Program-made: the position numbers and the translations under genes
Shown: in pieces, positions 1 to 64,000 of the stretch
Numbering within the stretch: position 1 is the stretch's first letter
How the letters are laid out: each line of letters opens with the position of its first letter
Notes under the pieces: generated by a model
Seen by the model: the letters and a program-made list of their open reading frames with translations, nothing else
The model's database searches: none
What the model was told of the DNA's origin: nothing
NCBI GenBank assembly: GCA_902523535.1
Contig: CABYZQ010000001.1
Location: 53,047-117,046 of the forward strand
Origin: an uncultured Pelagibacteraceae bacterium
Lineage (GTDB): Bacteria; Pseudomonadota; Alphaproteobacteria; Pelagibacterales; AG-422-B15
Length of the DNA stretch: 64,000 nt
Direction: 5' to 3'

Positions 1-7
1 CGCTCAT
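1..7 (-). CDS. possible 5' end of cytochrome b (bc1 complex), cut by the window edge
   Basis: An ATG at 7..5 lies 5 nt downstream of the petA stop on the same strand. petA followed by petB is the usual bc1 operon order. Only about 2 codons are visible. Confidence 0.3.
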
Positions 8-12
8 GTTAT

Positions 13-522
13 TTATCCAATTTTAATAGTGTTATCATTAAGAAATACATAGTCGGGAATTTCCAAATTGGTAGGGGCTGGACCTTTTCTTATTCTACCA
101 GATGTATCATAGTGTGAACCATGGCATGGACAGAACCAGCCGTTATATTCTCCCTTTTGACCAAGTGGAATACACCCTAGGTGAGTACATATTCCTACCA
201 TTACCAACCACTCTGGATTTATAGCTCTAGCGGCATCATCTTGGGGATCCGGTAAGTCATCGAGAGATACAGCTTTAGCTTCTGAAATCTCTTCAGGTGT
301 CCTTCTTCTAATAAAAACAGGCTTACCTCTCCACAAAACAGTAATGCTTTGGCCTAGAGCAATGGGTCTTAAGTCAACTTCCGTTGAAGCCAGAGCTTTT
401 ACTGATGCATCTGGATTCATTTGATCTACAAAAGGCCATACCAATGAAGCAGCTCCAGCAGCAGTAAATGTTCCGGTTGTGATGTACAAAAAGTTTCTTC
501 TTGTAACAGGTTTGTCTGACAA
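13..522 (-). CDS. petA: ubiquinol-cytochrome c reductase Rieske iron-sulfur subunit
   Basis: Rieske boxes CTHLGCIP and CPCHGSHYD; N-terminal twin-arginine-like TRRNFLY followed by a hydrophobic anchor. Confidence 0.95.
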   Translation of the reverse strand: MSDKPVTRRNFLYITTGTFTAAGAASLVWPFVDQMNPDASVKALASTEVDLRPIALGQSITVLWRGKPVFIRRRTPEEISEAKAVSLDDLPDPQDDAARAINPEWLVMVGICTHLGCIPLGQKGEYNGWFCPCHGSHYDTSGRIRKGPAPTNLEIPDYVFLNDNTIKIG

Positions 523-657
523 ATTTTCTTCCCAATATTTAATTGCTAATATACTCTAAAATAAGCATTTTTATGCGAAATAAAATAAGCAATTGAAGGA
601 TAAATTGGGTCAAGATGACGCATATTTCTCTAAAAATCTAGAAGGGTAAACTTAAAA

Positions 658-1101
658 TTGAATTTAGCGATATTTGAACCTGATATTCCTCAAAATACTG
701 GTGCTATGATTCGTATTTGCTCATGTTTTGATGTGGATATCGATATTATTCATCCTGCATCATTTGTTTTGTCTGAAAAATCACTAAACCGTGTTGCAAT
801 GGACTATATCAAAAATGTAAAGATAAGCGAATTTGATGATTGGGAAGATTACATGACAAAAAGAAATGGAAGAAAAATATTACTTTCAACGAAAGGAAGT
901 AAATCTCATTATGATTTTAGCTTTAATCAGACAGACAATCTAATCGTAGGAAGAGAAAGTGCGGGTGTGCCAGAATATGTTCATCAAGATTCAGATGAGG
1001 TTCTTAAGATAAATATGAAAGCGGGAGCGAGATCACTCAATGTAGCCACATCATCTGCGATAGTAATCTCGGAAGCCATAAGGCAATTAAAAATAATATA
1101 G
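658..1101 (+). CDS. trmL: tRNA (cytidine/uridine-2'-O)-methyltransferase, SpoU/TrmL type
   Basis: N-terminus IFEPDIPQNTGAMIRIC and C-terminal SLNVATSSAIV are typical of TrmL/SpoU. TTG start; the next Met would remove the conserved N-terminus. Confidence 0.85.
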   Translation: MNLAIFEPDIPQNTGAMIRICSCFDVDIDIIHPASFVLSEKSLNRVAMDYIKNVKISEFDDWEDYMTKRNGRKILLSTKGSKSHYDFSFNQTDNLIVGRESAGVPEYVHQDSDEVLKINMKAGARSLNVATSSAIVISEAIRQLKII

Positions 1102-1102
1102 T

Positions 1103-1909
1103 ATGAAAAATAATAATAAAAAGATTTGTAAAGACTGGTTTATAGAACTTCAAAATTTAATATGTAAGGCAGTTCTTGAGCTTGAAAAAGAATATGGATC
1201 AACCGCTAAGTTCAAGAAGAATAAATGGTCAAAGGGAGAGTATAGAATTATTGAAGGTGATGTAATTGAAAAAGGTGGTGTTGCATTTTCAAACGTTGTT
1301 GGGAAATTTCCAAAAGACTTTGCAAAGCAAATACCCGGCACTGAAAAAAATAATAATTTCTGGTCATCAGGTGTTTCAGTTGTGCTCCATCCAGTAAATC
1401 CAAAAGTTCCGGCATTGCACTTTAATACGCGACATATTATTACCAGCAAAAGTTGGTTTGGGGGAGGAATTGACGCTACTCCATGCTTAGAAGATAAAAT
1501 ATTAAAAAAGAACTTTCACTCTAAACTTAAAAATACATGTGATATGCACAGCAAGAGTTATTATCCTAAATATAAAAAATGGTGCGATGAGTACTTTTAT
1601 TTGCCGCACAGAAAAGAAATAAGAGGCATCGGCGGTATTTTCTTCGATTACAAAATGGATAATTGGGATAATGATTTTGAATTTGTAAAAGACGTAGGAT
1701 TAACCTTTGTAGAAATTATTAAAGATGTTGTTCGCAGAAAAATGTTTGAAAAATTCACAAAAAAACAGAAAGAAATTCAGTTGTTGAAACGAGGCCGTTA
1801 CGTAGAATATAATCTTTTGTACGACCGAGGAACTAAATTTGGACTAAATAGTGGCGGTAATATAGATGCGATTTTAATGTCAATGCCGCCTAATGCAAAA
1901 TGGAAGTAA
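1103..1909 (+). CDS. hemF: oxygen-dependent coproporphyrinogen III oxidase
   Basis: HemF motifs HFNTRH, WFGGGIDATP, RGIGGIFFD and YNLLYDRGTKFGL. Confidence 0.93.
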   Translation: MKNNNKKICKDWFIELQNLICKAVLELEKEYGSTAKFKKNKWSKGEYRIIEGDVIEKGGVAFSNVVGKFPKDFAKQIPGTEKNNNFWSSGVSVVLHPVNPKVPALHFNTRHIITSKSWFGGGIDATPCLEDKILKKNFHSKLKNTCDMHSKSYYPKYKKWCDEYFYLPHRKEIRGIGGIFFDYKMDNWDNDFEFVKDVGLTFVEIIKDVVRRKMFEKFTKKQKEIQLLKRGRYVEYNLLYDRGTKFGLNSGGNIDAILMSMPPNAKWK

Positions 1910-1915
1910 ATAGAA

Positions 1916-2395
1916 ATGGATACAGAGCCAATTACAGTAGCAGGAGCAAAAAAACTTCAAGACGAATTGAATGATCTTATTAACAATAAGCGTCAAAAGG
2001 TAATACAAGCCATAGCTGAAGCAAGGGAGCATGGTGACTTAAAAGAAAACGCTGAATATCATGCCGCCAAAGAAGAGCAAGGTCACATTGAAGGACGTAT
2101 TCAAGAAATTCAACTTATGCTCTCTAATGCAGAAATAATAGATCTTGATAATATTCCAAAAACTCAGAAGACAGTTGTTTTTGGAGCAACTGTTGAGTTG
2201 TCAGATTTAGATGATGAATCTAAAACAAAATTTCAAATTGTTGGTGATGATGAAGCAGATATTGAATCAGGCTTATTGTCCTATAAGTCACCTGTTGCGA
2301 GAGCACTTATTGGAAAAGAAAAAGGAGATTTTGTTACTGTGACAACACCAAAAGGTGAAAAGAATTACGATATTAAAAAAATTGAATTTAAATAA
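1916..2395 (+). CDS. greA: transcription elongation factor GreA
   Basis: GDLKENAEYHAAKEEQ coiled-coil tip motif; 159 aa; C-terminal FKBP-like domain pattern. Confidence 0.95.
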   Translation: MDTEPITVAGAKKLQDELNDLINNKRQKVIQAIAEAREHGDLKENAEYHAAKEEQGHIEGRIQEIQLMLSNAEIIDLDNIPKTQKTVVFGATVELSDLDDESKTKFQIVGDDEADIESGLLSYKSPVARALIGKEKGDFVTVTTPKGEKNYDIKKIEFK

Positions 2396-2403
2396 AAGAA
2401 TTT

Positions 2404-3636
2404 TTACTTTTGAGCCTGAACAATCGCTTTCAAGCGCTCTATAAGAGAAAACTTATCATCGATAAAGTCATTTTCGGCCCACCAATCTTCAACTTCAGAC
2501 ATTATTCTTCCAACCATTGGGCCCTGCTCTATCCCCATGTTTATAATGTCTTTGGGTGAAATTCCAAAATCAGGTTTGGTCCAGTTATCCGCAACTTCAT
2601 ACAACGATCTCCAGTTAACTTCGTTCTTATTTTGAGTATCTCGAGACCAATTTATTATAATCTGATTTTGAAATTCAGTTTTACCAAGCTTATACAATAA
2701 GTAGCGAACTTCTTTCATTGAAAGGTATGAAACAATTTTTTTATTGAGACTTGATAATTTCAGTAACTCTGTTGAATCTGTCTTGGATAATGGAAAGCTA
2801 TTAATAAAATGGTTTGTTTTTTCAAGTGAGCTTCCTATAAGTGTGCTTAGCCTAATTATAGGATTGGGTACTGCGCCAATTCTTGATTCAATTTCAATTA
2901 AGTTTTTAAAATTTTCATCCAGTAAAGCTCCTTCGAAATGAGTTTTCAATATTCCCACACTCTCCATCATATGAAGTGAATTATGAGGTGTTTTTAATTT
3001 TAAAATTTCTTTAAATTCATACCATTTCCGTTCATTGGAGATATTTGATAAATGAGCATTATTGACCGTAAATACTTTTTGTAAATCAGGATCAATATCG
3101 CTATTTTCAAAAAGTGCAAAGAAGCGAAAGTATCGAAGAATCCTAAGGTAATCTTCTTTAATTCTTTCATTTGGATCTCCAATAAAAATAACATTGCCAT
3201 TCTTCAAATCCTCTTGGCCATTATAGAAATCGAATATTTTTCCGTTACTGTCGACATAGAGAGCATTAAAGGTGAAATCTCTTCTTTGAGCATCTTCCTT
3301 CATATCCTTGGTAAATGTAACCGTTGCATGTCTGCCATCAGTTGAAATATCTTTTCTAAAAGATGTGATCTCATATTTTTTCTGATTTATAATGGCAGTA
3401 ACAGTGCCATATTTCTTACCTACATCCACAGACTGAATATTATTTTGATCAAGCAGGTTAGTTGTTTCATCGGGAGTCAACGATGTTGCAAAATCAATGT
3501 CAGTAACATCTTTTTGCAAAATTGCATCTCTGATACAACCACCAACAAGAAAAATGCTGTTCTTTTTAAAAGTTTCAAAAATTCTGAATATTTGACTAAC
3601 TTCTTCAGATGAGATTAGGGAAGAATAATTGCTCAT
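2404..3636 (-). CDS. cca: CCA-adding tRNA nucleotidyltransferase / poly(A) polymerase family protein
   Basis: Nucleotidyltransferase signature LVGGCIRD...DIDFAT and RRDFTFNAL. The position next to the NUDIX and DUF1285 genes is conserved in alphaproteobacteria. Confidence 0.85.
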   Translation of the reverse strand: MSNYSSLISSEEVSQIFRIFETFKKNSIFLVGGCIRDAILQKDVTDIDFATSLTPDETTNLLDQNNIQSVDVGKKYGTVTAIINQKKYEITSFRKDISTDGRHATVTFTKDMKEDAQRRDFTFNALYVDSNGKIFDFYNGQEDLKNGNVIFIGDPNERIKEDYLRILRYFRFFALFENSDIDPDLQKVFTVNNAHLSNISNERKWYEFKEILKLKTPHNSLHMMESVGILKTHFEGALLDENFKNLIEIESRIGAVPNPIIRLSTLIGSSLEKTNHFINSFPLSKTDSTELLKLSSLNKKIVSYLSMKEVRYLLYKLGKTEFQNQIIINWSRDTQNKNEVNWRSLYEVADNWTKPDFGISPKDIINMGIEQGPMVGRIMSEVEDWWAENDFIDDKFSLIERLKAIVQAQK

Positions 3637-3654
3637 AGCAAGAGCATATTTATA

Positions 3655-4293
3655 TTATTTTAAAATTTGATAAAGATTTATTAACATTCCTGCTGTTGCC
3701 CCCCAAATTCTATAGTTTTCGTAAGGTAAAACACTATAAACATAATCATATTTTTCATCACCATGACTGTAAGTAGCACTTTCCTCCTGATGGTTATTTT
3801 TATTCATAAGAAATTCTAAAGGAAGATAAAAGACCTCATCTACTTCACTTTTATTAATTTTTAGTGACGAATAATCTTTAATTACAGAAACAATTGGTAA
3901 TATTCTGAAGCCAGTTCCTGTTACGTAAACATCAAGATTTCCCAACACTTCAACTTGTTCTCTAGAAAGCCCAACTTCCTCTGATGCTTCCCTTAGAGAG
4001 GTTTCTATAGGAGTTAAATCGCCTGTCTCAATTTTACCTCCTGGAAAACTTATTTGACCTGCATGATCTTTAAGATTTGTAGGTCTTTTTGTAAGCAATA
4101 TCTTTACATTGTCTTCTTCATAAATAATTGGCACTAAAACTGCGGACGGTATCAAATTGTAACTTTCTTTTTTAAGTTTTGCCAAAGGATGATGTGCTCT
4201 TGTAATCAAATCATTAGTTAATTGGTCAAAATATTTGTGTGATATTATTTCAGGACCTTTAAAAAGCTTTCTCAATTGAGAAATTTCGATCAT
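3655..4293 (-). CDS. NUDIX hydrolase, CoA pyrophosphatase-like
   Basis: Nudix box GGKIETGDLTPIETSLREASEEVGL; 4-nt overlap with the upstream DUF1285 gene. Confidence 0.85.
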   Translation of the reverse strand: MIEISQLRKLFKGPEIISHKYFDQLTNDLITRAHHPLAKLKKESYNLIPSAVLVPIIYEEDNVKILLTKRPTNLKDHAGQISFPGGKIETGDLTPIETSLREASEEVGLSREQVEVLGNLDVYVTGTGFRILPIVSVIKDYSSLKINKSEVDEVFYLPLEFLMNKNNHQEESATYSHGDEKYDYVYSVLPYENYRIWGATAGMLINLYQILK

Positions 4294-4871
4294 AAATCTT
4301 CTACTTTATGAATTTTAAAAATTTCCCCCTGGCTTTTTATCGCTAAGTACGGCACGCCATCAATTGGTATAGTCTCAGCTAAGTCTACTAATTCATAAAA
4401 AACTGATCGAGAAATAAGCGCTCTTAAATTATTACGAACTGTTATGTATGGAGAGGGTTCATCATTTTTCTTTATTTCAATTGATAATGGATTCTCTTTT
4501 GAAAGAACAATTTCATCATTAAGATTGGTCCGAAAAGTTACTGTATTCATTCCTTCACTTTGCTCTTTTGTTATAGCTACCGCTACAAAAGGTGCGTCTT
4601 CAACTTGAATTCTTACTTTTTCAACTGGAGTAACCAAATAGTATGAATTGTCAGACTCTAATCTAAGAATACCTGAAAATAATTTGACCATGGCAGGTCT
4701 TTTAATTTCTGATCCCATGTAATACCATTTTCCAGATTTAGAAATTGTCATATCAATATCTCCACAAAACGGAGGGTTCCATTTTTCAATTGGAGGAAGA
4801 GATTTCTTATTTGATTTACTGAAACTATAGATTGTTTCTATACCCTTCAAGTTTACTGGATCATCACTCAT
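4290..4871 (-). CDS. DUF1285-family protein
   Basis: Size and the conserved DUF1285-NUDIX-CCA arrangement. The WYYMGSEI/PFVAV pattern matches the family from memory. Confidence 0.6.
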   Translation of the reverse strand: MSDDPVNLKGIETIYSFSKSNKKSLPPIEKWNPPFCGDIDMTISKSGKWYYMGSEIKRPAMVKLFSGILRLESDNSYYLVTPVEKVRIQVEDAPFVAVAITKEQSEGMNTVTFRTNLNDEIVLSKENPLSIEIKKNDEPSPYITVRNNLRALISRSVFYELVDLAETIPIDGVPYLAIKSQGEIFKIHKVEDL

Positions 4872-4880
4872 TATTTTTTT

Positions 4881-5369
4881 CTACGTAAATTTATACTGCT
4901 CAATATCATTTATATTTATTTTTGTGCCAATCAATTTTATCAAAACTTTATCCTTATTTACAGGACCATAAAATTCTAAGTTCTTCTCAACTTTATTGAA
5001 TTTAAATTTTGAATAATAATCTAAGTCACCGACGACAATGATAAAGTCATAAATATTGCTCAATTCTATTTTATTAATTGTGTATTTTACTAATTCTTTA
5101 CCATGACCCTTGCCTTTTAAGGCAGGACTGACTGCTAGGGGGCCTAGTAAAAGTCCTTTAAATAAATTGTTTATATACGTTTCACTATAACTAATGCTTG
5201 CGGCAATTTTTGACTCATTCAAGGAGACGTATGAAAATTCATCAATGAAAGGTCTTATTTCTCTCAAACGATATACAGATCTTGCTAATCTTCCTGGTCC
5301 AAATGCTTCATCCAGCAAACTAGATATATTTATTTCATCATCAGGTTTAGTTCGTCGAATATTTTCCAT
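4881..5369 (-). CDS. GNAT family N-acetyltransferase
   Basis: Acetyl-CoA binding loop LAVSPALKGKGHGKELV (Q/RxxGxG/A type). Confidence 0.75.
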   Translation of the reverse strand: MENIRRTKPDDEINISSLLDEAFGPGRLARSVYRLREIRPFIDEFSYVSLNESKIAASISYSETYINNLFKGLLLGPLAVSPALKGKGHGKELVKYTINKIELSNIYDFIIVVGDLDYYSKFKFNKVEKNLEFYGPVNKDKVLIKLIGTKININDIEQYKFT

Positions 5370-5441
5370 TATAAAACTTCTATTATTAGCTTATTTTCGT
5401 TATGATTTTACAATTAAAAATTACGAATTGGGAGATATATT

Positions 5442-5897
5442 ATGCTGACAGTTGATGTTAATGAAATCGAGTCATACAAAGGCAAAGAAATGGGTCATTC
5501 AGAGTGGATGACTATTGATCAAGAAAGAATAAATCAGTTTGCTGAAGCAACTAGTGATCATCAATGGATACATGTTGACGAAGAAAAAGCTCAAAAAGAA
5601 TTGCCAACTAAAAGCACAATTGCTCATGGATTTTTAAGCCTTTCTCTTTCAGTGCCTTTGAGCGCTCAAGTATGGATTATCTCAGGCGCTAAAATGGTGA
5701 TAAATTATGGCTTAAACAAAGTTAGATTCATTAACATGGTGCCCGTAAATTCTAAAGTAAGAATGTCAGCTAAAATAAACGAAGTTAACAAATTAGATAA
5801 CGGTGGTACGCAAGTAATCAGCGAAGTATCCCTCGAAATTGAAGGTCAAGATAAACCAGCTTATGTAGCTGAAACGATTATGGTTGCCTTTCCGTAA
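5442..5897 (+). CDS. MaoC-like (R)-specific enoyl-CoA hydratase / hot-dog dehydratase
   Basis: FAEATSDHQWIHVDEEKA and TIAHGFL hot-dog motifs. A GGGAGA Shine-Dalgarno sequence lies upstream. Confidence 0.8.
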   Translation: MLTVDVNEIESYKGKEMGHSEWMTIDQERINQFAEATSDHQWIHVDEEKAQKELPTKSTIAHGFLSLSLSVPLSAQVWIISGAKMVINYGLNKVRFINMVPVNSKVRMSAKINEVNKLDNGGTQVISEVSLEIEGQDKPAYVAETIMVAFP

Positions 5898-5901
5898 CTG
5901 A

Positions 5902-6750
5902 ATGAGTGATAAATCTTTTCCTGATCCTGATGCAAAAATAATTGAAGAGAGCGGTGAGACAATTAAGCTCGTGACCTGGAACTTATGGTGGAAGTTTGAA
6001 TCTTATAAGGAAAGAGAAAATTTAATTTTAACAGAGCTTCAAGAAACAGCAGCTGATATAATGTGTTTACAGGAAGTATGGGAAGAGGAAGATGAAAGCC
6101 AAGCAAAAATAATAGCTGACAAACTTGGATACCAATATGTTTATGGAAAATCTTTTGAGTTTGACGGTGTTGCGTTTGGAAATGCTATAATCTCAAAGTA
6201 TCCAATACAAAATCATCAAGTAATAATGTTTAAAGCAGACCCTAAGAAAGATGAGAAGAAATTATTTATACATGCTGAGTTACTCTATAAAAACAGTATT
6301 ACAATTAATGTCATATGTACGCACCTTAACTACAAATACGAGCATCAACCAGTAAGAGAAAGTCAAGTTACAGAATTAATGGAGTATATAAGCCATCTGC
6401 AAAAATCTAAATTTCCAGTTTTATTGTGTGGTGACTTTAATGCAGATCCTGAGAGTGATGAAATAAAAATGATCACTGGGCACAAAAAGCCCATCAATGA
6501 AACAGTTCTCAGAGATGTTTGGAACCTCACAAATATAGGTGAACCAGGTTATACATGGTCCAATGAAAATAAATGGGCAATGAAAACTCTAGAGTATGAC
6601 CGAAGAATTGATTATATATTTTCTTCAAAAGCAGGGCCTAAAGGTTTGGGACAACCTGTAAAAAGTTGCCTAATAGGAAATAAATCAAATGATATTTATC
6701 CCAGTGATCACTTTGGAATTTTAACTCAACTGGTGGGCATAAAAGATTAA
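5902..6750 (+). CDS. endonuclease/exonuclease/phosphatase (EEP) family protein
   Basis: EEP motifs LVTWNLW, LQEV, GDFNA and C-terminal PSDHFGI. Confidence 0.8.
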   Translation: MSDKSFPDPDAKIIEESGETIKLVTWNLWWKFESYKERENLILTELQETAADIMCLQEVWEEEDESQAKIIADKLGYQYVYGKSFEFDGVAFGNAIISKYPIQNHQVIMFKADPKKDEKKLFIHAELLYKNSITINVICTHLNYKYEHQPVRESQVTELMEYISHLQKSKFPVLLCGDFNADPESDEIKMITGHKKPINETVLRDVWNLTNIGEPGYTWSNENKWAMKTLEYDRRIDYIFSSKAGPKGLGQPVKSCLIGNKSNDIYPSDHFGILTQLVGIKD

Positions 6751-7124
6751 TGAGTTTATTTATTTCAATATTTATTGGTGGCGGTATAGGGGCGCTTACT
6801 CGGTATATTCTTATAGAACAAATTAATAAATCGTTTGTAAGTTCTTTTCCTTATGGAACTCTCACAGTGAATGTTATAGGTGCATTTCTTATTGGTTTAG
6901 CATGGAGCTACTTCGCAGCTAAAATTAATATTTCTGATAATCTTAAAATGTTCATCACTATTGGATTCTTGGGGGGCTTTACTACTTTCTCTTCTTTTAA
7001 TGTGGATATTTTTGAGCTAATTCAGAATGGTAGTATTTTGATTTCAATTTTATATATAATTGGCACGTTCGCTCTAACAGTTGGAGCTTTTTTCTTAGGA
7101 ATGAGTTTATTACGAATAGCCTGA
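6750..7124 (+). CDS. crcB: fluoride ion channel CrcB/FluC
   Basis: 124 aa with 4 predicted TM segments and the GFLGGFTTFSSF motif. Its start overlaps the EEP stop (TAATG). Confidence 0.9.
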   Translation: MSLFISIFIGGGIGALTRYILIEQINKSFVSSFPYGTLTVNVIGAFLIGLAWSYFAAKINISDNLKMFITIGFLGGFTTFSSFNVDIFELIQNGSILISILYIIGTFALTVGAFFLGMSLLRIA

Positions 7125-7676
7125 TTATTTATTTCTTTTTGAGATCATATATTCAGCGAGTCCATCATAACCTTTTTCTATCATCATCTTTGCAGAGCCA
7201 ATATTTTGAACGTCGTCGAGAGGTTTTATCTGATGAGCTACCACTACTGTATTCATAAATTGTGCGGCACCACATATTGAAATAATTTCTGAAATTACTT
7301 GTTCGTCGAAGCCGTATTGAAGTATTTGATCTACATCATCATCAACTATTGATTTTATATCCGCATTGACTTTATGAGCTAGTTTCAAAATTGGTTTGTA
7401 CTTTTCTTCTATACCAGCATTTTCAATGTCTAGAAGTGGCTGCTCATCATTTGCATCTCTTAATAATTTCTTAGATATTTCAGCGTGAATATTTTTACAA
7501 TATTGGCATCCATTGAGGCCAGATATGTAGGCAAAGATCATTTCTTTAATATAAGTGGGCAGTAGTGTTTGTTGGCGCATTAAGGCCTCAAGGTATAAAA
7601 CAAAATGTGATTGATAACTCCAGTTATCTAAAAACACATCATATACAGATTTATATTTGTTTAAAAAGTTGCTCAT
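7125..7676 (-). CDS. carboxymuconolactone decarboxylase / AhpD-like peroxidase-related protein
   Basis: AhpD-type CxxC motif LNGCQYCKNIH; about 180 aa helical protein. Confidence 0.7.
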   Translation of the reverse strand: MSNFLNKYKSVYDVFLDNWSYQSHFVLYLEALMRQQTLLPTYIKEMIFAYISGLNGCQYCKNIHAEISKKLLRDANDEQPLLDIENAGIEEKYKPILKLAHKVNADIKSIVDDDVDQILQYGFDEQVISEIISICGAAQFMNTVVVAHQIKPLDDVQNIGSAKMMIEKGYDGLAEYMISKRNK

Positions 7677-7688
7677 ATTTTTTTTCCT

Positions 7689-7763
7689 TGGCTGGGGCGG
7701 GAGGATTCGAACCTCCGAATGCCGCTACCAAAAAGCGGTGCCTTACCGCTTGGCCACGCCCCA
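7689..7763 (-). tRNA. tRNA-Gln (anticodon UUG)
   Basis: Folded by hand. Acceptor TGGGGCG/CGCCCCA, T arm GGAGG-TTCGAAT-CCTCC, anticodon stem CCGCT/AGCGG with loop UUUUGGU, encoded CCA. Confidence 0.9.
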
Positions 7764-7806
7764 ACACTCATATATTATTTAGTTTAACAAATAGATTTTG
7801 CAATGA

Positions 7807-8643
7807 TTATATTATTCTAGCAAGGCAAGTCCACCATTTAGGATGGAGTTTTTTGATTTTAGAGACAGCATCATTTGCAGTAGCTTCATCTTTGTAACAT
7901 CCAAAAAATGCTGATCCACTTCCTGTCATTCTAGTAAAATTACAACGTTCATCGCTTTCGAGAAACTGCTTTACCATTCTTGTTTCTTGATGAAGCGTTA
8001 TAGCTGTCTCCTCGAGATCATTTGAGGTTTCCTGCAATATATCACTAATTTGTTTTTGGCCCTCGTAAAGAAAATTACTCTTACTCAATATTTGATGCTG
8101 CTCAAATATTATTTTTGTGCTTATTAAAATTTGTGGGTAAATTAGGAGGAAAATTTTATCTGAGAATAATTTTATTCTTTGTTTTACAGAACCTGTGCCA
8201 GTAATTAAAGCTGAACCTTCTTCTAAAAAAAATTCAATGTCAGAACCGAGTTCTTTTGCAGCTAATAAACATTGTGATTTTGATAGAGCGCCCTCGCTCA
8301 CTAAGTACTTTAGGATTTCGGCAACATTTGAGGATCCACCTCCCAATCCAGAGCCAACTGGTATTTGTTTATCAATAAGAATTGCGTAATTACTATGGTT
8401 GATAAAATTATTTTCTAATAGGAATTGAAACAAAGTATGAATATTGCTTTCTTGACTTACTTGCGAGCAAAAAGGTCCTATAAATTTCACAGAAAAATCA
8501 GCTGCTGTATCAATTTTAATTTTATCGGAAATACTTATTCTTGTGATAATAGAAGATAAATCGTGATAACCATTTTTAAGTTTTTTAATTACTTCAAGAA
8601 ATAAATTAATTTTTGCGTATGATTGTAATGTATGCTTGTGCAA
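7807..8643 (-). CDS. ispE: 4-diphosphocytidyl-2-C-methyl-D-erythritol kinase
   Basis: GHMP kinase motif PVGSGLGGGSSNVA; N-terminal AKINLFLEV. Confidence 0.92.
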   Translation of the reverse strand: MHKHTLQSYAKINLFLEVIKKLKNGYHDLSSIITRISISDKIKIDTAADFSVKFIGPFCSQVSQESNIHTLFQFLLENNFINHSNYAILIDKQIPVGSGLGGGSSNVAEILKYLVSEGALSKSQCLLAAKELGSDIEFFLEEGSALITGTGSVKQRIKLFSDKIFLLIYPQILISTKIIFEQHQILSKSNFLYEGQKQISDILQETSNDLEETAITLHQETRMVKQFLESDERCNFTRMTGSGSAFFGCYKDEATANDAVSKIKKLHPKWWTCLARII

Positions 8644-8648
8644 TGATA

Positions 8649-10310
8649 TCAGATTCCTTTAAGTAGTTTTCTATGAATCTTTTCTTGAAGAGGCTCATCA
8701 ATATCGAGTTCTATTGCTTTTTTCCAATAATATCTCGCTTGTATTTCATTTCCAAGCATCCAAAGTACGTCTCCGTAATGATCATTAACTGTGGGATCAT
8801 AAGGCATCATATCAATTGAAAACTCTAGCAAAGAGAGCGCATCTTCATATTGCCCAACCTTATAATAATACCAAGCCAGACTATCAATAATGTAAGGATC
8901 GTTGGGCTTTAAAGAAATTGCCTTTTCAATCATTTCCTTGGCTGTAGATAAATTTTGATCCATATCAATATAAGAATAACCTAAATAATTTAATACATCT
9001 GGCTGTTCTTCATAAAGTTCTAACGCATTGATAAAGTTTTGTTCAGCCAATTTCCAATTTTTTGTTCTTTCATGAACTATCCCAATATTAAAATAAACTT
9101 CCCACAAGTTATCTTTATCTAATGCTTCTCCTAAATCGAGTGCTGTTCGATACGACTTAATTGCGTTGTCCCAATCCTTTTCGTATCGATAAAAATTTCC
9201 GAGTGATAAAAATATTTCAAAATTTTCTTCACTTTCTGAAAAATTTTTTAAGTTATTGATAGCTTTTGCACTTTCATCTTCATAACTATATGTTTCCGAT
9301 ATTTGAATTGCTGCAAAATGTCCTAGATAATGAGTTTTAGGTATTAAGCTTAAGATATCTCGAGCTTTATCTTGATCTTGTGTTTGGCTCAAGAATGTTG
9401 CAAATATATATTTTATCTCATGCATATTAGGTGATGTCTCTAGGGCCAATTGAAATAACATATGGGACAATTCTTGATTAACGTTTTTGATTAATGATTG
9501 TGCGTTGAATAAAACAATACCAATTCCCTGTAATGGATTCTGAATAATTCGATTATTATTGGATTTAGTAAACTTCTCTATAAACGCATCATCATAATCA
9601 GACAAATATTCACTTACAAAATTATTTTTTTCTTTTACAAGATTATTTCTGTTCAAAAAATTTAAATATAACTGCATTACATAAAGATCGTTTTGCATAG
9701 ACAGTGATTGCTCATAAAAAATTTCTGCTAATTCAATCTCATCAGCAAAGTCATATATGAGAGCCTTATGAACCAAGGTAAGATATTGATGATCATCAGA
9801 TGATATCAGGTCGATCAATGCCATGCTCTTATCAAGAGAGGGACTATCGGCCCAAACCCAGGCTCTTAAAAGCCTAACAAAAGTACTGTCTGATATTTCT
9901 CCTCTCCATATACTGGCAAAACTCTGATCAGCAAAACCTTGCTTGTAAGAGTTTAAATATGAAATGCCATTTACGAGATGACCCTGAGGTGACTGATTGT
10001 TCATGCAGCATGAGTTTACTTTTTTATCACAGCCTGCCTGAGCTAATTTAAATGAATAGTTATTGGCGCTGTACAAGTCACCATCTAAGATACTAAGAAG
10101 TAGTAATCGATCTAAAGCTAATAGATCATTTGGGTTTGATCGGTGTAATTTTTGGTAATACCTTTTGGTTATTTTATAATCATTTGAATTACTTGATATG
10201 TTTGCAACTAAATAATCACCTATTTTTGGTAAATTTGTTTTAGCGGCATTCGCTGAGCTGAAAGATAGAATAAATATTAAGATGAAAGAGAGTAGTCTTA
10301 TAATACTCAT
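8649..10310 (-). CDS. secreted tetratricopeptide (TPR) repeat protein
   Basis: N-terminal signal peptide (ILIFILSFSSANA) and repeated TPR-like W/Y..A...Y..AL units in the C-terminal half. A TPR gene upstream of ispE is common in alphaproteobacteria. Confidence 0.75.
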   Translation of the reverse strand: MSIIRLLSFILIFILSFSSANAAKTNLPKIGDYLVANISSNSNDYKITKRYYQKLHRSNPNDLLALDRLLLLSILDGDLYSANNYSFKLAQAGCDKKVNSCCMNNQSPQGHLVNGISYLNSYKQGFADQSFASIWRGEISDSTFVRLLRAWVWADSPSLDKSMALIDLISSDDHQYLTLVHKALIYDFADEIELAEIFYEQSLSMQNDLYVMQLYLNFLNRNNLVKEKNNFVSEYLSDYDDAFIEKFTKSNNNRIIQNPLQGIGIVLFNAQSLIKNVNQELSHMLFQLALETSPNMHEIKYIFATFLSQTQDQDKARDILSLIPKTHYLGHFAAIQISETYSYEDESAKAINNLKNFSESEENFEIFLSLGNFYRYEKDWDNAIKSYRTALDLGEALDKDNLWEVYFNIGIVHERTKNWKLAEQNFINALELYEEQPDVLNYLGYSYIDMDQNLSTAKEMIEKAISLKPNDPYIIDSLAWYYYKVGQYEDALSLLEFSIDMMPYDPTVNDHYGDVLWMLGNEIQARYYWKKAIELDIDEPLQEKIHRKLLKGI

Positions 10311-10322
10311 ACTCGTCTAATT

Positions 10323-11969
10323 TTACATATTTGCATACTTTGGCCCACCTCCACCTTCAGGTGTCACCCAATTGATATTTTGCGACGGCTCTTTGATGTC
10401 ACACGTTTTGCAGTGAATACAATTTTGACTATTGATCACAAATCTAGGTGTTTCATTCTCATTATCTTGATGGACTTCGTAAACTCCTACAGGACAATAT
10501 CTTTGTGAAGGTTCGTCGTACTCGTTCAATGTATAACTTATCGGCAATTCACTATCTTTTAGTTGAAGGTGAACAGGTTGATTTTCTGTATGGTATGTGC
10601 CCGTCAAATAAACCGAGCTTGACCTATCAAAGGTTAGTACCCCGTCAGGCTTAGGGTATTGAATTTTTTTTGCGTCTTTAGCTTTGATAAGTGTTTCATG
10701 GTCAGCGTGCTTGTGGGATAAAGTGAATGGCATTTTTCCCCAAAACAACCATTGATCAATTCCTGCTAACATGACGCCTAACATTGTTCCAAATCTGGTA
10801 AAGAAAGGCTTCACGTTCCGTGCTGCATGAAGTTCTTTATAAAGCCAGCTACTATTAAATTTTTCCTCATAAACTGATAAATCAGACACTCTTTCGGAAA
10901 TAAATTCATTGATAGCTTCTGCGGCTAGAATTCCACTTTTCATAGCAGTATGCGATCCTTTAATCTTAGGCATGTTTAAAGTGCCGGCATCACATCCAAT
11001 AAGTAACGCACCTGGCATATACATTTTTGGTAAACTTTGAAGTCCACCTTCAATTAATGCTCTTGCTCCATATGAAATTCTTTTGCCACCAGATAACATT
11101 TTTTTAATGGCTGGATGTGTTTTAAATCTTTGAAATTCTTCAAAAGGTGAGAGATATGGGTTTGAGTAATCTAAGCCAATAACATACCCTAGATAAATTT
11201 GTTTATTTTCTGCATGGTAAACAAAGCTGCCACCGTAAGTATCATTTTCTAAAGGCCATCCAACTGAATGTAAAACCATTCCCTCGTCATGATTCTCTTC
11301 CGGAACTTCCCATATTTCTTTTAAACCAATTCCATATTGCTGAGGATCAGAATTCTCTGATAAATTAAATTTATTAATTAATTGTTTACCTAGATGACCT
11401 CTGCATCCTTCTGCAAACACAGTAACTTTGGCATGCAGTTCTATACCTGGTTCATATGAGTCTTTTTTTTCATTATTTATATCAAGACCCATATCATTTG
11501 TCGCAACACCTCTTACTTTCCCTTGCTCATCAAAAAGAATTTCTGAAGCTGCAAATCCAGGATATATCTCAACACCCATACCTTCAGCAACTTGCCCAAG
11601 CCATCTACATAAATTAGCAAGGCTGGTTATATAATTGCCTTTGTTATGTTGAACAGGAGGCAACAAAAATGATGGAACAGAGAAATAACTTTTTTCGGAT
11701 AGAACTAAAAATTTCTCTTTTGATACTTTGGTTTTTAAAGGACAGCCTTCCATAGACTGCCAGTCAGGTAATAGTTCATCTAGTGCTTTGGTTTCAAATA
11801 CGTTTCCACTCAAAATATGGGCTCCGACCTCTGAGGCCTTCTCAACTATGCACACGTTTGCATCAGCATTAATTTGCTTTAATTTGATAGCAGTTGCTAG
11901 ACCCGAGGGTCCCGCTCCGACGATAACTACGTCGTACTCCATCGTTTCTCTTTGAGTATCAGTCTCCAT
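10323..11969 (-). CDS. electron transfer flavoprotein-ubiquinone oxidoreductase (ETF-QO)
   Basis: FAD fold YDVVIVGAGPSGL; C-terminal 4Fe-4S region CPVGVYE...CIHCKTCDIKEP...GGGGPKY. Confidence 0.93.
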   Translation of the reverse strand: METDTQRETMEYDVVIVGAGPSGLATAIKLKQINADANVCIVEKASEVGAHILSGNVFETKALDELLPDWQSMEGCPLKTKVSKEKFLVLSEKSYFSVPSFLLPPVQHNKGNYITSLANLCRWLGQVAEGMGVEIYPGFAASEILFDEQGKVRGVATNDMGLDINNEKKDSYEPGIELHAKVTVFAEGCRGHLGKQLINKFNLSENSDPQQYGIGLKEIWEVPEENHDEGMVLHSVGWPLENDTYGGSFVYHAENKQIYLGYVIGLDYSNPYLSPFEEFQRFKTHPAIKKMLSGGKRISYGARALIEGGLQSLPKMYMPGALLIGCDAGTLNMPKIKGSHTAMKSGILAAEAINEFISERVSDLSVYEEKFNSSWLYKELHAARNVKPFFTRFGTMLGVMLAGIDQWLFWGKMPFTLSHKHADHETLIKAKDAKKIQYPKPDGVLTFDRSSSVYLTGTYHTENQPVHLQLKDSELPISYTLNEYDEPSQRYCPVGVYEVHQDNENETPRFVINSQNCIHCKTCDIKEPSQNINWVTPEGGGGPKYANM

Positions 11970-12015
11970 TATTAACTATATATTTAGTTTATAAGCATTA
12001 TAATTCAATTTGTTT

Positions 12016-12765
12016 ATGACGAAGTTAGATATTCAAAATACTATAAAACTACTAAATCAATATAAATTAAGCGGGGTTGATGAAAATATAGGAAATATGG
12101 CAAAAAATAGGTATGGAAAAGGAACAATAAAATCGCCTGATAAGCTCCAGTCAAAAGAAGAAATAGACTTTCCTCAGTATGAAATCGAAAAAGATATTCT
12201 CAATATTGATAGTCTAGAATCATTAAAAGAATACATGTCAAATTTTAAAGGCTGTGAACTTCATAAAAGCGCAACAAATATGGTCTTTTCAGATGGAAAC
12301 CCAAGTGCAAAAATCATGCTTATAGGTGAGGCTCCAGGTCATGATGAGGATATTCAAGGGAAGCCCTTTGTTGGAAGAAGTGGCAAGCTGTTGGATAAAA
12401 TGCTAGAGGCCATCGATCTAAATCGAGAGAAAGTTTACATTGCAAATATTGTTCCGTGGAGACCACCAAATAACAGAAGGCCAACAGACGAAGAGATTGA
12501 GATATGTTTACCAATGATAAAAAAGCATATTGAAATAGTAAATCCAAAAGCAATTTTGTTATTAGGAAGTACTGCTACTTATGCATTAATTAAAAATAAT
12601 GAGGGAATTACCAAGATTAGGGGAAAGTGGTTAGATATAGAAATTAATAAAAAAAAGTATCCGATACTACCTACATTCCACCCAGCTTTCTTGTTAAGAC
12701 AGCCAGCTCAAAAAAAGTTTTCTTGGGAAGATTTAAAAAGTTTAAAGAAAAAAGTAAAAATATAA
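12016..12765 (+). CDS. uracil-DNA glycosylase, family 4
   Basis: GEAPGHDED and HPAFLLRQP motifs. The ORF opens at TTG 12010; the ATG at 12016 is preferred. Confidence 0.88.
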   Translation: MTKLDIQNTIKLLNQYKLSGVDENIGNMAKNRYGKGTIKSPDKLQSKEEIDFPQYEIEKDILNIDSLESLKEYMSNFKGCELHKSATNMVFSDGNPSAKIMLIGEAPGHDEDIQGKPFVGRSGKLLDKMLEAIDLNREKVYIANIVPWRPPNNRRPTDEEIEICLPMIKKHIEIVNPKAILLLGSTATYALIKNNEGITKIRGKWLDIEINKKKYPILPTFHPAFLLRQPAQKKFSWEDLKSLKKKVKI

Positions 12766-12766
12766 A

Positions 12767-13372
12767 TTGAAATTTGACCCTCAGAAATTAATTGCTTTTG
12801 AAAATAACTTTTCCTTGCCCATTGCTGGTATTGATGAAGTTGGTAGAGGTCCACTTGCTGGTCCAGTAATTGCAGCAGCCGTAATACTTGATAGAAAAAA
12901 TATTCCAGAAGGAATTAATGACTCTAAAAAAATTCCTAAAGCTAAAAGAATATTGTTAGCGGAAAAGATAAAAGAGAATAGTATTTATGCCTATGGAGCC
13001 GCATCCGAGATAGAAATAGATGAGATCAATATCTTACAAGCTTCATTATTAGCAATGAAAAGAGCAAGTGACAGACTATCGGTCGTTCCGAAAACAACAC
13101 TTATCGATGGTAATTTCAAACCAGATATAAAAAACAACACCATTAGTATTATTAAAGGAGATAGTAAGTCTGTTTCGATTGCCGCAGCATCTATTCTAGC
13201 TAAAGTTTATAGAGACGAAATTATGCTTAAATATTCAAAGCAATTTCCAGAATATGGCTTTCAAACCAATTCAGGTTATGGAACAAAAGAGCACCTTTCA
13301 GCTCTAAAAAACTATGGAATTACCCCAATACATCGAAAATCTTTTAAACCTGTACACAATATATTGAATTAA
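12767..13372 (+). CDS. rnhB: ribonuclease HII
   Basis: GIDEVGRGPLAGPV and DSKK motifs; TTG start 1 nt after the udg stop. Confidence 0.93.
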   Translation: MKFDPQKLIAFENNFSLPIAGIDEVGRGPLAGPVIAAAVILDRKNIPEGINDSKKIPKAKRILLAEKIKENSIYAYGAASEIEIDEINILQASLLAMKRASDRLSVVPKTTLIDGNFKPDIKNNTISIIKGDSKSVSIAAASILAKVYRDEIMLKYSKQFPEYGFQTNSGYGTKEHLSALKNYGITPIHRKSFKPVHNILN

Positions 13373-13391
13373 GAAGATTATTTAAGTTATT

Positions 13392-15593
<2,202 letters not shown>

Positions 15594-15606
15594 GCTAATT
15601 TCTAAT

Positions 15607-16089
15607 ATGTCTTATAAAAAACTTAATGGACCTCAAATTCTATCAAATCTTCTACCAAATGGCGCAAAGAAATTATTAAAAAACAGAGGATTTTTTGAAC
15701 TAGAACTACTTTCAAATTGGGAGAAAATTGTTGGTACAAGTTTTAATAAATTATCCTACCCAACTAAAATCAAAACATCGAACTCGAGCCCTAAAGGAAA
15801 GGGCAAACTTGTGGTTAAAGTCGATAGAAGCATATCTTTTGCTTTTGAACATGAGCATAAAAAAATTGTAGATAAAATAAATTTATTTTTTGGCTACAAT
15901 GCGGTTGAGAAGATTGAAATAATTCAAATCAATTTAAAAAATAAAAAATCCAGAAAAGATATTAATTTCAATGAATTAGATAGCGAAATTAAAGAGAAAA
16001 ATAAGACATATGAAGAGCTATCAGATTTTCCAGAACTAAAAAAAAGCTTTGAAAAAATTGCTTCAAAAATTTCTAAGACGAAATTTTGA
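15607..16089 (+). CDS. DUF721-family protein
   Basis: Sits in the conserved alphaproteobacterial mutY / DUF721 / dsbA / smc order, with matching size. The ATG at 15607 is preferred because the 15592 start would overlap the divergent mutY start codon. Confidence 0.6.
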   Translation: MSYKKLNGPQILSNLLPNGAKKLLKNRGFFELELLSNWEKIVGTSFNKLSYPTKIKTSNSSPKGKGKLVVKVDRSISFAFEHEHKKIVDKINLFFGYNAVEKIEIIQINLKNKKSRKDINFNELDSEIKEKNKTYEELSDFPELKKSFEKIASKISKTKF

Positions 16090-16214
16090 CAAATTCTTTT
16101 TGTACTTAGAATTGTACAATAAAACCTATTAAAATTGATAAAAATTGAGTATATTCAACATGTTGTGTATTGTTTTAGTCATTGTATACAAAATGTAGGC
16201 TATAGTTATTAAAA

Positions 16215-16826
16215 ATGAAAAGTATTCATAAATTCTCTATCTTTCTTGTCTCACTCTTGGTGTCTTATCAATCGCTAGCCATAAGTAGCACATTAAGAGG
16301 AATGCAGCTTGGAGATGATGCTGCTCCATTGACTATTGTTGAATACCGTTCTTTAACTTGTAGTCACTGTGCAGATTTCAGCAATAATATTTTTCCGGAA
16401 ATTAAAGTGAAATATATTGATACGGGAAAAATTAAATTTGAGGTCAGACCCTTTGCGTTGAATGCAATTGATTTAAATGCTTTTAAACTACTACACTGCA
16501 CAGACGAAAAAGATTTTTTTGCTATGGAAAAACTTTTATTTCAGGATCAAAAAAAGTGGATTGTTACAAAACAAAGTGACCGAGTGTTAGAAAACAGCAC
16601 AGATGCATTAAGAACATATTCTACATTATTCAGCATTTCTGAGGACGAATTCAATTCCTGCATGGAAAATGAAGAAATAACAGATTTTATTTTGACAATG
16701 AGAATAGATGCCGTTGAGGATTATGATGTTTACTCTACCCCATCCTTTATCATAGATGGAGACCTCTATTCAGGAAATATGTCTTTTTCAGAATTTGAAA
16801 AGATAATTGAGAAAAAAATTAATTAA
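16215..16826 (+). CDS. DsbA-family thiol:disulfide oxidoreductase (periplasmic)
   Basis: Signal peptide and thioredoxin-fold CSHC active site. Confidence 0.85.
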   Translation: MKSIHKFSIFLVSLLVSYQSLAISSTLRGMQLGDDAAPLTIVEYRSLTCSHCADFSNNIFPEIKVKYIDTGKIKFEVRPFALNAIDLNAFKLLHCTDEKDFFAMEKLLFQDQKKWIVTKQSDRVLENSTDALRTYSTLFSISEDEFNSCMENEEITDFILTMRIDAVEDYDVYSTPSFIIDGDLYSGNMSFSEFEKIIEKKIN

Positions 16827-19420
16827 TGAAATTTAAAAAAATTAAAATCTTAGGCTTTAAATCTTTTGTTGACCCAACTGAGTTAAACATTGAACAAGGT
16901 CTTACTGGAATTGTAGGCCCTAATGGATGCGGTAAATCTAATGTAGTTGAATCGTTAAGATGGTGTATGGGAGAAACATCAGCAAAAAGTATGAGGGGCT
17001 CGGGAATGGAAGATGTGATTTTCTCAGGTACTGCAGACAGACCATCAAGAAATAATGCTGAAGTCACAATTTATTTAGATAATGAAGATAGAAAGGCGCC
17101 AGCAGAATTTAATGATCAAACAGAAATTCAAGTAAAAAGGAAAATTGAGGTAGAAAGAGGTTCTGATTACAAAATTAACGGCAAAGACGTTAGAGCAAGA
17201 GACGTGCAGAGACTATTTGCAGACCTTTCTACCGGAGCTCATTCACCTTCTCTTATTAGCCAAGGACGAGTTGGGGCTTTAATAAATGCAAAACCAATAG
17301 ACAGAAGGTCAGTATTGGAAGAAGCGGCTGGGATTTCTGGCCTTCACTCGAGAAGACATGAAGCAGAACTAAAACTCAAAGGTGCTGAAAATAATCTCCA
17401 GCGAGTTAAAGACTTGATGAAACAACTAAATACTCAAATAAACAATCTGAAAAAACAAGCAGAACAAGCTGAAACTTACCGATCCATCTCCTCTGAAATC
17501 AGTAAATTAGAGGGCATAGTGCTGTTTTTAAAATGGACGTCATTAAAGGAGTCTTTCGAAAAGTCTGATGAGGATTTGAAAACAAGTGAGTCACAAATTC
17601 AAAAATTTACTCTAGAGGTTACCCAAGCAACTAACGAGCAACTAAAATCTAATGAGAAGATAAAGCCTCTAAGAGAAAAAGAGATTGAAGCCGCTGCAAA
17701 GCTTAATCGAATTAATCTTGAGAGAGACACTCTAGATCAAGAAGAGGAAAGAATAAAAGATGAAAAGAAAAACCTCGAAAATTCGATACAACAAATAATT
17801 AGTGACAATGAGCGAGAGCAATTTCAGCTTGAGGATGCAATCAAAGATCTTGAGGCATTAAAATCTAGAAGGGATATAGAAGATAATGGTCAAAATACCG
17901 ATGAAATAAGCAACGAAACAATAGACCAGCTAAAGGTAGAAAAAGAAAAATTAGAAGCAAAAATTCTAGATCTCGATCAAGAGATAGAGCAGTACAATCA
18001 AATAAAAAATTCTAAAAGAGATGAATGGCAAGGTACACTCATAACTTCAGAAAACTTAAAATCACGAGAGTCAACTCTTAAAGAGGTTGAAGGCTATGAT
18101 GATCCACATAATTGGACATCTAAATTTAAGGAGAAATTTTACTTCCACTTAAAAGAGATAACCGAAAAGGTAATAAGCGCAAATCAGGCATCTCAAGAAG
18201 CAAGAAATGTCTACGATAGGTCGAGTAATGAAGCTAAAAAAGCTGCAACTTTGTCATTGGAACTGAGAGAACAACTTAGACAAAAAGATGTTGAACAAAA
18301 GCAAAGTGATTGGACCTATGAATATCAAAGATTAAGTAAAACAATTAGATCATCCAAAGAGCAGATAGAAAAATTAGCATCCAGAAAAACAAAATCTGAA
18401 GAAGAATTGAAAAAAATTTCAAATAGGCCTGAAGAAATTGCTCAACGAAGAGGGCAATTGATTGAAACAAAAGGCTTTGCAGAAACAGAAAGGCAGTTTG
18501 CTGCCGATAGACTTGCTGAAGCAGATAATGAGCTCAAAAAAATTGAGGCCAAACTTCGAAAAGCACAAAATGATCTAGCTAATATTAGAGAATCAAAAGG
18601 AAGAACAGAGGCCACAAAAGAATTAGCAGAATCTAGATTGAAAGAGCTAGAAGATGAGTCAAAAGAAAAGTTTAATTGCGTACCGCATGACATCGTAAGT
18701 GTTTTAAATATTGCCGAGGATCTTGATACGATGAAAACAAATGCAGATAGAACTGAAATTAGATTAGACAGATTAAAGCAGCAACGTGAAACAATGGGTG
18801 CAGTAAATTTAAGAGCTGATTTAGAAACAAAAGAAATCGATGATGAATTAGACAACATGACAAAAGAAAAAGAAGATCTCGAAAGTGCAATTAAAAAAAT
18901 GAGAGTCTCAATTGAAGATTTAAATAAAGAAGGTAGAACTAGGTTATTGAAAGCTTTTGATGCTGTAAATAGTCACTTTAAAGATGTATTCGTAAAATTA
19001 TTTAATGGAGGCAAGGCTCATCTTGAACTTATTGACTCTGATGATCCGTTAGAAGCTGGATTAGAAATGATGGTCAGTCCACCAGGTAAAAAATTGCAAT
19101 CTATGTCTCTTCTTTCAGGTGGAGAGCAAGCTCTTACTGCACTATCATTAATATTTGCGGTTTTTCTTACCAACCCATCGCCGATTTGTGTACTTGACGA
19201 GGTCGATGCTCCACTGGATGACGCTAACGTAGAGAGATTCTGTGGCCTGTTAGACAGCATAACAGACAAGACCAATACTAAGTTTTTAATAATAACACAC
19301 CACGCCCTGACCATGTCTAGAATGGACAGATTATTTGGCGTTACGATGGCTGAGCGAGGAGTTAGTCAAATAGTCTCTGTAGATCTCAAGAAAGCTGAGG
19401 AAATTGGGGCTGTTGCTTAA
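16826..19420 (+). CDS. smc: SMC chromosome partition ATPase, unusually short (864 aa), no recognisable hinge
   Basis: Walker A GPNGCGKSN, signature LSGGEQALTALSL and Walker B VLDEVDAPLDDAN. The long E/K/Q-rich coiled-coil middle has no Gly-rich hinge motif. Confidence 0.88.
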   Translation: MKFKKIKILGFKSFVDPTELNIEQGLTGIVGPNGCGKSNVVESLRWCMGETSAKSMRGSGMEDVIFSGTADRPSRNNAEVTIYLDNEDRKAPAEFNDQTEIQVKRKIEVERGSDYKINGKDVRARDVQRLFADLSTGAHSPSLISQGRVGALINAKPIDRRSVLEEAAGISGLHSRRHEAELKLKGAENNLQRVKDLMKQLNTQINNLKKQAEQAETYRSISSEISKLEGIVLFLKWTSLKESFEKSDEDLKTSESQIQKFTLEVTQATNEQLKSNEKIKPLREKEIEAAAKLNRINLERDTLDQEEERIKDEKKNLENSIQQIISDNEREQFQLEDAIKDLEALKSRRDIEDNGQNTDEISNETIDQLKVEKEKLEAKILDLDQEIEQYNQIKNSKRDEWQGTLITSENLKSRESTLKEVEGYDDPHNWTSKFKEKFYFHLKEITEKVISANQASQEARNVYDRSSNEAKKAATLSLELREQLRQKDVEQKQSDWTYEYQRLSKTIRSSKEQIEKLASRKTKSEEELKKISNRPEEIAQRRGQLIETKGFAETERQFAADRLAEADNELKKIEAKLRKAQNDLANIRESKGRTEATKELAESRLKELEDESKEKFNCVPHDIVSVLNIAEDLDTMKTNADRTEIRLDRLKQQRETMGAVNLRADLETKEIDDELDNMTKEKEDLESAIKKMRVSIEDLNKEGRTRLLKAFDAVNSHFKDVFVKLFNGGKAHLELIDSDDPLEAGLEMMVSPPGKKLQSMSLLSGGEQALTALSLIFAVFLTNPSPICVLDEVDAPLDDANVERFCGLLDSITDKTNTKFLIITHHALTMSRMDRLFGVTMAERGVSQIVSVDLKKAEEIGAVA

Positions 19421-19702
19421 ATGTCATCTGATCAGAATGACATTCATAACCTGCAAGAGAAAATTCAAGCAGCTAAAAAGTCATCCTCACCAGACGCTCC
19501 AAATGCTCCTAAACCCATAGGAAAAATCATGAAAGTGGTGGTAGAAATTGTCGCAGCAATGGCCGTTGGCCTTGGCATAGGGATCTTGGCAGACAATTAT
19601 TTTGAGACGCGACCCTTATTTATAATTATCTTCTTCCTGTTGGGCAGCGCAGCGGGAATTCTTAATGTTTTTAGGGTTGCAAAAAGCCTTCAAAATAACT
19701 AA
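19421..19702 (+). CDS. atpI: ATP synthase protein I-like small membrane protein (AtpI/AtpZ family)
   Basis: 93 aa with two TM helices, directly preceding atpB as in alphaproteobacterial F0 operons. Starts immediately after the smc stop (TAAATG). Confidence 0.7.
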   Translation: MSSDQNDIHNLQEKIQAAKKSSSPDAPNAPKPIGKIMKVVVEIVAAMAVGLGIGILADNYFETRPLFIIIFFLLGSAAGILNVFRVAKSLQNN

Positions 19703-19713
19703 AAAATAACTCA

Positions 19714-20454
19714 ATGGCTGCAGATAATCCTATAGATCCAATACATCAGTTTGAAATCTCTAAAATTGCTGAGATGCAAATAGCAGGTATAGATATTTCA
19801 TTTACCAATTCATCTCTATTCATGGTCTTCGCGATAGCAGCCACAATGACTCTTTTTATATTAGGCTTATCAAAACGGTCCATCATTCCAAATAGAATGC
19901 AAATGCTATCCGAGTTATCATACAATTTCATTGCCAACATGTTGCGTGATCAGGTCGGAGACCAAGGGAGAGCTTATTTCCCATTTATTTTTTCTTTGTT
20001 CATGTTTATTTTCTTTTGTAATTTTATAGGCCTTATTCCTTATACATTTACAGTAACAAGTCATCTTGTTGTTACCTTTGCATTTGCTGGTTTAATTTTT
20101 CTAGCGGTAACCATAATCGGTTTCATGAAGAACGGCCTTGGTTATCTTAGAATATTCTATCCATCAGGTATTCCAATATTTCTGGCACCCTTAATTGTTC
20201 CAATAGAAATCATCTCTTATTTATCTAAGCCAATCAGTTTATCCGTAAGATTGTGCGCAAACATGCTTGCGGGTCACAGTATATTAAAAATCTTTGCAGG
20301 ATTTATTGTGATGCTTGGTTTTCTTGGCTTTGCTCCATTAATTTTTCTTGTAGTTTTATATGCGCTTGAAACATTAATTGCGGCTCTTCAAGCATACATA
20401 TTTACTATTTTAACTTGTATCTATTTAAATGATGCCCTTCATCCGGATCATTAA
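19714..20454 (+). CDS. atpB: F0F1 ATP synthase subunit a
   Basis: Essential-Arg motif LSVRLCANMLAGH; polytopic membrane protein. Confidence 0.95.
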   Translation: MAADNPIDPIHQFEISKIAEMQIAGIDISFTNSSLFMVFAIAATMTLFILGLSKRSIIPNRMQMLSELSYNFIANMLRDQVGDQGRAYFPFIFSLFMFIFFCNFIGLIPYTFTVTSHLVVTFAFAGLIFLAVTIIGFMKNGLGYLRIFYPSGIPIFLAPLIVPIEIISYLSKPISLSVRLCANMLAGHSILKIFAGFIVMLGFLGFAPLIFLVVLYALETLIAALQAYIFTILTCIYLNDALHPDH

Positions 20455-20709
<255 letters not shown>

Positions 20710-20715
20710 AACATA

Positions 20716-21264
20716 ATGAAATTTTTTCTTAAAATTTTTATTTTTATTTTGCCCTTATCTGAAGCTTATGCTGAAGGTCAGAAATCTGCTGGCCTTCCGC
20801 AAATGGATATTTCAACTTTCCCATCACAATTATTCTGGCTGATAATTACTTTTACGGCTTTGTATTTGTTCATGTGGAAATTTGTGATTCCAAGGCTGAG
20901 TACAACAATAGAAGAAAGAAAAGATAAAATTTCTAATGATATTAATGATGCTGAAAATCTTAATTCTGAAGCAAGTAAAATTTTAGAAAATTATGACGAT
21001 AAAATGAATTCTGCATCTCTTGAGTCAAATGAAATAGTCTCAAGTTCTAAAGCCACTATGAATGAATACTTAGATAAATTAAAAAAAGATAATGAAATCA
21101 AGATTAATGCAATGATTACAGAATCTGAAAAGAAAATTCATCAACAAAAACAACAGTCTGAACAGGAAATTAAAAAAGCTACTATAGACACTATTAAATC
21201 TATCGTTTCTAAGTATGTTGAGACTGTTCCTAGTGATGATGAAATCTCAAAAAAGCTTAATTGA
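20716..21264 (+). CDS. atpF2: F0F1 ATP synthase subunit b'
   Basis: Single N-terminal TM helix followed by a long charged helix. First of the two b-type genes typical of alphaproteobacteria. Confidence 0.85.
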   Translation: MKFFLKIFIFILPLSEAYAEGQKSAGLPQMDISTFPSQLFWLIITFTALYLFMWKFVIPRLSTTIEERKDKISNDINDAENLNSEASKILENYDDKMNSASLESNEIVSSSKATMNEYLDKLKKDNEIKINAMITESEKKIHQQKQQSEQEIKKATIDTIKSIVSKYVETVPSDDEISKKLN

Positions 21265-21282
21265 TATGGAAATTTATAACTA

Positions 21283-21777
21283 ATGTCATATTTATTTTCT
21301 GATCCTTCGTTTTGGGTATTTATAGCGTTTCTAATTTTTATAGCAGTCGCACTTTTCATAAAAGCCCCGTCAATGATAGCAAAGCTTCTAGATGGCGAAA
21401 TTGAAAATATTAAATCTGAATTAGATAATGCAAGAAAACTAAAGGAAGAAGCGAATTCTCTCGTTGCTGAATACGAAAGAAAAGTTCAGTCAGCAGATGA
21501 AGAAGCAAACAACATCATTAATCAGGCTAAAGAAATTGCAAAGAATCATGAGGAAACCTCTAAAGCTAAAGCAGAAGAATTTATCAAAAGGGCTGAGCAG
21601 CAAGCAATCGATAAAATATCAAGGGCAGAAAAAGTAGCGATTTCTAAAGTAAATGAGGAGATAGTAGCGAATTCGGTCAATATTGCTGAAAAAATTATCA
21701 TTGAAAATATTAATGAACAAAGCTCAAAAAAATTAGTTGAGCAATCTATAAGCCAGATAAATAAACTCAAGACATAA
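21283..21777 (+). CDS. atpF: F0F1 ATP synthase subunit b
   Basis: Single N-terminal TM helix followed by a long A/E/K-rich helix; follows b'. Confidence 0.88.
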   Translation: MSYLFSDPSFWVFIAFLIFIAVALFIKAPSMIAKLLDGEIENIKSELDNARKLKEEANSLVAEYERKVQSADEEANNIINQAKEIAKNHEETSKAKAEEFIKRAEQQAIDKISRAEKVAISKVNEEIVANSVNIAEKIIIENINEQSSKKLVEQSISQINKLKT

Positions 21778-21819
21778 ATCATTACTTAATTAACTTATTC
21801 TGAGCTATAAATATAGTTA

Positions 21820-22782
21820 ATGGCTGTATATACAAAAATATCAATTGATGAACTAAATCTTTTTTTGAGCAAATATAGCATTGATAATATAAATGAGTTT
21901 AGTGGTATCAAAGGTGGAACCTCAAATTCAAACTACCTACTCACTGCAGATAATAAAAAATTTATCCTGACTATTTTTGAGGAAAGAACAAATCAAGAGA
22001 ATCTTCCGTTTTATTTTGATTTAATGAATCATCTAAATGCCCACGATATTAAATGTCCTGAGGTCATCAAGGATAAACAGGGTAATTTCTCAAATTCTAT
22101 TAAACAAAAGCATGCTGTTATTACCTCATTCCTAACAGGCAGTTCTTTAGAGAAAATAAAACCTATTCATTGTTCTAATCTAGGCCTAACCATCGCCAAA
22201 ATGCATAATGCCTCTGAAAAACTAAATATAAAAAGAGAAAATGAGCTGGGTTTCGATAAGCTTGGTATTATTATTGAAAAGTTAAAGACTTATAAAAAGC
22301 ATATTGATGATGAAAAACTAAAATTCATAGAAGATGAATTCTTATTTTTATCAAAAGAAATAAATAAAGACTTACCATCAGGTATAATTCATGCAGACTT
22401 ATTTCCTGATAATATTTTTTTTGAAGAAAATAATCTAACAGGTATTATTGATTTTTATTTTTCGTGTAATGATTTTTATGCATATGAGATTGCTATTTGT
22501 CTCAACGCCTGGTGTTTTGAGGATAGTAATAATGAATTTAATCCAACCAAAGCAAAGTATCTATTAGGAAGTTATAACCAAGAACGAAAATTTTCTAATG
22601 AAGAAGTTGAAGCCCTGCCTCTGCTAGCAAGAGCATCTGCATTAAGATATTTACTGACAAGACTTCTTGATTTTTATTCTCATGAAGACAGTGATTTAAT
22701 TTTAAAAAAAGATCCAAATGAGTATATTTCTAAGTTGAGATTTCACCAGTCAGTAAGAAAAGCCAGTGAATATGGACTCTGA
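21820..22782 (+). CDS. thrB: homoserine kinase, type II (APH-fold ThrB)
   Basis: Aminoglycoside-phosphotransferase-like catalytic motif IIHADLFPDNIFF...GIIDF; N-terminus GIKGGTSNSNY. Confidence 0.85.
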   Translation: MAVYTKISIDELNLFLSKYSIDNINEFSGIKGGTSNSNYLLTADNKKFILTIFEERTNQENLPFYFDLMNHLNAHDIKCPEVIKDKQGNFSNSIKQKHAVITSFLTGSSLEKIKPIHCSNLGLTIAKMHNASEKLNIKRENELGFDKLGIIIEKLKTYKKHIDDEKLKFIEDEFLFLSKEINKDLPSGIIHADLFPDNIFFEENNLTGIIDFYFSCNDFYAYEIAICLNAWCFEDSNNEFNPTKAKYLLGSYNQERKFSNEEVEALPLLARASALRYLLTRLLDFYSHEDSDLILKKDPNEYISKLRFHQSVRKASEYGL

Positions 22783-23206
22783 TATTTTACATATATACAC
22801 AGATGGAGCTTGCTCTGGAAATCCCGGACGAGGTGGTTGGGGGGTTTATATTGAAAAAGGTATTGAGAAAATTGAGTTAAATGGATCTGACGAAGACACA
22901 ACCAATAATAGAATGGAATTAGTAGCTGTTATTCAAGCTCTTCGGTACGTTGATCAGAATTCAAAAATAAAACTTTTTACAGATTCAAAATACGTAATGC
23001 AAGGTATCCAAGAATGGATCTTAAAATGGAAAACAAATGATTGGAAAACTGCAAACAAAAAAGATGTCAAAAATAAAGATCTTTGGATGGATCTTGATGA
23101 ACTTGTTGAGCTACATAATATCGACTGGATATGGGTTAAGGGTCATTCTGGTGACTTTGGAAATGAAATAGCTGATAAATTAGCTACTTCCGCAATATCA
23201 AATTAG
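22772..23206 (+). CDS. rnhA: ribonuclease HI
   Basis: IYTDGACSGNPGRGGWG, NNRMEL and TDSKYV motifs. The ATG at 22772 is preferred over the GTG at 22766. Confidence 0.93.
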   Translation: MDSDILHIYTDGACSGNPGRGGWGVYIEKGIEKIELNGSDEDTTNNRMELVAVIQALRYVDQNSKIKLFTDSKYVMQGIQEWILKWKTNDWKTANKKDVKNKDLWMDLDELVELHNIDWIWVKGHSGDFGNEIADKLATSAISN

Positions 23207-23688
23207 ATATTTTCGAGCATATTATCTGCACTACTAACGCTTACTTGTCCATCTTCGTCTTCAACAAAAAATTTCTCTACTATGCCATCATTGATTAATA
23301 TCGAGCATCTTTGAGTTTTTGTTGATGTGCCAAAGCTATCAGGAAAATCAGTTCCAATAGATTTTGAAAATTTTGCCTTACTGTCTGATAAAAATAGAAT
23401 CTTTCCAATGGAGCCTGACATTTCTTCCCAAGCAGACAATGTGAATATATCATTTGTAGCAAAGCAAATAACTGCATCGACTCCTCTAGCTTTCATTTCA
23501 TCAGCTTTATCCAAGAATCCAGGCAAATGATTCCTGGAGCAAGTCGGTGTGAAAGCACCAGGAACACCAAACATTACTACTTTCTTGTCTTTACAATAGT
23601 CTAACACAGAAAGAGGTTGTGGGCCTTTTTCACTGTCCATTTTTACAAGCTTAATATCTGGAATTTGGTTTCCTATAAGATCTACCAT
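23203..23688 (-). CDS. peroxiredoxin, Prx5-like (atypical 2-Cys)
   Basis: PGAFTPTCS peroxidatic Cys motif; 161 aa. Confidence 0.9.
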   Translation of the reverse strand: MVDLIGNQIPDIKLVKMDSEKGPQPLSVLDYCKDKKVVMFGVPGAFTPTCSRNHLPGFLDKADEMKARGVDAVICFATNDIFTLSAWEEMSGSIGKILFLSDSKAKFSKSIGTDFPDSFGTSTKTQRCSILINDGIVEKFFVEDEDGQVSVSSADNMLENI

Positions 23689-23697
23689 AGGCGCATA

Positions 23698-24282
23698 CTA
23701 TAAACTTTCATCTTTAATACAAGATAAAAGGAGGTGATCTTCCCAATTACCATTTATCTTTAAATACTTTCTTACAAGTCCTTCAATAGCAAAGCCATTG
23801 TTTTTAAGTGTTTTAAGAGATCGCTTATTGACTGGCAAACATGCAGCTTCTAACCGATGAAGATCTAATTCATCAAATATGAACTTTTTAATTAAATTTA
23901 TTGCTTCACTCATCAGACCTTGACCCATTTTTTCTTCGCAAATCCAATATCCTATTGAACATGACTGCACAACGCTTCTTTGAACATTGTTGATATTTAT
24001 TTCGCCTATTAAATTTTTAGTATAGCTTTCAAAAATTAAAAAAGAGTAAGCACTGTCATCTAAAGCTAGCTTCTCGAAAAATCTAACTCTTTTTACAAAT
24101 GAACTTCTTTCAAGTTCTGATGATGACCACAGAGGTTCCCACGGTTTGAGATAAAATTTATTTTTTTCTTTTAATGATGACCAAACTTTCCAATCCTTAT
24201 ACTCTGGAGGTCTTAAAAAAACATTTTTACCTTTTAGCTCAAATTCAATTCTCTTTGGGTAATATGTAGTTAAAAAGGACAT
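23698..24282 (-). CDS. GNAT acetyltransferase, RimJ/RimL-like
   Basis: The LRPPEYKD...W pattern, the QGLMSEA loop and LHRLEA are typical of the RimJ/RimL subgroup. Confidence 0.7.
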   Translation of the reverse strand: MSFLTTYYPKRIEFELKGKNVFLRPPEYKDWKVWSSLKEKNKFYLKPWEPLWSSSELERSSFVKRVRFFEKLALDDSAYSFLIFESYTKNLIGEININNVQRSVVQSCSIGYWICEEKMGQGLMSEAINLIKKFIFDELDLHRLEAACLPVNKRSLKTLKNNGFAIEGLVRKYLKINGNWEDHLLLSCIKDESL

Positions 24283-25668
24283 TTAATTTTTGTTCTCTAA
24301 AATAAATTTTTTCACTTCGTCCGTATTGTTTTGTACGGAGTGAATTTTTTCGTCTTTACTAAATAAATCCTTGTAATTACTTAATAAATCAAGGTTTTTT
24401 TCAACAGCCATTTCAACTGTCTCTGAAAACTTTACAGGATGAGCAGTTGATAATGTGAAATTCATGCGATCACTATCATTTGTCTTTCTTGAGGCATTTA
24501 TGCCGGTAGCTGTATGAGGATCAATGAGGTATGAATGAATTTCATGAACATTTGATATTATTTTGTTAACATCTTCTTGATGTGTGCTTGCAGATGCAAA
24601 GATATTTGAAATCATATTCAAGTCCTGTTGCTCTACTGTTAGTTTTCCCTTTTCTTCAAATAAATGCATTGCTGATGCTGTTTTTTCATTTGACTGACTC
24701 ATGATGTCAAACAAAAGTCTTTCAAAGTTACTTGCTATTTGTATATCCATACTCGGGCTTGTTGTTTTTTTTACGCTTTCTGTCTCGTAAACTCCTGTAT
24801 TTATAAATCTATGTAAGATATCATTTTCATTTGTAGCAATGATTAACTTATTTATTGGTAGGCCCATCTTGTAGGATACATATCCTGCATAAATATCACC
24901 AAAATTACCTGTTGGAACCGAGAAATTAACTGTTGGTCTGGATGCATCAAAATAATTTATATATGTATAATAATAGTATACGCATTGAATTAATATTCGT
25001 GCCCAATTAATCGAATTGACTGCAGATATATTATTTTGGGAACTGAACTCAGTATCCTTGAGAATATCTTTTACTATTTTTTGACAGTCATCAAATGTTC
25101 CATCAATTTCACACAAAAAGATATTACTTTCTGTAACTGTTGACATTTGACGTCTTTGAAAATCTGAGATTCTCTTACTAGGATACAAACAAAATATACT
25201 TATGTTCTTACTTTGCTTTACAGCATTAATTGCTGCAGATCCAGTATCACCTGAAGTAGCAACAATCAAATTTATTTTCTTCTTTTCTTTTTCTAAAAAA
25301 TGATCAAATAAAGGAATAAGTAATTGCATTGCAAAATCTTTGAATGCAAGTGTAGGACCATTAAATAATTCAACTATAATCTCGTTATCACTCAATTCTT
25401 TAAATGATACAAGATGTTCTGATGAGAACTGTTTTGAATAGGAAGTATTAATAATATTTTCCAGTTCCATTATAGAAATAAAATCCTTAACATATGGATA
25501 AAGAATTAATTTTGTAAGGTCTTTGTAGCTAATATTCTTATCTACCTTATGGACATCTATTTGAGGCCAATTCATTGGCACATAAAGCCCCCCGTCCTCA
25601 GCTAATCCAGCAAAAAGAACTTTCTTGAAAGTCTCCTCGTTAGTTCCTCTTGTACTTCTATACTTCAT
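24283..25668 (-). CDS. thrC: threonine synthase
   Basis: N-terminal YRSTRG, PLP lysine motif PTLAFKDFA and SGDTGSAA. Confidence 0.93.
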   Translation of the reverse strand: MKYRSTRGTNEETFKKVLFAGLAEDGGLYVPMNWPQIDVHKVDKNISYKDLTKLILYPYVKDFISIMELENIINTSYSKQFSSEHLVSFKELSDNEIIVELFNGPTLAFKDFAMQLLIPLFDHFLEKEKKKINLIVATSGDTGSAAINAVKQSKNISIFCLYPSKRISDFQRRQMSTVTESNIFLCEIDGTFDDCQKIVKDILKDTEFSSQNNISAVNSINWARILIQCVYYYYTYINYFDASRPTVNFSVPTGNFGDIYAGYVSYKMGLPINKLIIATNENDILHRFINTGVYETESVKKTTSPSMDIQIASNFERLLFDIMSQSNEKTASAMHLFEEKGKLTVEQQDLNMISNIFASASTHQEDVNKIISNVHEIHSYLIDPHTATGINASRKTNDSDRMNFTLSTAHPVKFSETVEMAVEKNLDLLSNYKDLFSKDEKIHSVQNNTDEVKKFILENKN

Positions 25669-26356
25669 TTTTAGTAATTCCTTGTCTTATATAATAGATA
25701 TACATGATCAATATAACAATTGATAGCAGGAACCATGTAACTGCATATTGCATGTGATTATTTGTTATGTTTGATGGCTCAAATTCAATTAAAAGATTCT
25801 CAAATTTATTTTGATCAATAATTTTAAGAATATATGGACTTGATTCAATTTTATGAAAATTATCCATCTCATCAGTATTTAGGAGGTACCATATACTTGC
25901 CGAATATTCATTCTCAGGTATTAAAGGTTTTCTCTCTTTAGAATATATTAGGGCTCCATTGACAATGAACTCCTTGTTTGAGTCTATAAAATCGAGATTA
26001 AAACTTTCTTTAAAATCATAAGGTATCCATCCCAAGATCACATAAACATATTTTGCATCTTCAGTTTTTAAAGGTAATACAATTTCAAACCCTGACATAC
26101 CGTTTAAATTTGATTTAAAAAAATACATAAGTTTTTCTTTTATAAAAAAACCTTTTAACTCTACTTGCATAAATTCAAATTCTTTATCTATACCACCTTC
26201 AAAAGGAAATTTTTCCAATTTGAGCATGTAATTTTTTTCAACTGAATTAATTATATTCATCTTCCACTCTAATCTTTGGGTTTGCCAATAGCCAAGCAAT
26301 AAAAGAAAGCAAATTGTTACTAGAAAAATAAAATGGAAAGAGAAATTTTTAATCAA
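25658..26356 (-). CDS. SURF1 family cytochrome oxidase biogenesis protein (start uncertain)
   Basis: GYWQTQRLEWK motif, C-terminal HMQYAVTWF and a TM helix. The ORF is open to 26443, but that would overlap coxC by 73 nt. The in-frame TTG at 26356 (14 nt after the coxC stop) is preferred. Confidence 0.8.
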   Translation of the reverse strand: MIKNFSFHFIFLVTICFLLLLGYWQTQRLEWKMNIINSVEKNYMLKLEKFPFEGGIDKEFEFMQVELKGFFIKEKLMYFFKSNLNGMSGFEIVLPLKTEDAKYVYVILGWIPYDFKESFNLDFIDSNKEFIVNGALIYSKERKPLIPENEYSASIWYLLNTDEMDNFHKIESSPYILKIIDQNKFENLLIEFEPSNITNNHMQYAVTWFLLSIVILIMYIYYIRQGITKNEV

Positions 26357-26370
26357 TAGATAGATTAAGT

Positions 26371-27168
26371 TTAATAATATCCCCAGACATAAATTGCAGC
26401 GAATAAAAATAGCCATACAACATCTACAAAGTGCCAGTACCATGCAGCTGCTTCAAAACCAAAGTGATGATCAGCCTTAAAGTGTCCTGCAATTGATCTT
26501 CCTAAGCAAACAATGAGCATCACTGTTCCCATTAATACATGAAAACCATGGAAACCAGTTGCCATATAGAAAGTTGCTCCATAAATATGTCCTGAAAAAG
26601 CGAAGTCAGCATGCATATACTCATAAACCTGGAAGCCCGTAAAAATAATGCCAAGTCCTACTGTACACCAGAGACCTTGGATCAACTCTTTTCTGTTTCC
26701 CTCTGTTAGCGCGTGGTGCGCCCATGTAACGGTTGTACCTGATAGTAAAAGTATAAGAGTATTTATCAATGGTATATGCCAAGGATCCATTAAATGTATT
26801 TCTGCCGGAGGCCAAACAGAGCCTATTTGCTCAGTAGGAAATAAACTTGCATTGAAATAAGCCCAAAACCAGGCAACAAAGAACATAACTTCTGAAGCGA
26901 TAAACAAGGTCATGCCGTACCTCAGACCAATCTGAACTACAGGCGTATGATGACCCTGGTGTTCTCCTTCAATAATAATGTCTCTAAACCACATGTATGT
27001 AACATAAATTACAATAGCTAATCCAATAAGCATTAACCATAAGTCATCAGTTCTAAAATAAATTACAGCCCCAATACACAAGATGAGCGCACCAATTGAG
27101 GCTAAAAGTGGCCAAGGACTTGGTTCTACTAAATGATACTCATGAGAATTTGGATTACGTGAACTCAT
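26371..27168 (-). CDS. ctaE: cytochrome c oxidase subunit III
   Basis: HxxVxPSPWP N-terminus, seven-TM pattern and WYWHFVDVVWLFLF near the C-terminus. Confidence 0.95.
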   Translation of the reverse strand: MSSRNPNSHEYHLVEPSPWPLLASIGALILCIGAVIYFRTDDLWLMLIGLAIVIYVTYMWFRDIIIEGEHQGHHTPVVQIGLRYGMTLFIASEVMFFVAWFWAYFNASLFPTEQIGSVWPPAEIHLMDPWHIPLINTLILLLSGTTVTWAHHALTEGNRKELIQGLWCTVGLGIIFTGFQVYEYMHADFAFSGHIYGATFYMATGFHGFHVLMGTVMLIVCLGRSIAGHFKADHHFGFEAAAWYWHFVDVVWLFLFAAIYVWGYY

Positions 27169-27173
27169 AGGAA

Positions 27174-27719
27174 TTATGTATCACTGTTTTCGTAAAAGGT
27201 ATAGGACAAAGTAACTTCGGATAGATCTGCTACGTATTGATCATTTTTAATTTCAGGATCGATATAAAAAGATACTGGCATAATCTTTTTCTCATTAGCT
27301 TTTAATTCAGTATTTTGAAAACAGAAACATTCTATTTTGTTAAAGTATTTTGCTGCCTCAGCTGGGGAAACATTATATACCGCAGTTCCATTCAGTACTT
27401 GATCTGTATTATTGATTATAACGTAGTTGATTAATTTATTCTCACCAATTTGAATTTGATGTGTTCTTTGCTCAGGGAAAAAGTCCCAGTTCAGAGTTGA
27501 TCCAACGTTTGAGTCAAGTCTTACATCTATTAGAGAGTCAGTTATATAAACACTTTCTTGAGAGTAAATTTTTGGGGTACCTCCAAAACCTGTAACTTTA
27601 CAAAAGTAATTATATAGTGGCACAGATGCATAGGCTAATATTACCATCGATATAACAATACCAAGCAAGCCTACTGCTAGAGAAGTATTCGAACTATATT
27701 TTAAATTCAAAAAATTCAT
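27174..27719 (-). CDS. ctaG: cytochrome c oxidase assembly protein CtaG/Cox11
   Basis: N-terminal TM anchor and Cu-binding CFCF motif (IECFCFQ). Confidence 0.92.
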   Translation of the reverse strand: MNFLNLKYSSNTSLAVGLLGIVISMVILAYASVPLYNYFCKVTGFGGTPKIYSQESVYITDSLIDVRLDSNVGSTLNWDFFPEQRTHQIQIGENKLINYVIINNTDQVLNGTAVYNVSPAEAAKYFNKIECFCFQNTELKANEKKIMPVSFYIDPEIKNDQYVADLSEVTLSYTFYENSDT

Positions 27720-27827
27720 TTATACGAGACTTAACCTGTAAATTGTGTATGTGAAGAATGAGGCGACAAAAAAAACAAGTATTAATGCTGTAATTATGTT
27801 CCTTCTTTTTATTTTTTTATTAATCAT
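27720..27827 (-). CDS. 35-aa single-TM micro-protein between ctaB and ctaG (CoxF-like position); not in the ORF track
   Basis: MINKKIKRRNIITALILVFFVASFFTYTIYRLSLV. Its ATG overlaps the ctaB TGA (ATGA), and its TAA is followed directly by the ctaG ATG. Confidence 0.6.
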   Translation of the reverse strand: MINKKIKRRNIITALILVFFVASFFTYTIYRLSLV

Positions 27828-28753
27828 AATATGTTCCATAGCAAATTATCAATAAGGAGGATTGCGAAAATATTAAAGAGATAAATAATGGAAAAGAAGA
27901 ATAAAGTTTGTGCTTTTTTTTCTAATAACTTGGTGTGATCCACGTATTTTCTAAGATCTAATGCTAAATATATAAAGCAGATACCCATAATAGATGACAA
28001 AGTTCCAAAGAATAATGAATAGTAGTAACTCATTAGAAGTGTTACAGGTAAGAGTGTTAATGAATAGGCAATAATTAAACTAACTGTTTTCTTATTTCCG
28101 ACAACCAGTGGCATCATTGGAATACCTGCCTTTTTGTAGTCATCAGATTTATAGAGTGCGAGTGCCCAAAAATGTGGCGGGGTCCATAAAAAAATTAAAA
28201 TAAAAAGCAGACTGATTTCAGGAGATACACTGCCAGTAACAGCTGTCCATCCAATAATTGGGGGGAACGCTCCAGCGGCTCCACCAATAACAATATTTTG
28301 TGGAGTTCTTTTCTTTAGCCATATTGTATAGACAAAAATGTAATAAAGTATTGTTAGAAGAAGAATTGAAGCAGACAGTAAGTTTGCAACATAGTATAAA
28401 AGATAAATTGAAAATACTGACAAAGTAATTCCATAAATAAGAGCTCCATTCGCACTGATAAGCCCCATAGGTAACACTCTATTCTTAGTTCTCTCCATTA
28501 AGAGGTCCGTCTTTCTTTCATACCACATGTTTAATGCGCCAGATGCACCTGATCCAATCGAGATAGCTAGTATTATTAAAGCTCCTTCATAGATTGTTAT
28601 AAATCCTGGAGCAATAATCATGCCTACAAAGCTAGTAAAGATAGAGAGAGACATTACTCTTGGTTTTAATAAGGAGATATAAAAACCAACCTTTGAAAAA
28701 AATGAGTTAATCCCAATTTCTTGTTTATCAGAAACTGAAGATATATTTACCAT
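27824..28753 (-). CDS. ctaB: protoheme IX farnesyltransferase (heme O synthase)
   Basis: UbiA-family polytopic protein with NMWYERKTDLLMERTKNR and PPHFWALAL motifs. Confidence 0.93.
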   Translation of the reverse strand: MVNISSVSDKQEIGINSFFSKVGFYISLLKPRVMSLSIFTSFVGMIIAPGFITIYEGALIILAISIGSGASGALNMWYERKTDLLMERTKNRVLPMGLISANGALIYGITLSVFSIYLLYYVANLLSASILLLTILYYIFVYTIWLKKRTPQNIVIGGAAGAFPPIIGWTAVTGSVSPEISLLFILIFLWTPPHFWALALYKSDDYKKAGIPMMPLVVGNKKTVSLIIAYSLTLLPVTLLMSYYYSLFFGTLSSIMGICFIYLALDLRKYVDHTKLLEKKAQTLFFFSIIYLFNIFAILLIDNLLWNIL

Positions 28754-28762
28754 GCGACCTAA

Positions 28763-30379
<1,617 letters not shown>

Positions 30380-30404
30380 TTACTCCTTTTAATAAAAAAA
30401 TTAC

Positions 30405-31268
30405 CTAGTTCTTTGCAATTTCAAACGTTTCACTTGAATAGTCTACTCCAGACGATGCATATTCTTCTTTTGCGAAGTCTAGCCAATCGTCAAATTCACT
30501 TTCTGATACAACCTTAACATTAATAGGCATGAATGCGTGCTTAGCTCCACACAACTCTGAACATTGACCGTAATAAATACCTTCTTTATTAGCCTTGAAC
30601 CATGTTTCATTCAGTCTACCAGGTACCGCATCCATTTTTACTCCAAATGCAGGAATGGTCCATGCATGAAGGACGTCTGCAGATGTGATTTGAAGTTTGA
30701 CTACCTTATTTACCGGTACAACAATCTGGGTATCTGTCTCTAAGAGTCTCAACTTAGGGTCTGATAACTCGTTTTCTAAAAGCATATTTGCGTCGAAAGC
30801 GATGTCTTCATAATCCGGATATTCGTAGGTCCAATACCATTGATTACCTATTGCCTTGATAGTCAAGTCAGCTTTTGGAATTGTTTCTGAAACATACAGC
30901 AGTCTAAATGATGGAATGGCTATTATAATTAAAAGTATTACTGGGATTACAGTCCATAATATTTCAATGGTTGTATTATGAGTTGTCGTCGATGCAACTA
31001 CATTTCTCTTACTGTTAAACCTAAACATTATGTAAAGAAGCAAGCCTAAGACAAGCAAAGAAATACCAGTTATAATTGGCATGAGGATGTAACTATGGAA
31101 AGAAATAATATCTGACATCAAATCAGTTGCTGGCTCCTGAAAGCTAAGTTGCCAGTTTTCTGATTTACCCTCTTTAGCAAATGCTGCAAAAGGCAAAAAA
31201 ACTAAAATAGAAACTTTTAATAACATGCTCATTGTTTGTCTAAATATTGAAAATATGGGTGTTAACAT
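30405..31268 (-). CDS. ctaC: cytochrome c oxidase subunit II
   Basis: CuA site HAW...CSELCGAKHAFMP, with a signal sequence and two TM helices. Confidence 0.95.
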   Translation of the reverse strand: MLTPIFSIFRQTMSMLLKVSILVFLPFAAFAKEGKSENWQLSFQEPATDLMSDIISFHSYILMPIITGISLLVLGLLLYIMFRFNSKRNVVASTTTHNTTIEILWTVIPVILLIIIAIPSFRLLYVSETIPKADLTIKAIGNQWYWTYEYPDYEDIAFDANMLLENELSDPKLRLLETDTQIVVPVNKVVKLQITSADVLHAWTIPAFGVKMDAVPGRLNETWFKANKEGIYYGQCSELCGAKHAFMPINVKVVSESEFDDWLDFAKEEYASSGVDYSSETFEIAKN

Positions 31269-31405
31269 TATCTTCTAATATATACTGTTTAAATTCTTAG
31301 AAACTATGAGTAATTTTGCGACAGTTTGACGCAATTTTTATTAGTTTTTAGGGTTTTTTTAGTATAAATTTTAAAAATTAGAGTAATTTCACTGAGCATT
31401 TGAAT

Positions 31406-32851
31406 ATGAGCAAAAACATAAAGAATCAATCAACTGATAGCCTATTCTTCTCTAGAAGCAATCTGGACAATAGCAGTGTTGATAAAATAGTTTCAAACGC
31501 CCTTCACAAGGCCGATGATGGTGAACTATTCATGGAATTTTGTGAGAGTGAAAGCTTTGTCTACGATGACCAAAGATTAAAAAGTGCCTCTTTTGATAAA
31601 TCGAAGGGTTTTGGTTTAAGAGCTGTTGCAGGTGAAAGTTCTGGCTATGCTCATTCATCTGACATAGATGAAAAGTCTCTTAAAAAAGCATCTGATACAG
31701 TAAATTTTGTTACGAAAGACAACAACGCAAATTTTAATGCTGCGTTCTCCCAGACTAATAGAAAACTATACAAAGAAACGAACCCTATTAATGAAACAGA
31801 ATTTTCTGAAAAAGTTAATGTATTAAAAGATATCGATGAATATGCACGTTCAAAAAATACCCAGGTTAAACAAGTCTCCGCATCTTTAAATGGTGAGTGG
31901 CAAGCAGTTCGTATCTACAGACCAGGAGGAATTGTTATAGAAGATTTAAGGCCATTAGTCAGATTGTATATTTCAATTGTATTAGAAAAGGATGGTAGGC
32001 AAGAAAATGGAAGCAGGGGTTCAGGTGGCAGAGTCGATTATTCATCTTTTCTAGATCCCAGTCATTGGAAGCAACAAGTAGACGATGCCATTAATCAAGC
32101 AGAAATAAATTTAACTTCGGTAGATACACCTGCAGGTGAAATGGATGTGGTACTTGGTCCAGGATATCCGGGAGTACTTCTTCATGAAGCGATTGGACAT
32201 GGACTTGAAGGAGATTTTAATAGAAAAAAAACATCTGCATTCTCCAATTTACTTGGAGAGAAAATTGCTGATGAAGCAGTAACGGTAGTCGATGATGGCA
32301 CTATTGACTCAAGAAGAGGATCTCTAAGTGTAGATGATGAGGGAACACCCACGAGTTGCACTACTTTAATTGAGAATGGAATTTTGACGGGGTATATGCA
32401 AGACCGACTCAATTCAAGATTGATGGGAGTTAGTCCAACAGGAAATGGACGAAGAGAAAGTTACGCACATTTGCCAATGCCGAGAATGACCAATACTCAC
32501 ATGTTATCTGGAAACAGAGATCCAAAAGAAATTCTAAAATCAGTAAAAAACGGATTGTACGCAGTAGATTTTGGTGGTGGTCAAGTAGATATTACCAGTG
32601 GAAAGTTTGTATTCACTTGCACAGAAGCTTATAAAATTGAAAATGGGGTTGTTACAAGTCCTGTCAAGGGAGCTACGTTGATAGGTAATGGACCAGACGT
32701 GCTTAAAAGAGTAAAGATGGTCGGAAACGATTCAAAAATGGATAGTGGTATAGGAACTTGCGGTAAAGATGGCCAGAGTGTTCCTGTAGGTGTTGGTCAG
32801 CCAACTATGTTAATTGAAAACTTAACTGTCGGTGGTACTGCTACTGCTTAA
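31406..32851 (+). CDS. tldD: metalloprotease TldD
   Basis: HEAIGHGLEGD zinc motif and GxC..GQ C-terminal region. The ATG at 31406 is preferred over the TTG at 31400. Confidence 0.92.
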   Translation: MSKNIKNQSTDSLFFSRSNLDNSSVDKIVSNALHKADDGELFMEFCESESFVYDDQRLKSASFDKSKGFGLRAVAGESSGYAHSSDIDEKSLKKASDTVNFVTKDNNANFNAAFSQTNRKLYKETNPINETEFSEKVNVLKDIDEYARSKNTQVKQVSASLNGEWQAVRIYRPGGIVIEDLRPLVRLYISIVLEKDGRQENGSRGSGGRVDYSSFLDPSHWKQQVDDAINQAEINLTSVDTPAGEMDVVLGPGYPGVLLHEAIGHGLEGDFNRKKTSAFSNLLGEKIADEAVTVVDDGTIDSRRGSLSVDDEGTPTSCTTLIENGILTGYMQDRLNSRLMGVSPTGNGRRESYAHLPMPRMTNTHMLSGNRDPKEILKSVKNGLYAVDFGGGQVDITSGKFVFTCTEAYKIENGVVTSPVKGATLIGNGPDVLKRVKMVGNDSKMDSGIGTCGKDGQSVPVGVGQPTMLIENLTVGGTATA

Positions 32852-34413
32852 CTTACTTGTCGATCCTGATCTTTCCAATACGGTTCACGTAATACTTTTT
32901 TAAGAACTTTACCACTTGCATTTCTAGGAACTTCATCGATAAAATCAATTGACTGAGGTTTTTTATAGCTTGCAATTCTGTCTTTACAAAAATTGATTAC
33001 ATCTTCCTCGGTTAAATCAGAACCTTCTTTTTTTACAATACAAGCTTTAACTACTTCACCATATTTTTCATTAGGCACACCAATGACGGCAGCATCAATA
33101 ATATCTGAATGAGCAAACAAGGCTGCTTCTACTTCTGTTGAATAAATATTCTCACCACCCGATACTATCATGTCTTTGATTCTATCTTGGATATAAACAA
33201 ATCCCTCTTCATCCATTCGTCCAGCATCGCCTGTATGCATCCATCCCCCCATTAATGCCTTTTCTGTTTCTTCTTTTTTATTCCAGTACCCTTTCATAAT
33301 CTGAGGACCTTTTGCACAAATCTGACCTATCTCTCCAACAGGAAGTGGATTATCATTTTCATCTCTAATTTCAACTTGAGTATCTATAGCCGGTCTTCCA
33401 CAAGATTTTAAAAGATCAGGTTTTTCCTCGATAGCACGGATATGTTCTTCAGGTGTCATTAAGCAGATTACAGCTACTGTCTCTGTCATTCCAAAGCCTT
33501 GTCCAAATTTACACTTAAAAATATCCATTGCTTTTTTTAAAGTTTCAGGAGCTATTGGCGATGCCCCATAATGTATTTGGTCTAAATCTAAATACTCATG
33601 GCTTGCCACATCAGGTACTGAAACCAAACATGCTTGTATCATCGCTGGAACAAGAACTGTGTGGGTAATTTTTTCTTTAGCTAAGCAATCAACAACATCT
33701 TGTGGAATAAAATCTTCCTGAATTATATTAGTGCCGCCAATAGCAATACAACCACACATATTAATCATAGCAGCCGCATGATACATTGGTGCTACTAGCA
33801 ATGTCCTTGAGGGAGTTGGCAGTTTCAAGCTGTTTAAATACTGCCTTATATTCGCTGCGACGTTTTTTTGCTGTAAGACAGCTCCCTTTGGATGACCAGT
33901 AGTGCCGCTCGTGTACATTTGGTATACATCATCTTCAGCGCTAACATCAATTTGAGGCTTTTCATCTGGTTGATCGCTAATCCAATCATAAAATTCTATC
34001 CAATCACTTCCAAACTTTGATGACTCAATATAAATAAAATTTTGTATATGTTTGTAATTATCTCTACTTTTTTGTATTCTCTCACAATACTCATTACCTC
34101 TTATAATCATAATTTTAGATTGTGAGTCATTAACGATATATTCCCATTCTTGATCAGCTAAGCGATAATTAAGAGGAACCGGTACAATTCCAACTTTAGA
34201 AGCTGCATAGTACATAAATGCCATTTCAGAGGAATTCTTCGATAAAAATGCAAATCGATCACCCTTCTTTAGCCCTGCTGAAATCAATGAATGAGCTAGT
34301 TTATTACATAAAGTATTTGCCTCACGATATGTGATTTGTTTACCTTGGAACTCAGAGAATAAGAAATCTGGCTGTTTATCTAATTTATTTTCTAAATGTT
34401 CGTGCAGAAGCAT
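32848..34413 (-). CDS. AMP-dependent acyl-CoA synthetase (fatty-acid-CoA ligase-like)
   Basis: AMP-binding motifs YTSGTTGHPKG, GFGMTE, TGDAGRMDEEGF and GKVLK. Confidence 0.88.
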   Translation of the reverse strand: MLLHEHLENKLDKQPDFLFSEFQGKQITYREANTLCNKLAHSLISAGLKKGDRFAFLSKNSSEMAFMYYAASKVGIVPVPLNYRLADQEWEYIVNDSQSKIMIIRGNEYCERIQKSRDNYKHIQNFIYIESSKFGSDWIEFYDWISDQPDEKPQIDVSAEDDVYQMYTSGTTGHPKGAVLQQKNVAANIRQYLNSLKLPTPSRTLLVAPMYHAAAMINMCGCIAIGGTNIIQEDFIPQDVVDCLAKEKITHTVLVPAMIQACLVSVPDVASHEYLDLDQIHYGASPIAPETLKKAMDIFKCKFGQGFGMTETVAVICLMTPEEHIRAIEEKPDLLKSCGRPAIDTQVEIRDENDNPLPVGEIGQICAKGPQIMKGYWNKKEETEKALMGGWMHTGDAGRMDEEGFVYIQDRIKDMIVSGGENIYSTEVEAALFAHSDIIDAAVIGVPNEKYGEVVKACIVKKEGSDLTEEDVINFCKDRIASYKKPQSIDFIDEVPRNASGKVLKKVLREPYWKDQDRQVS

Positions 34414-34476
34414 TCCAAAATTTTATAGCGAAATTTATTTTCTACAAGTTGAAAGTTATCAAAAAATTATATAGTT

Positions 34477-36672
34477 TTATGGAAATTGAATTTCGTTAAA
34501 AAAGGTATTTTTTAGTTCTTCTCTAGCAAATAAATGAATTTGATCGTCATAATGATCTGAAGATCTATCCATTGTTGCACTTCCAAACTGATGAATACTT
34601 TTGGAAATCATTTCTTGTTCATTGTTCCATTTTACATAGATATACAGACCATCTCCAGCAACAGCTTTCAAAATACCATCTTCTGTTCTTGGCGAGTATA
34701 TTGCTCTTAAAACATCTGGTCCGCCTTGAATGTGAACTAAATTATTACCTCGTTCGAGAAAGCTGACTTCTTTCCAGCTAATGCTTAAACCTCCAAAATT
34801 AATTTCAAATTCATCCACACAATCTTTAAATATCTGAATTGCGTCTGGCTCTAATTCTCTTGTAATCTCAGCCAACCACTCAGGTGAAAGTATGCACACC
34901 CCAAAAGCTGCATGCTGATTATTTGAATCAGTTCCTAAATCCCAATCACTAAGAAAATCTTGAGCATCAATCAATCTTTGATCTCCTTTAAAATCATAAT
35001 CTAGTATTTTTTTTAAAAACCTATATTGACGAGAATTATATGAATATTTGTTGTCATGTTTAAACTTGTCCAATTCATTAAAAGAAATAGAGTCATTACC
35101 TTCAAATAATTCAAAAGATCGGTATGCTCTATTTGTCGTCCTCGTTTGAAAGCCCATAGTGGAATCAAAATTGTCAATTAATAGGTTGTCGGCCTTACTC
35201 GTTACAAAAAAAGGGTTCTGATTAGTACTAAATAAATATCCTGAGTCTGGATTCAAAATCTGTGGGATCTCTGTAAAGTTATGATACTCTGTCCAAATTA
35301 AATTTCTATCATCACCCGGGAGTACTTTCGTCCAATCATAATCAGAATTTCTTTTTGGAGCTTTCATATTGTGCACAAAGTAAATATTATCTTCTTTATC
35401 AGCATAAACTAAGTTAAAGCTAGCAATCTGCTGCATTTTTAATGCGCCAACCCACTCATCAAAATTCTTCGCCTTATTCATTTTGAACCACGCAGTTGAA
35501 TGATTAATAGTATCCATGCCAACAAACCTTATTGCGTAGGCTTTTTCACCATCTTTTAAAACAGGGCCATGCTCTGAATGATACATAGTGATTGGATAAT
35601 TAATATATAATGGGCCAAACAACTTTACTCGAAAGACTTGATCTCTTTTTATAAAGTCAGTCCATTCACCGTCCAATAAATATTGATCATTATTTTTTGA
35701 ATTTATCGTAAGCTTATATATATCAGATAAATCTGGTTGATTAACGGTAGCTCCCCAACCCAAGTGCTCGTTAAAGCCTTTATGAACAAATGGTGATCCA
35801 GGGAAAGTTCCACCCATAATATTTAGACCTTCGTCACTTTTGAGGTGAATTTCATACCAGGCAACTGGTCCAGTAAGAGGCTGGTGAGAGTTAATAATCA
35901 ACATTGTTTCATTATCTTTTGATCTTCTTTTTGAAACAGCAAAAGCATTTGAACCTGAGGGTTTAAAATGTGATTTAATACTTGCAACTATAGGGTTATT
36001 CGATAAATCATTTTTATTTATAGCTATAACTTGATCGTCATCACTCATTAAATTTATAATTTCATTTATTGTATGATCAATGCCATAGAATAAAGGTAAT
36101 TGAAAAGTCATCCCAACTAATAGATCTTTTGCTGTGGTTGGATAGAGAGATTGATCAACTAATTTTGGATTTAGTGCTGCATAATAATTTAATCCATCAG
36201 AGTATCCAGTTATATAATCAAGTGTTTCCTTAGGAATTTCAGTAATTTTTTTCTCAACTTTGCTTTTAGTATCAAAAAATTTAATCAAAAAATCTAATTC
36301 GACTCCTTCAATGGCGTCTATATTTTCCATTATATCACCATTTCCAGTTAAAAGTGCATACAGGGCTGAGATTGAATCAAAAGAAAAATTAAAATCAGAA
36401 AGAGTTCCTCTAGACATTTTAATCATCATTTCTATGTGCTCTAAATCGTCTTCCGCCTGAGCAACTGCAAATCCAAAAGCTGCATCTTTATCCCTCATAC
36501 CATGAACATGGGGAACGCCGTATGAGTCTCGTTTTATTTGATAGCTATAATTTTCTTCAACTTCTAAAAATTTTTTAGAGTCAAAATTAATTGTATTTCT
36601 GTAATTTTGTATAATTAAGAATATGACAAATATGACTACAATACCTAGCAGCGAAAATAATAATTTTCTCAA
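34477..36672 (-). CDS. penicillin/acyl-homoserine-lactone acylase family Ntn-hydrolase, membrane-anchored or secreted
   Basis: N-terminal hydrophobic anchor. The internal GSNAFAVSKRRS...NSHQP...WYEIHL matches the autoprocessing site (beta-subunit N-terminal Ser) of PvdQ/QuiP-like acylases. Confidence 0.8.
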   Translation of the reverse strand: MRKLLFSLLGIVVIFVIFLIIQNYRNTINFDSKKFLEVEENYSYQIKRDSYGVPHVHGMRDKDAAFGFAVAQAEDDLEHIEMMIKMSRGTLSDFNFSFDSISALYALLTGNGDIMENIDAIEGVELDFLIKFFDTKSKVEKKITEIPKETLDYITGYSDGLNYYAALNPKLVDQSLYPTTAKDLLVGMTFQLPLFYGIDHTINEIINLMSDDDQVIAINKNDLSNNPIVASIKSHFKPSGSNAFAVSKRRSKDNETMLIINSHQPLTGPVAWYEIHLKSDEGLNIMGGTFPGSPFVHKGFNEHLGWGATVNQPDLSDIYKLTINSKNNDQYLLDGEWTDFIKRDQVFRVKLFGPLYINYPITMYHSEHGPVLKDGEKAYAIRFVGMDTINHSTAWFKMNKAKNFDEWVGALKMQQIASFNLVYADKEDNIYFVHNMKAPKRNSDYDWTKVLPGDDRNLIWTEYHNFTEIPQILNPDSGYLFSTNQNPFFVTSKADNLLIDNFDSTMGFQTRTTNRAYRSFELFEGNDSISFNELDKFKHDNKYSYNSRQYRFLKKILDYDFKGDQRLIDAQDFLSDWDLGTDSNNQHAAFGVCILSPEWLAEITRELEPDAIQIFKDCVDEFEINFGGLSISWKEVSFLERGNNLVHIQGGPDVLRAIYSPRTEDGILKAVAGDGLYIYVKWNNEQEMISKSIHQFGSATMDRSSDHYDDQIHLFAREELKNTFFNEIQFP

Positions 36673-36674
36673 AA

Positions 36675-38342
36675 CTATGCTGACTGTTTATAAGACTGGG
36701 AAAGATCTAATGCAGGTAAAAAATCATTGCCTAAAATATGATCTGCTATTTTTTCAGCAATCATAATTGTTGGCGCATTTGTATTTCCACCAACTAAATT
36801 AGGCATTACAGAAGCGTCAACTACGCGAAGGTTCTCTAAACCGCGAACTCTCAATTTATCGTCGACAACAGCATTTTCATCGCTTCCCATTTTACATGTA
36901 CCAACAGGGTGATAAATTGTTTCTGCTTTTTCTCGAATGAAATTTTCTATTTGTTCATCTGACTGAACTTCAATACCAGGTGATATTTCTTTACCACGAT
37001 ATTCATCAAATGCTTTTTGGCTTATAATATCTCGAGACATTTTTACGCCTTCTATCATTACATCCCTATCCTTTTGTTCAGCAAAGTAGTTTGGCTGAAT
37101 TACAGGAGCAATACGAGGGTCAAGAGACTTAAGAGCAATATACCCTCTACTTTCAGGACGTAATTGACAAATATGATTACTAAAACAGTGGGATTCTGGA
37201 AGTTTAGCTCCATGATCTTGCAACAAGACGCTTAAAAAATGCATCTGTATATCAGGCACATCCAGAGATGGATCTGTCTTTAAAAAAGTAAGAACGTTTA
37301 GGGGTATCATGCCACCAGGTCCTTTTCTAAGAGTTCCCCACATACCTAAAATCCATGCTTGTTTTAGGAAGCCAAATGGGCCCATTACATATTTAGCGTC
37401 TGTAACAGGCTGGGTACATTCATTATGAGTAAGAATATCTAAATGATCTTGCAGATTTTCTCCAACTCCAGGGAGGTCACTAACAACATTTAAGTCCCAT
37501 TTTTTTAAATAATCAGCTTTTCCGATTCCTGATAGAAGAAGTATCTGAGGAGAGTTTATAGCTCCACCACAAACAATAACTTCCCTGTCTGCAAATACTT
37601 TCTCTAGCTTATTTTTTCTTAAAAATTCAACTCCAATGCATTTATTTTTTTCGAATAAAAGTTTTGAAGTTACCGAGTTAGTATAAATTGTGAGATTTTT
37701 TCTATGTTTTACAGGCGCAATAAATGAGTAAGCCGTACTTGCTCTTCTTCCATTGTCAATATTTTGAGATACGGGACCAACTCCCTCTTGATCTTCTCCG
37801 TTAAAATCTGGATTATACTTATATCCTGCTTGTTGACCCGCCTCCATAAATGCATAGTGAAGTGGATTGGTATCCAAATTTGGGTTAGAAACTTTTAGTT
37901 CTCCATTAGATCCATGATATAAGTCAGAACCGTTTTCGTTATTTTCACTTTTCTTAAAGTAAGGCAAGACTTCTTCATAAGACCAGCCAGCATTTCCAAG
38001 TTGTCTCCAGATATCATAATCACGGGCATGTCCTCTTATGTATAACATGCCGTTTATATTACTTGAGCCACCAACTCCTTTTCCTCTAGGGAAGAAAAGC
38101 TTTCGATTATTTAAATGTGGTTGCCCTTCTGTATAATATGCATAGTTATAAAGTTTTGCATCAAATGTCTCACCAGCCATTATCTTAGAAACACCTGAAG
38201 GCATTTTTATAAATGGGTGCCAATCAGTTCCTCCAGCTTCTAGAAGAAGAACTTTGACGTCTGGATTTTTTGAAAGTCGATTAGCTAGCACACATCCAGC
38301 CGAACCACCTCCTGCAATTATGTAGTCAAAATTCATTGACAT
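36675..38342 (-). CDS. GMC family FAD oxidoreductase (choline dehydrogenase-like)
   Basis: DYIIAGGGSAGCVLANRLS, GGSSNINGMLY and C-terminal HPVGTCKMG...GLENLRVVDASVMP. Confidence 0.9.
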   Translation of the reverse strand: MSMNFDYIIAGGGSAGCVLANRLSKNPDVKVLLLEAGGTDWHPFIKMPSGVSKIMAGETFDAKLYNYAYYTEGQPHLNNRKLFFPRGKGVGGSSNINGMLYIRGHARDYDIWRQLGNAGWSYEEVLPYFKKSENNENGSDLYHGSNGELKVSNPNLDTNPLHYAFMEAGQQAGYKYNPDFNGEDQEGVGPVSQNIDNGRRASTAYSFIAPVKHRKNLTIYTNSVTSKLLFEKNKCIGVEFLRKNKLEKVFADREVIVCGGAINSPQILLLSGIGKADYLKKWDLNVVSDLPGVGENLQDHLDILTHNECTQPVTDAKYVMGPFGFLKQAWILGMWGTLRKGPGGMIPLNVLTFLKTDPSLDVPDIQMHFLSVLLQDHGAKLPESHCFSNHICQLRPESRGYIALKSLDPRIAPVIQPNYFAEQKDRDVMIEGVKMSRDIISQKAFDEYRGKEISPGIEVQSDEQIENFIREKAETIYHPVGTCKMGSDENAVVDDKLRVRGLENLRVVDASVMPNLVGGNTNAPTIMIAEKIADHILGNDFLPALDLSQSYKQSA

Positions 38343-38866
38343 TATTTCACCTTTAACAAGTTTTTTTTATATCGTTTCATATTTTCAACATAGTGCAAAG
38401 CGCTTAATTCAATTATCTTTTTTTCCATATCTGTCAACTCTCGTTTTACTTTTGCGGGAGATCCAACAATTAGTGAATTATCTGGAAACTCTTTTTCTTC
38501 AGTAACTAAAGCATTCGCTCCCACAAGACAATTATTTCCAATTTTTGCTTTATTTAGAACAGTTGACCCCATACCAATTAGAGAGTTATTGCCCACAGTA
38601 CAACTGTGAAGAATAACCTTATGACCTACAGTTACATTATCACCAATTTTAAGAGGCATGCCGTCATCAGTATGGCAAACAGAATTATCTTGAATATTAG
38701 AATTTTCTCCTAAAATAATTGGATCGTTATCACCTCTTAAAACAGCGCCAAACCATACGCTTGCATTTTTTTTAAGGGTTACATCACCAATTATCGCCGC
38801 ATTGGGCGCAACCCAAAAATCCAAATTGTCTCTGCTTAATTGTTTATCGCCAAGTGAGTAAATCAT
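38342..38866 (-). CDS. gamma-carbonic-anhydrase-like left-handed beta-helix (hexapeptide repeat) protein
   Basis: YrdA/PaaY-like pattern: FWVAPNAAIIGDV, VWFGAVLRGD and hexapeptide repeats. The stop overlaps the GMC start by 1 nt. Confidence 0.8.
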   Translation of the reverse strand: MIYSLGDKQLSRDNLDFWVAPNAAIIGDVTLKKNASVWFGAVLRGDNDPIILGENSNIQDNSVCHTDDGMPLKIGDNVTVGHKVILHSCTVGNNSLIGMGSTVLNKAKIGNNCLVGANALVTEEKEFPDNSLIVGSPAKVKRELTDMEKKIIELSALHYVENMKRYKKNLLKVK

Positions 38867-38934
38867 AGGTTTTTATTTAATAAAATATTGTTTAAATATA
38901 TAGTATCTTTATTAGACAAAAATTGAAGAGAATT

Positions 38935-39495
38935 ATGGTTGCATTAGAAACTCCTATTTGTGATTTTGGTTGGAACGCACCTGACTTTAATTTACCTGGC
39001 ATAGATGGTAAAAGTTATCAATTTGATGATATAAAAGGAACTAACGGCACCTTAGTTATGTTCATTTGTAATCATTGTCCTTACGTGAAATCTGTTATTA
39101 GAAGGATTGTTGAAGATTGCAATTTAATAAAAGATAAGGGTATTGGCATTATCGCTATCATGTCTAATGACGTCAATGATCCTAAATATGGAGCAGAGGA
39201 TTCTTTTGAAAATATGAAACTTTTTGCACAAAACAATAAATTCAATTTTCCATACGTTTATGACGAAACACAAAATACTGGCAGATCGTATGATGCAGTT
39301 TGCACTCCTGACTTTTTTGGCTTTAATGCCAAAAATGAATTACAGTATCGAGGTAGGCTTGAAGCTTCGCAACAACAATTAATACCTAATGCAAAAAAAG
39401 AACTTCTTGAGGCAATGTCGCAAATAGCTGAAACAGGGGTAGGTCCAAAAGATCAAATACCAAGCATCGGTTGCTCTATAAAGTGGAAAGAATAG
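38935..39495 (+). CDS. thioredoxin-fold redoxin (AhpC/TSA-like) protein
   Basis: Redoxin pattern LVMFICNHCPYV. The ATG at 38935 is preferred over the TTG at 38923. Confidence 0.7.
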   Translation: MVALETPICDFGWNAPDFNLPGIDGKSYQFDDIKGTNGTLVMFICNHCPYVKSVIRRIVEDCNLIKDKGIGIIAIMSNDVNDPKYGAEDSFENMKLFAQNNKFNFPYVYDETQNTGRSYDAVCTPDFFGFNAKNELQYRGRLEASQQQLIPNAKKELLEAMSQIAETGVGPKDQIPSIGCSIKWKE

Positions 39496-39505
39496 ACTTT
39501 TATCT

Positions 39506-40615
39506 GTGATTATTATCACAACACAATGTTTTGCTCCTAAGATTGGTGGTATTGAATCTTTGATGACCGGTATGGCTGAGGCTATGAGCAATGCTGGTGA
39601 AGACGTATTAGTTTTAGCTGACGGAAAAAAAATTACAGATGATTACAAAAAAAAATATAAAATAGTAAGGTTTTCTGGATGGAAACCATTGCGAAGAAGG
39701 CGAAAAGCAAGATACATAAGGCTGTTAACTAAAAAAAATAAAATAGATAAAATTTATGCTGATTCATGGAAAAGCGTTGAATATCTACATGATATGAATT
39801 GTAGATTAATTGCGCTAGCTCATGGAACTGAAATACCAAAAAGATATCTTGACAATTTTTATGCTTATTTCAATATAAAAAGAAGGCGAATAATTAACTC
39901 TTATAATAATTGTGATTGCATCGCAGCCAATTCTACTTACACAAAAGATTTGATGATTGCTTCTCTAGCAATTTCTTCCGAAAAAATAAGAATTGTTCAT
40001 CCTGGAATTGATGTCTATAAAGATTTTATTCAAGAAGAAGATAGGGAGAGTGTTCGATCAATGATTGGTAAATCAGGTCCTATTATCACAACTCTAGCTC
40101 GAGTTGAAAAAAGAAAAGGTCATAAGTTTGTAATAAATGCAGTGTCAAAATTAAAATCTAAATTTCCTAATATGCTATATCTTATTGCTGGTAAGGGGCC
40201 ATATTTGGAAGAAATAAAGAAACATGTAAGAATGTTGCGACTTGAAAAACATATATATTTTCTAGGTTGGATTACTGAACCAGAAAAATCATTAGTTTTA
40301 CAAAACTCTGATTTATTTATAATGACCCCAACCACAGTTGGTGAATCTGTTGAGGGCTTTGGAATGGTATTTATTGATGCCGCTTTTCATGGCATTGCAA
40401 GCATAGGATCAATTAGTGGAGGTATTGCTGATGCAGTAATAAATAATCAAACAGGATTGCTTTGCGATGAAGGAGATCAAGAAGGCATTACTAAAAATAT
40501 TGATATGTTACTCAGTGATAAAGAGTTAAGAAATGAGTTTGGTAATAATGGTAAGCTTAGAGCAAGAAAAGACTATTCATGGGAAGCAAAAGTAATTGAG
40601 TATTTAGAGGTATAA
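39506..40615 (+). CDS. glycosyltransferase family 4 (GT-B, RfaG-like)
   Basis: N-terminal FAPKIGGIES, C-terminal EGFGMVFIDAAFHGI and the E-x7-E region. GTG start. Confidence 0.8.
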   Translation: MIIITTQCFAPKIGGIESLMTGMAEAMSNAGEDVLVLADGKKITDDYKKKYKIVRFSGWKPLRRRRKARYIRLLTKKNKIDKIYADSWKSVEYLHDMNCRLIALAHGTEIPKRYLDNFYAYFNIKRRRIINSYNNCDCIAANSTYTKDLMIASLAISSEKIRIVHPGIDVYKDFIQEEDRESVRSMIGKSGPIITTLARVEKRKGHKFVINAVSKLKSKFPNMLYLIAGKGPYLEEIKKHVRMLRLEKHIYFLGWITEPEKSLVLQNSDLFIMTPTTVGESVEGFGMVFIDAAFHGIASIGSISGGIADAVINNQTGLLCDEGDQEGITKNIDMLLSDKELRNEFGNNGKLRARKDYSWEAKVIEYLEV

Positions 40616-40626
40616 TAACTTTGTTT

Positions 40627-40703
40627 TGGTAGCGGGAGAGGGATTTGAACCCCCGACCTAAGGATTATGATTCCTCCGCTCTAACCAACTGAGCTACCCC
40701 GCC
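40627..40703 (-). tRNA. tRNA with CAU anticodon (elongator Met or lysidine-modified Ile2)
   Basis: Hand fold: GGCGGGG-TA-GCTC-AGTTGGTTA-GAGC-G-GAGGA-ATCATAA-TCCTT-AGGTC-GGGGG-TTCAAAT-CCCTC-TCCCGCT-A-CCA. Confidence 0.85.
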
Positions 40704-40729
40704 AAAGAGTGTCATCATATACAAATTAA

Positions 40730-41842
40730 TTAGTTTGTCGACTGGATCCATCCGCCACCTAGCAGACGTGTTCCATTTTCATCTTTATTGTAAAATACAC
40801 ATGCTTGTCCAGGAGAGACACTGCTTTCTGGTTTTAACAAGTTAACTATAGCTTTATTATCTGATTGAATTTCGATGACTGATTTTAATAAGTTTCCAGT
40901 AGACCTTACTCTTACTAATATATTGAGATCAGATATATCCGTGAGAAGATTTAATCTATCAACAATTATAGTTGAAGATTTTACTTCCTCTTTTGCAGCA
41001 ACTATAACCCGATTTTTTTCTGAAATTATTTCTTTAACATATAAAGGATTTTTCTCTGAAACTCCTAAACCTCTTCTTTGCCCAACTGTAAAATTGTGAA
41101 TACCATCATGTGAATTAAGTACTCTCCCTTCAGTATCAACAATATCCCCTTTTGAATTCTTAACACTGTCTTTAATAAAATCTTTATAATTACCATCTGG
41201 AATAAAACAAATATCCTGGCTATCTTTTTTATCATGTAAATGAAAATCCAGATTCTTAGCTATATTTCTTATTTTATCTTTCTTGTGATAACCAAGAGGA
41301 AAATCTAAAAAATCGAGATCCTTCTTTTTCGTTGTAAATAAAAAATAAGATTGATCACGGTCAGTATCCTCAGGAATATACAATCTCCACTCATTATTCA
41401 CCTTAATTTTTTTTATATAGTGACCAGTTACTAAACTCTTCGCATTTAAACTCTTTGCAAATTCAATGAGGTCCAAAAATTTTACTTTTTCATTGCAATT
41501 AATACATGGAATAGGAGTACGACCCTTTTCATAGTCATTGATAAAAGGCTGTATTACATTTTTTTTGAATATTTCTTCATAGTCTAAAACATAATGTGGG
41601 ATAGTTATGTCGTTAGCAATCTTCTTAGCATCTATAATGTCTGCACCAGAGCAACAGGATTTTGATTTAGAAATTTTCTTCTCATCATATAACCTTAATG
41701 TAACTCCAATGACATTTTCATTTTCTTTCTTCATTAAGGCTGCGGCAACAGAAGAGTCTACACCTCCTGACATCGCCACAACTGTCGGTTTTTTATTTCT
41801 TATTTCAGATGTTGTACTTTGCATAATAGTTATTAAATTCAA
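40730..41842 (-). CDS. mnmA: tRNA-specific 2-thiouridylase MnmA
   Basis: PP-loop VAMSGGVDSSVAA, CNxxxKF motif (PCINCNEKVKF) and TGHY. Confidence 0.93.
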   Translation of the reverse strand: MNLITIMQSTTSEIRNKKPTVVAMSGGVDSSVAAALMKKENENVIGVTLRLYDEKKISKSKSCCSGADIIDAKKIANDITIPHYVLDYEEIFKKNVIQPFINDYEKGRTPIPCINCNEKVKFLDLIEFAKSLNAKSLVTGHYIKKIKVNNEWRLYIPEDTDRDQSYFLFTTKKKDLDFLDFPLGYHKKDKIRNIAKNLDFHLHDKKDSQDICFIPDGNYKDFIKDSVKNSKGDIVDTEGRVLNSHDGIHNFTVGQRRGLGVSEKNPLYVKEIISEKNRVIVAAKEEVKSSTIIVDRLNLLTDISDLNILVRVRSTGNLLKSVIEIQSDNKAIVNLLKPESSVSPGQACVFYNKDENGTRLLGGGWIQSTN

Positions 41843-41897
41843 CTGGTATGTATAATATATTTGTCATATTGTCTAATCTACAAAAACTAACTAGAAA

Positions 41898-42674
41898 ATG
41901 ATTATAGACGACGATAAATCCCAAAAATTAATTACATTGGCCTTCAATGCGGGACAAGAAATTGTAAAAATTTACAATAAAAAAGTCACCAAAAAACTTA
42001 AATCAGATAATAGCCCTGTGACTAACGCGGATTTAAAAGCAAACTCTATAATATGCAAAGGATTAAGAAAATATTTTCCAAAAGTTCCTATCGTTTCAGA
42101 AGAATTAGATAACAGTCACATTAAAAATAAAAAAATATTTTGGCTTGTTGACCCACTAGATGGAACTAAAGAATTTCTTAAGGGTAATGGTGAATTTACA
42201 GTTAATATTGCTCTTATTATTAATAAAAGACCTATCCATGGTTTAATTTATATGCCAGCTAAGAATAAGTTTTATTATACAAAGAGTAAAAAATCATATT
42301 TTGCTAAGTTTGATCAAAAAGGAAAACTAAAAAATATAAAAGTTATTAAGGTTAAAAAAAGAAAGAAAAATATTTTAGTGTTTAGTCGCTCACATGGTTT
42401 ATCAAAAGAAAAGTTATTAGAAGCTAAGAAAGCAGTGTTTAAGAAATTTAATGCTAATCAAATCATTAGATCAGGTAGTTCAATTAAACTATGCTATATA
42501 GCCGATGGTACTGCAAATATTTATCCTAGACATGGCACGACTATGGAATGGGATATTGCTGCTGGGGATGCGATCTTAAGATATGCTGGAGGTTGCATAA
42601 AAACACTTGATAGAAAAATAATGAAGTATGGCAAACCTAGTTTTAAAAATACTTCGTTTATAGCTAAAAGTTAA
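41898..42674 (+). CDS. cysQ: 3'(2'),5'-bisphosphate nucleotidase CysQ (inositol monophosphatase family)
   Basis: SEE...WLVDPLDGTKEF and WDIAAGDAIL motifs. Confidence 0.85.
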   Translation: MIIDDDKSQKLITLAFNAGQEIVKIYNKKVTKKLKSDNSPVTNADLKANSIICKGLRKYFPKVPIVSEELDNSHIKNKKIFWLVDPLDGTKEFLKGNGEFTVNIALIINKRPIHGLIYMPAKNKFYYTKSKKSYFAKFDQKGKLKNIKVIKVKKRKKNILVFSRSHGLSKEKLLEAKKAVFKKFNANQIIRSGSSIKLCYIADGTANIYPRHGTTMEWDIAAGDAILRYAGGCIKTLDRKIMKYGKPSFKNTSFIAKS

Positions 42675-43981
42675 TTAAACTCTATTGGCATTCCATAAAC
42701 TTTTTTTATAATTTTATTATTCCAAAAAACTTTTTTCCCATTAACAATTGTACCAACGGGCCAACCAGTTAATTTTTCTCCGTGAAATGGTGACCAACCA
42801 CATTTACTCTTCATATCTTTATTGAGCACTCTCTTCTCTTTATTCAAATCAACAATGGTGATATCTGCATCGAATCCAACTTTAATTAAGCCTTTATTCT
42901 TAACTTTAAAAATTCTTCTTGGATTGAAACTGGTCAGTTTTACAACATCCATAATAGAGATCATTTTTTTTGAGACTTCATTTAATAAAATAGGTAATAG
43001 TGTTTGGACACCTGGCATTCCTGAGGGACTATTTGGATAAGACTTATTCTTTTCAGATTTTAAATGAGGAGCATGATCAGATCCAATTACATCAATTTTG
43101 CCTTCTTTAAGTGTCTTTCTAAGATATGCCCTATGCTTATTTCCTCTTATTGGCGGATTCATTTGAGCATATGTGCCAATTTTTTTATAACAATCAGGCG
43201 ACGACAATACTAAGTGTTGAGGAGTCACCTCAAAAGTTACATATTTTCTATTTCTTAGAAGTAATTTTACTTCATCAGCAGTTGTAATATGTAAAATATG
43301 AATTTTCTTTTTTGTTAAATTTGCAGATTTAATAAGGTTTTTTGTCGATTTAATTGCAGTTTCAACATTTCTCCACACTTCATGTGACTTAGGTTGACTG
43401 TTTTTAATATATTTCTTTCTTATGTTCAAAAGATCTTCGTCTTCTGAATGGAACGAAATCATTTTTTTAGTATTTTTCATTATATTTTGTATGTCTTTAT
43501 GATTTGAAACTAATAAAGTACCTGTGGAAGATCCTACAAATACTTTTACACCACAGCATCCTCTAAGCTTCGCAACTTTTTTAATTTCAGCAATATTGTC
43601 TTTCTCTGCGCCAAAGTAAAAAGCGTAATTGCAAACCATTCTATTTTTTGCCATTCCTAATTTTTTTGTAAATAATGACTTTGTTGTAATGCTTGGCTTA
43701 TTGTTGGGCATATCAAATACAGACGTAACACCCCCAGCAACTGCTGCGTAGCTGCCTGATTTTAAGTCTTCTTTTTTAGTATTTCCCGGCTCTCTAAAAT
43801 GCACCTGAGTATCAAAAACACCAGGAAGAATATGGAGACCTGATGCGTTAAATCTATCTTTTGATTTAAGATTATTCAAACGGCCGAGCTTGAAGATTTT
43901 TCCGTTTTTAATTGCTATGTCAGTATTGCTAACTTTATTGTGTGAGACCACTGTTCCATTTTCAATTATAAGATCGATCAT
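42671..43981 (-). CDS. dihydroorotase homologue (amidohydrolase, type I-like) with an altered first metal-binding motif
   Basis: DTQVHFREPG (canonical is DxHVHxREPG), FHSEDE, HILHITT and GSDHAPH. Gln replaces the first His. Confidence 0.8.
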   Translation of the reverse strand: MIDLIIENGTVVSHNKVSNTDIAIKNGKIFKLGRLNNLKSKDRFNASGLHILPGVFDTQVHFREPGNTKKEDLKSGSYAAVAGGVTSVFDMPNNKPSITTKSLFTKKLGMAKNRMVCNYAFYFGAEKDNIAEIKKVAKLRGCCGVKVFVGSSTGTLLVSNHKDIQNIMKNTKKMISFHSEDEDLLNIRKKYIKNSQPKSHEVWRNVETAIKSTKNLIKSANLTKKKIHILHITTADEVKLLLRNRKYVTFEVTPQHLVLSSPDCYKKIGTYAQMNPPIRGNKHRAYLRKTLKEGKIDVIGSDHAPHLKSEKNKSYPNSPSGMPGVQTLLPILLNEVSKKMISIMDVVKLTSFNPRRIFKVKNKGLIKVGFDADITIVDLNKEKRVLNKDMKSKCGWSPFHGEKLTGWPVGTIVNGKKVFWNNKIIKKVYGMPIEFN

Positions 43982-44865
43982 AATATTTCTTTTTTTATAG
44001 TATTTAGCACTTTTTCAACAGATAAATTTAGAGGATCATCACTAGCTGGATATTCTAAAGATTTAATAACTTTATGATCTCCCCAAGGCCCATAAACAAT
44101 TTCATTTGTAGGGCCAAACAATGCAAATGTTTTACATTTTGTTGACGCAGCAAGATGCATAAGTCCACTGTCACTTCCAATAAAGAAATTACATTTTTTG
44201 AAAATAGGTATCATATGTCGTAAGTTTCCCCAGTCAAATAGATTGATAATACTTAGTGATGGATCATTAATTAATTTATTAAATTTTTCTACATTTAGAA
44301 TATCTTTTGATATGCCTGTGAATATTAATGTATAATTTTTAAAAAAATCATTTTTGAATAGTTCTGAATATTTCTCGATAGACCAATCTTTCTGCTTCCA
44401 ATTAGAATATGGTGCAACTGCTATAAATGGACCTTCGGTTTTTATCTTTTTTTTACTTTCAGCTTCGTCGATGGCGTCAGACCAAATATAAGGTAATATT
44501 TTTTTTGACGTATTCAGAAAATTTGTAAATTGAATAATTTTGTGAGAATTATCATGACCCTTAAAAACTTTTCGAGACTTTGTAAATAAAAAATAGGCTG
44601 TAATAGATGATCTCATATCAACGACTAAATCCCATTTTTTAAAAATACAAGACTTCCAAATATTTAGCCAATGCAAGCCATATTTTTTTTTATTTATTAC
44701 AATGATTTTTTCAAGATTAGGCATTTTTTCATAAAGATCCCTAGAGAATGGACTGGTGACAATAGTAAATTTAGATTGGTTATTTTGATCAATTAAAAAA
44801 TTTATAATTGATGAAGCTAAAATAGTATCTCCAATTCTTGTAGGTCCTATAAATAAAATGTTCAT
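43978..44865 (-). CDS. glycosyltransferase family 9 (heptosyltransferase-like)
   Basis: N-terminal ILFIGPTRIGD and C-terminal FIGSDSGLMHLAAS...LFGPT motifs. Confidence 0.82.
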   Translation of the reverse strand: MNILFIGPTRIGDTILASSIINFLIDQNNQSKFTIVTSPFSRDLYEKMPNLEKIIVINKKKYGLHWLNIWKSCIFKKWDLVVDMRSSITAYFLFTKSRKVFKGHDNSHKIIQFTNFLNTSKKILPYIWSDAIDEAESKKKIKTEGPFIAVAPYSNWKQKDWSIEKYSELFKNDFFKNYTLIFTGISKDILNVEKFNKLINDPSLSIINLFDWGNLRHMIPIFKKCNFFIGSDSGLMHLAASTKCKTFALFGPTNEIVYGPWGDHKVIKSLEYPASDDPLNLSVEKVLNTIKKEIL

Positions 44866-44896
44866 AATAAGTGTTTATTTATACCATATCTTTATT

Positions 44897-44982
44897 TGGT
44901 GCCGTCGGAGAGACTCGAACTCTCACGAACTATGTTCACTGATCCCTCAAACCAGCCTGTCTACCAATTCCAGCACGACGGC
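44897..44982 (-). tRNA. tRNA-Leu (anticodon GAG)
   Basis: Hand fold: acceptor GCCGTCG/CGACGGC, anticodon stem CTGGT/ATCAG with loop TTGAGGG, long variable arm, T arm GAGAG-TTCGAGT-CTCTC, encoded CCA. Confidence 0.9.
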
Positions 44983-45019
44983 AAATTTCCCTATTTTCTA
45001 AGGATAAGTTGTATTGTTG

Positions 45020-45033
45020 AAATGTATACATTT
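45020..45033. promoter_or_regulatory. 14-bp perfect palindrome AAATGTATACATTT in the spacer of a putative nadA promoter (candidate operator)
   Basis: TTGTTG (45014-45019), a 17-bp spacer, then TATAAT (45037-45042). The palindrome fills the spacer. nadA ATG is at 45073. Confidence 0.45.
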
Positions 45034-45072
45034 AACTATAATTGTAATAATAGATAATAAAAAAAATAATAA

Positions 45073-46092
45073 ATGTTAAGCGAAGAATTAAAATATCCCT
45101 CAAATTTTACTCCTGAAGTTCAAAATGCTACAGCTGAACTTTATAAAGGAGTGGAAAAAGTAATTCCAGCTGTGGAATGGCCATTCCATGCGCCGTTGAT
45201 TCATGAAATTAATAAACTTAAAAAAGAGAGAAACATTGCTATTCTTACACATAACTATCAAACACCTGAGATATTTCATTGTGTTTCAGATATTGTAGGA
45301 GATTCATTAAAGCTTGCTTATGAAGCGAGAGACTCGAAAGCTGAAACAATAATTGTTTGTGGCGTTCATTTTATGGCAGAAACTGCAAAAATCTTAAGTC
45401 CTGATAAAAATGTTTTAATACCAGATATGAGAGCAGGATGTTCACTTGCTGACTCTATTACAGCTGATGATATAAAATTGTTAAAACAAAAATATCCTAA
45501 TGTTCCAGTAGTTACTTATGTCAATACATCCGCAGAAGTGAAAGCTGAAACAGATGTGTGTTGTACGTCTGGTAACGCAAAAAAAGTTGTAGAAGCACTT
45601 GGAACAGAAAGTGTTATATTTTTACCTGATGAGTTTCTAGCAAAAAATGTTGCTGCTCAGACTAATGTAAAAATTATTTCATGGAAAGGGCGATGTGAAG
45701 TGCATGAGAGATTCACAGCTCAAGAAATATTAGCCTATAAAGAACAACATAAAGACATTGTTGTACTTGCCCATCCTGAGTGTTCTCCAGAAGTCGTAGC
45801 TGTTAGTGATTTTGCTGGATCAACAGCTGGTATGAGTAATTATGTAAAAGATAATCAGCCCCAAAAAGTAATAATGGTTACTGAATGTTCAATGAGTGAC
45901 AATGTGGCTATTGAAAATCCTGATGTTGAATTTGTGAGGCCTTGTAATCTATGTCCACATATGAAAAGAATCTCTCTTAAAAAAATTTACGATGCAATTC
46001 GTTTTAATCAATTTCAGATAGAAGTCGACAAAGATATTATTGACCGAGCTCGGTTATCAATTGATAGGATGTTGGAAATTGGAAGAAGCTAA
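45073..46092 (+). CDS. nadA: quinolinate synthase NadA
   Basis: [29 protein letters not shown] and TECSM motifs. Confidence 0.95.
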
Positions 46093-46094
46093 TT

Positions 46095-47708
46095 ATGGCT
46101 GACTCTATTTATAGACCAGACGTGGTTATCGTGGGAGGTGGTGTAGCTGGACTAACCACAGCGCTTAACCTTGCACCACGAAAAGTATGCATTATTACTA
46201 AAAGTACTCTAGGAGTGAATACCTCAAGTATGTGGGCTCAAGGTGGAATTGCTGCTGCAGTTGGAATTAATGATAGTGTCAAGAGTCATATTGAAGATAC
46301 AGTAGCAACTGCAAAAGGGCTTGCTGATGAGAATGTCATTGTCAAAGTAGTCAATGAGGCAAAAAATATTATTAATGATCTTGAGAGCTTTGGTGTGAAC
46401 TTTGATAAAAATGATGATGGCTCTTTTGATTTAGGATTAGAAGCAGCTCATAGCAGTAACCGAATAGTAAGGTCAAAAGGCGATAGTTCTGGTATTGAAA
46501 TTATGAGAGGATTAATAGAAAAAGTTAATGATTGTAATAATATTACTGTTTTAGAAAACGTCTCAATTGACAGCGTTATGTCAGAAAATAACACTATTCA
46601 TGGAGTTATTGGAAGATTGGCTCAAGATAATATTCCAGATAATCATGTCATTATTGAATGTTCAAATGTTGTACTTGCAACTGGGGGTCTTGGAGGAATA
46701 TTTGCAAATACAACTAACCCGAGAAGCTCTTATGGTGAGGGAATAGCCCTTGCTGCTCAAGCAGGTGCAGTTTTAACAGATATGGAGTTTATTCAATTCC
46801 ACCCAACAGGACTTGATTTCGGTTTGGACCCCACTCCACTTGCTACTGAAGCCATTAGGGGTGACGGCGCTTATCTAGTTAACCAAAATGAAGAAAGGTT
46901 TATGCTCGGGGTTCATCCAGAAAATGAGTTAGCACCCAGAGACCTAGTTGCTCAAAATTTATTTAAACAAATTGAGCAAGGCAACTCTGTCTTTCTTGAT
47001 TGCCGCAAGGTGAGTAGTGAATTTGAAACAAAATACCCTCAAGTTGCATCGTACTGTCAAGCAGCAGGCCTTAATCCAAAAAAAGATTTGTTACCAATAC
47101 TTCCAGTCGCTCACTATCACATTGGAGGAATTAAAACAGACTTGGAAGGAAAAACTTCAATAGAAGGGCTTTGGTGTTGTGGTGAAGTTGCCGCAACAGG
47201 AATACATGGTGCAAATCGTTTAGCTTCTAATTCATTACTTGAGTCTATGGTGTTTGGAAGAATTGTTGCAAAAAATATAAATAGCTTACCAATTAAAAGA
47301 GTAAATAAAATTAATCCTGACTTCATAAGAATGCATAAAGAAAAAACTAAGAATAGAATCAGAGCAAGGAAATATATTTGGCAACTTCGTTCTTCTATGA
47401 TGAGAAATATTGGTATTGTAAGAAACCATAGCTCAATTGTAAGGGGGCTTCATGATATTCTTAAGATTGAACGAGAGTCGAAAGGGCTGTCTGCTAAGCT
47501 AAATGATATGATACTAGTAAGTAAATTTATAATTATTGGAGCGTATTTGAGAAAAGAAAGTAGAGGATGCCACTTAAGATCTGACTATAAAGAAACAGAA
47601 GATAATTTTATTCTGCATTTTGATCTCAAATTATCAGATTTAGATAGCAAAATCACAGAGATCTTAAATTTGACTGATAACGCAAATCATAAACAAGTTG
47701 TTAACTAA
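46095..47708 (+). CDS. nadB: L-aspartate oxidase NadB
   Basis: VVIVGGGVAGL, AQGGIAA, FHPT, HYHIGGI and GANRLASNSLLE motifs. Confidence 0.95.
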   Translation: MADSIYRPDVVIVGGGVAGLTTALNLAPRKVCIITKSTLGVNTSSMWAQGGIAAAVGINDSVKSHIEDTVATAKGLADENVIVKVVNEAKNIINDLESFGVNFDKNDDGSFDLGLEAAHSSNRIVRSKGDSSGIEIMRGLIEKVNDCNNITVLENVSIDSVMSENNTIHGVIGRLAQDNIPDNHVIIECSNVVLATGGLGGIFANTTNPRSSYGEGIALAAQAGAVLTDMEFIQFHPTGLDFGLDPTPLATEAIRGDGAYLVNQNEERFMLGVHPENELAPRDLVAQNLFKQIEQGNSVFLDCRKVSSEFETKYPQVASYCQAAGLNPKKDLLPILPVAHYHIGGIKTDLEGKTSIEGLWCCGEVAATGIHGANRLASNSLLESMVFGRIVAKNINSLPIKRVNKINPDFIRMHKEKTKNRIRARKYIWQLRSSMMRNIGIVRNHSSIVRGLHDILKIERESKGLSAKLNDMILVSKFIIIGAYLRKESRGCHLRSDYKETEDNFILHFDLKLSDLDSKITEILNLTDNANHKQVVN

Positions 47709-48528
47709 AAAATATATAAACCAGCTAATACTTACTGCTCTCTTGGAAGACATGGGAAGAGAGGGCGATATAACATCAAAAGTATTAATTCCTAAATCAT
47801 CTATCTCAAAAGCAACAATTGTTGTCAAAGAAAGAGCTGTAATATGTGGTGTTAAATTTGCTGAACAGACCTTTAAAAAATTAGATAAGTCACTAAAAAT
47901 TAAAATTTTTAAAAAAGATGGCGAACTCGTAAGCAAGGGAGAAAAAATAATTACAATTTTAGGAAAAACACAAAATATCTTAACTGCGGAAAGAACTGCG
48001 CTAAACTTTTTAGGCTTAATGTCTGGTATTGCTTCTAAAGCAAAAAAATTTTCAGATATAGCTAATCCATATGGCTCAAAAATCTATTCTACTCGTAAAA
48101 CTATTGCTGGCATTCGTAAACTTGAAAAATATGCACTAACAATCGGAGGGGCTTATATTAATAGAGAAACACTTGATGATTTCTTTTTCATTAAAGATAA
48201 TCATTTGAAGAAAAATTCTGACATAAAAGAATGTATTCACAAACTTAAGCGGTTTAATCCAAGCAAAAAAATCACAGTTGAAGTAGATAATATAAGTCAG
48301 CTTAAAGAAATTATTGATCAAAAAATTGAGGTAGTTTTATTAGACAATATGACCCCAAACCAGGTCAAAAATTGTCTTAAAATTGTAAATGGTAGATTTG
48401 AATGTGAAGCATCTGGAAAAATAAATTTAAAAAATCTTTTGTCTTATGCAATGACAAAAGTAGACCGCATCTCTATAGGCCAGCTTACTCACAGTATTGA
48501 TAATGTGGATTTTGGATTAGATTTCTGA
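47698..48528 (+). CDS. nadC: nicotinate-nucleotide pyrophosphorylase (carboxylating) NadC
   Basis: ALLEDMGREGDITS, TAERTALNFL, TRKT and IKDNH motifs. TTG start overlaps the nadB 3' end. Confidence 0.92.
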   Translation: MLTKKYINQLILTALLEDMGREGDITSKVLIPKSSISKATIVVKERAVICGVKFAEQTFKKLDKSLKIKIFKKDGELVSKGEKIITILGKTQNILTAERTALNFLGLMSGIASKAKKFSDIANPYGSKIYSTRKTIAGIRKLEKYALTIGGAYINRETLDDFFFIKDNHLKKNSDIKECIHKLKRFNPSKKITVEVDNISQLKEIIDQKIEVVLLDNMTPNQVKNCLKIVNGRFECEASGKINLKNLLSYAMTKVDRISIGQLTHSIDNVDFGLDF

Positions 48529-48987
48529 ATGTACAGCAGATCAATCATTCCTGATGAATTTAATGCTCCAACAGAATATATAACCGAAAAATTTGTATTA
48601 CGTCCACTCACAATTGAGTATGTAAATGAAGACTACGAAGTTGTAATGAGTAGCGTAGATCATCTTTATAAAATGATGGATAACAGTGAATGGCCTAAAG
48701 GATTATCTTTGAAAGAAAATTTAGTTGATCTCGGTTGGCATCAAAGAGAGTTTACCTTAGGTCATTCTTTCGCATATACTGTTTTATCTCCAGAAAGTAA
48801 TAAAATTATAGGCTGCTGTTATATTTATCCATCAGCAAATACTCAATATGAAGTTCAAGTATTTTACTGGATCAAAGAAAGTCTTTTGGGAGAGGGTCTT
48901 GAGCCTGAACTAGGAGTCGCAATTAAAAATTGGTTAAATGAATCTTGGCCGTTCAAAACATTTAATTTTCCCGGAAGAAATGTTTAA
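48529..48987 (+). CDS. small GNAT-like acetyltransferase-fold protein, translationally abutting nadC
   Basis: The pattern LRPLT...DYEVVMSS..HL...WP...HQREF..GHSFAYTVL...IIGCCYIYP resembles a GNAT subfamily from memory. The ATG directly follows the nadC TGA. Confidence 0.5.
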   Translation: MYSRSIIPDEFNAPTEYITEKFVLRPLTIEYVNEDYEVVMSSVDHLYKMMDNSEWPKGLSLKENLVDLGWHQREFTLGHSFAYTVLSPESNKIIGCCYIYPSANTQYEVQVFYWIKESLLGEGLEPELGVAIKNWLNESWPFKTFNFPGRNV

Positions 48988-50346
48988 TTATTCAAAAATT
49001 TTTTGGTACTCAGCTATAAGTTCTTTTATTGAGACTCTTTTTTGCTGCATAGTATCACGGTTTCTTATTGTGACCGTTTCATCTTCTAAGGTTTCGAAAT
49101 CAACAGTTATACATATGGGAGTACCAATTTCATCATGCCTTCTGTAACCTTTGCCAATATTTCCTGAATTTTCTAAAATTACTCTACCCAATCCAAGTGA
49201 TTGTAGGTCTTTTTTTATGTTCCTCGCTTTATTTACTAGTTCTTCATTGTTCCTCTTGAGGGGAATAATGGCAGCTTTGACTGGAGATAAATGAGGTTTA
49301 AGTGCTAACACAATTCGCGTATTATCATTTTCTAGCTTTTCTTCGCGGTAAGCTTCATTTAAAAGTGCTAAGACTCCCCTATCAACCCCAGCTGATGGCT
49401 CAATCACGTAAGGTATAAACCAATCTTTACTCTCAGAATTTTGAACAGCAAGTTTTGTAGTTGAATCTTTATTTTCCATAACTTCTGCAGAAATTTTAAA
49501 GTCACTCTGATTTTTTGTGTGTGAGCCTAAATCAAAATCTGTTCTATTAGCTATTCCCTCTAATTCTTCTAAGCCGTGAGGAAATTCATACATCAAATCT
49601 ACAGTTGCTTTTGAGTAATGAGATAAATCGCTATTTTCTACATTTAGTTTTTTTAGATTACTGGGATCGATTCCTTGATGAACCCACCAATCGTACCTTT
49701 GTGCGACCCAGTAGTCATGCCACGTTTCATCTTTTCCAGGTTCAACAAAAAATTCAAGCTCCATTTGTTCAAACTCTCGAACTCGAAAAATAAATTTTCC
49801 TGGGGTCACTTCGTTTCTGAATGCTTTGCCTATCTGTGCAATGCCAAAAGGTACTACTTTATTCGTAGAGTCTAAAATATTTTTGAAATTAGTGAATATT
49901 TGTTGTGCAGTCTCAGGCCGTAAGTATGCATAGTTACTACCATCATCAACTGGTCCAACAGCAGTTTTGAACATTAAATTGAAAGGCCTTGGATCAGTTA
50001 AATCTATTGAACCACACTGAGGACATTTATTGTCATTATGATGGTCAGCTCTAAATCTATGATTACAACTTTTACAATCAACTAGTGGGTCAGAAAATGT
50101 GTCTTCGTGTCCTGAGTGTTTAAGAACTTGCTTTCCCGTTAAGATAGATGCATCCAGGCCCTCGACATCATCCCTTTCATAAATCATAGATTTCCACCAG
50201 GACAATTTAAGGTTATTCTTTAATTCGACACCAAGTGGCCCGTAATCATAAATTCCCTGAAGTCCTCCGTAAATCTCATTAGATTGGAATATAAAGCCTC
50301 GTCTTTTACAAAGAGAAACAAGTTCTTCCATATTTTTAGAGACCAT
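48988..50346 (-). CDS. glyQS: glycine-tRNA ligase, homodimeric (GlyQS / class IIa alpha2) type
   Basis: N-terminus [34 protein letters not shown], single-chain 452 aa, C-terminal anticodon-binding domain pattern. Confidence 0.9.
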
Positions 50347-51142
50347 AACGACTCCAAAAAGAGTTTTCCTTTATTGCCTGTATAAATTGGTCAACCAGAT
50401 CATTAGAGCCGTATCTACTACTGAATAAATTTTTTATAAAAGATTTTTTTTCTTCAATATGTCTTATCTTTATTTTTTTTCCATAATGTTTTTCTAGATA
50501 GGAATTCAAATTTTCATTAGAGTCCACTAATCCAATGTTTTTTCCTTGTTCTCCGGTCCAGAATTCACCATTGAAAACTTGAGTAGGCTTAATCTTCTTT
50601 TTTCTACTCTTTAGGACTAAGTCTTTAAAATTTTCAAAAATGCTATCTTGAACCTTTATTAATTTTGATACATCTTTTTTTGATACTTCCTCAAAAGGAT
50701 CTAAAAATGATTTACGATCTCCTTTAGTAAAAACTCTTCTTTTAATACCAACTTTATCAATAAGTTTTTTAAATCCAAAAGATGCACTAATAACTCCTAT
50801 TGACCCAACGATAGAACTTTTATTTGCCAAGAGAATATCTCCTGCACACATTAGCATATAGCCTCCTGAGGCGGCGACATCTTCAGCAATAGTGATCACT
50901 TTTACTTTATTTCTGCTTGAAAGAGTTTTAATTCTATCATAAATCAACTCTGATTGAACTGGAGACCCGCCAGGAGAATTAATTTTGATAACAACAACGT
51001 TTGGTTTTTTATAAGTAAAAGTTTTATCAAGTATGTTTGAACAATTTTCAAGGGTTAGTCCTTTTTGGAACCTACCAAGGTCACCAATTACTCCTCGTAA
51101 GCCAACAATATTAATGCGAGTTTTAGTTGAAAAGATGCTCAT
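50336..51142 (-). CDS. sppA: signal peptide peptidase SppA, 36K type (S49 family)
   Basis: INSPGGS and AASGGYM motifs of S49 peptidases. Confidence 0.85.
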
Positions 51143-51237
51143 ATTTGAAATTATTTACCAGAAATCTATAACTTTTAATTATACGAGACTATATTATAAC
51201 TACAGCAAAATATAAAACAAAAACATTAGTTTATTAA

Positions 51238-52218
51238 ATGAGTCATCCTATTCATGCCCTTTCAAAAACCTTAAGACCCTCTCTAAAAAGAGTTAATAAA
51301 GAAATCAAAGACAATATAAAGGATGAGGAAAAACTCATAACTGCAACGGCTGGTCACTTGCTAAATTCGGATGGAAAGAAAATTCGACCACTCCTAACAC
51401 TTATTATTTCCAGAATGCTAAAATATAGAGGTAGTGCCGATGTGACGCTGGCAGTTTGCATTGAATTTATACATAACGCAACTTTATTGCACGATGACGT
51501 TATAGATACTGGAAAAATACGCAGAGGCAAGAAAAGTGCTAATGAAATTTGGGGCAATAAGGTTAGTGTCCTTGTTGGAGACTATCTATTAAGTAAGGCA
51601 TTTAAACTCATGGTCAAAAATAAATCACTTAAGCTTTTAGAAATTTTATCACAAACCTCGCTCGTGCTAGCGAGAGGTCAAATACAAGATGTTGGCAATG
51701 CCCAAAACATAAAATTGAGTGAGAAAAAATACCTATCAATTATTAATGCTAAAACAGCAGAGCTGTTTAGAGTGTCATGTTTTCTTCCAACCATAATTAC
51801 ACAACAAAATAAAAAAATTCAAAAAATATTTAATGACTTTGGATATTATTTTGGCATGTCGTTTCAGTTGTCAGATGATATTTTAGATTATTTCGGACAT
51901 TCAAATAAAATGGGTAAATCAATTGGGAAGGATTTTTATGAAGGAAAAGTCACTTATCCTGTGATCCGATGCTTTAAAGACTCTGATCAGAAATCAAAAG
52001 TAATTATCGCAAAACTATTTCTTAAAAAAAAAAGAAATAAGAAAGATCTTGCCGTTATACTAAAATTAATGGAAAAAACTGACTCTTATCAAAAGTCGAT
52101 TGATTTTCTGCTCAAATATAATGAAAAAGCAAAGTCGAGTATTAATAAATTTGAAGATAATAGATATAAGGTGTATCTTACAAATTTAGTAGATAATTTG
52201 GCGATAAGAGAAAAGTAA
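51238..52218 (+). CDS. ispB: polyprenyl (octaprenyl-like) diphosphate synthase
   Basis: First DDxxD in LLHDDVIDTGKIRRG and second in QLSDDILD; about 325 aa long-chain type. Confidence 0.88.
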   Translation: MSHPIHALSKTLRPSLKRVNKEIKDNIKDEEKLITATAGHLLNSDGKKIRPLLTLIISRMLKYRGSADVTLAVCIEFIHNATLLHDDVIDTGKIRRGKKSANEIWGNKVSVLVGDYLLSKAFKLMVKNKSLKLLEILSQTSLVLARGQIQDVGNAQNIKLSEKKYLSIINAKTAELFRVSCFLPTIITQQNKKIQKIFNDFGYYFGMSFQLSDDILDYFGHSNKMGKSIGKDFYEGKVTYPVIRCFKDSDQKSKVIIAKLFLKKKRNKKDLAVILKLMEKTDSYQKSIDFLLKYNEKAKSSINKFEDNRYKVYLTNLVDNLAIREK

Positions 52219-52221
52219 ACC

Positions 52222-53304
52222 ATGTCATATAATACATTTGGAAAATTATTTCGTTTTACCACTTGGGGAGAGTCCCACGGTGAAGCTATTGGCTGTGTAA
52301 TCGATGGATGCCCTCCAATGATTCCGCTTAATGAGAAAGATATTCAAAAATATTTGGATATGAGAAAGCCTGGAACCTCTCGTTTTGTAACTCAGAGGAA
52401 AGAAGATGATAAGGTTTCTATTCTCTCTGGGGTTTTTGACGGCAAAACAACTGGTACACCTATTTTGCTCTTAATCTGGAATAAGGATCAAAAATCGAAA
52501 GATTATACTGAAATAAGGAATAAATTTAGACCTGGCCATGCAGATATTACTTACTTTCTTAAATACGGAATAAGAGACTACCGCGGAGGTGGTCGCTCGT
52601 CAGCTCGAGAAACAGCTAGTCGTGTTGCAGCAGGAGCGGTAGCCAGAAAAGTTATCAGTCATCTTTCAAAGAAAAAGATATTGATACAAGGGGCAGTAAC
52701 GCAAATTGGAAAGATGAGCATAAACCCTAGACATTTTAAATGGAATGAAGTTCGTAAAAATAGTTTCTTTTGTCCTGACAAAAAGATCATACCGACATGG
52801 GAAGAATATCTAGATGTTACACGTAAAAATGGAACTTCTTTAGGTGCAAGAATACTCGTAAATGTAAAGAATGTTCCTTCAGGACTTGGTGAACCTATAT
52901 ACGGCAAATTAGATGCTGAATTAGCATCTGCAATGATGAGCATCAATGCGATTAAAGGAGTTGAGATTGGTTTAGGAAATGAGTCTGTTGAAATCACTGG
53001 TGATGAAAATTCAGATGAAATACAAGCAAACGGTAAGAAAATTTCCTTTTCATCGAATAATTCTGGTGGCATTTTAGGAGGTATTTCAAGCGGTCAAGAT
53101 ATCAATATAAGTATTGCGGTGAAACCAACATCTTCAATCTTAAAAACAAAAAAGACGATTAATAATAGGTTAAAGAATACAACTATATCCACAAAAGGAA
53201 GGCACGATCCATGTGTGGGTTTAAGGGCAGTTCCAATTGCTGAAGCAATGACAGCATGTGTTTTAGCTGACCATATCATGCGCAACAAAGCTCAGTGTGG
53301 CTAA
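52222..53304 (+). CDS. aroC: chorismate synthase
   Basis: [18 protein letters not shown] and GRHDPCV motifs. Confidence 0.96.
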
Positions 53305-54119
53305 ACTTTAAGGTCTAATAAAAATTCAATAAGTAAATAAGTTTTCTTATTTTTAAGATTTAATTTTTTGAAAATTGAAAAAATTTTTTGAGAAAGTTTT
53401 AATTTGTAGTTCTCAAGAAAATTTCTATTTTTTGCTGACATACGTGGAAAGTCTTCAAAATCATCATTTATTTGGAAAATTTCACCAATATACATTCCTA
53501 TATCAGCAAGAGATTTTTCAATTTTTTTACTTTTTCCAGCACATATAGCTACTGCCTGACAACAAAATGACATCAACATTCCTGTTTTAAGTTGATTTAG
53601 CTCAATCCTTTCTTCTAATTTTGTATTTGAAGTGCTTAAATCAATATATTGTCCTAATAACAAACCTTTTTCCCCTGAAAATTCACTCAATAGCTGTATC
53701 AATTTTATTTTTTTACCTTCACTTAAATTAAATTTCTTACTCGCTATAGTTAAATAAGATTTTGTCAGAAGCCCACAACCAGCAAGAACAGCTGTAAATT
53801 CATTATACTTATAATGAGTTGTTTTCTTCCCCCTCCTATATTTATCATTGTCCATAGATGGCAAATCATCATGCACTAATGAATAGTTATGCAGCATTTC
53901 AATAGCAGAACCTAAATTAAATATTATATTTTTTGGCAATTGAAATTCTTTACCAAATACATAAACCAAATATGGTCTAAATCTTTTACCACCAGAATTT
54001 ATCGAATATTTTATTGATTGATTTAAGGTATTATTATCTAGAATAAATTTTTTTTTTAAAAATGAATTAAATTCTTTACTAAAACTTCTTAAATCTTTTT
54101 TAATGGTCTGATGCCTCAT
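53301..54119 (-). CDS. ispA: farnesyl/geranyl diphosphate synthase
   Basis: [17 protein letters not shown] and QINDDFED motifs; downstream of xseB as in many bacteria. Confidence 0.88.
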
Positions 54120-54353
54120 TCACTTTTTTTTTGAAATTTTTCCATCAGGTGATACTTTAATTTCGTCAAGCTTAAGTACTGCCTCATCTAATTTCTTTTG
54201 ACAATGAGATTTAAGATGTGATCCTCTGGTATAATACTCAATTGATTTTTCTAAATCTATATTTCCGCTTTCAAGATTCTCTACAATTTCGGATAGTTCT
54301 TCCATTGCTTTTTCAAAAGACAGTTTATTTATTTCCTCAGGAATTTTACTCAT
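54120..54353 (-). CDS. xseB: exodeoxyribonuclease VII small subunit
   Basis: 77 aa with FEKAMEELSEIVENLESG...LE.S pattern; located upstream of ispA. Confidence 0.9.
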   Translation of the reverse strand: MSKIPEEINKLSFEKAMEELSEIVENLESGNIDLEKSIEYYTRGSHLKSHCQKKLDEAVLKLDEIKVSPDGKISKKK

Positions 54354-55279
54354 TTTTGGAGCTCACTTAGATGCGTAATCATTGAATTTTCAAGTGCTTT
54401 TATATCATAACCACCTTCAAGCATCGATATTATTTTTCCTTCACAATATTTATTGGCAATTTCTCTTAACTTACTTGTAATTAGCCTAAAATCATTTTCT
54501 ACAAGATCCAGCGAGGCAAGAGGATCTTTTGTATGCGCATCAAACCCAGCAGAAATTAGAAGGAAATCTGGCCTTTGCTTTTCTAATTTTTTTACAATTC
54601 TTTCATCAAATATCTGCTGATATTTATATGAATTTGTTCCTGATGTGAGTGGAACATTAACAATATTACCTACTCCTATTTCATTTACATCACCTGTGCC
54701 AGGATATAGGGGATACTGGTGCGTTGAGTAATAGGTAACTTTTGAATTATTATAGAATATATCTTGAGTACCATTTCCATGATGAACATCAAAATCAATA
54801 ATGGCTATATTTTTAAACTTATACTTGTTAATTAAATAATGTGCGGCAATTGCAACATTGTTAAAAACACAAAAACCCATTGATCGATCATAACATGCAT
54901 GGTGACCAGGTGGCCTGACAATACAAAAGGCATTATGAACATTATTACTCATTATAGCATCTACCGCGTCTATTCCCGCTCCGGCAGCTCTTAAGGTTGC
55001 ATCCAGAGAACCTTTCGAAACTGGAGTTTCTTGATCTAAGAAAACTATTTGATCATCAGATGGAAATCTTGCAAGAGTTTCCCTAACAAATTTCTCTTCA
55101 TGAGCAGCAGAAATAAGTGATTGCTCTATTTTATTAGGTTGTTTAATTATTATATTTTTAAACTCTTCTTTATTTATTAGTTCAATGATATTTTGGACAC
55201 GATCGGAACACTCTGGATAATCCAAGGATTGAACGTGACCTTTAAAACAGTCGTCAAAATATACAAAAGTTTGTGTCAT
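54350..55279 (-). CDS. histone deacetylase-family amidohydrolase (AcuC/APAH-like)
   Basis: RPPGHHA and DFDVHHGNGTQ Zn-site motifs. The ATG at 55279 is preferred over the TTG at 55291. Confidence 0.88.
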   Translation of the reverse strand: MTQTFVYFDDCFKGHVQSLDYPECSDRVQNIIELINKEEFKNIIIKQPNKIEQSLISAAHEEKFVRETLARFPSDDQIVFLDQETPVSKGSLDATLRAAGAGIDAVDAIMSNNVHNAFCIVRPPGHHACYDRSMGFCVFNNVAIAAHYLINKYKFKNIAIIDFDVHHGNGTQDIFYNNSKVTYYSTHQYPLYPGTGDVNEIGVGNIVNVPLTSGTNSYKYQQIFDERIVKKLEKQRPDFLLISAGFDAHTKDPLASLDLVENDFRLITSKLREIANKYCEGKIISMLEGGYDIKALENSMITHLSELQK

Positions 55280-55281
55280 AG

Positions 55282-55920
55282 ATGAATTCAAAAAAAGTAA
55301 TTAAAGCCAATACAAACTCTATTAAATTAGCTGCTAGAAGTCTACTGAATGGTAAAACAATAATTATACCAACAGATACTGTTTATGGCATTGCAGCAGA
55401 TGCAACTAACGAGAAAGGGGTTGAAAATATTTTCAAAATTAAGAAAAGGCCAAGAACCTATCCACTTATTTTATTTGTAAAGTCCATAGAAGAAGCAAAA
55501 AAATATGCATATTTCAATGATATTGAGGAGTTCTTAGCAAGTCATTACTGGCCTGGACCCCTTACGCTCATACTTAGAAAAAAAAATAGAAATATCTATA
55601 ACGGTGATAAAAGACTTTCAAAAATAGGCATTCGCATTCCAAAAAATAAAGATGTTATGAACTTACTTAAAGTCGTTAATAAGCCACTCGCAACTACCAG
55701 TGCAAATATTCATCAAGAAAAAAATAGTAATAATATCAATCATCTTAGCCTACTTCATAATGATGATGTTACGCACGCAATAAGCAGTCACTACAGAATG
55801 AGCTTTGCAGAATCAACTCTGGTTGAAGTGAATAAAAACAAAATAAATTTCTTAAGAAAAGGTTCTATTTCAAAAAAATCAATTGAGAGTAATTTAAAAA
55901 AAAATTTGTTGCTTGAGTAA
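55282..55920 (+). CDS. tsaC: L-threonylcarbamoyladenylate synthase (TsaC/YrdC/Sua5 family)
   Basis: IIPTDTVYGIAADA, IKKRP, PGPLTLIL and SAN motifs. Confidence 0.88.
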   Translation: MNSKKVIKANTNSIKLAARSLLNGKTIIIPTDTVYGIAADATNEKGVENIFKIKKRPRTYPLILFVKSIEEAKKYAYFNDIEEFLASHYWPGPLTLILRKKNRNIYNGDKRLSKIGIRIPKNKDVMNLLKVVNKPLATTSANIHQEKNSNNINHLSLLHNDDVTHAISSHYRMSFAESTLVEVNKNKINFLRKGSISKKSIESNLKKNLLLE

Positions 55921-55922
55921 AC

Positions 55923-56522
55923 TTATGCATCAACAAATGCATTAAAGGAAAAGCACCTTCTTTCTCCATCTCCTCTAAAAGGGTGAACGTCATGCATTAG
56001 AAATGATGGAAATATGTATAAATCTCCTACTCTGGGCTTAAAAGTCTCTCTATGTTTCACAAGCGGTGGGCTATTTCTTGGAAGAGACACTCGACCATCA
56101 AAGAAAGAAATTAATCCTGCTAAATCTTTTTCTTTATTACGCTTAATTGAACTCGGTATCTTTAAATACCCTACTCCACTAATATTACCTCTATGTAAAT
56201 GCGGTGGATTAAAATCTCCAGCAAATTGACTGACGATCCAAGCCTTTTCTATTCTTATTTTTTTAACTTTAATATTAAGTGTTTTGTCATAATAATCTTT
56301 TACAGACTCAATAATCTGTTTTTCAATTCCAATTTTTAAGATTTTTGAGGGTATCCTAAACTGCTGTTTCATGCTTCCCACTAATCTGTGATCATAGTCA
56401 TATCTTTTCGAAAGCCTTTTATTATTAGATACCTGTTCAGAAAATTTATTTAGGCGAGCAACTGCACTTAAAGTCAGTTTTGTTTTTCCGATTGTTGGTC
56501 CAAATGGTTTGTATATCTTCAT
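55923..56522 (-). CDS. putative 2OG-Fe(II) oxygenase (PF13759/TIGR02466-like family common in marine bacteria and their phages)
   Basis: NPPHLHRGNISGVGYL and IFPSFLMHDVHPF...RCFSFN match the family pattern from memory. Confidence 0.65.
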   Translation of the reverse strand: MKIYKPFGPTIGKTKLTLSAVARLNKFSEQVSNNKRLSKRYDYDHRLVGSMKQQFRIPSKILKIGIEKQIIESVKDYYDKTLNIKVKKIRIEKAWIVSQFAGDFNPPHLHRGNISGVGYLKIPSSIKRNKEKDLAGLISFFDGRVSLPRNSPPLVKHRETFKPRVGDLYIFPSFLMHDVHPFRGDGERRCFSFNAFVDA

Positions 56523-56529
56523 ATTTTCT

Positions 56530-56606
56530 TGGTGCGCCCAGAAGGATTCGAACCCTCAACCCTCAGATCCGAAGTCTGATGCTCTATCCAGTTGAGCTAT
56601 GGACGC
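56530..56606 (-). tRNA. tRNA-Arg (anticodon UCG)
   Basis: Hand fold: GCGTCCA-TA-GCTC-AACTGGATA-GAGC-A-TCAGA-CTTCGGA-TCTGA-GGGTT-GAGGG-TTCGAAT-CCTTC-TGGGCGC-A-CCA. Confidence 0.9.
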
Positions 56607-56630
56607 ATCTATATTATTATTTCAAGTAAC

Positions 56631-57053
56631 ATGCTTTTACTTAAGATACTAGAAAAATTAGGTAGGAAAAAGGTTGTTATGGATAGAGGTCCATCGCATC
56701 CTGAATATTGCTTAGCAAAACCTTGGACAGCAAGATATTACCTCTTATTCAGAAAAAGGCCTCGTTGGTTTCCTTTTAATATATTAATACATCATATTCT
56801 TGATGATGATCATGGTGTAGGTCTTCATAATCATCCTTTTCCATATATAACAATTATTGTTAGTGGAGGGTACTGGGAAACAGATATAAATAAAAATAAA
56901 ACCTGGAGAGGAAAATTCTATGTTGGATTTAGAAGTGCTGACAATCTGCACAGAGTTGACTTAGAGCCTGGGATCAAACCAGTCACCATTTATATTGCTG
57001 GTCCATACGGACTAAGAAAAAAAGGAAGAAGCAATTATGGCATTTCAAATTAA
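56631..57053 (+). CDS. hypothetical protein (140 aa) with His-rich HNHP motif, possibly cupin-like
   Basis: The ORF opens at 56592 inside the tRNA-Arg gene, so the ATG at 56631 is preferred. Contains ILIHHILDDDHGVGLHNHPFPY. Family not recognised. Confidence 0.5.
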   Translation: MLLLKILEKLGRKKVVMDRGPSHPEYCLAKPWTARYYLLFRKRPRWFPFNILIHHILDDDHGVGLHNHPFPYITIIVSGGYWETDINKNKTWRGKFYVGFRSADNLHRVDLEPGIKPVTIYIAGPYGLRKKGRSNYGISN

Positions 57054-57323
57054 TTTATTTCTTAGCTGAGATCTTAATTGTCTATCTTTTTTTAATTGTA
57101 CCTCTCTTTTCATTGCTTCTGATTTTGAGAATAACTCTTCTTGATATAACAATTTCCATTTAGATCCTCTTGTAAACTTTGCTCCCTTAGATTCATTATG
57201 TGCTTTAAGTCTTTTTTTAATATCATTACTCCATCCTACATATGTTTGTACTTTTGGGTATTTTGTTCCAATGATATAAACAAAGAATTTCATATTTCTT
57301 GATATATTAATTGTATTTGGCAT
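57045..57323 (-). CDS. GIY-YIG nuclease superfamily protein (UPF0213/YhbQ-like)
   Basis: FFVYIIG...TYVGWSNDIKKRLKAHN..KGAKFTRG...L.Y.E motif set. The real start may be the internal ATG at 57293 (MKFFVYII). Confidence 0.75.
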   Translation of the reverse strand: MPNTINISRNMKFFVYIIGTKYPKVQTYVGWSNDIKKRLKAHNESKGAKFTRGSKWKLLYQEELFSKSEAMKREVQLKKDRQLRSQLRNKLI

Positions 57324-57364
57324 TGAAATAAATATAGTATCTATAAATCAACAGGAGAATAAGC

Positions 57365-57481
57365 ATGCGTACTACTCTTACAGTTTTAGCTTTTAGTTTC
57401 ATGATTTCTGCTTGTACCACTTTACAAAGCATAAATGAGACAGTTAAGGGCGACGGTGTTCCTTATATTCCAGGAATATAA
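57365..57481 (+). CDS. 38-aa predicted lipoprotein (not in the ORF track)
   Basis: MRTTLTVLAFSFMISACTTLQSINETVKGDGVPYIPGI. Lipobox-like ISA|C after a hydrophobic signal. A strong AGGAGA Shine-Dalgarno sequence lies 7 nt upstream. Confidence 0.6.
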   Translation: MRTTLTVLAFSFMISACTTLQSINETVKGDGVPYIPGI

Positions 57482-57489
57482 AGATATTT

Positions 57490-57514
57490 AACTGGCCTCG
57501 TTATGGGGTCAGTT
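57490..57514 (+). terminator. plus-strand-specific 10-bp stem / 5-nt loop hairpin after the small lipoprotein gene (no U tract)
   Basis: AACUGGCCUC-GUUAU-GGGGUCAGUU with two G-U pairs, which would be A-C mismatches on the other strand. Relatively GC-rich for this DNA. Confidence 0.3.
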
Positions 57515-57582
57515 ACACCTTGTAATAATCAGTTAAAAAAGTTAATTGCCATATTCAGTTTCCATTAAGTATACTTATTTTG

Positions 57583-58710
57583 ATGTTTAAAGTACAAATC
57601 TCGGGAACTGGGCTATACACGCCCAAAGAAAAAATTTCTAACGAAGAATTAGTTGAATCGTACAATAAGTATGTGGATGAATATAATTTATCAAACTCTA
57701 GCGAGATAAATAATGGAAGTTTAGAGCCACTTGAAAAATCTAGCTCAGAGTTTATTGAAAAAGCATCAGGTGTAAAATCTAGATATGTTCAAAATAAATC
57801 AGGAATTTTAGATACATCCTTTATGCGTCCAAGACTTGTTGAAAGATCTGAAGATCAAATATCCAATCTTGCGGAAATGGGAGTAATTGCTGCAAAAGAA
57901 GCTATGAAGAATTCCCAAGTCGATATTAAAGATATAAATGCTGTAATTGTTGCATGCTCAAATTTAGAACGTGCCTACCCTGCTATAGCTATTGAAATCC
58001 AAAATGAATTAGGCATAGAGGGGTTTGCATTTGACATGAATGTTGCCTGTTCCTCAGCTACTTTTGGAATTCAAGCCATTTTTGATATGATAAAAAGTGG
58101 GAGTATTAAATCAGCCTTAATGGTCAACCCAGAAATTTGTACTGGTCATTTAAATTTCAAAGATAGGGATTGTCATTTTATATTTGGTGACGTTGCAACA
58201 GCTGTAGTTTTAGAAAGAATGAATGGGGAAATTCATAAAAACAATTCTTATGAAATACTTGGGACAAAGCTCCTTACAGAGTTTTCTAATAATATAAGAA
58301 ATAATTATGGATTTCTGAATAGTTCTTCTCCTGAAGGAATTGGTACGGCAGACAAACTGTTCCATCAAAATGGAAGAAAAGTATTTAAAGAAGTCATTCC
58401 TAAAGTTTCTAATTTAATAAAGGATCATTTGGAAGAGAATAAACTTTCAGCCGAAGATTTAAAGGGAATGTATTTGCATCAAGCAAATGAAAATATGAAT
58501 GTTCTTATTTCTAAATATGTACTTGGCAAAGAAGCGTCTAGAGATCTAGCTCCCGTCGTTCTTGATGAATATGCTAACACAAGTTCTGCAGGTTCAATAA
58601 TTGCTTTTCATAAACATAACAACTCACTAAAAAAAGATGATCTTGCAATAATTTGCTCTTTTGGGGCAGGTTATTCTGTGGGGAATGTTATTGTGAGAAA
58701 GATTGCTTAA
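57583..58710 (+). CDS. beta-ketoacyl-ACP synthase III family enzyme with an N-terminal insertion (PA3286-like subgroup)
   Basis: Cys-His-Asn triad contexts NVACSSATF, LHQANENMN and ANTSSAGS. The ISGTGLYTP N-terminus and SSEFIEKASGVKSRY insertion are also present. Confidence 0.8.
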   Translation: MFKVQISGTGLYTPKEKISNEELVESYNKYVDEYNLSNSSEINNGSLEPLEKSSSEFIEKASGVKSRYVQNKSGILDTSFMRPRLVERSEDQISNLAEMGVIAAKEAMKNSQVDIKDINAVIVACSNLERAYPAIAIEIQNELGIEGFAFDMNVACSSATFGIQAIFDMIKSGSIKSALMVNPEICTGHLNFKDRDCHFIFGDVATAVVLERMNGEIHKNNSYEILGTKLLTEFSNNIRNNYGFLNSSSPEGIGTADKLFHQNGRKVFKEVIPKVSNLIKDHLEENKLSAEDLKGMYLHQANENMNVLISKYVLGKEASRDLAPVVLDEYANTSSAGSIIAFHKHNNSLKKDDLAIICSFGAGYSVGNVIVRKIA

Positions 58711-59258
58711 AAAATTGGCTCCTTAGAGAAAAGCTTCCTTACTTTTGGTTCAAAGTATTCAAGAGAATAGGATTCATAATCTGGATCAAATGACTTTTGA
58801 TCCCACTTTTCACAAAAATCCACTGCATCTTGATAGTAAGGATGATCTTTAAATTTTTCTCTAGCATGTCGATCCCTCCCTATGTGATGAGCATAGTAAT
58901 ATTCTTGAAAAATCCCGTGATGAAGCATAATCCAATATACTTTTTCAGAGACATAGGGCCTTAAAACTGAGGCAACAAGTTGACTATGATTATATGGGGC
59001 AAGATTATCTCCAATATCGTGCACAAGAGTTGCCACCACCATTTCTTCATCTGCGCCATCTTTTTCAGCTCGAGTTGCTGATTGAAGTGAATGCTCTAAC
59101 CTTGTTACTTGATAACCATCAACTGAACTATCTAAATTTCTCAAAGCATCTAGTATTCTATCAGGAAGATCTTTTGAAAACTTTTCTTCATACTTACTTA
59201 AAAGATCATAATCTTCTTTTGTGCCATCTTTCATCTGAGTAAATTTTACTTTTTCCAT
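58707..59258 (-). CDS. HD-domain protein of the PhnZ/TmpB-like mixed-valent diiron oxygenase class (predicted)
   Basis: RLEHSLQSA, GADEEMVVATLVHDIGD, MLHHG and KWDQKSFD motifs; about 183 aa. The ATG directly abuts the stop of the upstream dioxygenase. Confidence 0.7.
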   Translation of the reverse strand: MEKVKFTQMKDGTKEDYDLLSKYEEKFSKDLPDRILDALRNLDSSVDGYQVTRLEHSLQSATRAEKDGADEEMVVATLVHDIGDNLAPYNHSQLVASVLRPYVSEKVYWIMLHHGIFQEYYYAHHIGRDRHAREKFKDHPYYQDAVDFCEKWDQKSFDPDYESYSLEYFEPKVRKLFSKEPIF

Positions 59259-60350
59259 TTATATTTCCTCTGATAATAATTTAAACTTACTTTCTGCGGA
59301 GTCATGGTCTATATATAATCCCTGCAGCCATCTATTGCCTTCAGCTGTATTATAACTTGTTCTGCCATGAAGTGTTCGATAATTATTCATAATAATTAAA
59401 TCTCCTGGCTCTAAGCGAAACTTAAATATATATTTAGAAGAATTTATCATTTTGTGCATCACTCTTTTTGACGCATAAAATTCATCAAGCTTTTTAGGGT
59501 CTTGATAAAAAACAAAATCCAGTCTGTTGCTATACTTTATTTGCTTTATCTCTCCTCGTTCACTTAACTTTATGATCTTACCTGTTTTTTCCAGTATAGC
59601 ATCTTTGTCTTTAAATTTAAAATTGATAAGAGTATTCGTAAGGGTATTAAACGCATTCGGATTTTCATTTTTTAAGTCTTCTACAACCTTAAACCCATCG
59701 ACAATTGTTGAGTCGCCTCCTTGGCAACTATTATTAATACAAAAAAGAAATTGAATAGAAGGTACTGGTTTTCGATATGGATTATCAGTATGAGACTCTA
59801 ATTCAATGGATGTATATGCTAAATCGTTTGGTTGTTTTTGAGACTTAACGTTAAACAATTTTCCAAAATTAGTTTCTCTAATATATCCAATTTTTTTTGC
59901 AAAATTTATAATCTCACCATCTTCGGGTTTGAGTTTGCTGACAATTGCAAATCCGTATCTATGATAATATTCTAATATCTCATAAATTTGTTTATTTTCA
60001 TTTGTATTATAATCAAATTTAAACTTTCTAAGTGAGATACTGTCTTTATTCCAAAAAACTTTATCAGGAAGTCCTTTGGCTCTCTTTATTTCTTTAATTA
60101 AGTTTTTTATGCAATACTTAGCTACATGATTATCTGAGAATTTAATTAATAGTTTATCTTCGTCTAACTTATTTACTTCTTTGATTTCTAAATTTTCAAT
60201 GATTTTCTCAGGGTCATATAGTCGTTGTAGTGAATTTTGATCGACTGCTCCTATTTCTAATGACCGTTCTCTCATCCATAAAGGATGGAGCTTATATTGC
60301 TCATCTCCAATAAAAAACCTTATTTCTTTTGAGTCATAATTAAAATTCAT
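59259..60350 (-). CDS. gamma-butyrobetaine-hydroxylase/TmpA-like Fe(II)/2-oxoglutarate dioxygenase
   Basis: TauD/BBOX fold with facial triad ELESHTDNPY ... RTLHGRT. N-terminal DUF971-like domain (HPLWMRERS) without Cys ligands. Confidence 0.8.
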   Translation of the reverse strand: MNFNYDSKEIRFFIGDEQYKLHPLWMRERSLEIGAVDQNSLQRLYDPEKIIENLEIKEVNKLDEDKLLIKFSDNHVAKYCIKNLIKEIKRAKGLPDKVFWNKDSISLRKFKFDYNTNENKQIYEILEYYHRYGFAIVSKLKPEDGEIINFAKKIGYIRETNFGKLFNVKSQKQPNDLAYTSIELESHTDNPYRKPVPSIQFLFCINNSCQGGDSTIVDGFKVVEDLKNENPNAFNTLTNTLINFKFKDKDAILEKTGKIIKLSERGEIKQIKYSNRLDFVFYQDPKKLDEFYASKRVMHKMINSSKYIFKFRLEPGDLIIMNNYRTLHGRTSYNTAEGNRWLQGLYIDHDSAESKFKLLSEEI

Positions 60351-60365
60351 AAAAAAAATATAAAA

Positions 60366-62312
60366 CTAATTTTTTAATTCTTCAATATTTTCATATTCCG
60401 ATAAACAAGCAGGATTAGCTAAGGCCTCTAAATTCTTTATTTTCATGCCATTGATTATATCTCGCACTGTAATTTCTGCTATTTTGCCACTTCTTGTTCT
60501 AGGTATATCACTTACTTTAATAATTTTTGCTGGTACATGTCTTATAGAATTAGAAGATCTAATATTATATTTAATTTTATCAATAATAACTTGATCAAGT
60601 TCAATATTCTTTTGAAGTTTCACAAATAGAATAATTCTTGTATCATTGTTCCAAGACTGACCAACCACAATAGATTCAACAATTTCATCTATTTGCTCGA
60701 CAGACCTATATATTTCGGCAGTTCCAATTCTAATTCCACCAGGATTTAATGTTGAGTCTGACCGTCCATAAATGACTATTCCATTATTTTGAGATATTTT
60801 GGCATAATCACCTTGTGTCCATACATTTTTAAATTTTGAAAAGTATGATTTAATATATTTCTCTTTATTTAAGTCATCCCAAAATCCAATCGGCATAGAT
60901 GGAAGCGGTGATTTACATACCAGCTCTCCTTTCTGAAGTGTACTCTGGCTTTTTTCATCAAATACATCTACGTTCACTCCAAGACACTTACTCTGTATTT
61001 CACCAGAGTAAACTGGCAACATTGGATTGCCCCCAACAAAGCAGGAAACAATGTCTGTCCCTCCACTAATGGACGCCAGATGTATATCTTTTTTAATGAA
61101 TTCGTAAACATACTCAAAACTCTCACTTATAAGTGGTGACCCTGTGCTCAATATTGATTGAAGTTTACCTAAATTATATTTTTCAAGAATATTGACCTTA
61201 TCATTTCTTAAAGCATCAATAAATTTTGCACTTGTTCCAAAGCACGTTATTTCTTCTTCCTCAGCAATTTTAAAAAGAGTTTCTTTCTCTGGATAAAATG
61301 GGGATCCATCATAAAGCACTAATGAAACTCCTGACGCTAAACCTGTAATAAGCCAATTCCACATCATCCAGCCACAGGTTGTATAATAAAATAATTTGTC
61401 ACCTATTTTTAGATCACAATGAAGCTGTTGCTCTTTTATATGTTGTAACAGTGGGCCACCGGTATTATGAACTATACATTTAGGCTTACCAGTTGTTCCA
61501 CTAGAATATAGAATATACATTGGGTCATTGAATAAGTTTTCTTCATAAATAATCTTTCCTTCATAAGTTTCTTTTTGGAAAATTGAACTTAAACTTATTC
61601 CTTCTATTTCTTTATCCTGTTTCTTGTCTGGATAATTAATACAAATAGTATGTTCGAGTGATTGAATTTTATTAATTACATTTTTTATCTTTTTTTCAAT
61701 ATCAAATTTTTTTCCACCATATAAATATATTTTAGAATATAATAATACTTTTGGTTTTATTTGATTAAAACGATCTAAAATAGCAACTTCACCAAAATCT
61801 GGTGAGCAAGATGACCATATTGCTCCAATAGAGTTCACCGCTAAAAATGCAATGAGTGTCTCAGCGCTGTTTACAGAAACAGCTACAACCCGATCTCCTT
61901 TCTTAACCCCAATAGACCTAAAATAGTTAGCTAATTTTGAAGTTTTTGATATTAAATCTTGCTTATAATAACTTTTCTTAAACCCAAGTTCATTGATAAA
62001 GGTGATCGGGCAGGAGTTAAGATTAGATAATATATTTTCGGCATAATTAACTTTAATATTTTTGAAAAATTCTTGGTTATATATAGATTTATCTTTTTCA
62101 ATAACAGGTCTGGAACTTCCTTTGAACTTTATGCCCAGATAATCAATTAAGCTTAGCCAAAATTCAGCGGGGTGATTAATACTCCACGACCAGATTTTAC
62201 TATAATCAAAGTTTAATTGTAATTTGTTGTTTTCTTCTAAAAAAATAAAATAATTATATAATTTTGTTTTTTCAATTCTTTCCTTAGATGGGCTCCAAAG
62301 CAACTTTGGCAT
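60366..62312 (-). CDS. acetoacetyl-CoA synthetase-like acyl-CoA ligase
   Basis: 648 aa; AACS-type N-terminus LWSPSKERIEKTKLYNYF...WSWSINHPAEFW; AMP motif YSSGTTGKPKCIVH. Confidence 0.82.
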   Translation of the reverse strand: MPKLLWSPSKERIEKTKLYNYFIFLEENNKLQLNFDYSKIWSWSINHPAEFWLSLIDYLGIKFKGSSRPVIEKDKSIYNQEFFKNIKVNYAENILSNLNSCPITFINELGFKKSYYKQDLISKTSKLANYFRSIGVKKGDRVVAVSVNSAETLIAFLAVNSIGAIWSSCSPDFGEVAILDRFNQIKPKVLLYSKIYLYGGKKFDIEKKIKNVINKIQSLEHTICINYPDKKQDKEIEGISLSSIFQKETYEGKIIYEENLFNDPMYILYSSGTTGKPKCIVHNTGGPLLQHIKEQQLHCDLKIGDKLFYYTTCGWMMWNWLITGLASGVSLVLYDGSPFYPEKETLFKIAEEEEITCFGTSAKFIDALRNDKVNILEKYNLGKLQSILSTGSPLISESFEYVYEFIKKDIHLASISGGTDIVSCFVGGNPMLPVYSGEIQSKCLGVNVDVFDEKSQSTLQKGELVCKSPLPSMPIGFWDDLNKEKYIKSYFSKFKNVWTQGDYAKISQNNGIVIYGRSDSTLNPGGIRIGTAEIYRSVEQIDEIVESIVVGQSWNNDTRIILFVKLQKNIELDQVIIDKIKYNIRSSNSIRHVPAKIIKVSDIPRTRSGKIAEITVRDIINGMKIKNLEALANPACLSEYENIEELKN

Positions 62313-62333
62313 ATTAAAAATTTTTATTATATC

Positions 62334-63758
62334 TTAAGCAATGTGAAGTGCTTTAGTTTCAAGGTAATCTTCTAGCCCCATGTCTCCACCTTCTCGTCCA
62401 TTGCCAGATTCCTTATATCCTCCAAAAGGTGAGCCGTAATTATAACCGCCACCATTAACATGAACACCGCCAGCTCTTAATTGCCTTGAGACTCGTTCTG
62501 CTCTTTCTTTATCTCCCGTCTGCAAATAGGCAGCAAGACCATAAGGAGTATCATTTGCTATTCTGATCGCCTCATCCTCGTCATCAAAAGGAATTATAAC
62601 CAGTACCGGACCAAATATTTCCTCTTGAGCAACTCTCATATTGTTATTTACGTCAGAAAAAATTGTTGGTTTTACAAACCATCCTTTTTCATGGCCATCG
62701 GGCTTTCCAAGGCCGCCTACTAATAGTTTTGCTCCTTCATCAATACCAACTTGAATCATATTTTGAACCCGATCAAATTGAATTTTATCAAAGAGTGGTC
62801 CAAGATGGTCACCATCCAGTGTCGGATCGCCTACCTTAATTTCTTCGGCAGTTTTTTTTGCAATATCAATTACTTCATCGTAGCATTTTTTTTCTACCAG
62901 TAACCTTGTAGGAGCATCACAAGATTGTCCTGTATTAAACATGCATTCATTTACTGAATCTTTTACTTTTTCATCTAAGTCACAATCTGCAAAGACAATG
63001 TTAGGCGATTTACCACCTAATTCTAAAGTTACTTTTTTTACAGTTTCAGCAGATTCAATAGTTACTGACTTACCTCCTCTTTTTGAGCCAGTGAATGACA
63101 TCATTTCTATATCTGGATGCCGAGACATTGACACACCTACTCCTTCTCCATCTCCATGTACTAAATTAAATACACCATCAGGAACTCCAGCCTCATCTAG
63201 AATTTCAGCGTAAACCATCGCTGATAAAGGTGTATGCTCAGATGGCTTTAAGATACATGTGCATCCTGTAGCAATCACTGGAAGGACTTTCAGTGTAATT
63301 TGATTAATGGGCCAGTTCCATGGAGTAATTAGGCCACAAACTCCTATTGGCTCTTTTAAAAGTACATCTGAATTAGAGAGAACAATTTTTTCTTCATGCT
63401 TCTTTAATGCATCAATAAAACCATCCAAGTGTCCTATTGCAGCATCTGCCTGTGCATCTCGAGCCATTCTATGAGGAGCTCCCATTTCTGATGTCATTGC
63501 ATTAGCAAGATCTTCAAATCTTTTTTCAGAGATCTGCCTAATTTTATTTAATAATTCTAAACGATCATTTTTTGAAGTTTTAGAAAAGGTATTAAATGCA
63601 TTTTTTGCAGCGCTCACAGCCATATCTACATCTTCAGAATTACCAAGAATTATCTCACCTATCAAATCTTCGGTTGCGGGGTTAAGAACTGCCATTGTTT
63701 TAGTTGAATTGGGTTTTACCCATTTACCGTTAATATAAAATTTTTGAAGATTTTCCAT
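62334..63758 (-). CDS. NAD(P)-dependent aldehyde dehydrogenase
   Basis: ITPWNWP, ELGGKSP, NTGQSCDA (catalytic Cys) and EEIFGPV motifs. Confidence 0.92.
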   Translation of the reverse strand: MENLQKFYINGKWVKPNSTKTMAVLNPATEDLIGEIILGNSEDVDMAVSAAKNAFNTFSKTSKNDRLELLNKIRQISEKRFEDLANAMTSEMGAPHRMARDAQADAAIGHLDGFIDALKKHEEKIVLSNSDVLLKEPIGVCGLITPWNWPINQITLKVLPVIATGCTCILKPSEHTPLSAMVYAEILDEAGVPDGVFNLVHGDGEGVGVSMSRHPDIEMMSFTGSKRGGKSVTIESAETVKKVTLELGGKSPNIVFADCDLDEKVKDSVNECMFNTGQSCDAPTRLLVEKKCYDEVIDIAKKTAEEIKVGDPTLDGDHLGPLFDKIQFDRVQNMIQVGIDEGAKLLVGGLGKPDGHEKGWFVKPTIFSDVNNNMRVAQEEIFGPVLVIIPFDDEDEAIRIANDTPYGLAAYLQTGDKERAERVSRQLRAGGVHVNGGGYNYGSPFGGYKESGNGREGGDMGLEDYLETKALHIA

Positions 63759-63827
63759 TTTGTTTTTTATTACATACTATACTATTCAAATTGTAAATTC
63801 TTTTTAATATTGTAACTTCATTGTCTT

Positions 63828-64000
63828 ATGAATAAAAATGTTATCATTTCTTGTGCAGTTACTGGATCGGGGGACTCAGTTGGAAAGCATCCTAATATTC
63901 CTGTTACTCCTCAACAAATAGCCGATGCCTCTATTGAGGCAGCTAATGCTGGAGCCGCTATAGCCCATATTCATGTTAGAAATCCTGAAACTGGAAAGGG
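63828..64000 (+). CDS. BKACE family (3-keto-5-aminohexanoate cleavage enzyme / DUF849) protein, 5' part only
   Basis: [57 protein letters not shown] matches the BKACE N-terminal TIM-barrel consensus. Truncated by the window end. Confidence 0.8.

What the first reader, a model, noticed from the sequence alone, without database searches (positions are those of the whole stretch)
58707..60350. Abutting BBOX/TmpA-like 2OG dioxygenase and PhnZ/TmpB-like HD-domain oxygenase: a candidate two-step oxidative bond-cleavage module
Seen in the sequence: the 363-aa dioxygenase (HTD...H triad, DUF971-like N-domain) ends in TAA and is followed directly by the ATG of a 183-aa HD protein (GAAATATAAATGGAA). 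The HD protein's motifs (RLEHSLQSA; GADEEMVVATLVHDIGD; MLHHG; KWDQKSFD) resemble, from my memory of PhnZ, the HD mixed-valent diiron oxygenases rather than HD phosphohydrolases. Established knowledge: PhnY/PhnZ converts 2-aminoethylphosphonate to glycine plus Pi. TmpA/TmpB converts 2-(trimethylammonio)ethylphosphonate to glycine betaine plus Pi, and TmpA had been misannotated as gamma-butyrobetaine hydroxylase. Inference: this pair hydroxylates and then oxidatively cleaves a quaternary-ammonium phosphonate, or a related compound. In a streamlined oligotroph that would yield both phosphate and a glycine/betaine source. The substrate cannot be read from the sequence and may differ from the two characterised systems.
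Basis: partly seen in the sequence, partly recalled or inferred. Interest (0 to 1): 0.78.

Follow-up and report, generated by a model that had tools for sequence, protein, structure and literature searches.

The report
Divergent TmpA/TmpB-like oxygenase pair, SAR11
Two abutting genes in a SAR11 marine bacterium encode a hydroxylase and a PhnZ/TmpB-like iron oxygenase of a distinct, very abundant and uncharacterised subfamily; they sit in a carnitine/betaine-degradation island, so they probably cleave a quaternary-ammonium compound other than a phosphonate.

Summary
On the minus strand, a 363-aa Fe/2OG dioxygenase (59259-60350) ends in TAA directly before the ATG of a 183-aa HD protein (58707-59258).

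- **Dioxygenase:** it is TmpA-like but scores below the TmpA and BBOX equivalog cut-offs.
- **HD protein:** it has all six diiron ligands, and its fold matches only PhnZ, TmpB and MIOX. It is not a TmpB or PhnZ orthologue (39-43 bits against cut-offs of 215-300). It lacks the YxxE loop and the His, Lys and Arg positions shared by PhnZ and TmpB.
- **Coupling:** this "HD-A" family is widespread. It is translationally coupled to a signature dioxygenase clade in many phyla and is fused to it in eukaryotes.
- **Separate from TmpAB:** HD-A pairs coexist in tandem with bona fide TmpA-TmpB in Halomonas urmiana.
- **Context:** in SAR11 the pair lies in a conserved island with an aldehyde dehydrogenase, acetoacetate-CoA ligase, BKACE, carnitine dehydrogenase, a second BBOX-like enzyme and a betaine ABC transporter.

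Best reading: a two-step hydroxylation and oxidative-cleavage module acting on a trimethylammonium compound, probably yielding glycine betaine. The bond cleaved is more likely C-C than C-P. The substrate is unknown.

HD-A is probably what marine surveys count as SAR11 "phnZ".

The parts
58707..59258 (-). HD-A: a 183-aa HD-domain protein, a candidate mixed-valent diiron oxygenase of a subfamily distinct from PhnZ/TmpB. Predicted ligands are H56, H80, D81, H91, H114 and D153. Family-specific residues are Y49, R53, D84, Q118, E150, Q154 and D158.
59259..60350 (-). DIOX1 (type A): a 363-aa TauD-family Fe(II)/2OG dioxygenase with a BBOX/TmpA-like fold. It has Fe ligands H187, D189 and H328, 2OG-binding Arg R340, and an aromatic cage of F162, F166, Y179 and Y346. 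Its signature motifs are N175-D176-LAY and Y273-S-N-R276-L-D278.
59250..59275 (-). Gene junction: the DIOX1 TAA stop abuts the HD ATG, with AGAGGA upstream, consistent with translational coupling.
   Evidence: The junction type is conserved in 12 loci.
60366..62312 (-). Acetoacetate-CoA ligase (648 aa), 15 bp upstream of DIOX1 on the same strand.
   Evidence: NF002937, 849 bits against a cut-off of 639. The gene order is conserved.
62334..63758 (-). NAD(P)-dependent aldehyde dehydrogenase (474 aa, BADH-like but below all equivalog cut-offs). It is the first gene of the putative four-gene operon.
   Evidence: An ALDH of the same cluster recurs near DIOX-A/HD-A in Halomonas, Steroidobacteraceae and another SAR11.
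63828..64000 (+). [quoted passage not shown] In matching contigs it is followed by an L-carnitine dehydrogenase-like gene, a second BBOX-like dioxygenase and a ProXWV-type betaine ABC transporter.
   Evidence: window; L001, L085-L089.
57580..58710 (+). Convergent FabH-like KAS III gene. Its stop overlaps the HD stop by 4 bp, which marks the downstream boundary of the operon.

Best explanation
The two genes encode a translationally coupled two-step oxygenase module. It forms part of a SAR11 island for catabolism of gamma-butyrobetaine/carnitine-type quaternary amines to glycine betaine.

Step 1 (inferred from homology): DIOX1 is a TmpA/BBOX-fold Fe(II)/2-oxoglutarate hydroxylase. It holds a trimethylammonium group in an aromatic cage and hydroxylates the carbon beta to the nitrogen.

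Step 2 (inferred): the HD protein is a PhnZ/TmpB/MIOX-like diiron oxygenase of a separate subfamily, here called HD-A. It binds the new hydroxyl on iron, activates O2, and performs a four-electron oxidative cleavage of the bond next to the carbinol carbon. The carbinol carbon is left as the carboxylate of glycine betaine.

The active site has lost the residues shared by the two phosphonate-cleaving enzymes and has become more acidic. True TmpAB coexists with this pair in other genomes. For both reasons the bond cleaved is more likely C-C than C-P. Examples would be beta-alanine betaine giving 2-hydroxy-beta-alanine betaine and then glycine betaine plus CO2, or gamma-butyrobetaine/carnitine giving glycine betaine plus a C2 acid.

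Shown: gene structure, homology, ligand conservation, subfamily separation, gene coupling and island content. Inferred: oxygenase chemistry, quaternary-amine substrate, glycine betaine product and C-C rather than C-P cleavage.
For: **HD protein resembles the diiron oxygenases**
- The six diiron ligands are conserved in 42 diverse relatives.
- They align to PhnZ H34/H58/D59/H80/H104/D161 and to the TmpB equivalents.
- The AlphaFold model (pLDDT 97.6) matches only PhnZ and TmpB (TM 0.62-0.70) and then MIOX. No hydrolase gave a comparable match.

**The two genes work together**
- A TauD-family gene is the commonest immediate neighbour of HD-A in 47 dereplicated loci.
- The stop and start abut or overlap in 12 loci across several lineages.
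- TauD(+GBBH_N)-HD-A fusion proteins exist in Saprolegnia, Dracoamoeba and uncultured organisms. Four of them carry the type-A dioxygenase signature.

**The pair is not TmpAB**
- NCBIfam scores are TmpB 39/300, PhnZ 43/215 and TmpA 337/400.
- PhnZ/TmpB Y..E, HDxGH, HxxxK and RxxD become V..Y, HDxGD, HxxxQ and ExxD, with two deletions.
- Y49, R53, D84 and Q118 are invariant in 81 HD-A sequences; E150 is present in 61 of 81 (H in 13, A in 7).
- Halomonas urmiana carries DIOX-A+HD-A directly next to true TmpA (62% identity) and TmpB (57% identity). Steroidobacteraceae loci also hold both pair types.

**Quaternary-amine context**
- The aromatic-cage positions are conserved.
- The island, conserved on five contigs, is OpuAC-type ABC transporter, BBOX-like DIOX2, L-carnitine dehydrogenase-like (380 bits against a cut-off of 414), BKACE, ALDH, acetoacetate-CoA ligase, DIOX1, HD.
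- Other HD-A loci sit next to thioesterase-BKACE-CDH, DMGDH, MttB-like, BHMT-like, BCCT and GbdR-like genes.
- No phosphonate or phosphate families appear among the top 25 neighbour families.

**Precedent**
- SmaO/SmaX shows a 2OG hydroxylase followed by HD-enzyme C-C cleavage (PMC12186529).
Against: - There are no biochemical data for any member of this family.
- DIOX1 scores higher on TmpA than on BBOX (337 against 289 bits). It keeps an Arg (R276) present in TmpA-type but not BBOX-type enzymes. From my memory this is the phosphonate-binding Arg288 of TmpA.
- Bona fide tmpAB operons also lack phosphorus-specific neighbours, having only a LysR regulator. Context therefore cannot exclude a phosphonate.
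- One locus (L022) has a PhoX-like gene nearby.
- The tandem arrangement with tmpAB could mean a related phosphonate substrate, for example a differently methylated AEP.
- The invariant R53 of HD-A could bind an anion.
- The roles I assign to PhnZ H62, K108 and R158 rest on memory. Only their conservation in PhnZ/TmpB-type sequences is shown here.
- Most HD-A genes (63 of 81) have no adjacent dioxygenase. The substrate of HD-A may therefore not need DIOX at all.
- The DIOX1 model is only moderate (pLDDT 81) and is poor at residues 174-177.
Confidence: 0.45

Rival explanations
1. The pair is a functional TmpA/TmpB analogue. It hydroxylates and then oxidatively cleaves the C-P bond of 2-(trimethylammonio)ethylphosphonate or a related aminophosphonate (for example N-methylated AEPs), giving glycine betaine or an analogue plus phosphate.
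For: TmpA is the best structural and family match of DIOX1. R276, the TmpA-type Arg, is retained. PhnZ and TmpB are the closest solved relatives of the HD protein. The product, glycine betaine, would fit the island. The pair lies in tandem with tmpAB in Halomonas urmiana and Steroidobacteraceae. There is a PhoX-like neighbour in L022. True tmpAB also lacks phosphorus-specific neighbours.
Against: The HD protein lacks the YxxE loop and the His/Lys/Arg positions conserved in every PhnZ/TmpB-type sequence examined. In their place it has conserved Asp/Gln/Glu residues. Both proteins fall below the equivalog cut-offs, the HD protein by a wide margin. Coexistence with true TmpAB argues against redundancy. 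HD-A commonly stands alone, next to carnitine genes or housekeeping genes. Neighbours are not enriched in phosphorus-acquisition genes.
Confidence: 0.2
2. HD-A acts on a naturally occurring hydroxy compound independently of DIOX1. DIOX1 is simply a second gamma-butyrobetaine hydroxylase feeding it. One version is L-carnitine cleaved to glycine betaine plus glycolate or glyoxylate. Another is a direct four-electron oxidation of choline. This is a sub-case of the general module, with carnitine as the shared intermediate.
For: The HD-A active-site residues are identical whether or not a dioxygenase is adjacent. 63 of 81 loci have no adjacent dioxygenase. HD-A lies next to thioesterase-BKACE-CDH without a dioxygenase in four loci. 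L073 shows a dioxygenase inserted beside an HD of the otherwise stand-alone SAR11 clade.
Against: The island already has a BBOX-like DIOX2 beside CDH and BKACE. A second carnitine route would be redundant in a streamlined genome. D176 in DIOX1 replaces the carboxylate-binding Asn of BBOX. Unlinked genomes might carry the dioxygenase elsewhere, which was not testable here.
Confidence: 0.15
3. The HD protein is a metal-dependent phosphohydrolase, as publicly annotated ('predicted HD phosphohydrolase'), or another non-oxygenase HD enzyme. Its adjacency to the dioxygenase would then reflect a hydrolytic step, for example on a phosphoester released or exposed by hydroxylation of phosphocholine or glycerophosphocholine.
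For: Dinuclear HD hydrolases use the same H...HD...H...H...D motif (PMC8177086). The public names say so. Hydroxylation of the O-linked carbon of choline esters would by itself yield betaine aldehyde, which would fit the ALDH.
Against: Only PhnZ, TmpB and MIOX give significant fold matches. The hhalign probability to TmpB is 98%. There are no hits to hydrolase families in Pfam or NCBIfam. The family is repeatedly fused or coupled to hydroxylases, both TauD and FA_hydroxylase, which is the pattern seen for oxidative-cleavage partners.
Confidence: 0.1

Closest known systems
TmpA/TmpB of Leisingera caerulea (PDB 6NPB-D, 6NPA; NCBIfam NF049936, NF049941)
   Same: Both are a two-gene unit with the dioxygenase first and the HD protein second, tightly coupled. 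The dioxygenase has the same fold (TM 0.78, 29-32% identity), the same HxD...H+Arg set, the aromatic cage and the TmpA-type Arg. The HD protein has the same six ligands and fold (TM 0.62-0.66, about 23-26% identity).
   Different: Both proteins fall below the equivalog cut-offs (337/400 and 39/300). The HD protein lacks the YxxE loop, HDxGH, HxxxK and RxxD, and has two deletions. The dioxygenase has D176 and S274 and an RLD motif instead of N, N and RSS. The pair coexists side by side with true TmpAB in Halomonas urmiana. It lies in a carnitine/betaine island.
PhnY*/PhnZ (2-AEP oxidative pathway; PDB 4MLM/4N6W; TIGR03276) and G. maris PhnY*/PhnZ1
   Same: The logic is the same: a hydroxylase followed by an HD diiron oxygenase. 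PhnZ is the best fold match of the HD protein (TM 0.69).
   Different: The partner hydroxylase is of a different family (PhnY* is not a BBOX/TauD-type enzyme with a GBBH-like N-domain). Scores are 43/215 and 31/300 bits. The substrate-binding positions differ as for TmpB.
SmaO/SmaX (Asp to beta-hydroxy-Asp to aminomalonate; PMC12186529)
   Same: An Fe/2OG hydroxylase is followed by an HD-domain enzyme that oxidatively cleaves a C-C bond next to the new hydroxyl. This is the precedent for replacing C-P with C-C.
   Different: SmaX uses a single Fe with a reduced ligand set (2 His + Asn) and acts on a peptide. HD-A keeps the full diiron ligand set and is a small-molecule catabolic enzyme by context.
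myo-Inositol oxygenase (MIOX, PDB 2HUO)
   Same: It is an HD diiron oxygenase that cleaves a C-C bond without a partner hydroxylase. It gives a significant fold match (probability 1.0, TMq 0.55). It offers a model for stand-alone HD-A genes.
   Different: It is much larger (258 residues in the solved chain), shows 14% identity and has HDLGK chemistry. There is no sequence-level match.
PhoF of Fonsecaea multimorphosa (fused PhnY-PhnZ; described in review PMC10574752)
   Same: It is a eukaryotic fusion of a 2OG hydroxylase with an HD oxygenase, like the Saprolegnia and Dracoamoeba TauD-HD-A fusions.
   Different: PhoF is described as PhnY-like plus PhnZ-like and degrades aminophosphonates. The fusions found here are GBBH_N/TauD-type plus HD-A-type. 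I did not compare the PhoF sequence.
Bacterial carnitine pathway (BBOX, carnitine dehydrogenase, BKACE, thioesterase) and the Arctic SAR11 island (PMC12421898)
   Same: The same gene set surrounds the pair: two BBOX-like genes, CDH, BKACE, ALDH and a betaine ABC transporter. Acetoacetate-CoA ligase fits the acetoacetate made by BKACE.
   Different: No HD protein is part of the described pathway or is listed among the 17 genes of the Arctic island. The role of DIOX1+HD within it is new.

Membership tests
TmpB, (R)-1-hydroxy-2-trimethylaminoethylphosphonate oxygenase (NF049941) | Scores above the curated equivalog cut-off (300 bits). | tested here: not met
   39.3 bits, with only residues 46-85 aligned. 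Other HD-A members score 31-34 bits.
TmpB / PhnZ | YxxE substrate-gating loop (PhnZ Y24/E27, TmpB Y30/E33; role described in PMC8177086). | tested here: not met
   The aligned positions are V46 and Y49. Position 49 is Y in 81 of 81 HD-A sequences. Position 46 is variable.
TmpB / PhnZ | His after the HD dyad (HDxGH), Lys four residues after the fifth ligand (HxxxK), and Arg three residues before the last Asp (RxxD). All three are conserved in every PhnZ/TmpB-type sequence examined. | tested here: not met
   The equivalents are D84, Q118 and E150. D84 and Q118 are invariant in 81 HD-A sequences and E150 is present in 61 of 81. The functional role of these residues in PhnZ is from memory.
PhnZ (TIGR03276) | Scores above the cut-off (214.6 bits) and is partnered with a PhnY*-type hydroxylase. 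| tested here: not met
   42.9 bits. The partner is a TauD/BBOX-type enzyme.
[quoted passage not shown] | H...HD...H...H...D ligand set. | tested here: met
   H56, H80, D81, H91, H114 and D153 are at least 90% conserved in 42 diverse relatives and align to the PhnZ and TmpB ligands. This feature is not exclusive to oxygenases (PMC8177086).
[quoted passage not shown] | Fold closest to known members rather than to HD hydrolases. | tested here: met
   The top 10 Foldseek hits are all PhnZ or TmpB (E 7e-7 to 3e-5). MIOX has probability 1.0. Hydrolases have TMq at or below 0.44 and E of 0.24 or higher.
[quoted passage not shown] | Fe(II)/Fe(III) cofactor and O2-dependent four-electron bond cleavage. 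| not testable with these tools
   This needs EPR or Moessbauer spectroscopy and activity assays.
TmpA, 2-trimethylaminoethylphosphonate dioxygenase (NF049936) | Scores above the curated equivalog cut-off (400 bits). | tested here: not met
   337 bits. All HD-A-linked dioxygenases score 316-363 bits. By contrast, L015:11618-12724, beside the H. urmiana pair, is 62% identical to Leisingera TmpA.
TmpA / BBOX fold family | HxD...H iron triad, 2OG-binding Arg, and an aromatic cage for the trimethylammonium group. | tested here: met
   H187, D189, H328 and R340 are present, with F162, F166, Y179 and Y346 at BBOX Y177/W181/Y194/Y366. Fold TM is 0.78 to TmpA and 0.75 to BBOX.
TmpA | Anion-site motif xTNLAY ... 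FNNRSS. | tested here: not met
   DIOX1 has PNDLAY and YSNRLD. The type-A clade consensus is xDLAY / [YF]S[PN]RLD. Only the Arg is kept.
Gamma-butyrobetaine dioxygenase, BBOX (TIGR02409) | Above the cut-off (414.75 bits), with carboxylate-binding Asn191/Asn292 and an N-terminal Cys3His zinc site. | tested here: not met
   289 bits. The Asn equivalents are D176 and S274. There are no Cys residues in the aligned N-terminal segment (LWMRERSLEIGAV against VWLRDNCPCSDCY).
Carnitine/gamma-butyrobetaine catabolic gene cluster (CDH + BKACE) | Co-location with carnitine dehydrogenase and a BKACE. | tested here: met
   The BKACE N-terminus lies at window 63828-64000. Matching contigs carry BKACE (Pfam 320 bits) and a CDH-like gene (380 bits against a cut-off of 414, so just below) followed by BBOX-like DIOX2.

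The most novel reading that the evidence does not exclude
HD-A is a new functional class of HD-domain diiron oxygenase that cleaves a C-C bond of a hydroxylated quaternary amine to make glycine betaine. The substrate could be 2-hydroxy-beta-alanine betaine, carnitine or a hydroxylated trimethyl-amino acid. It would work either with its dedicated TmpA-like hydroxylase or alone. As a corollary, the SAR11 'phnZ' that dominates marine metagenome surveys of phosphonate catabolism would not be a phosphonate enzyme at all.
Probability: 0.35. Interest if true: 0.8.

Novelty: new variant of a known kind. Interest (0 to 1): 0.64.

Why it matters
**Enzymology.** Only a handful of HD-domain oxygenases are characterised: MIOX, PhnZ, PhnZ1, TmpB, PhoF and the atypical SmaX. 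A large, sharply defined sister family with a different active site and its own partner hydroxylase would extend the chemistry of this cofactor.

**Marine biogeochemistry.**
- One global survey defined phnZ by COG4341/TIGR00277. It found Pelagibacterales to be 45% of marine phnZ and phnZ to be the dominant route of phosphonate remineralisation (PMC9381506).
- A subclade-aware study found true AEP-specific phnZ to be rare (PMC8316502).
- The SAR11 proteins studied here carry the JGI name 'predicted HD phosphohydrolase', which from my knowledge is the COG4341 name.
- If they do not cleave C-P bonds, estimates of oceanic phosphonate catabolism need revising.

**SAR11 physiology.** The pair would define a new entry point into glycine betaine, a glycine and methyl source for these auxotrophic cells.

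Tried and rejected
- **Primary papers not held.** I tried to read the papers on TmpAB and PhnZ (PMC6503667, PMC3839769, PMC3986159), but none is held. The roles of PhnZ H62/K108/R158 and TmpA Arg288 therefore rest on memory.
- **Literature searches.** Searches for this family in SAR11, carnitine or HD-oxygenase contexts found no characterisation.
- **Genome scan.** The first scan with the 42-sequence alignment failed because no conserved stretch was found. It was repeated with 11 sequences.
- **Promoters and terminators.** The scan of 57300-64000 gave 30 promoter-like sites against 32.5 expected and 5 terminator-like sites against 3.0. It is uninformative.
- **Base composition.** GC is uniform at 0.29-0.36, with no sign of recent transfer.
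- **Structure prediction.** The DIOX1 model was built on TmpA homologues instead, so it may lean towards TmpA.
- **Active-site geometry.** Model coordinates are not exposed, so no docking or pocket analysis was possible.
- **Rejected: orthologue of TmpB or PhnZ.** It fails four of five tests.
- **Rejected: nucleotidase or (p)ppGpp-hydrolase-type HD protein.** There is no family or fold support.
- **Rejected: chance adjacency.** Fusions and conserved coupling rule it out.
- **Considered but unresolved: trimethyllysine-type substrates.** DIOX1 scores lowest on the TMLD model (183 bits against a cut-off of 268).

Full report
**1. Observation**

Two ORFs lie head to tail on the minus strand: 59259-60350 (363 aa) and 58707-59258 (183 aa). 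The sequence at the junction reads AGAGGAAATATAAATGGAA, so the TAA stop of the first gene is followed at once by the ATG of the second, with a Shine-Dalgarno-like AGAGGA upstream.

Upstream on the same strand lie two more genes. An acetoacetate-CoA ligase occupies 60366-62312, with a 15 bp gap to the dioxygenase. An aldehyde dehydrogenase occupies 62334-63758, with a 21 bp gap to the ligase. Downstream, a convergent FabH-like gene overlaps the HD stop by 4 bp.

The organism is a Pelagibacteraceae (SAR11) bacterium, judging from the names attached to near-identical proteins. GC content is a uniform 0.29-0.36.

**2. The dioxygenase (DIOX1)**

DIOX1 is a TauD-family protein (Pfam E = 8e-40). Its hit to the GBBH-like N-terminal domain is sub-threshold.

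| NCBIfam model | Score (bits) | Cut-off (bits) |
|---|---|---|
| TmpA | 337 | 400 |
| Gamma-butyrobetaine dioxygenase (BBOX) | 289 | 415 |
| Trimethyllysine dioxygenase | 183 | 268 |

All three scores are below their equivalog cut-offs. The closest solved structures are TmpA (E = 6e-57) and human BBOX (E = 4e-44).

A moderate AlphaFold model (pLDDT 81) superposes on TmpA with TM 0.78 and on BBOX with TM 0.75. The model was built from an alignment of TmpA homologues, so it may lean towards TmpA.

The iron triad is H187/D189/H328 and the 2OG-binding Arg is R340. Aromatic residues occupy the BBOX cage positions: F162, F166, Y179 and Y346. This fits a trimethylammonium-type substrate.

At the site where BBOX holds the substrate carboxylate with Asn191 and Asn292, DIOX1 has D176 and S274. 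It keeps an Arg (R276) that TmpA-type enzymes have and BBOX-type enzymes lack. From memory, this is the phosphonate-binding Arg288 of TmpA.

**3. The HD protein**

Pfam gives only a sub-threshold HD hit. NCBIfam gives PhnZ 43 bits (cut-off 215), TmpB 39 bits (cut-off 300) and PhnZ1 31 bits (cut-off 300), each over about 40-60 residues.

An exhaustive search of 1.84 billion cluster representatives found 2293 relatives, 236 of them below 1e-30.

In an alignment of 42 diverse members, H56, H80, D81, H91, H114 and D153 are conserved at 90% or more. Profile alignments place them on the PhnZ ligands H34, H58, D59, H80, H104 and D161 and on the TmpB equivalents. The hhalign probability to TmpB is 98%, at 26% identity.

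The AlphaFold model is very confident (pLDDT 97.6). Its Foldseek matches in the PDB are PhnZ and TmpB only (TM 0.62-0.70), then a gap, then MIOX (probability 1.0). HD hydrolases are not significant. The HD protein therefore belongs with the diiron oxygenases by descent and fold. The ligand motif alone would not prove oxygenase chemistry, because dinuclear HD hydrolases share it (PMC8177086).

**4. It is not TmpB or PhnZ**

I retrieved full TmpA-TmpB pairs from Leisingera and Ruegeria and TmpB-like genes from three other loci. Every PhnZ/TmpB-type sequence conserves four features, and the family studied here ("HD-A") differs at each.

| Feature | PhnZ/TmpB type | HD-A |
|---|---|---|
| Gating loop before the first ligand | Y-x-G-E | V46...Y49 |
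| After the HD dyad | HDxGH | HDxGD (D84) |
| After the fifth ligand | HVAAKRY (Lys) | HHGxFQ (Q118) |
| Before the last Asp | VRxxD (Arg) | FCExWDQxSFD (E150) |

HD-A also has an 11-residue and a roughly 19-residue deletion.

Among 81 HD-A sequences of at least 55% identity, Y49, R53, D84, Q118, Q154, F157 and D158 are invariant. The review confirms that the Tyr and Glu of the YxxE loop gate O2 access and bind the substrate amine. I recall the His, Lys and Arg as phosphonate or hydroxyl contacts, but I could not check this. The net change is a clearly more acidic pocket, which argues against a dianionic phosphonate.

**5. The two genes work together**

A scan of one genome per species returned 80 loci from many lineages. 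These include SAR11, Halomonas, Marinomonas, Alteromonas, Arenicellales, Steroidobacteraceae, Acidobacteriota, Actinomycetota, Dehalococcoidia, Spirochaetia, Gemmatimonadota and SAR324.

A BBOX/TmpA-like dioxygenase lies directly upstream of the HD gene in 12 loci and within 3.5 kb in 17. In all 12, stop and start abut, overlap or are separated by about 10 nt. TauD is the commonest family among immediate neighbours in 47 dereplicated loci.

These partner dioxygenases form their own clade (type A), marked by the signature xDLAY ... [YF]S[PN]RLD. They score 316-363 bits on the TmpA model.

Proteins of 596-701 aa fuse a TauD domain, often with GBBH_N, to an HD-A domain. Named examples come from Saprolegnia and Dracoamoeba. 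Four uncultured examples carry the type-A signature. An FA_hydroxylase-HD-A fusion occurs in Mantoniella.

**6. Coexistence with true TmpAB**

In Halomonas urmiana (L015), the type-A dioxygenase and HD-A occupy 8858-10546. They are followed by a TmpA orthologue (11618-12724, 62% identity to Leisingera TmpA) and a TmpB orthologue (12742-13293, 57% identity).

Two Steroidobacteraceae loci likewise hold a type-A/HD-A pair and a second dioxygenase with a TmpB-like HD. Two systems side by side argue for different, though probably related, substrates.

**7. Genomic setting in SAR11**

The window ends inside a BKACE gene (63828-64000, plus strand). Five independent contigs carrying 93-98% identical HD proteins show the full gene order:

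- an OpuAC-type binding protein, permease and ATPase (ProXWV-like);
- on the opposite strand, a second dioxygenase (DIOX2), an L-carnitine dehydrogenase-like gene and BKACE;
- divergently, ALDH, acetoacetate-CoA ligase, DIOX1 and HD.

DIOX2 scores higher on BBOX (307 bits) than on TmpA (270 bits). The carnitine dehydrogenase-like gene scores 380 bits against a cut-off of 414.

From established knowledge, carnitine dehydrogenase plus BKACE convert carnitine to acetoacetate and betainyl-CoA. This accounts for the acetoacetate-CoA ligase and ties the two divergent operons together.

Elsewhere, HD-A lies next to several kinds of genes:

- thioesterase-BKACE-CDH (L019, L020, L030, L071);
- dimethylglycine dehydrogenase-like and MttB-like genes (L033, L058, L065);
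- a BHMT-like methyltransferase (L073);
- a BCCT transporter (L008);
- a GbdR/CdhR-like regulator (L009);
- a DgcA-like flavoprotein and GFA (L078);
- class II aldolases.

No phosphonate or phosphate-acquisition family is among the 25 commonest neighbour families. One locus has a PhoX-like gene. Bona fide tmpAB operons also have only a LysR neighbour, so context alone does not exclude a phosphonate.

**8. Stand-alone copies**

In 26 SAR11 species genomes, an HD-A of about 60% identity sits between purF and gshA/gshB with no dioxygenase nearby. In a neighbour-joining tree, the dioxygenase-linked HD of SAR11 L073 nests inside this clade, and linked and unlinked genes intermix elsewhere. The active-site residues are the same in both groups.

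Two readings are possible. The dioxygenase may be encoded elsewhere in those genomes, which I could not test. Alternatively, HD-A may act on a hydroxy compound that is also available without the hydroxylase. Carnitine is the obvious candidate.

**9. Mechanism proposed**

DIOX1 hydroxylates the carbon beta to a trimethylammonium nitrogen. HD-A binds the alcohol on its diiron site, activates O2, and cleaves the adjacent bond in a four-electron oxidation. This leaves glycine betaine, which SAR11 demethylates to glycine.

Candidate substrates, in my order of preference:

1. Beta-alanine betaine, the exact carboxylate analogue of TMAEP. The products would be glycine betaine and CO2. SmaO/SmaX is a precedent for this chemistry, and beta-alanine betaine is a detected marine metabolite.
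2. Gamma-butyrobetaine or carnitine.
3. A trimethylammonium compound with a zwitterionic tail. This would fit the D176/R276/D278 and R53/D84/E150 sets.
4. TMAEP or an N-methylated relative.

None of these can be decided from sequence.

**10. Comparison, novelty and significance**

The pair works like TmpA/TmpB and PhnY*/PhnZ but fails their membership tests. It is best filed as a new variant: a sister subfamily of HD diiron oxygenases with a dedicated dioxygenase clade. I found no characterisation of it in the searchable literature.

Public annotation calls the two proteins "gamma-butyrobetaine dioxygenase" and "predicted HD phosphohydrolase".

A global survey that defined phnZ by COG4341/TIGR00277 attributed 45% of marine phnZ to Pelagibacterales. 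It concluded that phnZ is the dominant phosphonate-catabolic route. A subclade-aware study found true AEP-phnZ to be rare. If HD-A is what was counted, which is an inference from the annotation name, then resolving its substrate bears directly on estimates of the marine phosphorus redox cycle.

**11. Verdict**

| Reading | Confidence |
|---|---|
| Coupled two-step oxygenase module on a quaternary amine other than a phosphonate | about 0.45 |
| HD-A acting on a pre-existing hydroxy compound such as carnitine | about 0.15 |
| Hydrolase | about 0.1 |

Interest is 0.64.

Noticed in passing
window 63828-64000 (+); continued in L001:2434-5432 and L085-L089: The window ends inside a BKACE gene. In matching contigs it is followed by an L-carnitine dehydrogenase-like gene, a second BBOX-like dioxygenase (DIOX2, which scores higher on BBOX than on TmpA) and a ProXWV/OpuAC betaine ABC transporter. 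Together with the four-gene operon this forms a conserved island of about 10 kb.
   Followed up: yes
L003, L006, L007, L011-L013, L021 and others (about 10001-10550 in each): Most SAR11 species genomes carry a stand-alone HD-A gene of about 60% identity between cvpA-purF and gshA-gshB. No dioxygenase is adjacent, and the active-site residues are identical to those of the window copy. Its role is unexplained.
   Followed up: partly
L015:8858-13293 (Halomonas urmiana TBZ3): A type-A dioxygenase plus HD-A lies in tandem with a bona fide TmpA (62% identity) plus TmpB (57% identity), followed by a DAO-family flavoenzyme. This is a natural test bed for separating the two systems genetically.
   Followed up: partly
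P0198/P0273 (Saprolegnia), P0139 (Dracoamoeba), P0143, P0197, P0211, P0228; P0147/P0275 (Mantoniella): Eukaryotic and uncultured fusion proteins join GBBH_N-TauD to HD-A. A separate fusion joins a fatty-acid-hydroxylase-superfamily domain to HD-A in a prasinophyte. HD-A is also fused to an NAD-dependent epimerase (P0170).
   Followed up: partly
L078:4669-16378 and L042 (Steroidobacteraceae MAGs): One locus combines an AraC regulator, a DgcA-like Oxidored_FMN flavoprotein, GFA, HD-A, a HIBADH-like dehydrogenase, GntR, a type-A dioxygenase, an MFS transporter and a further dioxygenase with a TmpB-like HD. This gives two hydroxylase/HD pairs within one methylamine-catabolic cluster.
   Followed up: partly
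L040, L045, L063 (gene immediately upstream of the HD): A class II aldolase/adducin-family protein (PRK07490-type, 382 bits) is the second commonest immediate neighbour of HD-A. The same family is listed in the Arctic SAR11 carnitine island (PMC12421898). Its function in this context is unknown.
   Followed up: no
literature: PMC9381506 supplement; PMC8316502: Marine 'phnZ' abundance estimates based on COG4341/TIGR00277 probably include the SAR11 HD-A family, since Pelagibacterales make up 45% of marine phnZ. This may explain the large disagreement between surveys.
   Followed up: partly
window 55923-56522 (-) and 57045-57323 (-): A 199-aa 2OG-FeII_Oxy_5 family protein and a 92-aa GIY-YIG-domain protein lie just downstream of the FabH-like gene. 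Both are conserved in the same position on the matching contigs. They appear unrelated to the island.
   Followed up: no
window 58707-58710: The stop codons of the HD gene (minus strand) and the convergent FabH-like gene (plus strand) overlap by 4 bp. No intergenic terminator is possible there.
   Followed up: no

What the first reader, a model, noticed from the sequence alone, without database searches (positions are those of the whole stretch)
58707..64000. Unusual operon context: ALDH, acetoacetyl-CoA-synthetase-like ligase, TmpA-like and TmpB-like genes, divergent from a BKACE gene
Seen in the sequence: four co-directional genes with gaps of 21, 15 and 0 nt (62334-63758, 60366-62312, 59259-60350, 58707-59258), and a divergent BKACE gene starting 69 nt away. 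Established knowledge: BKACE enzymes include dehydrocarnitine cleavage enzyme (3-dehydrocarnitine plus acetyl-CoA gives acetoacetate plus betainyl-CoA). Acetoacetyl-CoA synthetase would salvage that acetoacetate. BBOX makes carnitine from gamma-butyrobetaine. ALDH9-type enzymes make gamma-butyrobetaine from trimethylaminobutyraldehyde. Inference: the neighbourhood looks like a trimethylammonium (gamma-butyrobetaine/carnitine-type) catabolic island. Known carnitine pathways have no role for an HD diiron oxygenase, and known TmpAB/PhnYZ loci do not need AACS, ALDH or BKACE. This hybrid may therefore be an undescribed route, for example oxidative C-P or C-C cleavage feeding an aldehyde or acid into CoA-dependent steps. 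Carnitine dehydrogenase, thioesterase and transporter genes are not visible and may lie beyond position 64000.
Basis: partly seen in the sequence, partly recalled or inferred. Interest (0 to 1): 0.7.

Follow-up and report, generated by a model that had tools for sequence, protein, structure and literature searches.

The report
SAR11 quaternary-amine island, new oxygenase pair
This stretch of a SAR11 (Pelagibacter-type) genome is part of a gene island for breaking down carnitine-like trimethylammonium compounds, and it includes an uncharacterised hydroxylase plus iron-oxygenase pair that resembles, but is not, the known phosphonate-cleaving TmpA/TmpB system and is probably miscounted as 'phnZ' in ocean surveys.

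Summary
ALDH (62334-63758), acetoacetate-CoA ligase (60366-62312), a BBOX/TmpA-family 2OG dioxygenase (59259-60350) and a 183-aa HD protein (58707-59258) lie head to tail on the minus strand (gaps 21/15/0 nt). A divergent BKACE gene starts 69 nt away.

Near-identical SAR11 contigs show what lies past 64000: BKACE, an L-carnitine-dehydrogenase-like gene, a second BBOX-leaning dioxygenase and an OpuAC-type ABC importer.

The dioxygenase/HD pair is not TmpAB:
- Both score below the family cut-offs.
- The dioxygenase has Asp where TmpA has phosphonate-binding Asn187.
- The HD protein belongs to a separate large family ("HD-X"). It keeps the six diiron ligands and the PhnZ/TmpB fold but lacks their YxxE loop.

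This module recurs in Halomonas (beside canonical TmpAB), Marinomonas, Alteromonas, Steroidobacteraceae and a Pseudomonas plasmid, and as fusions in oomycetes. Its neighbours are repeatedly a related ALDH, alcohol dehydrogenases, betaine transporters, BKACE/thioesterase or betaine-demethylation genes.

Best reading: two routes converge on glycine betaine. One is the known carnitine route. The other is an uncharacterised hydroxylation/oxidative-cleavage route. The substrate is unproven. New variant of a known kind.

The parts
58707..59258 (-). HD-X: a 183-aa HD-domain protein, predicted diiron oxygenase of a family distinct from PhnZ/TmpB. Its start codon directly follows the dioxygenase stop codon.
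   Evidence: The six ligands H56, H80-D81, H91, H114 and D153 are conserved in 35 diverse members. The AF2 model has pLDDT 97. The ten best PDB matches are all PhnZ/TmpB (TM 0.62-0.70), followed by MIOX; HD hydrolases reach 0.38 at most. NCBIfam PhnZ/TmpB models give only 31-43 bits against cut-offs of 215-300. The YxxE loop is absent and there is an extra N-terminal MKDGTxEDY segment. The family occurs fused to TauD or FA_hydroxylase domains.
59259..60350 (-). D-type BBOX/TmpA-family Fe(II)/2OG dioxygenase (363 aa), partner of HD-X.
   Evidence: Best PDB match is TmpA 6npb (196 bits), ahead of human BBOX (154 bits). NCBIfam gives TmpA 337 < 400, BBOX 289 < 415 and TMLD 183 < 268. The Fe triad H187/D189/H328, Arg340 (aligned with the 2OG-binding Arg360 of BBOX) and the aromatic cage F162/F166/Y179/Y346 are kept. 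D176 replaces TmpA N187 / BBOX N191, S274 replaces N286/N292, and R276 equals TmpA R288. The WLRER motif is present and there is no CxCxxC zinc site.
60366..62312 (-). Acetoacetate-CoA ligase (648 aa).
   Evidence: NCBIfam NF002937 gives 849 bits (cut-off 639). TIGR01217 gives 753 bits (cut-off 521), full length.
62334..63758 (-). NAD(P)-dependent aldehyde dehydrogenase (474 aa), first gene of the run.
   Evidence: Pfam Aldedh gives 530 bits. No NCBIfam equivalog is reached (BADH 436 < 669). ALDHs 49-53% identical sit next to HD-X modules in other SAR11 (L026, L079), a P. aeruginosa plasmid and a Rhizobium chromid. This gene has the highest metatranscriptome contig depth of the run.
63759..63827 (.). 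69-nt divergent intergenic spacer between the ALDH and BKACE starts; presumed shared control region.
   Evidence: Sequence. The same divergent layout is seen in L001-L007. No promoter or terminator signal above chance and no Rfam match.
63828..64000 (+). [quoted passage not shown]
   Evidence: The full 294-aa protein with Pfam BKACE is followed by a 323-aa L-carnitine-dehydrogenase-like gene, a 380-aa BBOX-leaning dioxygenase and an OpuAC/permease/ATPase transporter in near-identical contigs.

Best explanation
The four genes are one arm of a SAR11 island for catabolising trimethylammonium compounds. The other arm, just past the window end, holds BKACE, a carnitine-dehydrogenase-like gene, a BBOX-like dioxygenase and an OpuAC-type ABC importer. 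The two branches converge on glycine betaine, which SAR11 demethylates to glycine.

Branch 1 uses known chemistry and is assigned here by homology:
1. Gamma-butyrobetaine is converted to L-carnitine by the 380-aa BBOX-like enzyme.
2. L-carnitine is converted to 3-dehydrocarnitine by the CDH-like enzyme.
3. 3-Dehydrocarnitine is converted to betainyl-CoA plus acetoacetate by BKACE.
4. The operon's acetoacetate-CoA ligase recovers the acetoacetate.

Branch 2 is new:
1. The ALDH makes a trimethylammonium carboxylic acid from its aldehyde.
2. The D-type dioxygenase hydroxylates the carbon next to the acid group, beta to the nitrogen.
3. The translationally coupled HD-X protein, a PhnZ/TmpB-fold diiron oxygenase, uses O2 to cleave the bond at the new carbinol carbon.
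4. The products are a shorter betaine, most likely glycine betaine, plus CO2 or a small fragment.

My preferred substrate is 3-(trimethylammonio)propanoate (beta-alanine betaine), the carboxylate look-alike of TMAEP, which would give glycine betaine plus CO2.

Shown: gene content and order, family membership and non-membership, conserved pairing and fusion, fold, and transcription in seawater. Inferred: every chemical step of branch 2, the substrate and the product.

Rough sub-confidences:
- Island identity: 0.85.
- Hydroxylase followed by an HD-X cascade: 0.75.
- C-C rather than C-P cleavage: 0.55.
- Beta-alanine betaine specifically: 0.25.
For: Island:
- L002-L007 carry OpuAC-permease-ATPase / BBOX-like-CDH-like-BKACE / ALDH-AACS-dioxygenase-HD.
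- The CDH-like protein scores 395 bits on L-carnitine dehydrogenase, and the 380-aa dioxygenase scores best as BBOX.
- The ligase is above the AACS cut-offs.

Hydroxylase/HD-X cascade:
- The gap between the two genes is 0 nt.
- 19 of the 84 HD-X loci analysed (six are near-identical SAR11) have a BBOX/TmpA-type dioxygenase immediately upstream, in SAR11, Halomonas, Marinomonas, Alteromonas, Steroidobacteraceae and Luminiphilus.
- TauD-HD fusions occur in oomycetes, an amoebozoan and metagenomes. FA_hydroxylase-HD occurs as a fusion (Mantoniella) and as neighbours (Phaeobacter).
- HD-X has the diiron ligand set and the PhnZ/TmpB/MIOX fold.

Not TmpAB:
- Scores are below the cut-offs.
- TmpA's phosphonate ligands are N187, N287 and R288 (PMC9296572). 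Only the Arg is kept across the D-type group, and N187 is always Asp.
- Halomonas urmiana carries the D-type/HD-X pair directly beside a canonical TmpA (563 > 400) and a TmpB-type HD with a YLGE loop (263 bits, just under its 300 cut-off).
- None of the genes annotated around the D-type modules is a phosphonate-transport gene.

Acid made from an aldehyde or alcohol:
- An ALDH 49-53% identical recurs with HD-X in L026/L079, P. aeruginosa pF045_1 and Rhizobium.
- In pF045_1, Rhizobium and Halomonas gemina a GMC 'choline dehydrogenase' is also present; the first two also carry a choline-type binding protein.

Product is glycine betaine:
- In L079/L026 the module sits among BHMT-like and DMGDH-like genes.
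- Halophiles have just regulator + module + BCCT transporter.

Chemical precedent: SmaO/SmaX, a 2OG hydroxylase plus an HD-domain enzyme that cleaves the C-C bond of an alpha-hydroxycarboxylate (PMC12186529).

Substrate availability: beta-alanine betaine, carnitine and gamma-butyrobetaine are all measured in Pacific plankton (PMC9321204).
Against: - No enzyme of this HD-X family or D-type dioxygenase group has been assayed, so all of branch 2 is inference.
- The window protein itself still has two of TmpA's three phosphonate ligands (N275, R276), so a phosphonate substrate is not excluded.
- An Asp next to the anion site is not obviously useful for a simple carboxylate. In TMLH the equivalent Asp231 is thought to bind an alpha-ammonium group (PMC7764450), which points to an amino-acid-type substrate instead.
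- About 30 SAR11 loci carry a 55-65% identical HD-X with no hydroxylase nearby (purF-HD-gshA context), and four SAG loci have HD-X beside thioesterase-BKACE-CDH without a dioxygenase. HD-X can therefore work on a substrate that is already hydroxylated.
- Some fusions have BBOX-like (Asn) rather than D-type signatures.
- The SAR11 island lacks the betainyl-CoA thioesterase that branch 1 needs, and lacks an alcohol dehydrogenase for branch 2.
- SmaX uses one iron, whereas HD-X has a two-iron ligand set.
- The exact gene order is conserved only in a shallow clade (at least 92% protein identity).
Confidence: 0.5

Rival explanations
1. The pair is a divergent but functional TmpA/TmpB. It hydroxylates 2-(trimethylammonio)ethylphosphonate, or a related N-methylated aminophosphonate, and cleaves the C-P bond to give glycine betaine plus phosphate. 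The island simply gathers several routes to glycine betaine.
For: - TmpA is the best structural and NCBIfam match of the dioxygenase.
- The window protein keeps N275 and R276, equivalent to TmpA N287 and R288.
- HD-X's closest folds are PhnZ and TmpB.
- The product, glycine betaine, would fit the betaine-demethylation neighbours in L079.
- In Halomonas urmiana the module sits next to canonical tmpAB, which could mean a related phosphonate substrate.
Against: - Scores are below both equivalog cut-offs (337 < 400; 39 < 300).
- The phosphonate ligand N187 is Asp in every D-type member, and N287 is Pro/Thr/Gly/Ala in most.
- The YxxE substrate loop of PhnZ/TmpB is missing.
- Having both modules side by side in one genome argues for different substrates.
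- The annotated neighbours are ALDH, GMC dehydrogenase, BCCT/choline-type/PotF-like transporters, BKACE and CoA ligases, not phosphonate or Pho genes.
Confidence: 0.15
2. The island is a bacterial copy of the eukaryotic carnitine-biosynthesis steps joined to carnitine breakdown.
1. The D-type dioxygenase acts like trimethyllysine hydroxylase.
2. HD-X cleaves 3-hydroxy-trimethyllysine between C2 and C3, giving 4-trimethylaminobutyraldehyde or gamma-butyrobetaine.
3. The ALDH acts as TMABA dehydrogenase.
4. The 380-aa enzyme acts as BBOX.
5. CDH, BKACE and AACS finish the job.
For: - Every gene of the island gets a role.
- The Asp that replaces BBOX Asn191 is the very change said to distinguish TMLH (Asp231, alpha-ammonium binding) from BBOX (PMC7764450). 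The conserved Arg276 could bind the alpha-carboxylate.
- In Steroidobacteraceae the module sits with an aminobutyraldehyde-dehydrogenase-type ALDH (782 > 615), BKACE and a carnitine-DH-type thioesterase.
Against: - The D-type proteins are further from the TMLD model (147-198 bits) than the BBOX-leaning paralogues are (208-222).
- The Pseudomonas-plasmid, Rhizobium and Halomonas contexts (GMC dehydrogenase + ALDH, the first two with a choline-type binding protein) suggest an alcohol precursor, not an amino acid.
- Halophiles with only regulator + module + BCCT would still need a gamma-butyrobetaine route.
- A four-electron HD oxygenase would make the acid directly and leave the ALDH without a role.
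- The carnitine biosynthesis pathway is stated not to have been observed in prokaryotes (PMC8085414 abstract).
Confidence: 0.15
3. HD-X acts on L-carnitine, or another 3-hydroxy betaine, itself. This would be an O2-dependent, CoA-independent cleavage to glycine betaine plus a C2 fragment, running parallel to CDH/BKACE. The D-type dioxygenase would only supply such hydroxy-betaines.
For: - HD-X occurs without any hydroxylase next to thioesterase-BKACE-CDH in four SAG loci, and alone in many SAR11 genomes.
- Oomycete fusions join a BBOX-signature domain (Asn, CxCxxC) to HD-X.
- Carnitine shares the N+-CH2-CH(OH)-X motif with the TmpB substrate.
Against: - Cleaving an unactivated C-C bond of this kind has no precedent among HD oxygenases.
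- It would duplicate CDH/BKACE in the same island.
- It does not explain the D-type signature.
Confidence: 0.08
4. There is no shared pathway. In a maximally compact genome the genes are merely adjacent, and the HD protein is an ordinary metal-dependent phosphohydrolase.
For: - Tight spacing is the norm here: 69% of co-directional gaps are 21 nt or less.
- The H..HD..H..H..D ligand set also occurs in dinuclear HD hydrolases (PMC8177086).
- The full order is conserved only in close relatives.
- Many HD-X genes sit in housekeeping contexts.
Against: - The dioxygenase+HD-X pairing recurs in unrelated classes and as gene fusions in eukaryotes.
- Similar ALDH, BKACE, thioesterase and CoA-ligase partners recur.
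- Fold matches to hydrolase HD proteins are poor (TM 0.38 or less, against 0.62-0.70 for the oxygenases).
Confidence: 0.07

Closest known systems
TmpA/TmpB of Leisingera caerulea (TMAEP to glycine betaine + phosphate; PDB 6npb-d, 6npa)
   Same: - A two-gene module: a BBOX-family Fe/2OG hydroxylase with an aromatic cage for a trimethylammonium group, followed by a roughly 190-aa HD-domain protein with the six diiron ligands.
- TmpA is the best match of the dioxygenase, and TmpB/PhnZ are the best folds for the HD protein.
- The likely product is glycine betaine.
   Different: - Both proteins fall below the curated family cut-offs.
- Asn187 is replaced by Asp and Asn286 by Ser in the dioxygenase.
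- The HD protein is only 22-24% identical, lacks the YxxE loop and two insertions, and has an extra N-terminal segment.
- It coexists with canonical TmpAB in Halomonas urmiana.
- Its neighbours are carbon-catabolic genes, not phosphonate-related ones.
PhnY*/PhnZ (2-aminoethylphosphonate to glycine + phosphate)
   Same: The same hydroxylase-then-HD-oxygenase logic. PhnZ is the top structural match of HD-X (TM 0.67-0.70).
   Different: - 43 bits on the Phn-HD model against a 215 cut-off.
- The partner dioxygenase is BBOX-type with a quaternary-amine cage, not PhnY*.
SmaO/SmaX (Asp to beta-hydroxy-Asp to aminomalonate in a RiPP; PMC12186529)
   Same: A 2OG hydroxylase followed by an HD-domain enzyme that cleaves the C-C bond of an alpha-hydroxycarboxylate. 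This is the chemistry I propose for HD-X.
   Different: - SmaX acts on a peptide.
- SmaX binds one iron through 2 His + 1 Asn, whereas HD-X has the full two-iron ligand set.
Bacterial L-carnitine catabolism: carnitine dehydrogenase + BKACE dehydrocarnitine cleavage enzyme + betainyl-CoA thioesterase (Pseudomonas cdh genes; BKACE family study of Bastard et al. 2014, from my own knowledge)
   Same: - A BKACE next to a carnitine-dehydrogenase-like gene and a betaine-type transporter.
- Acetoacetate as a by-product, handled here by AACS.
   Different: - No thioesterase in the SAR11 island.
- The CDH-like gene is just under its cut-off (395 < 414).
- The island adds a BBOX-like gene, an ALDH and the D-type dioxygenase/HD-X pair.
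Arctic SAR11 genomic island with ABC transporter, CHDH, ALDH, CDH, two BBOX and BKACE (PMC12421898)
   Same: A SAR11 flexible island with CDH, BKACE, BBOX-like genes, ALDH and a betaine ABC transporter, described at annotation level.
   Different: - 17-20 genes in another arrangement, with choline dehydrogenase, class II aldolase, thioesterase and a glycerophosphodiesterase.
- No AACS or HD protein is listed.
- The authors reported it absent from 18 earlier complete SAR11 genomes.
Eukaryotic carnitine biosynthesis (TMLH, HTML aldolase, TMABA dehydrogenase, BBOX)
   Same: - Two BBOX-family dioxygenases plus an ALDH in one island.
- The D-type enzyme shares with TMLH the Asp that replaces BBOX Asn191.
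   Different: - Overall the D-type enzyme is closer to TmpA than to TMLD.
- It has no CxCxxC zinc site.
- An HD protein stands where eukaryotes use a PLP aldolase.

Membership tests
TmpA (2-trimethylaminoethylphosphonate dioxygenase, NF049936) | Whole-protein score at or above the curated equivalog cut-off (400 bits) | tested here: not met
   337 bits. Other HD-X-partnered dioxygenases score 316-364. A genuine TmpA in L019 scores 563.
TmpA (2-trimethylaminoethylphosphonate dioxygenase, NF049936) | Phosphonate-binding residues N187, N287 and R288 (PMC9296572) | tested here: not met
   The window protein has D176 / N275 / R276. Across the D-type group only the Arg is kept, and position 187 is always Asp.
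TmpA (2-trimethylaminoethylphosphonate dioxygenase, NF049936) | Fe(II) facial triad, 2OG-binding Arg and aromatic cage for the trimethylammonium group | tested here: met
   H187, D189 and H328 are present. R340 aligns with BBOX R360. The cage residues are F162, F166, Y179 and Y346.
[quoted passage not shown] | Whole-protein score at or above the curated cut-offs (300 / 214.6 bits) | tested here: not met
   39.3 and 42.9 bits, with only residues ~46-87 matched. phmmer against the PDB aligns only residues 36-87.
[quoted passage not shown] | H...HD...H...H...D diiron ligand set | tested here: met
   H56, H80-D81, H91, H114 and D153 are invariant or at least 90% conserved in 35 family members, and they align with the TmpB ligands.
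[quoted passage not shown] | YxxE substrate-gating loop before the first His (PMC8177086) | tested here: not met
   HD-X has S-V-D-G-Y-Q-V-T-R-L-E-H where TmpB has S-Y-L-G-E-A-V-T-M-A-E-H. The Tyr and Glu positions are Val/Leu and Tyr.
[quoted passage not shown] | Overall fold of the HD oxygenases rather than of HD hydrolases | tested here: met
   Foldseek ranks 1-10 are PhnZ/TmpB (E 1e-6 to 4e-5, TM 0.62-0.70, ~180 columns). MIOX has TM 0.53 and hydrolases 0.38 or less.
[quoted passage not shown] | Iron-dependent, O2-dependent four-electron bond cleavage | not testable with these tools
   Needs a biochemical assay.
Gamma-butyrobetaine dioxygenase (BBOX, TIGR02409) | Score at or above 414.75 bits; carboxylate ligands N191 / N292-293; N-terminal CxCxxC zinc site | tested here: not met
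   289 bits. The ligand positions are D176 and S274. The N-terminal motif is WMRERSLE with no Cys. The 380-aa paralogue past the window end scores best as BBOX (313 bits, still below the cut-off) and keeps the Asn.
Acetoacetate-CoA ligase (TIGR01217 / NF002937) | Full-length score above the curated cut-offs | tested here: met
   753 > 520.9 and 849 > 639, covering residues 2-647. Substrate was not assayed.
Betaine-aldehyde dehydrogenase (TIGR01804) | Score at or above 668.6 bits | tested here: not met
   436 bits, so it is a generic ALDH by this test.
BKACE (Pfam PF05853) | BKACE domain across the protein | tested here: met
   Only 57 codons lie in the window. The full 294-aa protein on L001-L004 carries PF05853. 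Whether it is the dehydrocarnitine-cleaving subtype was not testable: no reference subtype sequences were at hand, and all NCBIfam BKACE equivalogs are below their cut-offs.
L-carnitine dehydrogenase (NF005471), in relatives just past the window end | Score at or above 414 bits | tested here: inconclusive
   394.7 bits, full length and best hit by a wide margin, but just under the cut-off.

The most novel reading that the evidence does not exclude
HD-X is a third, very abundant branch of the HD-domain diiron oxygenases. It cleaves C-C rather than C-P bonds in hydroxylated quaternary-amine acids. Together with a D-type BBOX/TmpA-like hydroxylase it forms an O2-dependent, CoA-independent route to glycine betaine. 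The input would be compounds whose marine breakdown is unknown: beta-alanine betaine, headgroups of betaine lipids such as DGTA/DGTS after alcohol and aldehyde oxidation, or trimethyllysine-type amino acids.

A corollary follows. Most 'phnZ' genes attributed to Pelagibacterales in ocean surveys are HD-X genes and do not report phosphonate use.
Probability: 0.3. Interest if true: 0.85.

Novelty: new variant of a known kind. Interest (0 to 1): 0.68.

Why it matters
SAR11 is the most abundant heterotroph in the surface ocean. It depends on glycine betaine and related compounds for glycine and methyl groups (PMC9321204). An island that funnels further quaternary amines into glycine betaine widens the list of dissolved compounds SAR11 can use.

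The dioxygenase/HD-X module would add a new reaction to a very small enzyme class. The reviews read here list only MIOX, PhnZ and TmpB as HD oxygenases, plus SmaX in 2025. The module is widespread, from SAR11 to Halomonas, Pseudomonas plasmids and oomycetes.

There is also a practical consequence. A global survey collected marine 'phnZ' through COG4341 and TIGR00277. Its set had a mean length of 185 aa and was 45% Pelagibacterales, and it concluded that phnZ is the dominant phosphonate-catabolic strategy (PMC9381506). A stricter study found phnZ-like genes in under 1% of bacteria (PMC10574752). JGI labels the SAR11 HD-X proteins 'predicted HD phosphohydrolase', which from my own knowledge is the COG4341 name. 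HD-X may therefore explain much of that discrepancy.

Tried and rejected
- **Protein search with the HD protein.** The listed hits were all 92% or more identical to the query and, where named, Pelagibacteraceae, so they were useless for deep context. This was solved with the representative search and a genome scan.
- **Promoter/terminator scan.** 25 promoter-like sites were found against 25.0 expected, and there was no intergenic terminator, so it was uninformative.
- **Rfam scan of 55000-64000.** It found only a tRNA and no riboswitch in the 69-nt spacer.
- **Looking for a thioesterase, BHMT, DMGDH or a second HD-X within the 64-kb window.** None was found.
- **Rajakovich et al. 2019 (PMC6503667) and the PhoF paper.** Neither is held. 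I could not check whether their similarity networks or the fungal PhnY*-PhnZ fusion PhoF touch the HD-X family. A search seeded with a eukaryotic fusion returned oomycete, not Fonsecaea, proteins.
- **Literature searches.** I searched for an HD oxygenase in carnitine, trimethyllysine or beta-alanine-betaine catabolism. Nothing was found.
- **Idea that the window's dioxygenase is simply BBOX.** Considered and rejected, because a better BBOX candidate sits in the other arm and the carboxylate ligands are changed.
- **Gene spacing as evidence of an operon.** Considered and rejected on the base rate.
- **More distant HD-X relatives on plasmids (45-52% identity).** They sit in heterogeneous contexts (class II aldolase, aromatic-catabolic genes) and were not used for the functional argument.

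Full report
**1. The observation**

- 62334-63758 (474 aa)
- 60366-62312 (648 aa)
- 59259-60350 (363 aa)
- 58707-59258 (183 aa)

The gaps between them are 21, 15 and 0 nt. One search shows an ATG at 63828 on the plus strand, 69 nt from the first gene's start codon. It opens a frame that runs off the window.

Family calls:
- Aldehyde dehydrogenase: Pfam 530 bits; no NCBIfam equivalog reached, with BADH at 436 < 669.
- Acetoacetate-CoA ligase: above both curated cut-offs (849 > 639 and 753 > 521).
- A TauD-fold dioxygenase of the BBOX/TmpA group: TmpA 337 < 400, BBOX 289 < 415, TMLD 183 < 268.
- An HD-domain protein: matches the PhnZ/TmpB models only over about 40 residues (39-43 bits against cut-offs of 215-300).
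- The truncated plus-strand gene: matches BKACE models.

So the description is accurate. Its statistical weight is smaller than it looks. The window is 93% coding, and 69% of co-directional neighbours are 21 nt or less apart. Promoter and terminator scans give nothing above chance.

**2. What lies beyond position 64000**

A metagenome contig whose ALDH is 100% identical continues with the full 294-aa BKACE and then a 3-hydroxyacyl-CoA-dehydrogenase-fold gene (L001). That second gene is broken by an apparent frameshift on this 3x-coverage contig.

Longer SAR11 contigs carry proteins 92-99% identical to the window's. They are L002-L007, which include two GenBank assemblies (GCA accessions) and two Pelagibacteraceae isolates from the genome scan. 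They show the complete layout:
- OpuAC-type binding protein, permease and ATPase.
- On the other strand, a 380-aa GBBH_N+TauD dioxygenase, a 323-aa dehydrogenase and BKACE.
- Divergently, ALDH, AACS, the 363-aa dioxygenase and the HD protein.
- Then the same convergent FabH-like gene and housekeeping genes as in the window.

Scores for the other arm:
- The 323-aa protein scores 395 bits on L-carnitine dehydrogenase (cut-off 414).
- The 380-aa dioxygenase scores best as BBOX (313 against 269 for TmpA).
- The ATPase passes the betaine/proline/choline ABC family cut-off.

No thioesterase is present.

**3. The dioxygenase/HD pair is a module of its own**

The HD protein has thousands of near-identical relatives in marine metagenomes and Pelagibacteraceae genomes. 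A search of 1.8 billion cluster representatives finds 2293 family representatives, 236 of them below 1e-30. I call the family HD-X.

Features of HD-X:
- An alignment of 35 diverse members keeps H56, H80-D81, H91, H114 and D153. This is the H..HD..H..H..D set that binds the two irons of MIOX, PhnZ and TmpB (PMC8177086).
- An AlphaFold model (pLDDT 97.3) has PhnZ and TmpB as its ten best PDB matches (TM 0.62-0.70 over ~180 columns, 22-24% identity). MIOX comes next at 0.53, and HD phosphohydrolases reach 0.38 at most.
- HD-X lacks the YxxE gating loop and two insertions of TmpB, and it has a conserved N-terminal MKDGTxEDY segment.
- In a distance tree, a canonical TmpB-type protein sits on a very long branch outside the whole family.

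Evidence for coupling to hydroxylases:
- Seven of ten long family members tested are TauD-HD fusions, some with the GBBH_N domain. One is a fatty-acid-hydroxylase-HD fusion.
- Named examples are oomycete proteins annotated as gamma-butyrobetaine dioxygenase (Saprolegnia, Achlya, Aphanomyces, Thraustotheca) and a Mantoniella protein.
- In Phaeobacter inhibens the HD-X gene is followed by a sterol-desaturase-family gene.
- In the 84 loci analysed (six of them near-identical SAR11), 19 have a BBOX/TmpA-type dioxygenase immediately upstream. They come from SAR11, Marinomonas, Alteromonas, four Halomonas/Onishia species, Steroidobacteraceae, a soil proteobacterium and Luminiphilus.

**4. The partner dioxygenases form a recognisable subgroup**

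All those tested from the D-type group score best on the TmpA model, at 316-364 bits, always under the cut-off. Published structures say TmpA binds the phosphonate with N187, N287 and R288, and BBOX binds the carboxylate with N191 and N292/293 (PMC9296572).

In my alignment, 12 of the 13 HD-X-adjacent dioxygenases outside the window's own clade, four of the seven fusions (one with Lys for the Arg) and the P. aeruginosa plasmid copy share the following:
- Asp at the N187/N191 position (D176 in the window).
- Ser at the N286/N292 position.
- The Arg of TmpA R288.
- A WLRE(R/K) motif in place of WLRDN.
- No CxCxxC zinc site.

The window's own dioxygenase shows the same signature.

The window protein also keeps N275 (TmpA N287), but most others have Pro there. 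The iron triad, the 2OG arginine and the aromatic cage are intact, so a quaternary ammonium substrate (conceivably a sulfonium one) is expected.

The same Asn-to-Asp change is what the literature uses to tell trimethyllysine hydroxylase (Asp231, thought to bind the alpha-ammonium group) from BBOX (PMC7764450).

Halomonas urmiana carries three things within 3.5 kb:
- The D-type/HD-X pair.
- A canonical TmpA (563 bits).
- A 190-aa TmpB-type protein with a YLGE loop (263 bits, just under its 300 cut-off, against 44 bits for its HD-X neighbour).

Two such modules side by side argue for different substrates.

**5. Recurrent neighbours**

| Locus | Genes around the D-type dioxygenase / HD-X module |
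|---|---|
| Marinomonas communis | LysR regulator, D-type dioxygenase, HD-X, BCCT transporter |
| Halomonas gemina | GMC oxidoreductase, an enolase-superfamily gene and an ALDH, divergent from the pair |
| P. aeruginosa plasmid pF045_1 | LysR, D-type dioxygenase, HD-X, choline-type binding protein, 'choline dehydrogenase', ALDH (49% identical to the window's) |
| Rhizobium chromid | HD-X, GMC, the same type of binding protein, ALDH (51%); no D-type dioxygenase adjacent |
| Other SAR11 lineages (L026, L079) | BBOX-like gene, ALDH (53%), HIBADH-like dehydrogenase, DMGDH-like and BHMT-like genes, D-type dioxygenase, HD-X |
| Steroidobacteraceae (L077) | ADP-forming acyl-CoA synthetase, a thioesterase matching the C-terminal domain of the long carnitine dehydrogenase, BKACE, an aminobutyraldehyde-dehydrogenase-type ALDH, a binding protein that looked PotF-like by eye (no family scan was run), D-type dioxygenase, HD-X |
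| Four alphaproteobacterial SAG loci | HD-X beside thioesterase-BKACE-CDH, with no dioxygenase |
| One metagenome protein | HD-X fused to a HIBADH-type dehydrogenase |

The L079/L026 site lies at the same chromosomal position where most SAR11 have only HD-X.

The full five-gene order is a feature of one shallow SAR11 clade. The associations that recur across classes are HD-X with a D-type dioxygenase, an ALDH of similar sequence, an alcohol dehydrogenase, a CoA-activating enzyme, BKACE/thioesterase/CDH, and betaine transporters or demethylation genes. The order is not deeply conserved, but the juxtaposition is not random.

**6. Transcription**

Four seawater metatranscriptomes hold contigs 92-100% identical to the region. 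Contigs span the ALDH/AACS junction (for example 61031-62560 and 61726-63620) and the dioxygenase/HD junction (for example 59157-59601). None among those listed crosses 60350-60366. Depth is highest over the ALDH and falls downstream. This is compatible with one transcript from the 69-nt spacer, but contig depth is a poor measure and DNA carry-over cannot be excluded.

**7. Mechanism**

Branch 1 is ordinary. It runs from gamma-butyrobetaine to carnitine to dehydrocarnitine to betainyl-CoA plus acetoacetate, with AACS recovering the acetoacetate. Each enzyme is assigned by homology. Two of them sit just under equivalog cut-offs, and the thioesterase step is unaccounted for.

For branch 2 the shown facts are these:
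- A hydroxylase with a quaternary-amine cage and an altered anion site.
- A translationally coupled protein with the fold and ligands of the HD oxygenases.
- Their fusion in eukaryotes.
- Recurrent alcohol- and aldehyde-oxidising partners.

I infer the sequence alcohol or aldehyde, then trimethylammonium acid, then hydroxy acid, then oxidative cleavage to a shorter betaine. The betaine-demethylation neighbours and the minimal halophile loci point to glycine betaine as the product.

The retained Arg sits where TmpA holds the group directly attached to the hydroxylated carbon. That is why I favour the carboxylate analogue of TMAEP, beta-alanine betaine, giving glycine betaine plus CO2. This is the small-molecule counterpart of the SmaO/SmaX reaction (PMC12186529). 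Beta-alanine betaine, carnitine and gamma-butyrobetaine all occur in Pacific plankton samples (PMC9321204).

The Asp is the weak point of this choice. It fits an amino-acid-type substrate better. The trimethyllysine rival, which gives every gene in the island a role, therefore stays alive, as does a phosphonate substrate.

HD-X copies without a hydroxylase partner show that some members take substrates that are already hydroxylated. These are the purF-HD-gshA context in about 30 SAR11 loci, and the CDH-BKACE context.

**8. Comparison with what is known, and novelty**

The module works like PhnY*/PhnZ and TmpA/TmpB, but it fails their membership tests: scores, phosphonate ligands and the YxxE loop. 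The rest of the island is a variant of the CDH-BKACE carnitine route.

A SAR11 island with CDH, BKACE, two BBOX genes, ALDH and an ABC transporter was reported in Arctic isolates in 2025 at annotation level. It has a different gene set and no HD or AACS gene (PMC12421898). I found no paper describing HD-X or the D-type dioxygenases. I could not read Rajakovich et al. 2019 or the PhoF paper, so prior bioinformatic mention cannot be excluded. I rate it a new variant of a known kind.

**9. A side consequence**

JGI names the SAR11 HD-X proteins 'predicted HD phosphohydrolase'. A global survey built its marine phnZ set from COG4341 and TIGR00277. The set had a mean length of 185 aa and was 45% Pelagibacterales, and the survey concluded that phnZ is the dominant phosphonate-catabolic gene (PMC9381506). 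A review notes that a stricter study found phnZ-type genes in under 1% of surface bacteria (PMC10574752). It is an inference, not a test, that HD-X accounts for much of the difference. It could be checked directly by re-classifying those reads.

**10. Verdict**

- The 'quaternary-amine island' interpretation is supported.
- The 'TmpA/TmpB-like' label is supported only as a resemblance.
- The substrate and chemistry of the new module are open.
- Interest 0.68.

Noticed in passing
L008, L010, L011, L015-L018, L025, L028-L033, L035, L036, L039-L041, L043, L046, L048, L050, L054, L055, L057-L059, L062, L067, L072, L074 (HD gene near 10001-10558 in most): About 30 Pelagibacteraceae species genomes carry a 55-65% identical HD-X gene with no oxygenase partner. 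It sits in a conserved housekeeping run: dnaB - MMPL-type exporter - cvpA - purF - HD-X - (thioredoxin-domain protein) - gshA - gshB - EamA - MFS. These neighbours were named by eye from their sequences; no family scan was run. The TauD-partnered copies of L026/L079 nest inside this clade and occupy the same chromosomal site. Its function as a near-core SAR11 gene is unexplained.
   Followed up: partly
L019 8858-13305 (Halomonas urmiana TBZ3): The D-type dioxygenase + HD-X pair lies directly upstream of a canonical TmpA (563 bits, above cut-off) and a TmpB-type HD protein (263 bits, YLGE loop). This is a natural side-by-side pair of the two module types.
   Followed up: yes
P0391; P0147/P0275; L087 9001-10647: HD-X also occurs fused to a HIBADH-type beta-hydroxyacid dehydrogenase (P0391). 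It occurs fused to a fatty-acid-hydroxylase-family domain (Mantoniella antarctica and marine metagenomes), and adjacent to a sterol-desaturase-family gene in a Phaeobacter inhibens plasmid, where PGAP calls it 'inositol oxygenase family protein'.
   Followed up: partly
literature: PMC9381506 supplement; PMC10574752: A global marine survey defined phnZ by COG4341/TIGR00277. Its set had a mean length of 185 aa and was 45% Pelagibacterales. The SAR11 HD-X family probably falls inside that definition, which may explain conflicting estimates of phnZ abundance.
   Followed up: partly
window 56533-56606 (-): A tRNA gene (Rfam 67.8 bits). The mechanical ORF 56592-57053 (TTG start) overlaps it, so that ORF's true start is probably the ATG near 56631. 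In L003, two extra genes (one DUF805) are inserted in this neighbourhood, between the 140-aa gene and the 2OG-FeII_Oxy_5 gene.
   Followed up: no
window 57580-58710 (+): A FabH-like beta-ketoacyl-ACP synthase III (NF005703, 598 bits) converges on the HD gene and overlaps its stop codon by 4 nt. It marks the conserved right-hand border of the island in all six related loci.
   Followed up: partly
L001 3-1078: On the 3.4x-coverage metagenome contig that is otherwise identical to the window, the carnitine-dehydrogenase-like gene is split into 190-aa and 168-aa products. The other five relatives with this gene on their contig have an intact 323-aa gene. This is probably an assembly frameshift.
   Followed up: partly
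window 55923-56522 (-): A 199-aa protein with the 2OG-FeII_Oxy_5 domain (70 bits), an unrelated small 2OG oxygenase of unknown role, lies 2 kb from the island. It is conserved in the relatives.
   Followed up: no
L090 2327-8558; L091 5052-7353; L095 7923-9576: More distant HD-X members (45-53% identity) in Tistrella, Sphingobium and Cupriavidus replicons sit next to class II aldolase/adducin-family genes. A class II aldolase is also listed in the Arctic SAR11 carnitine-type island.
   Followed up: no
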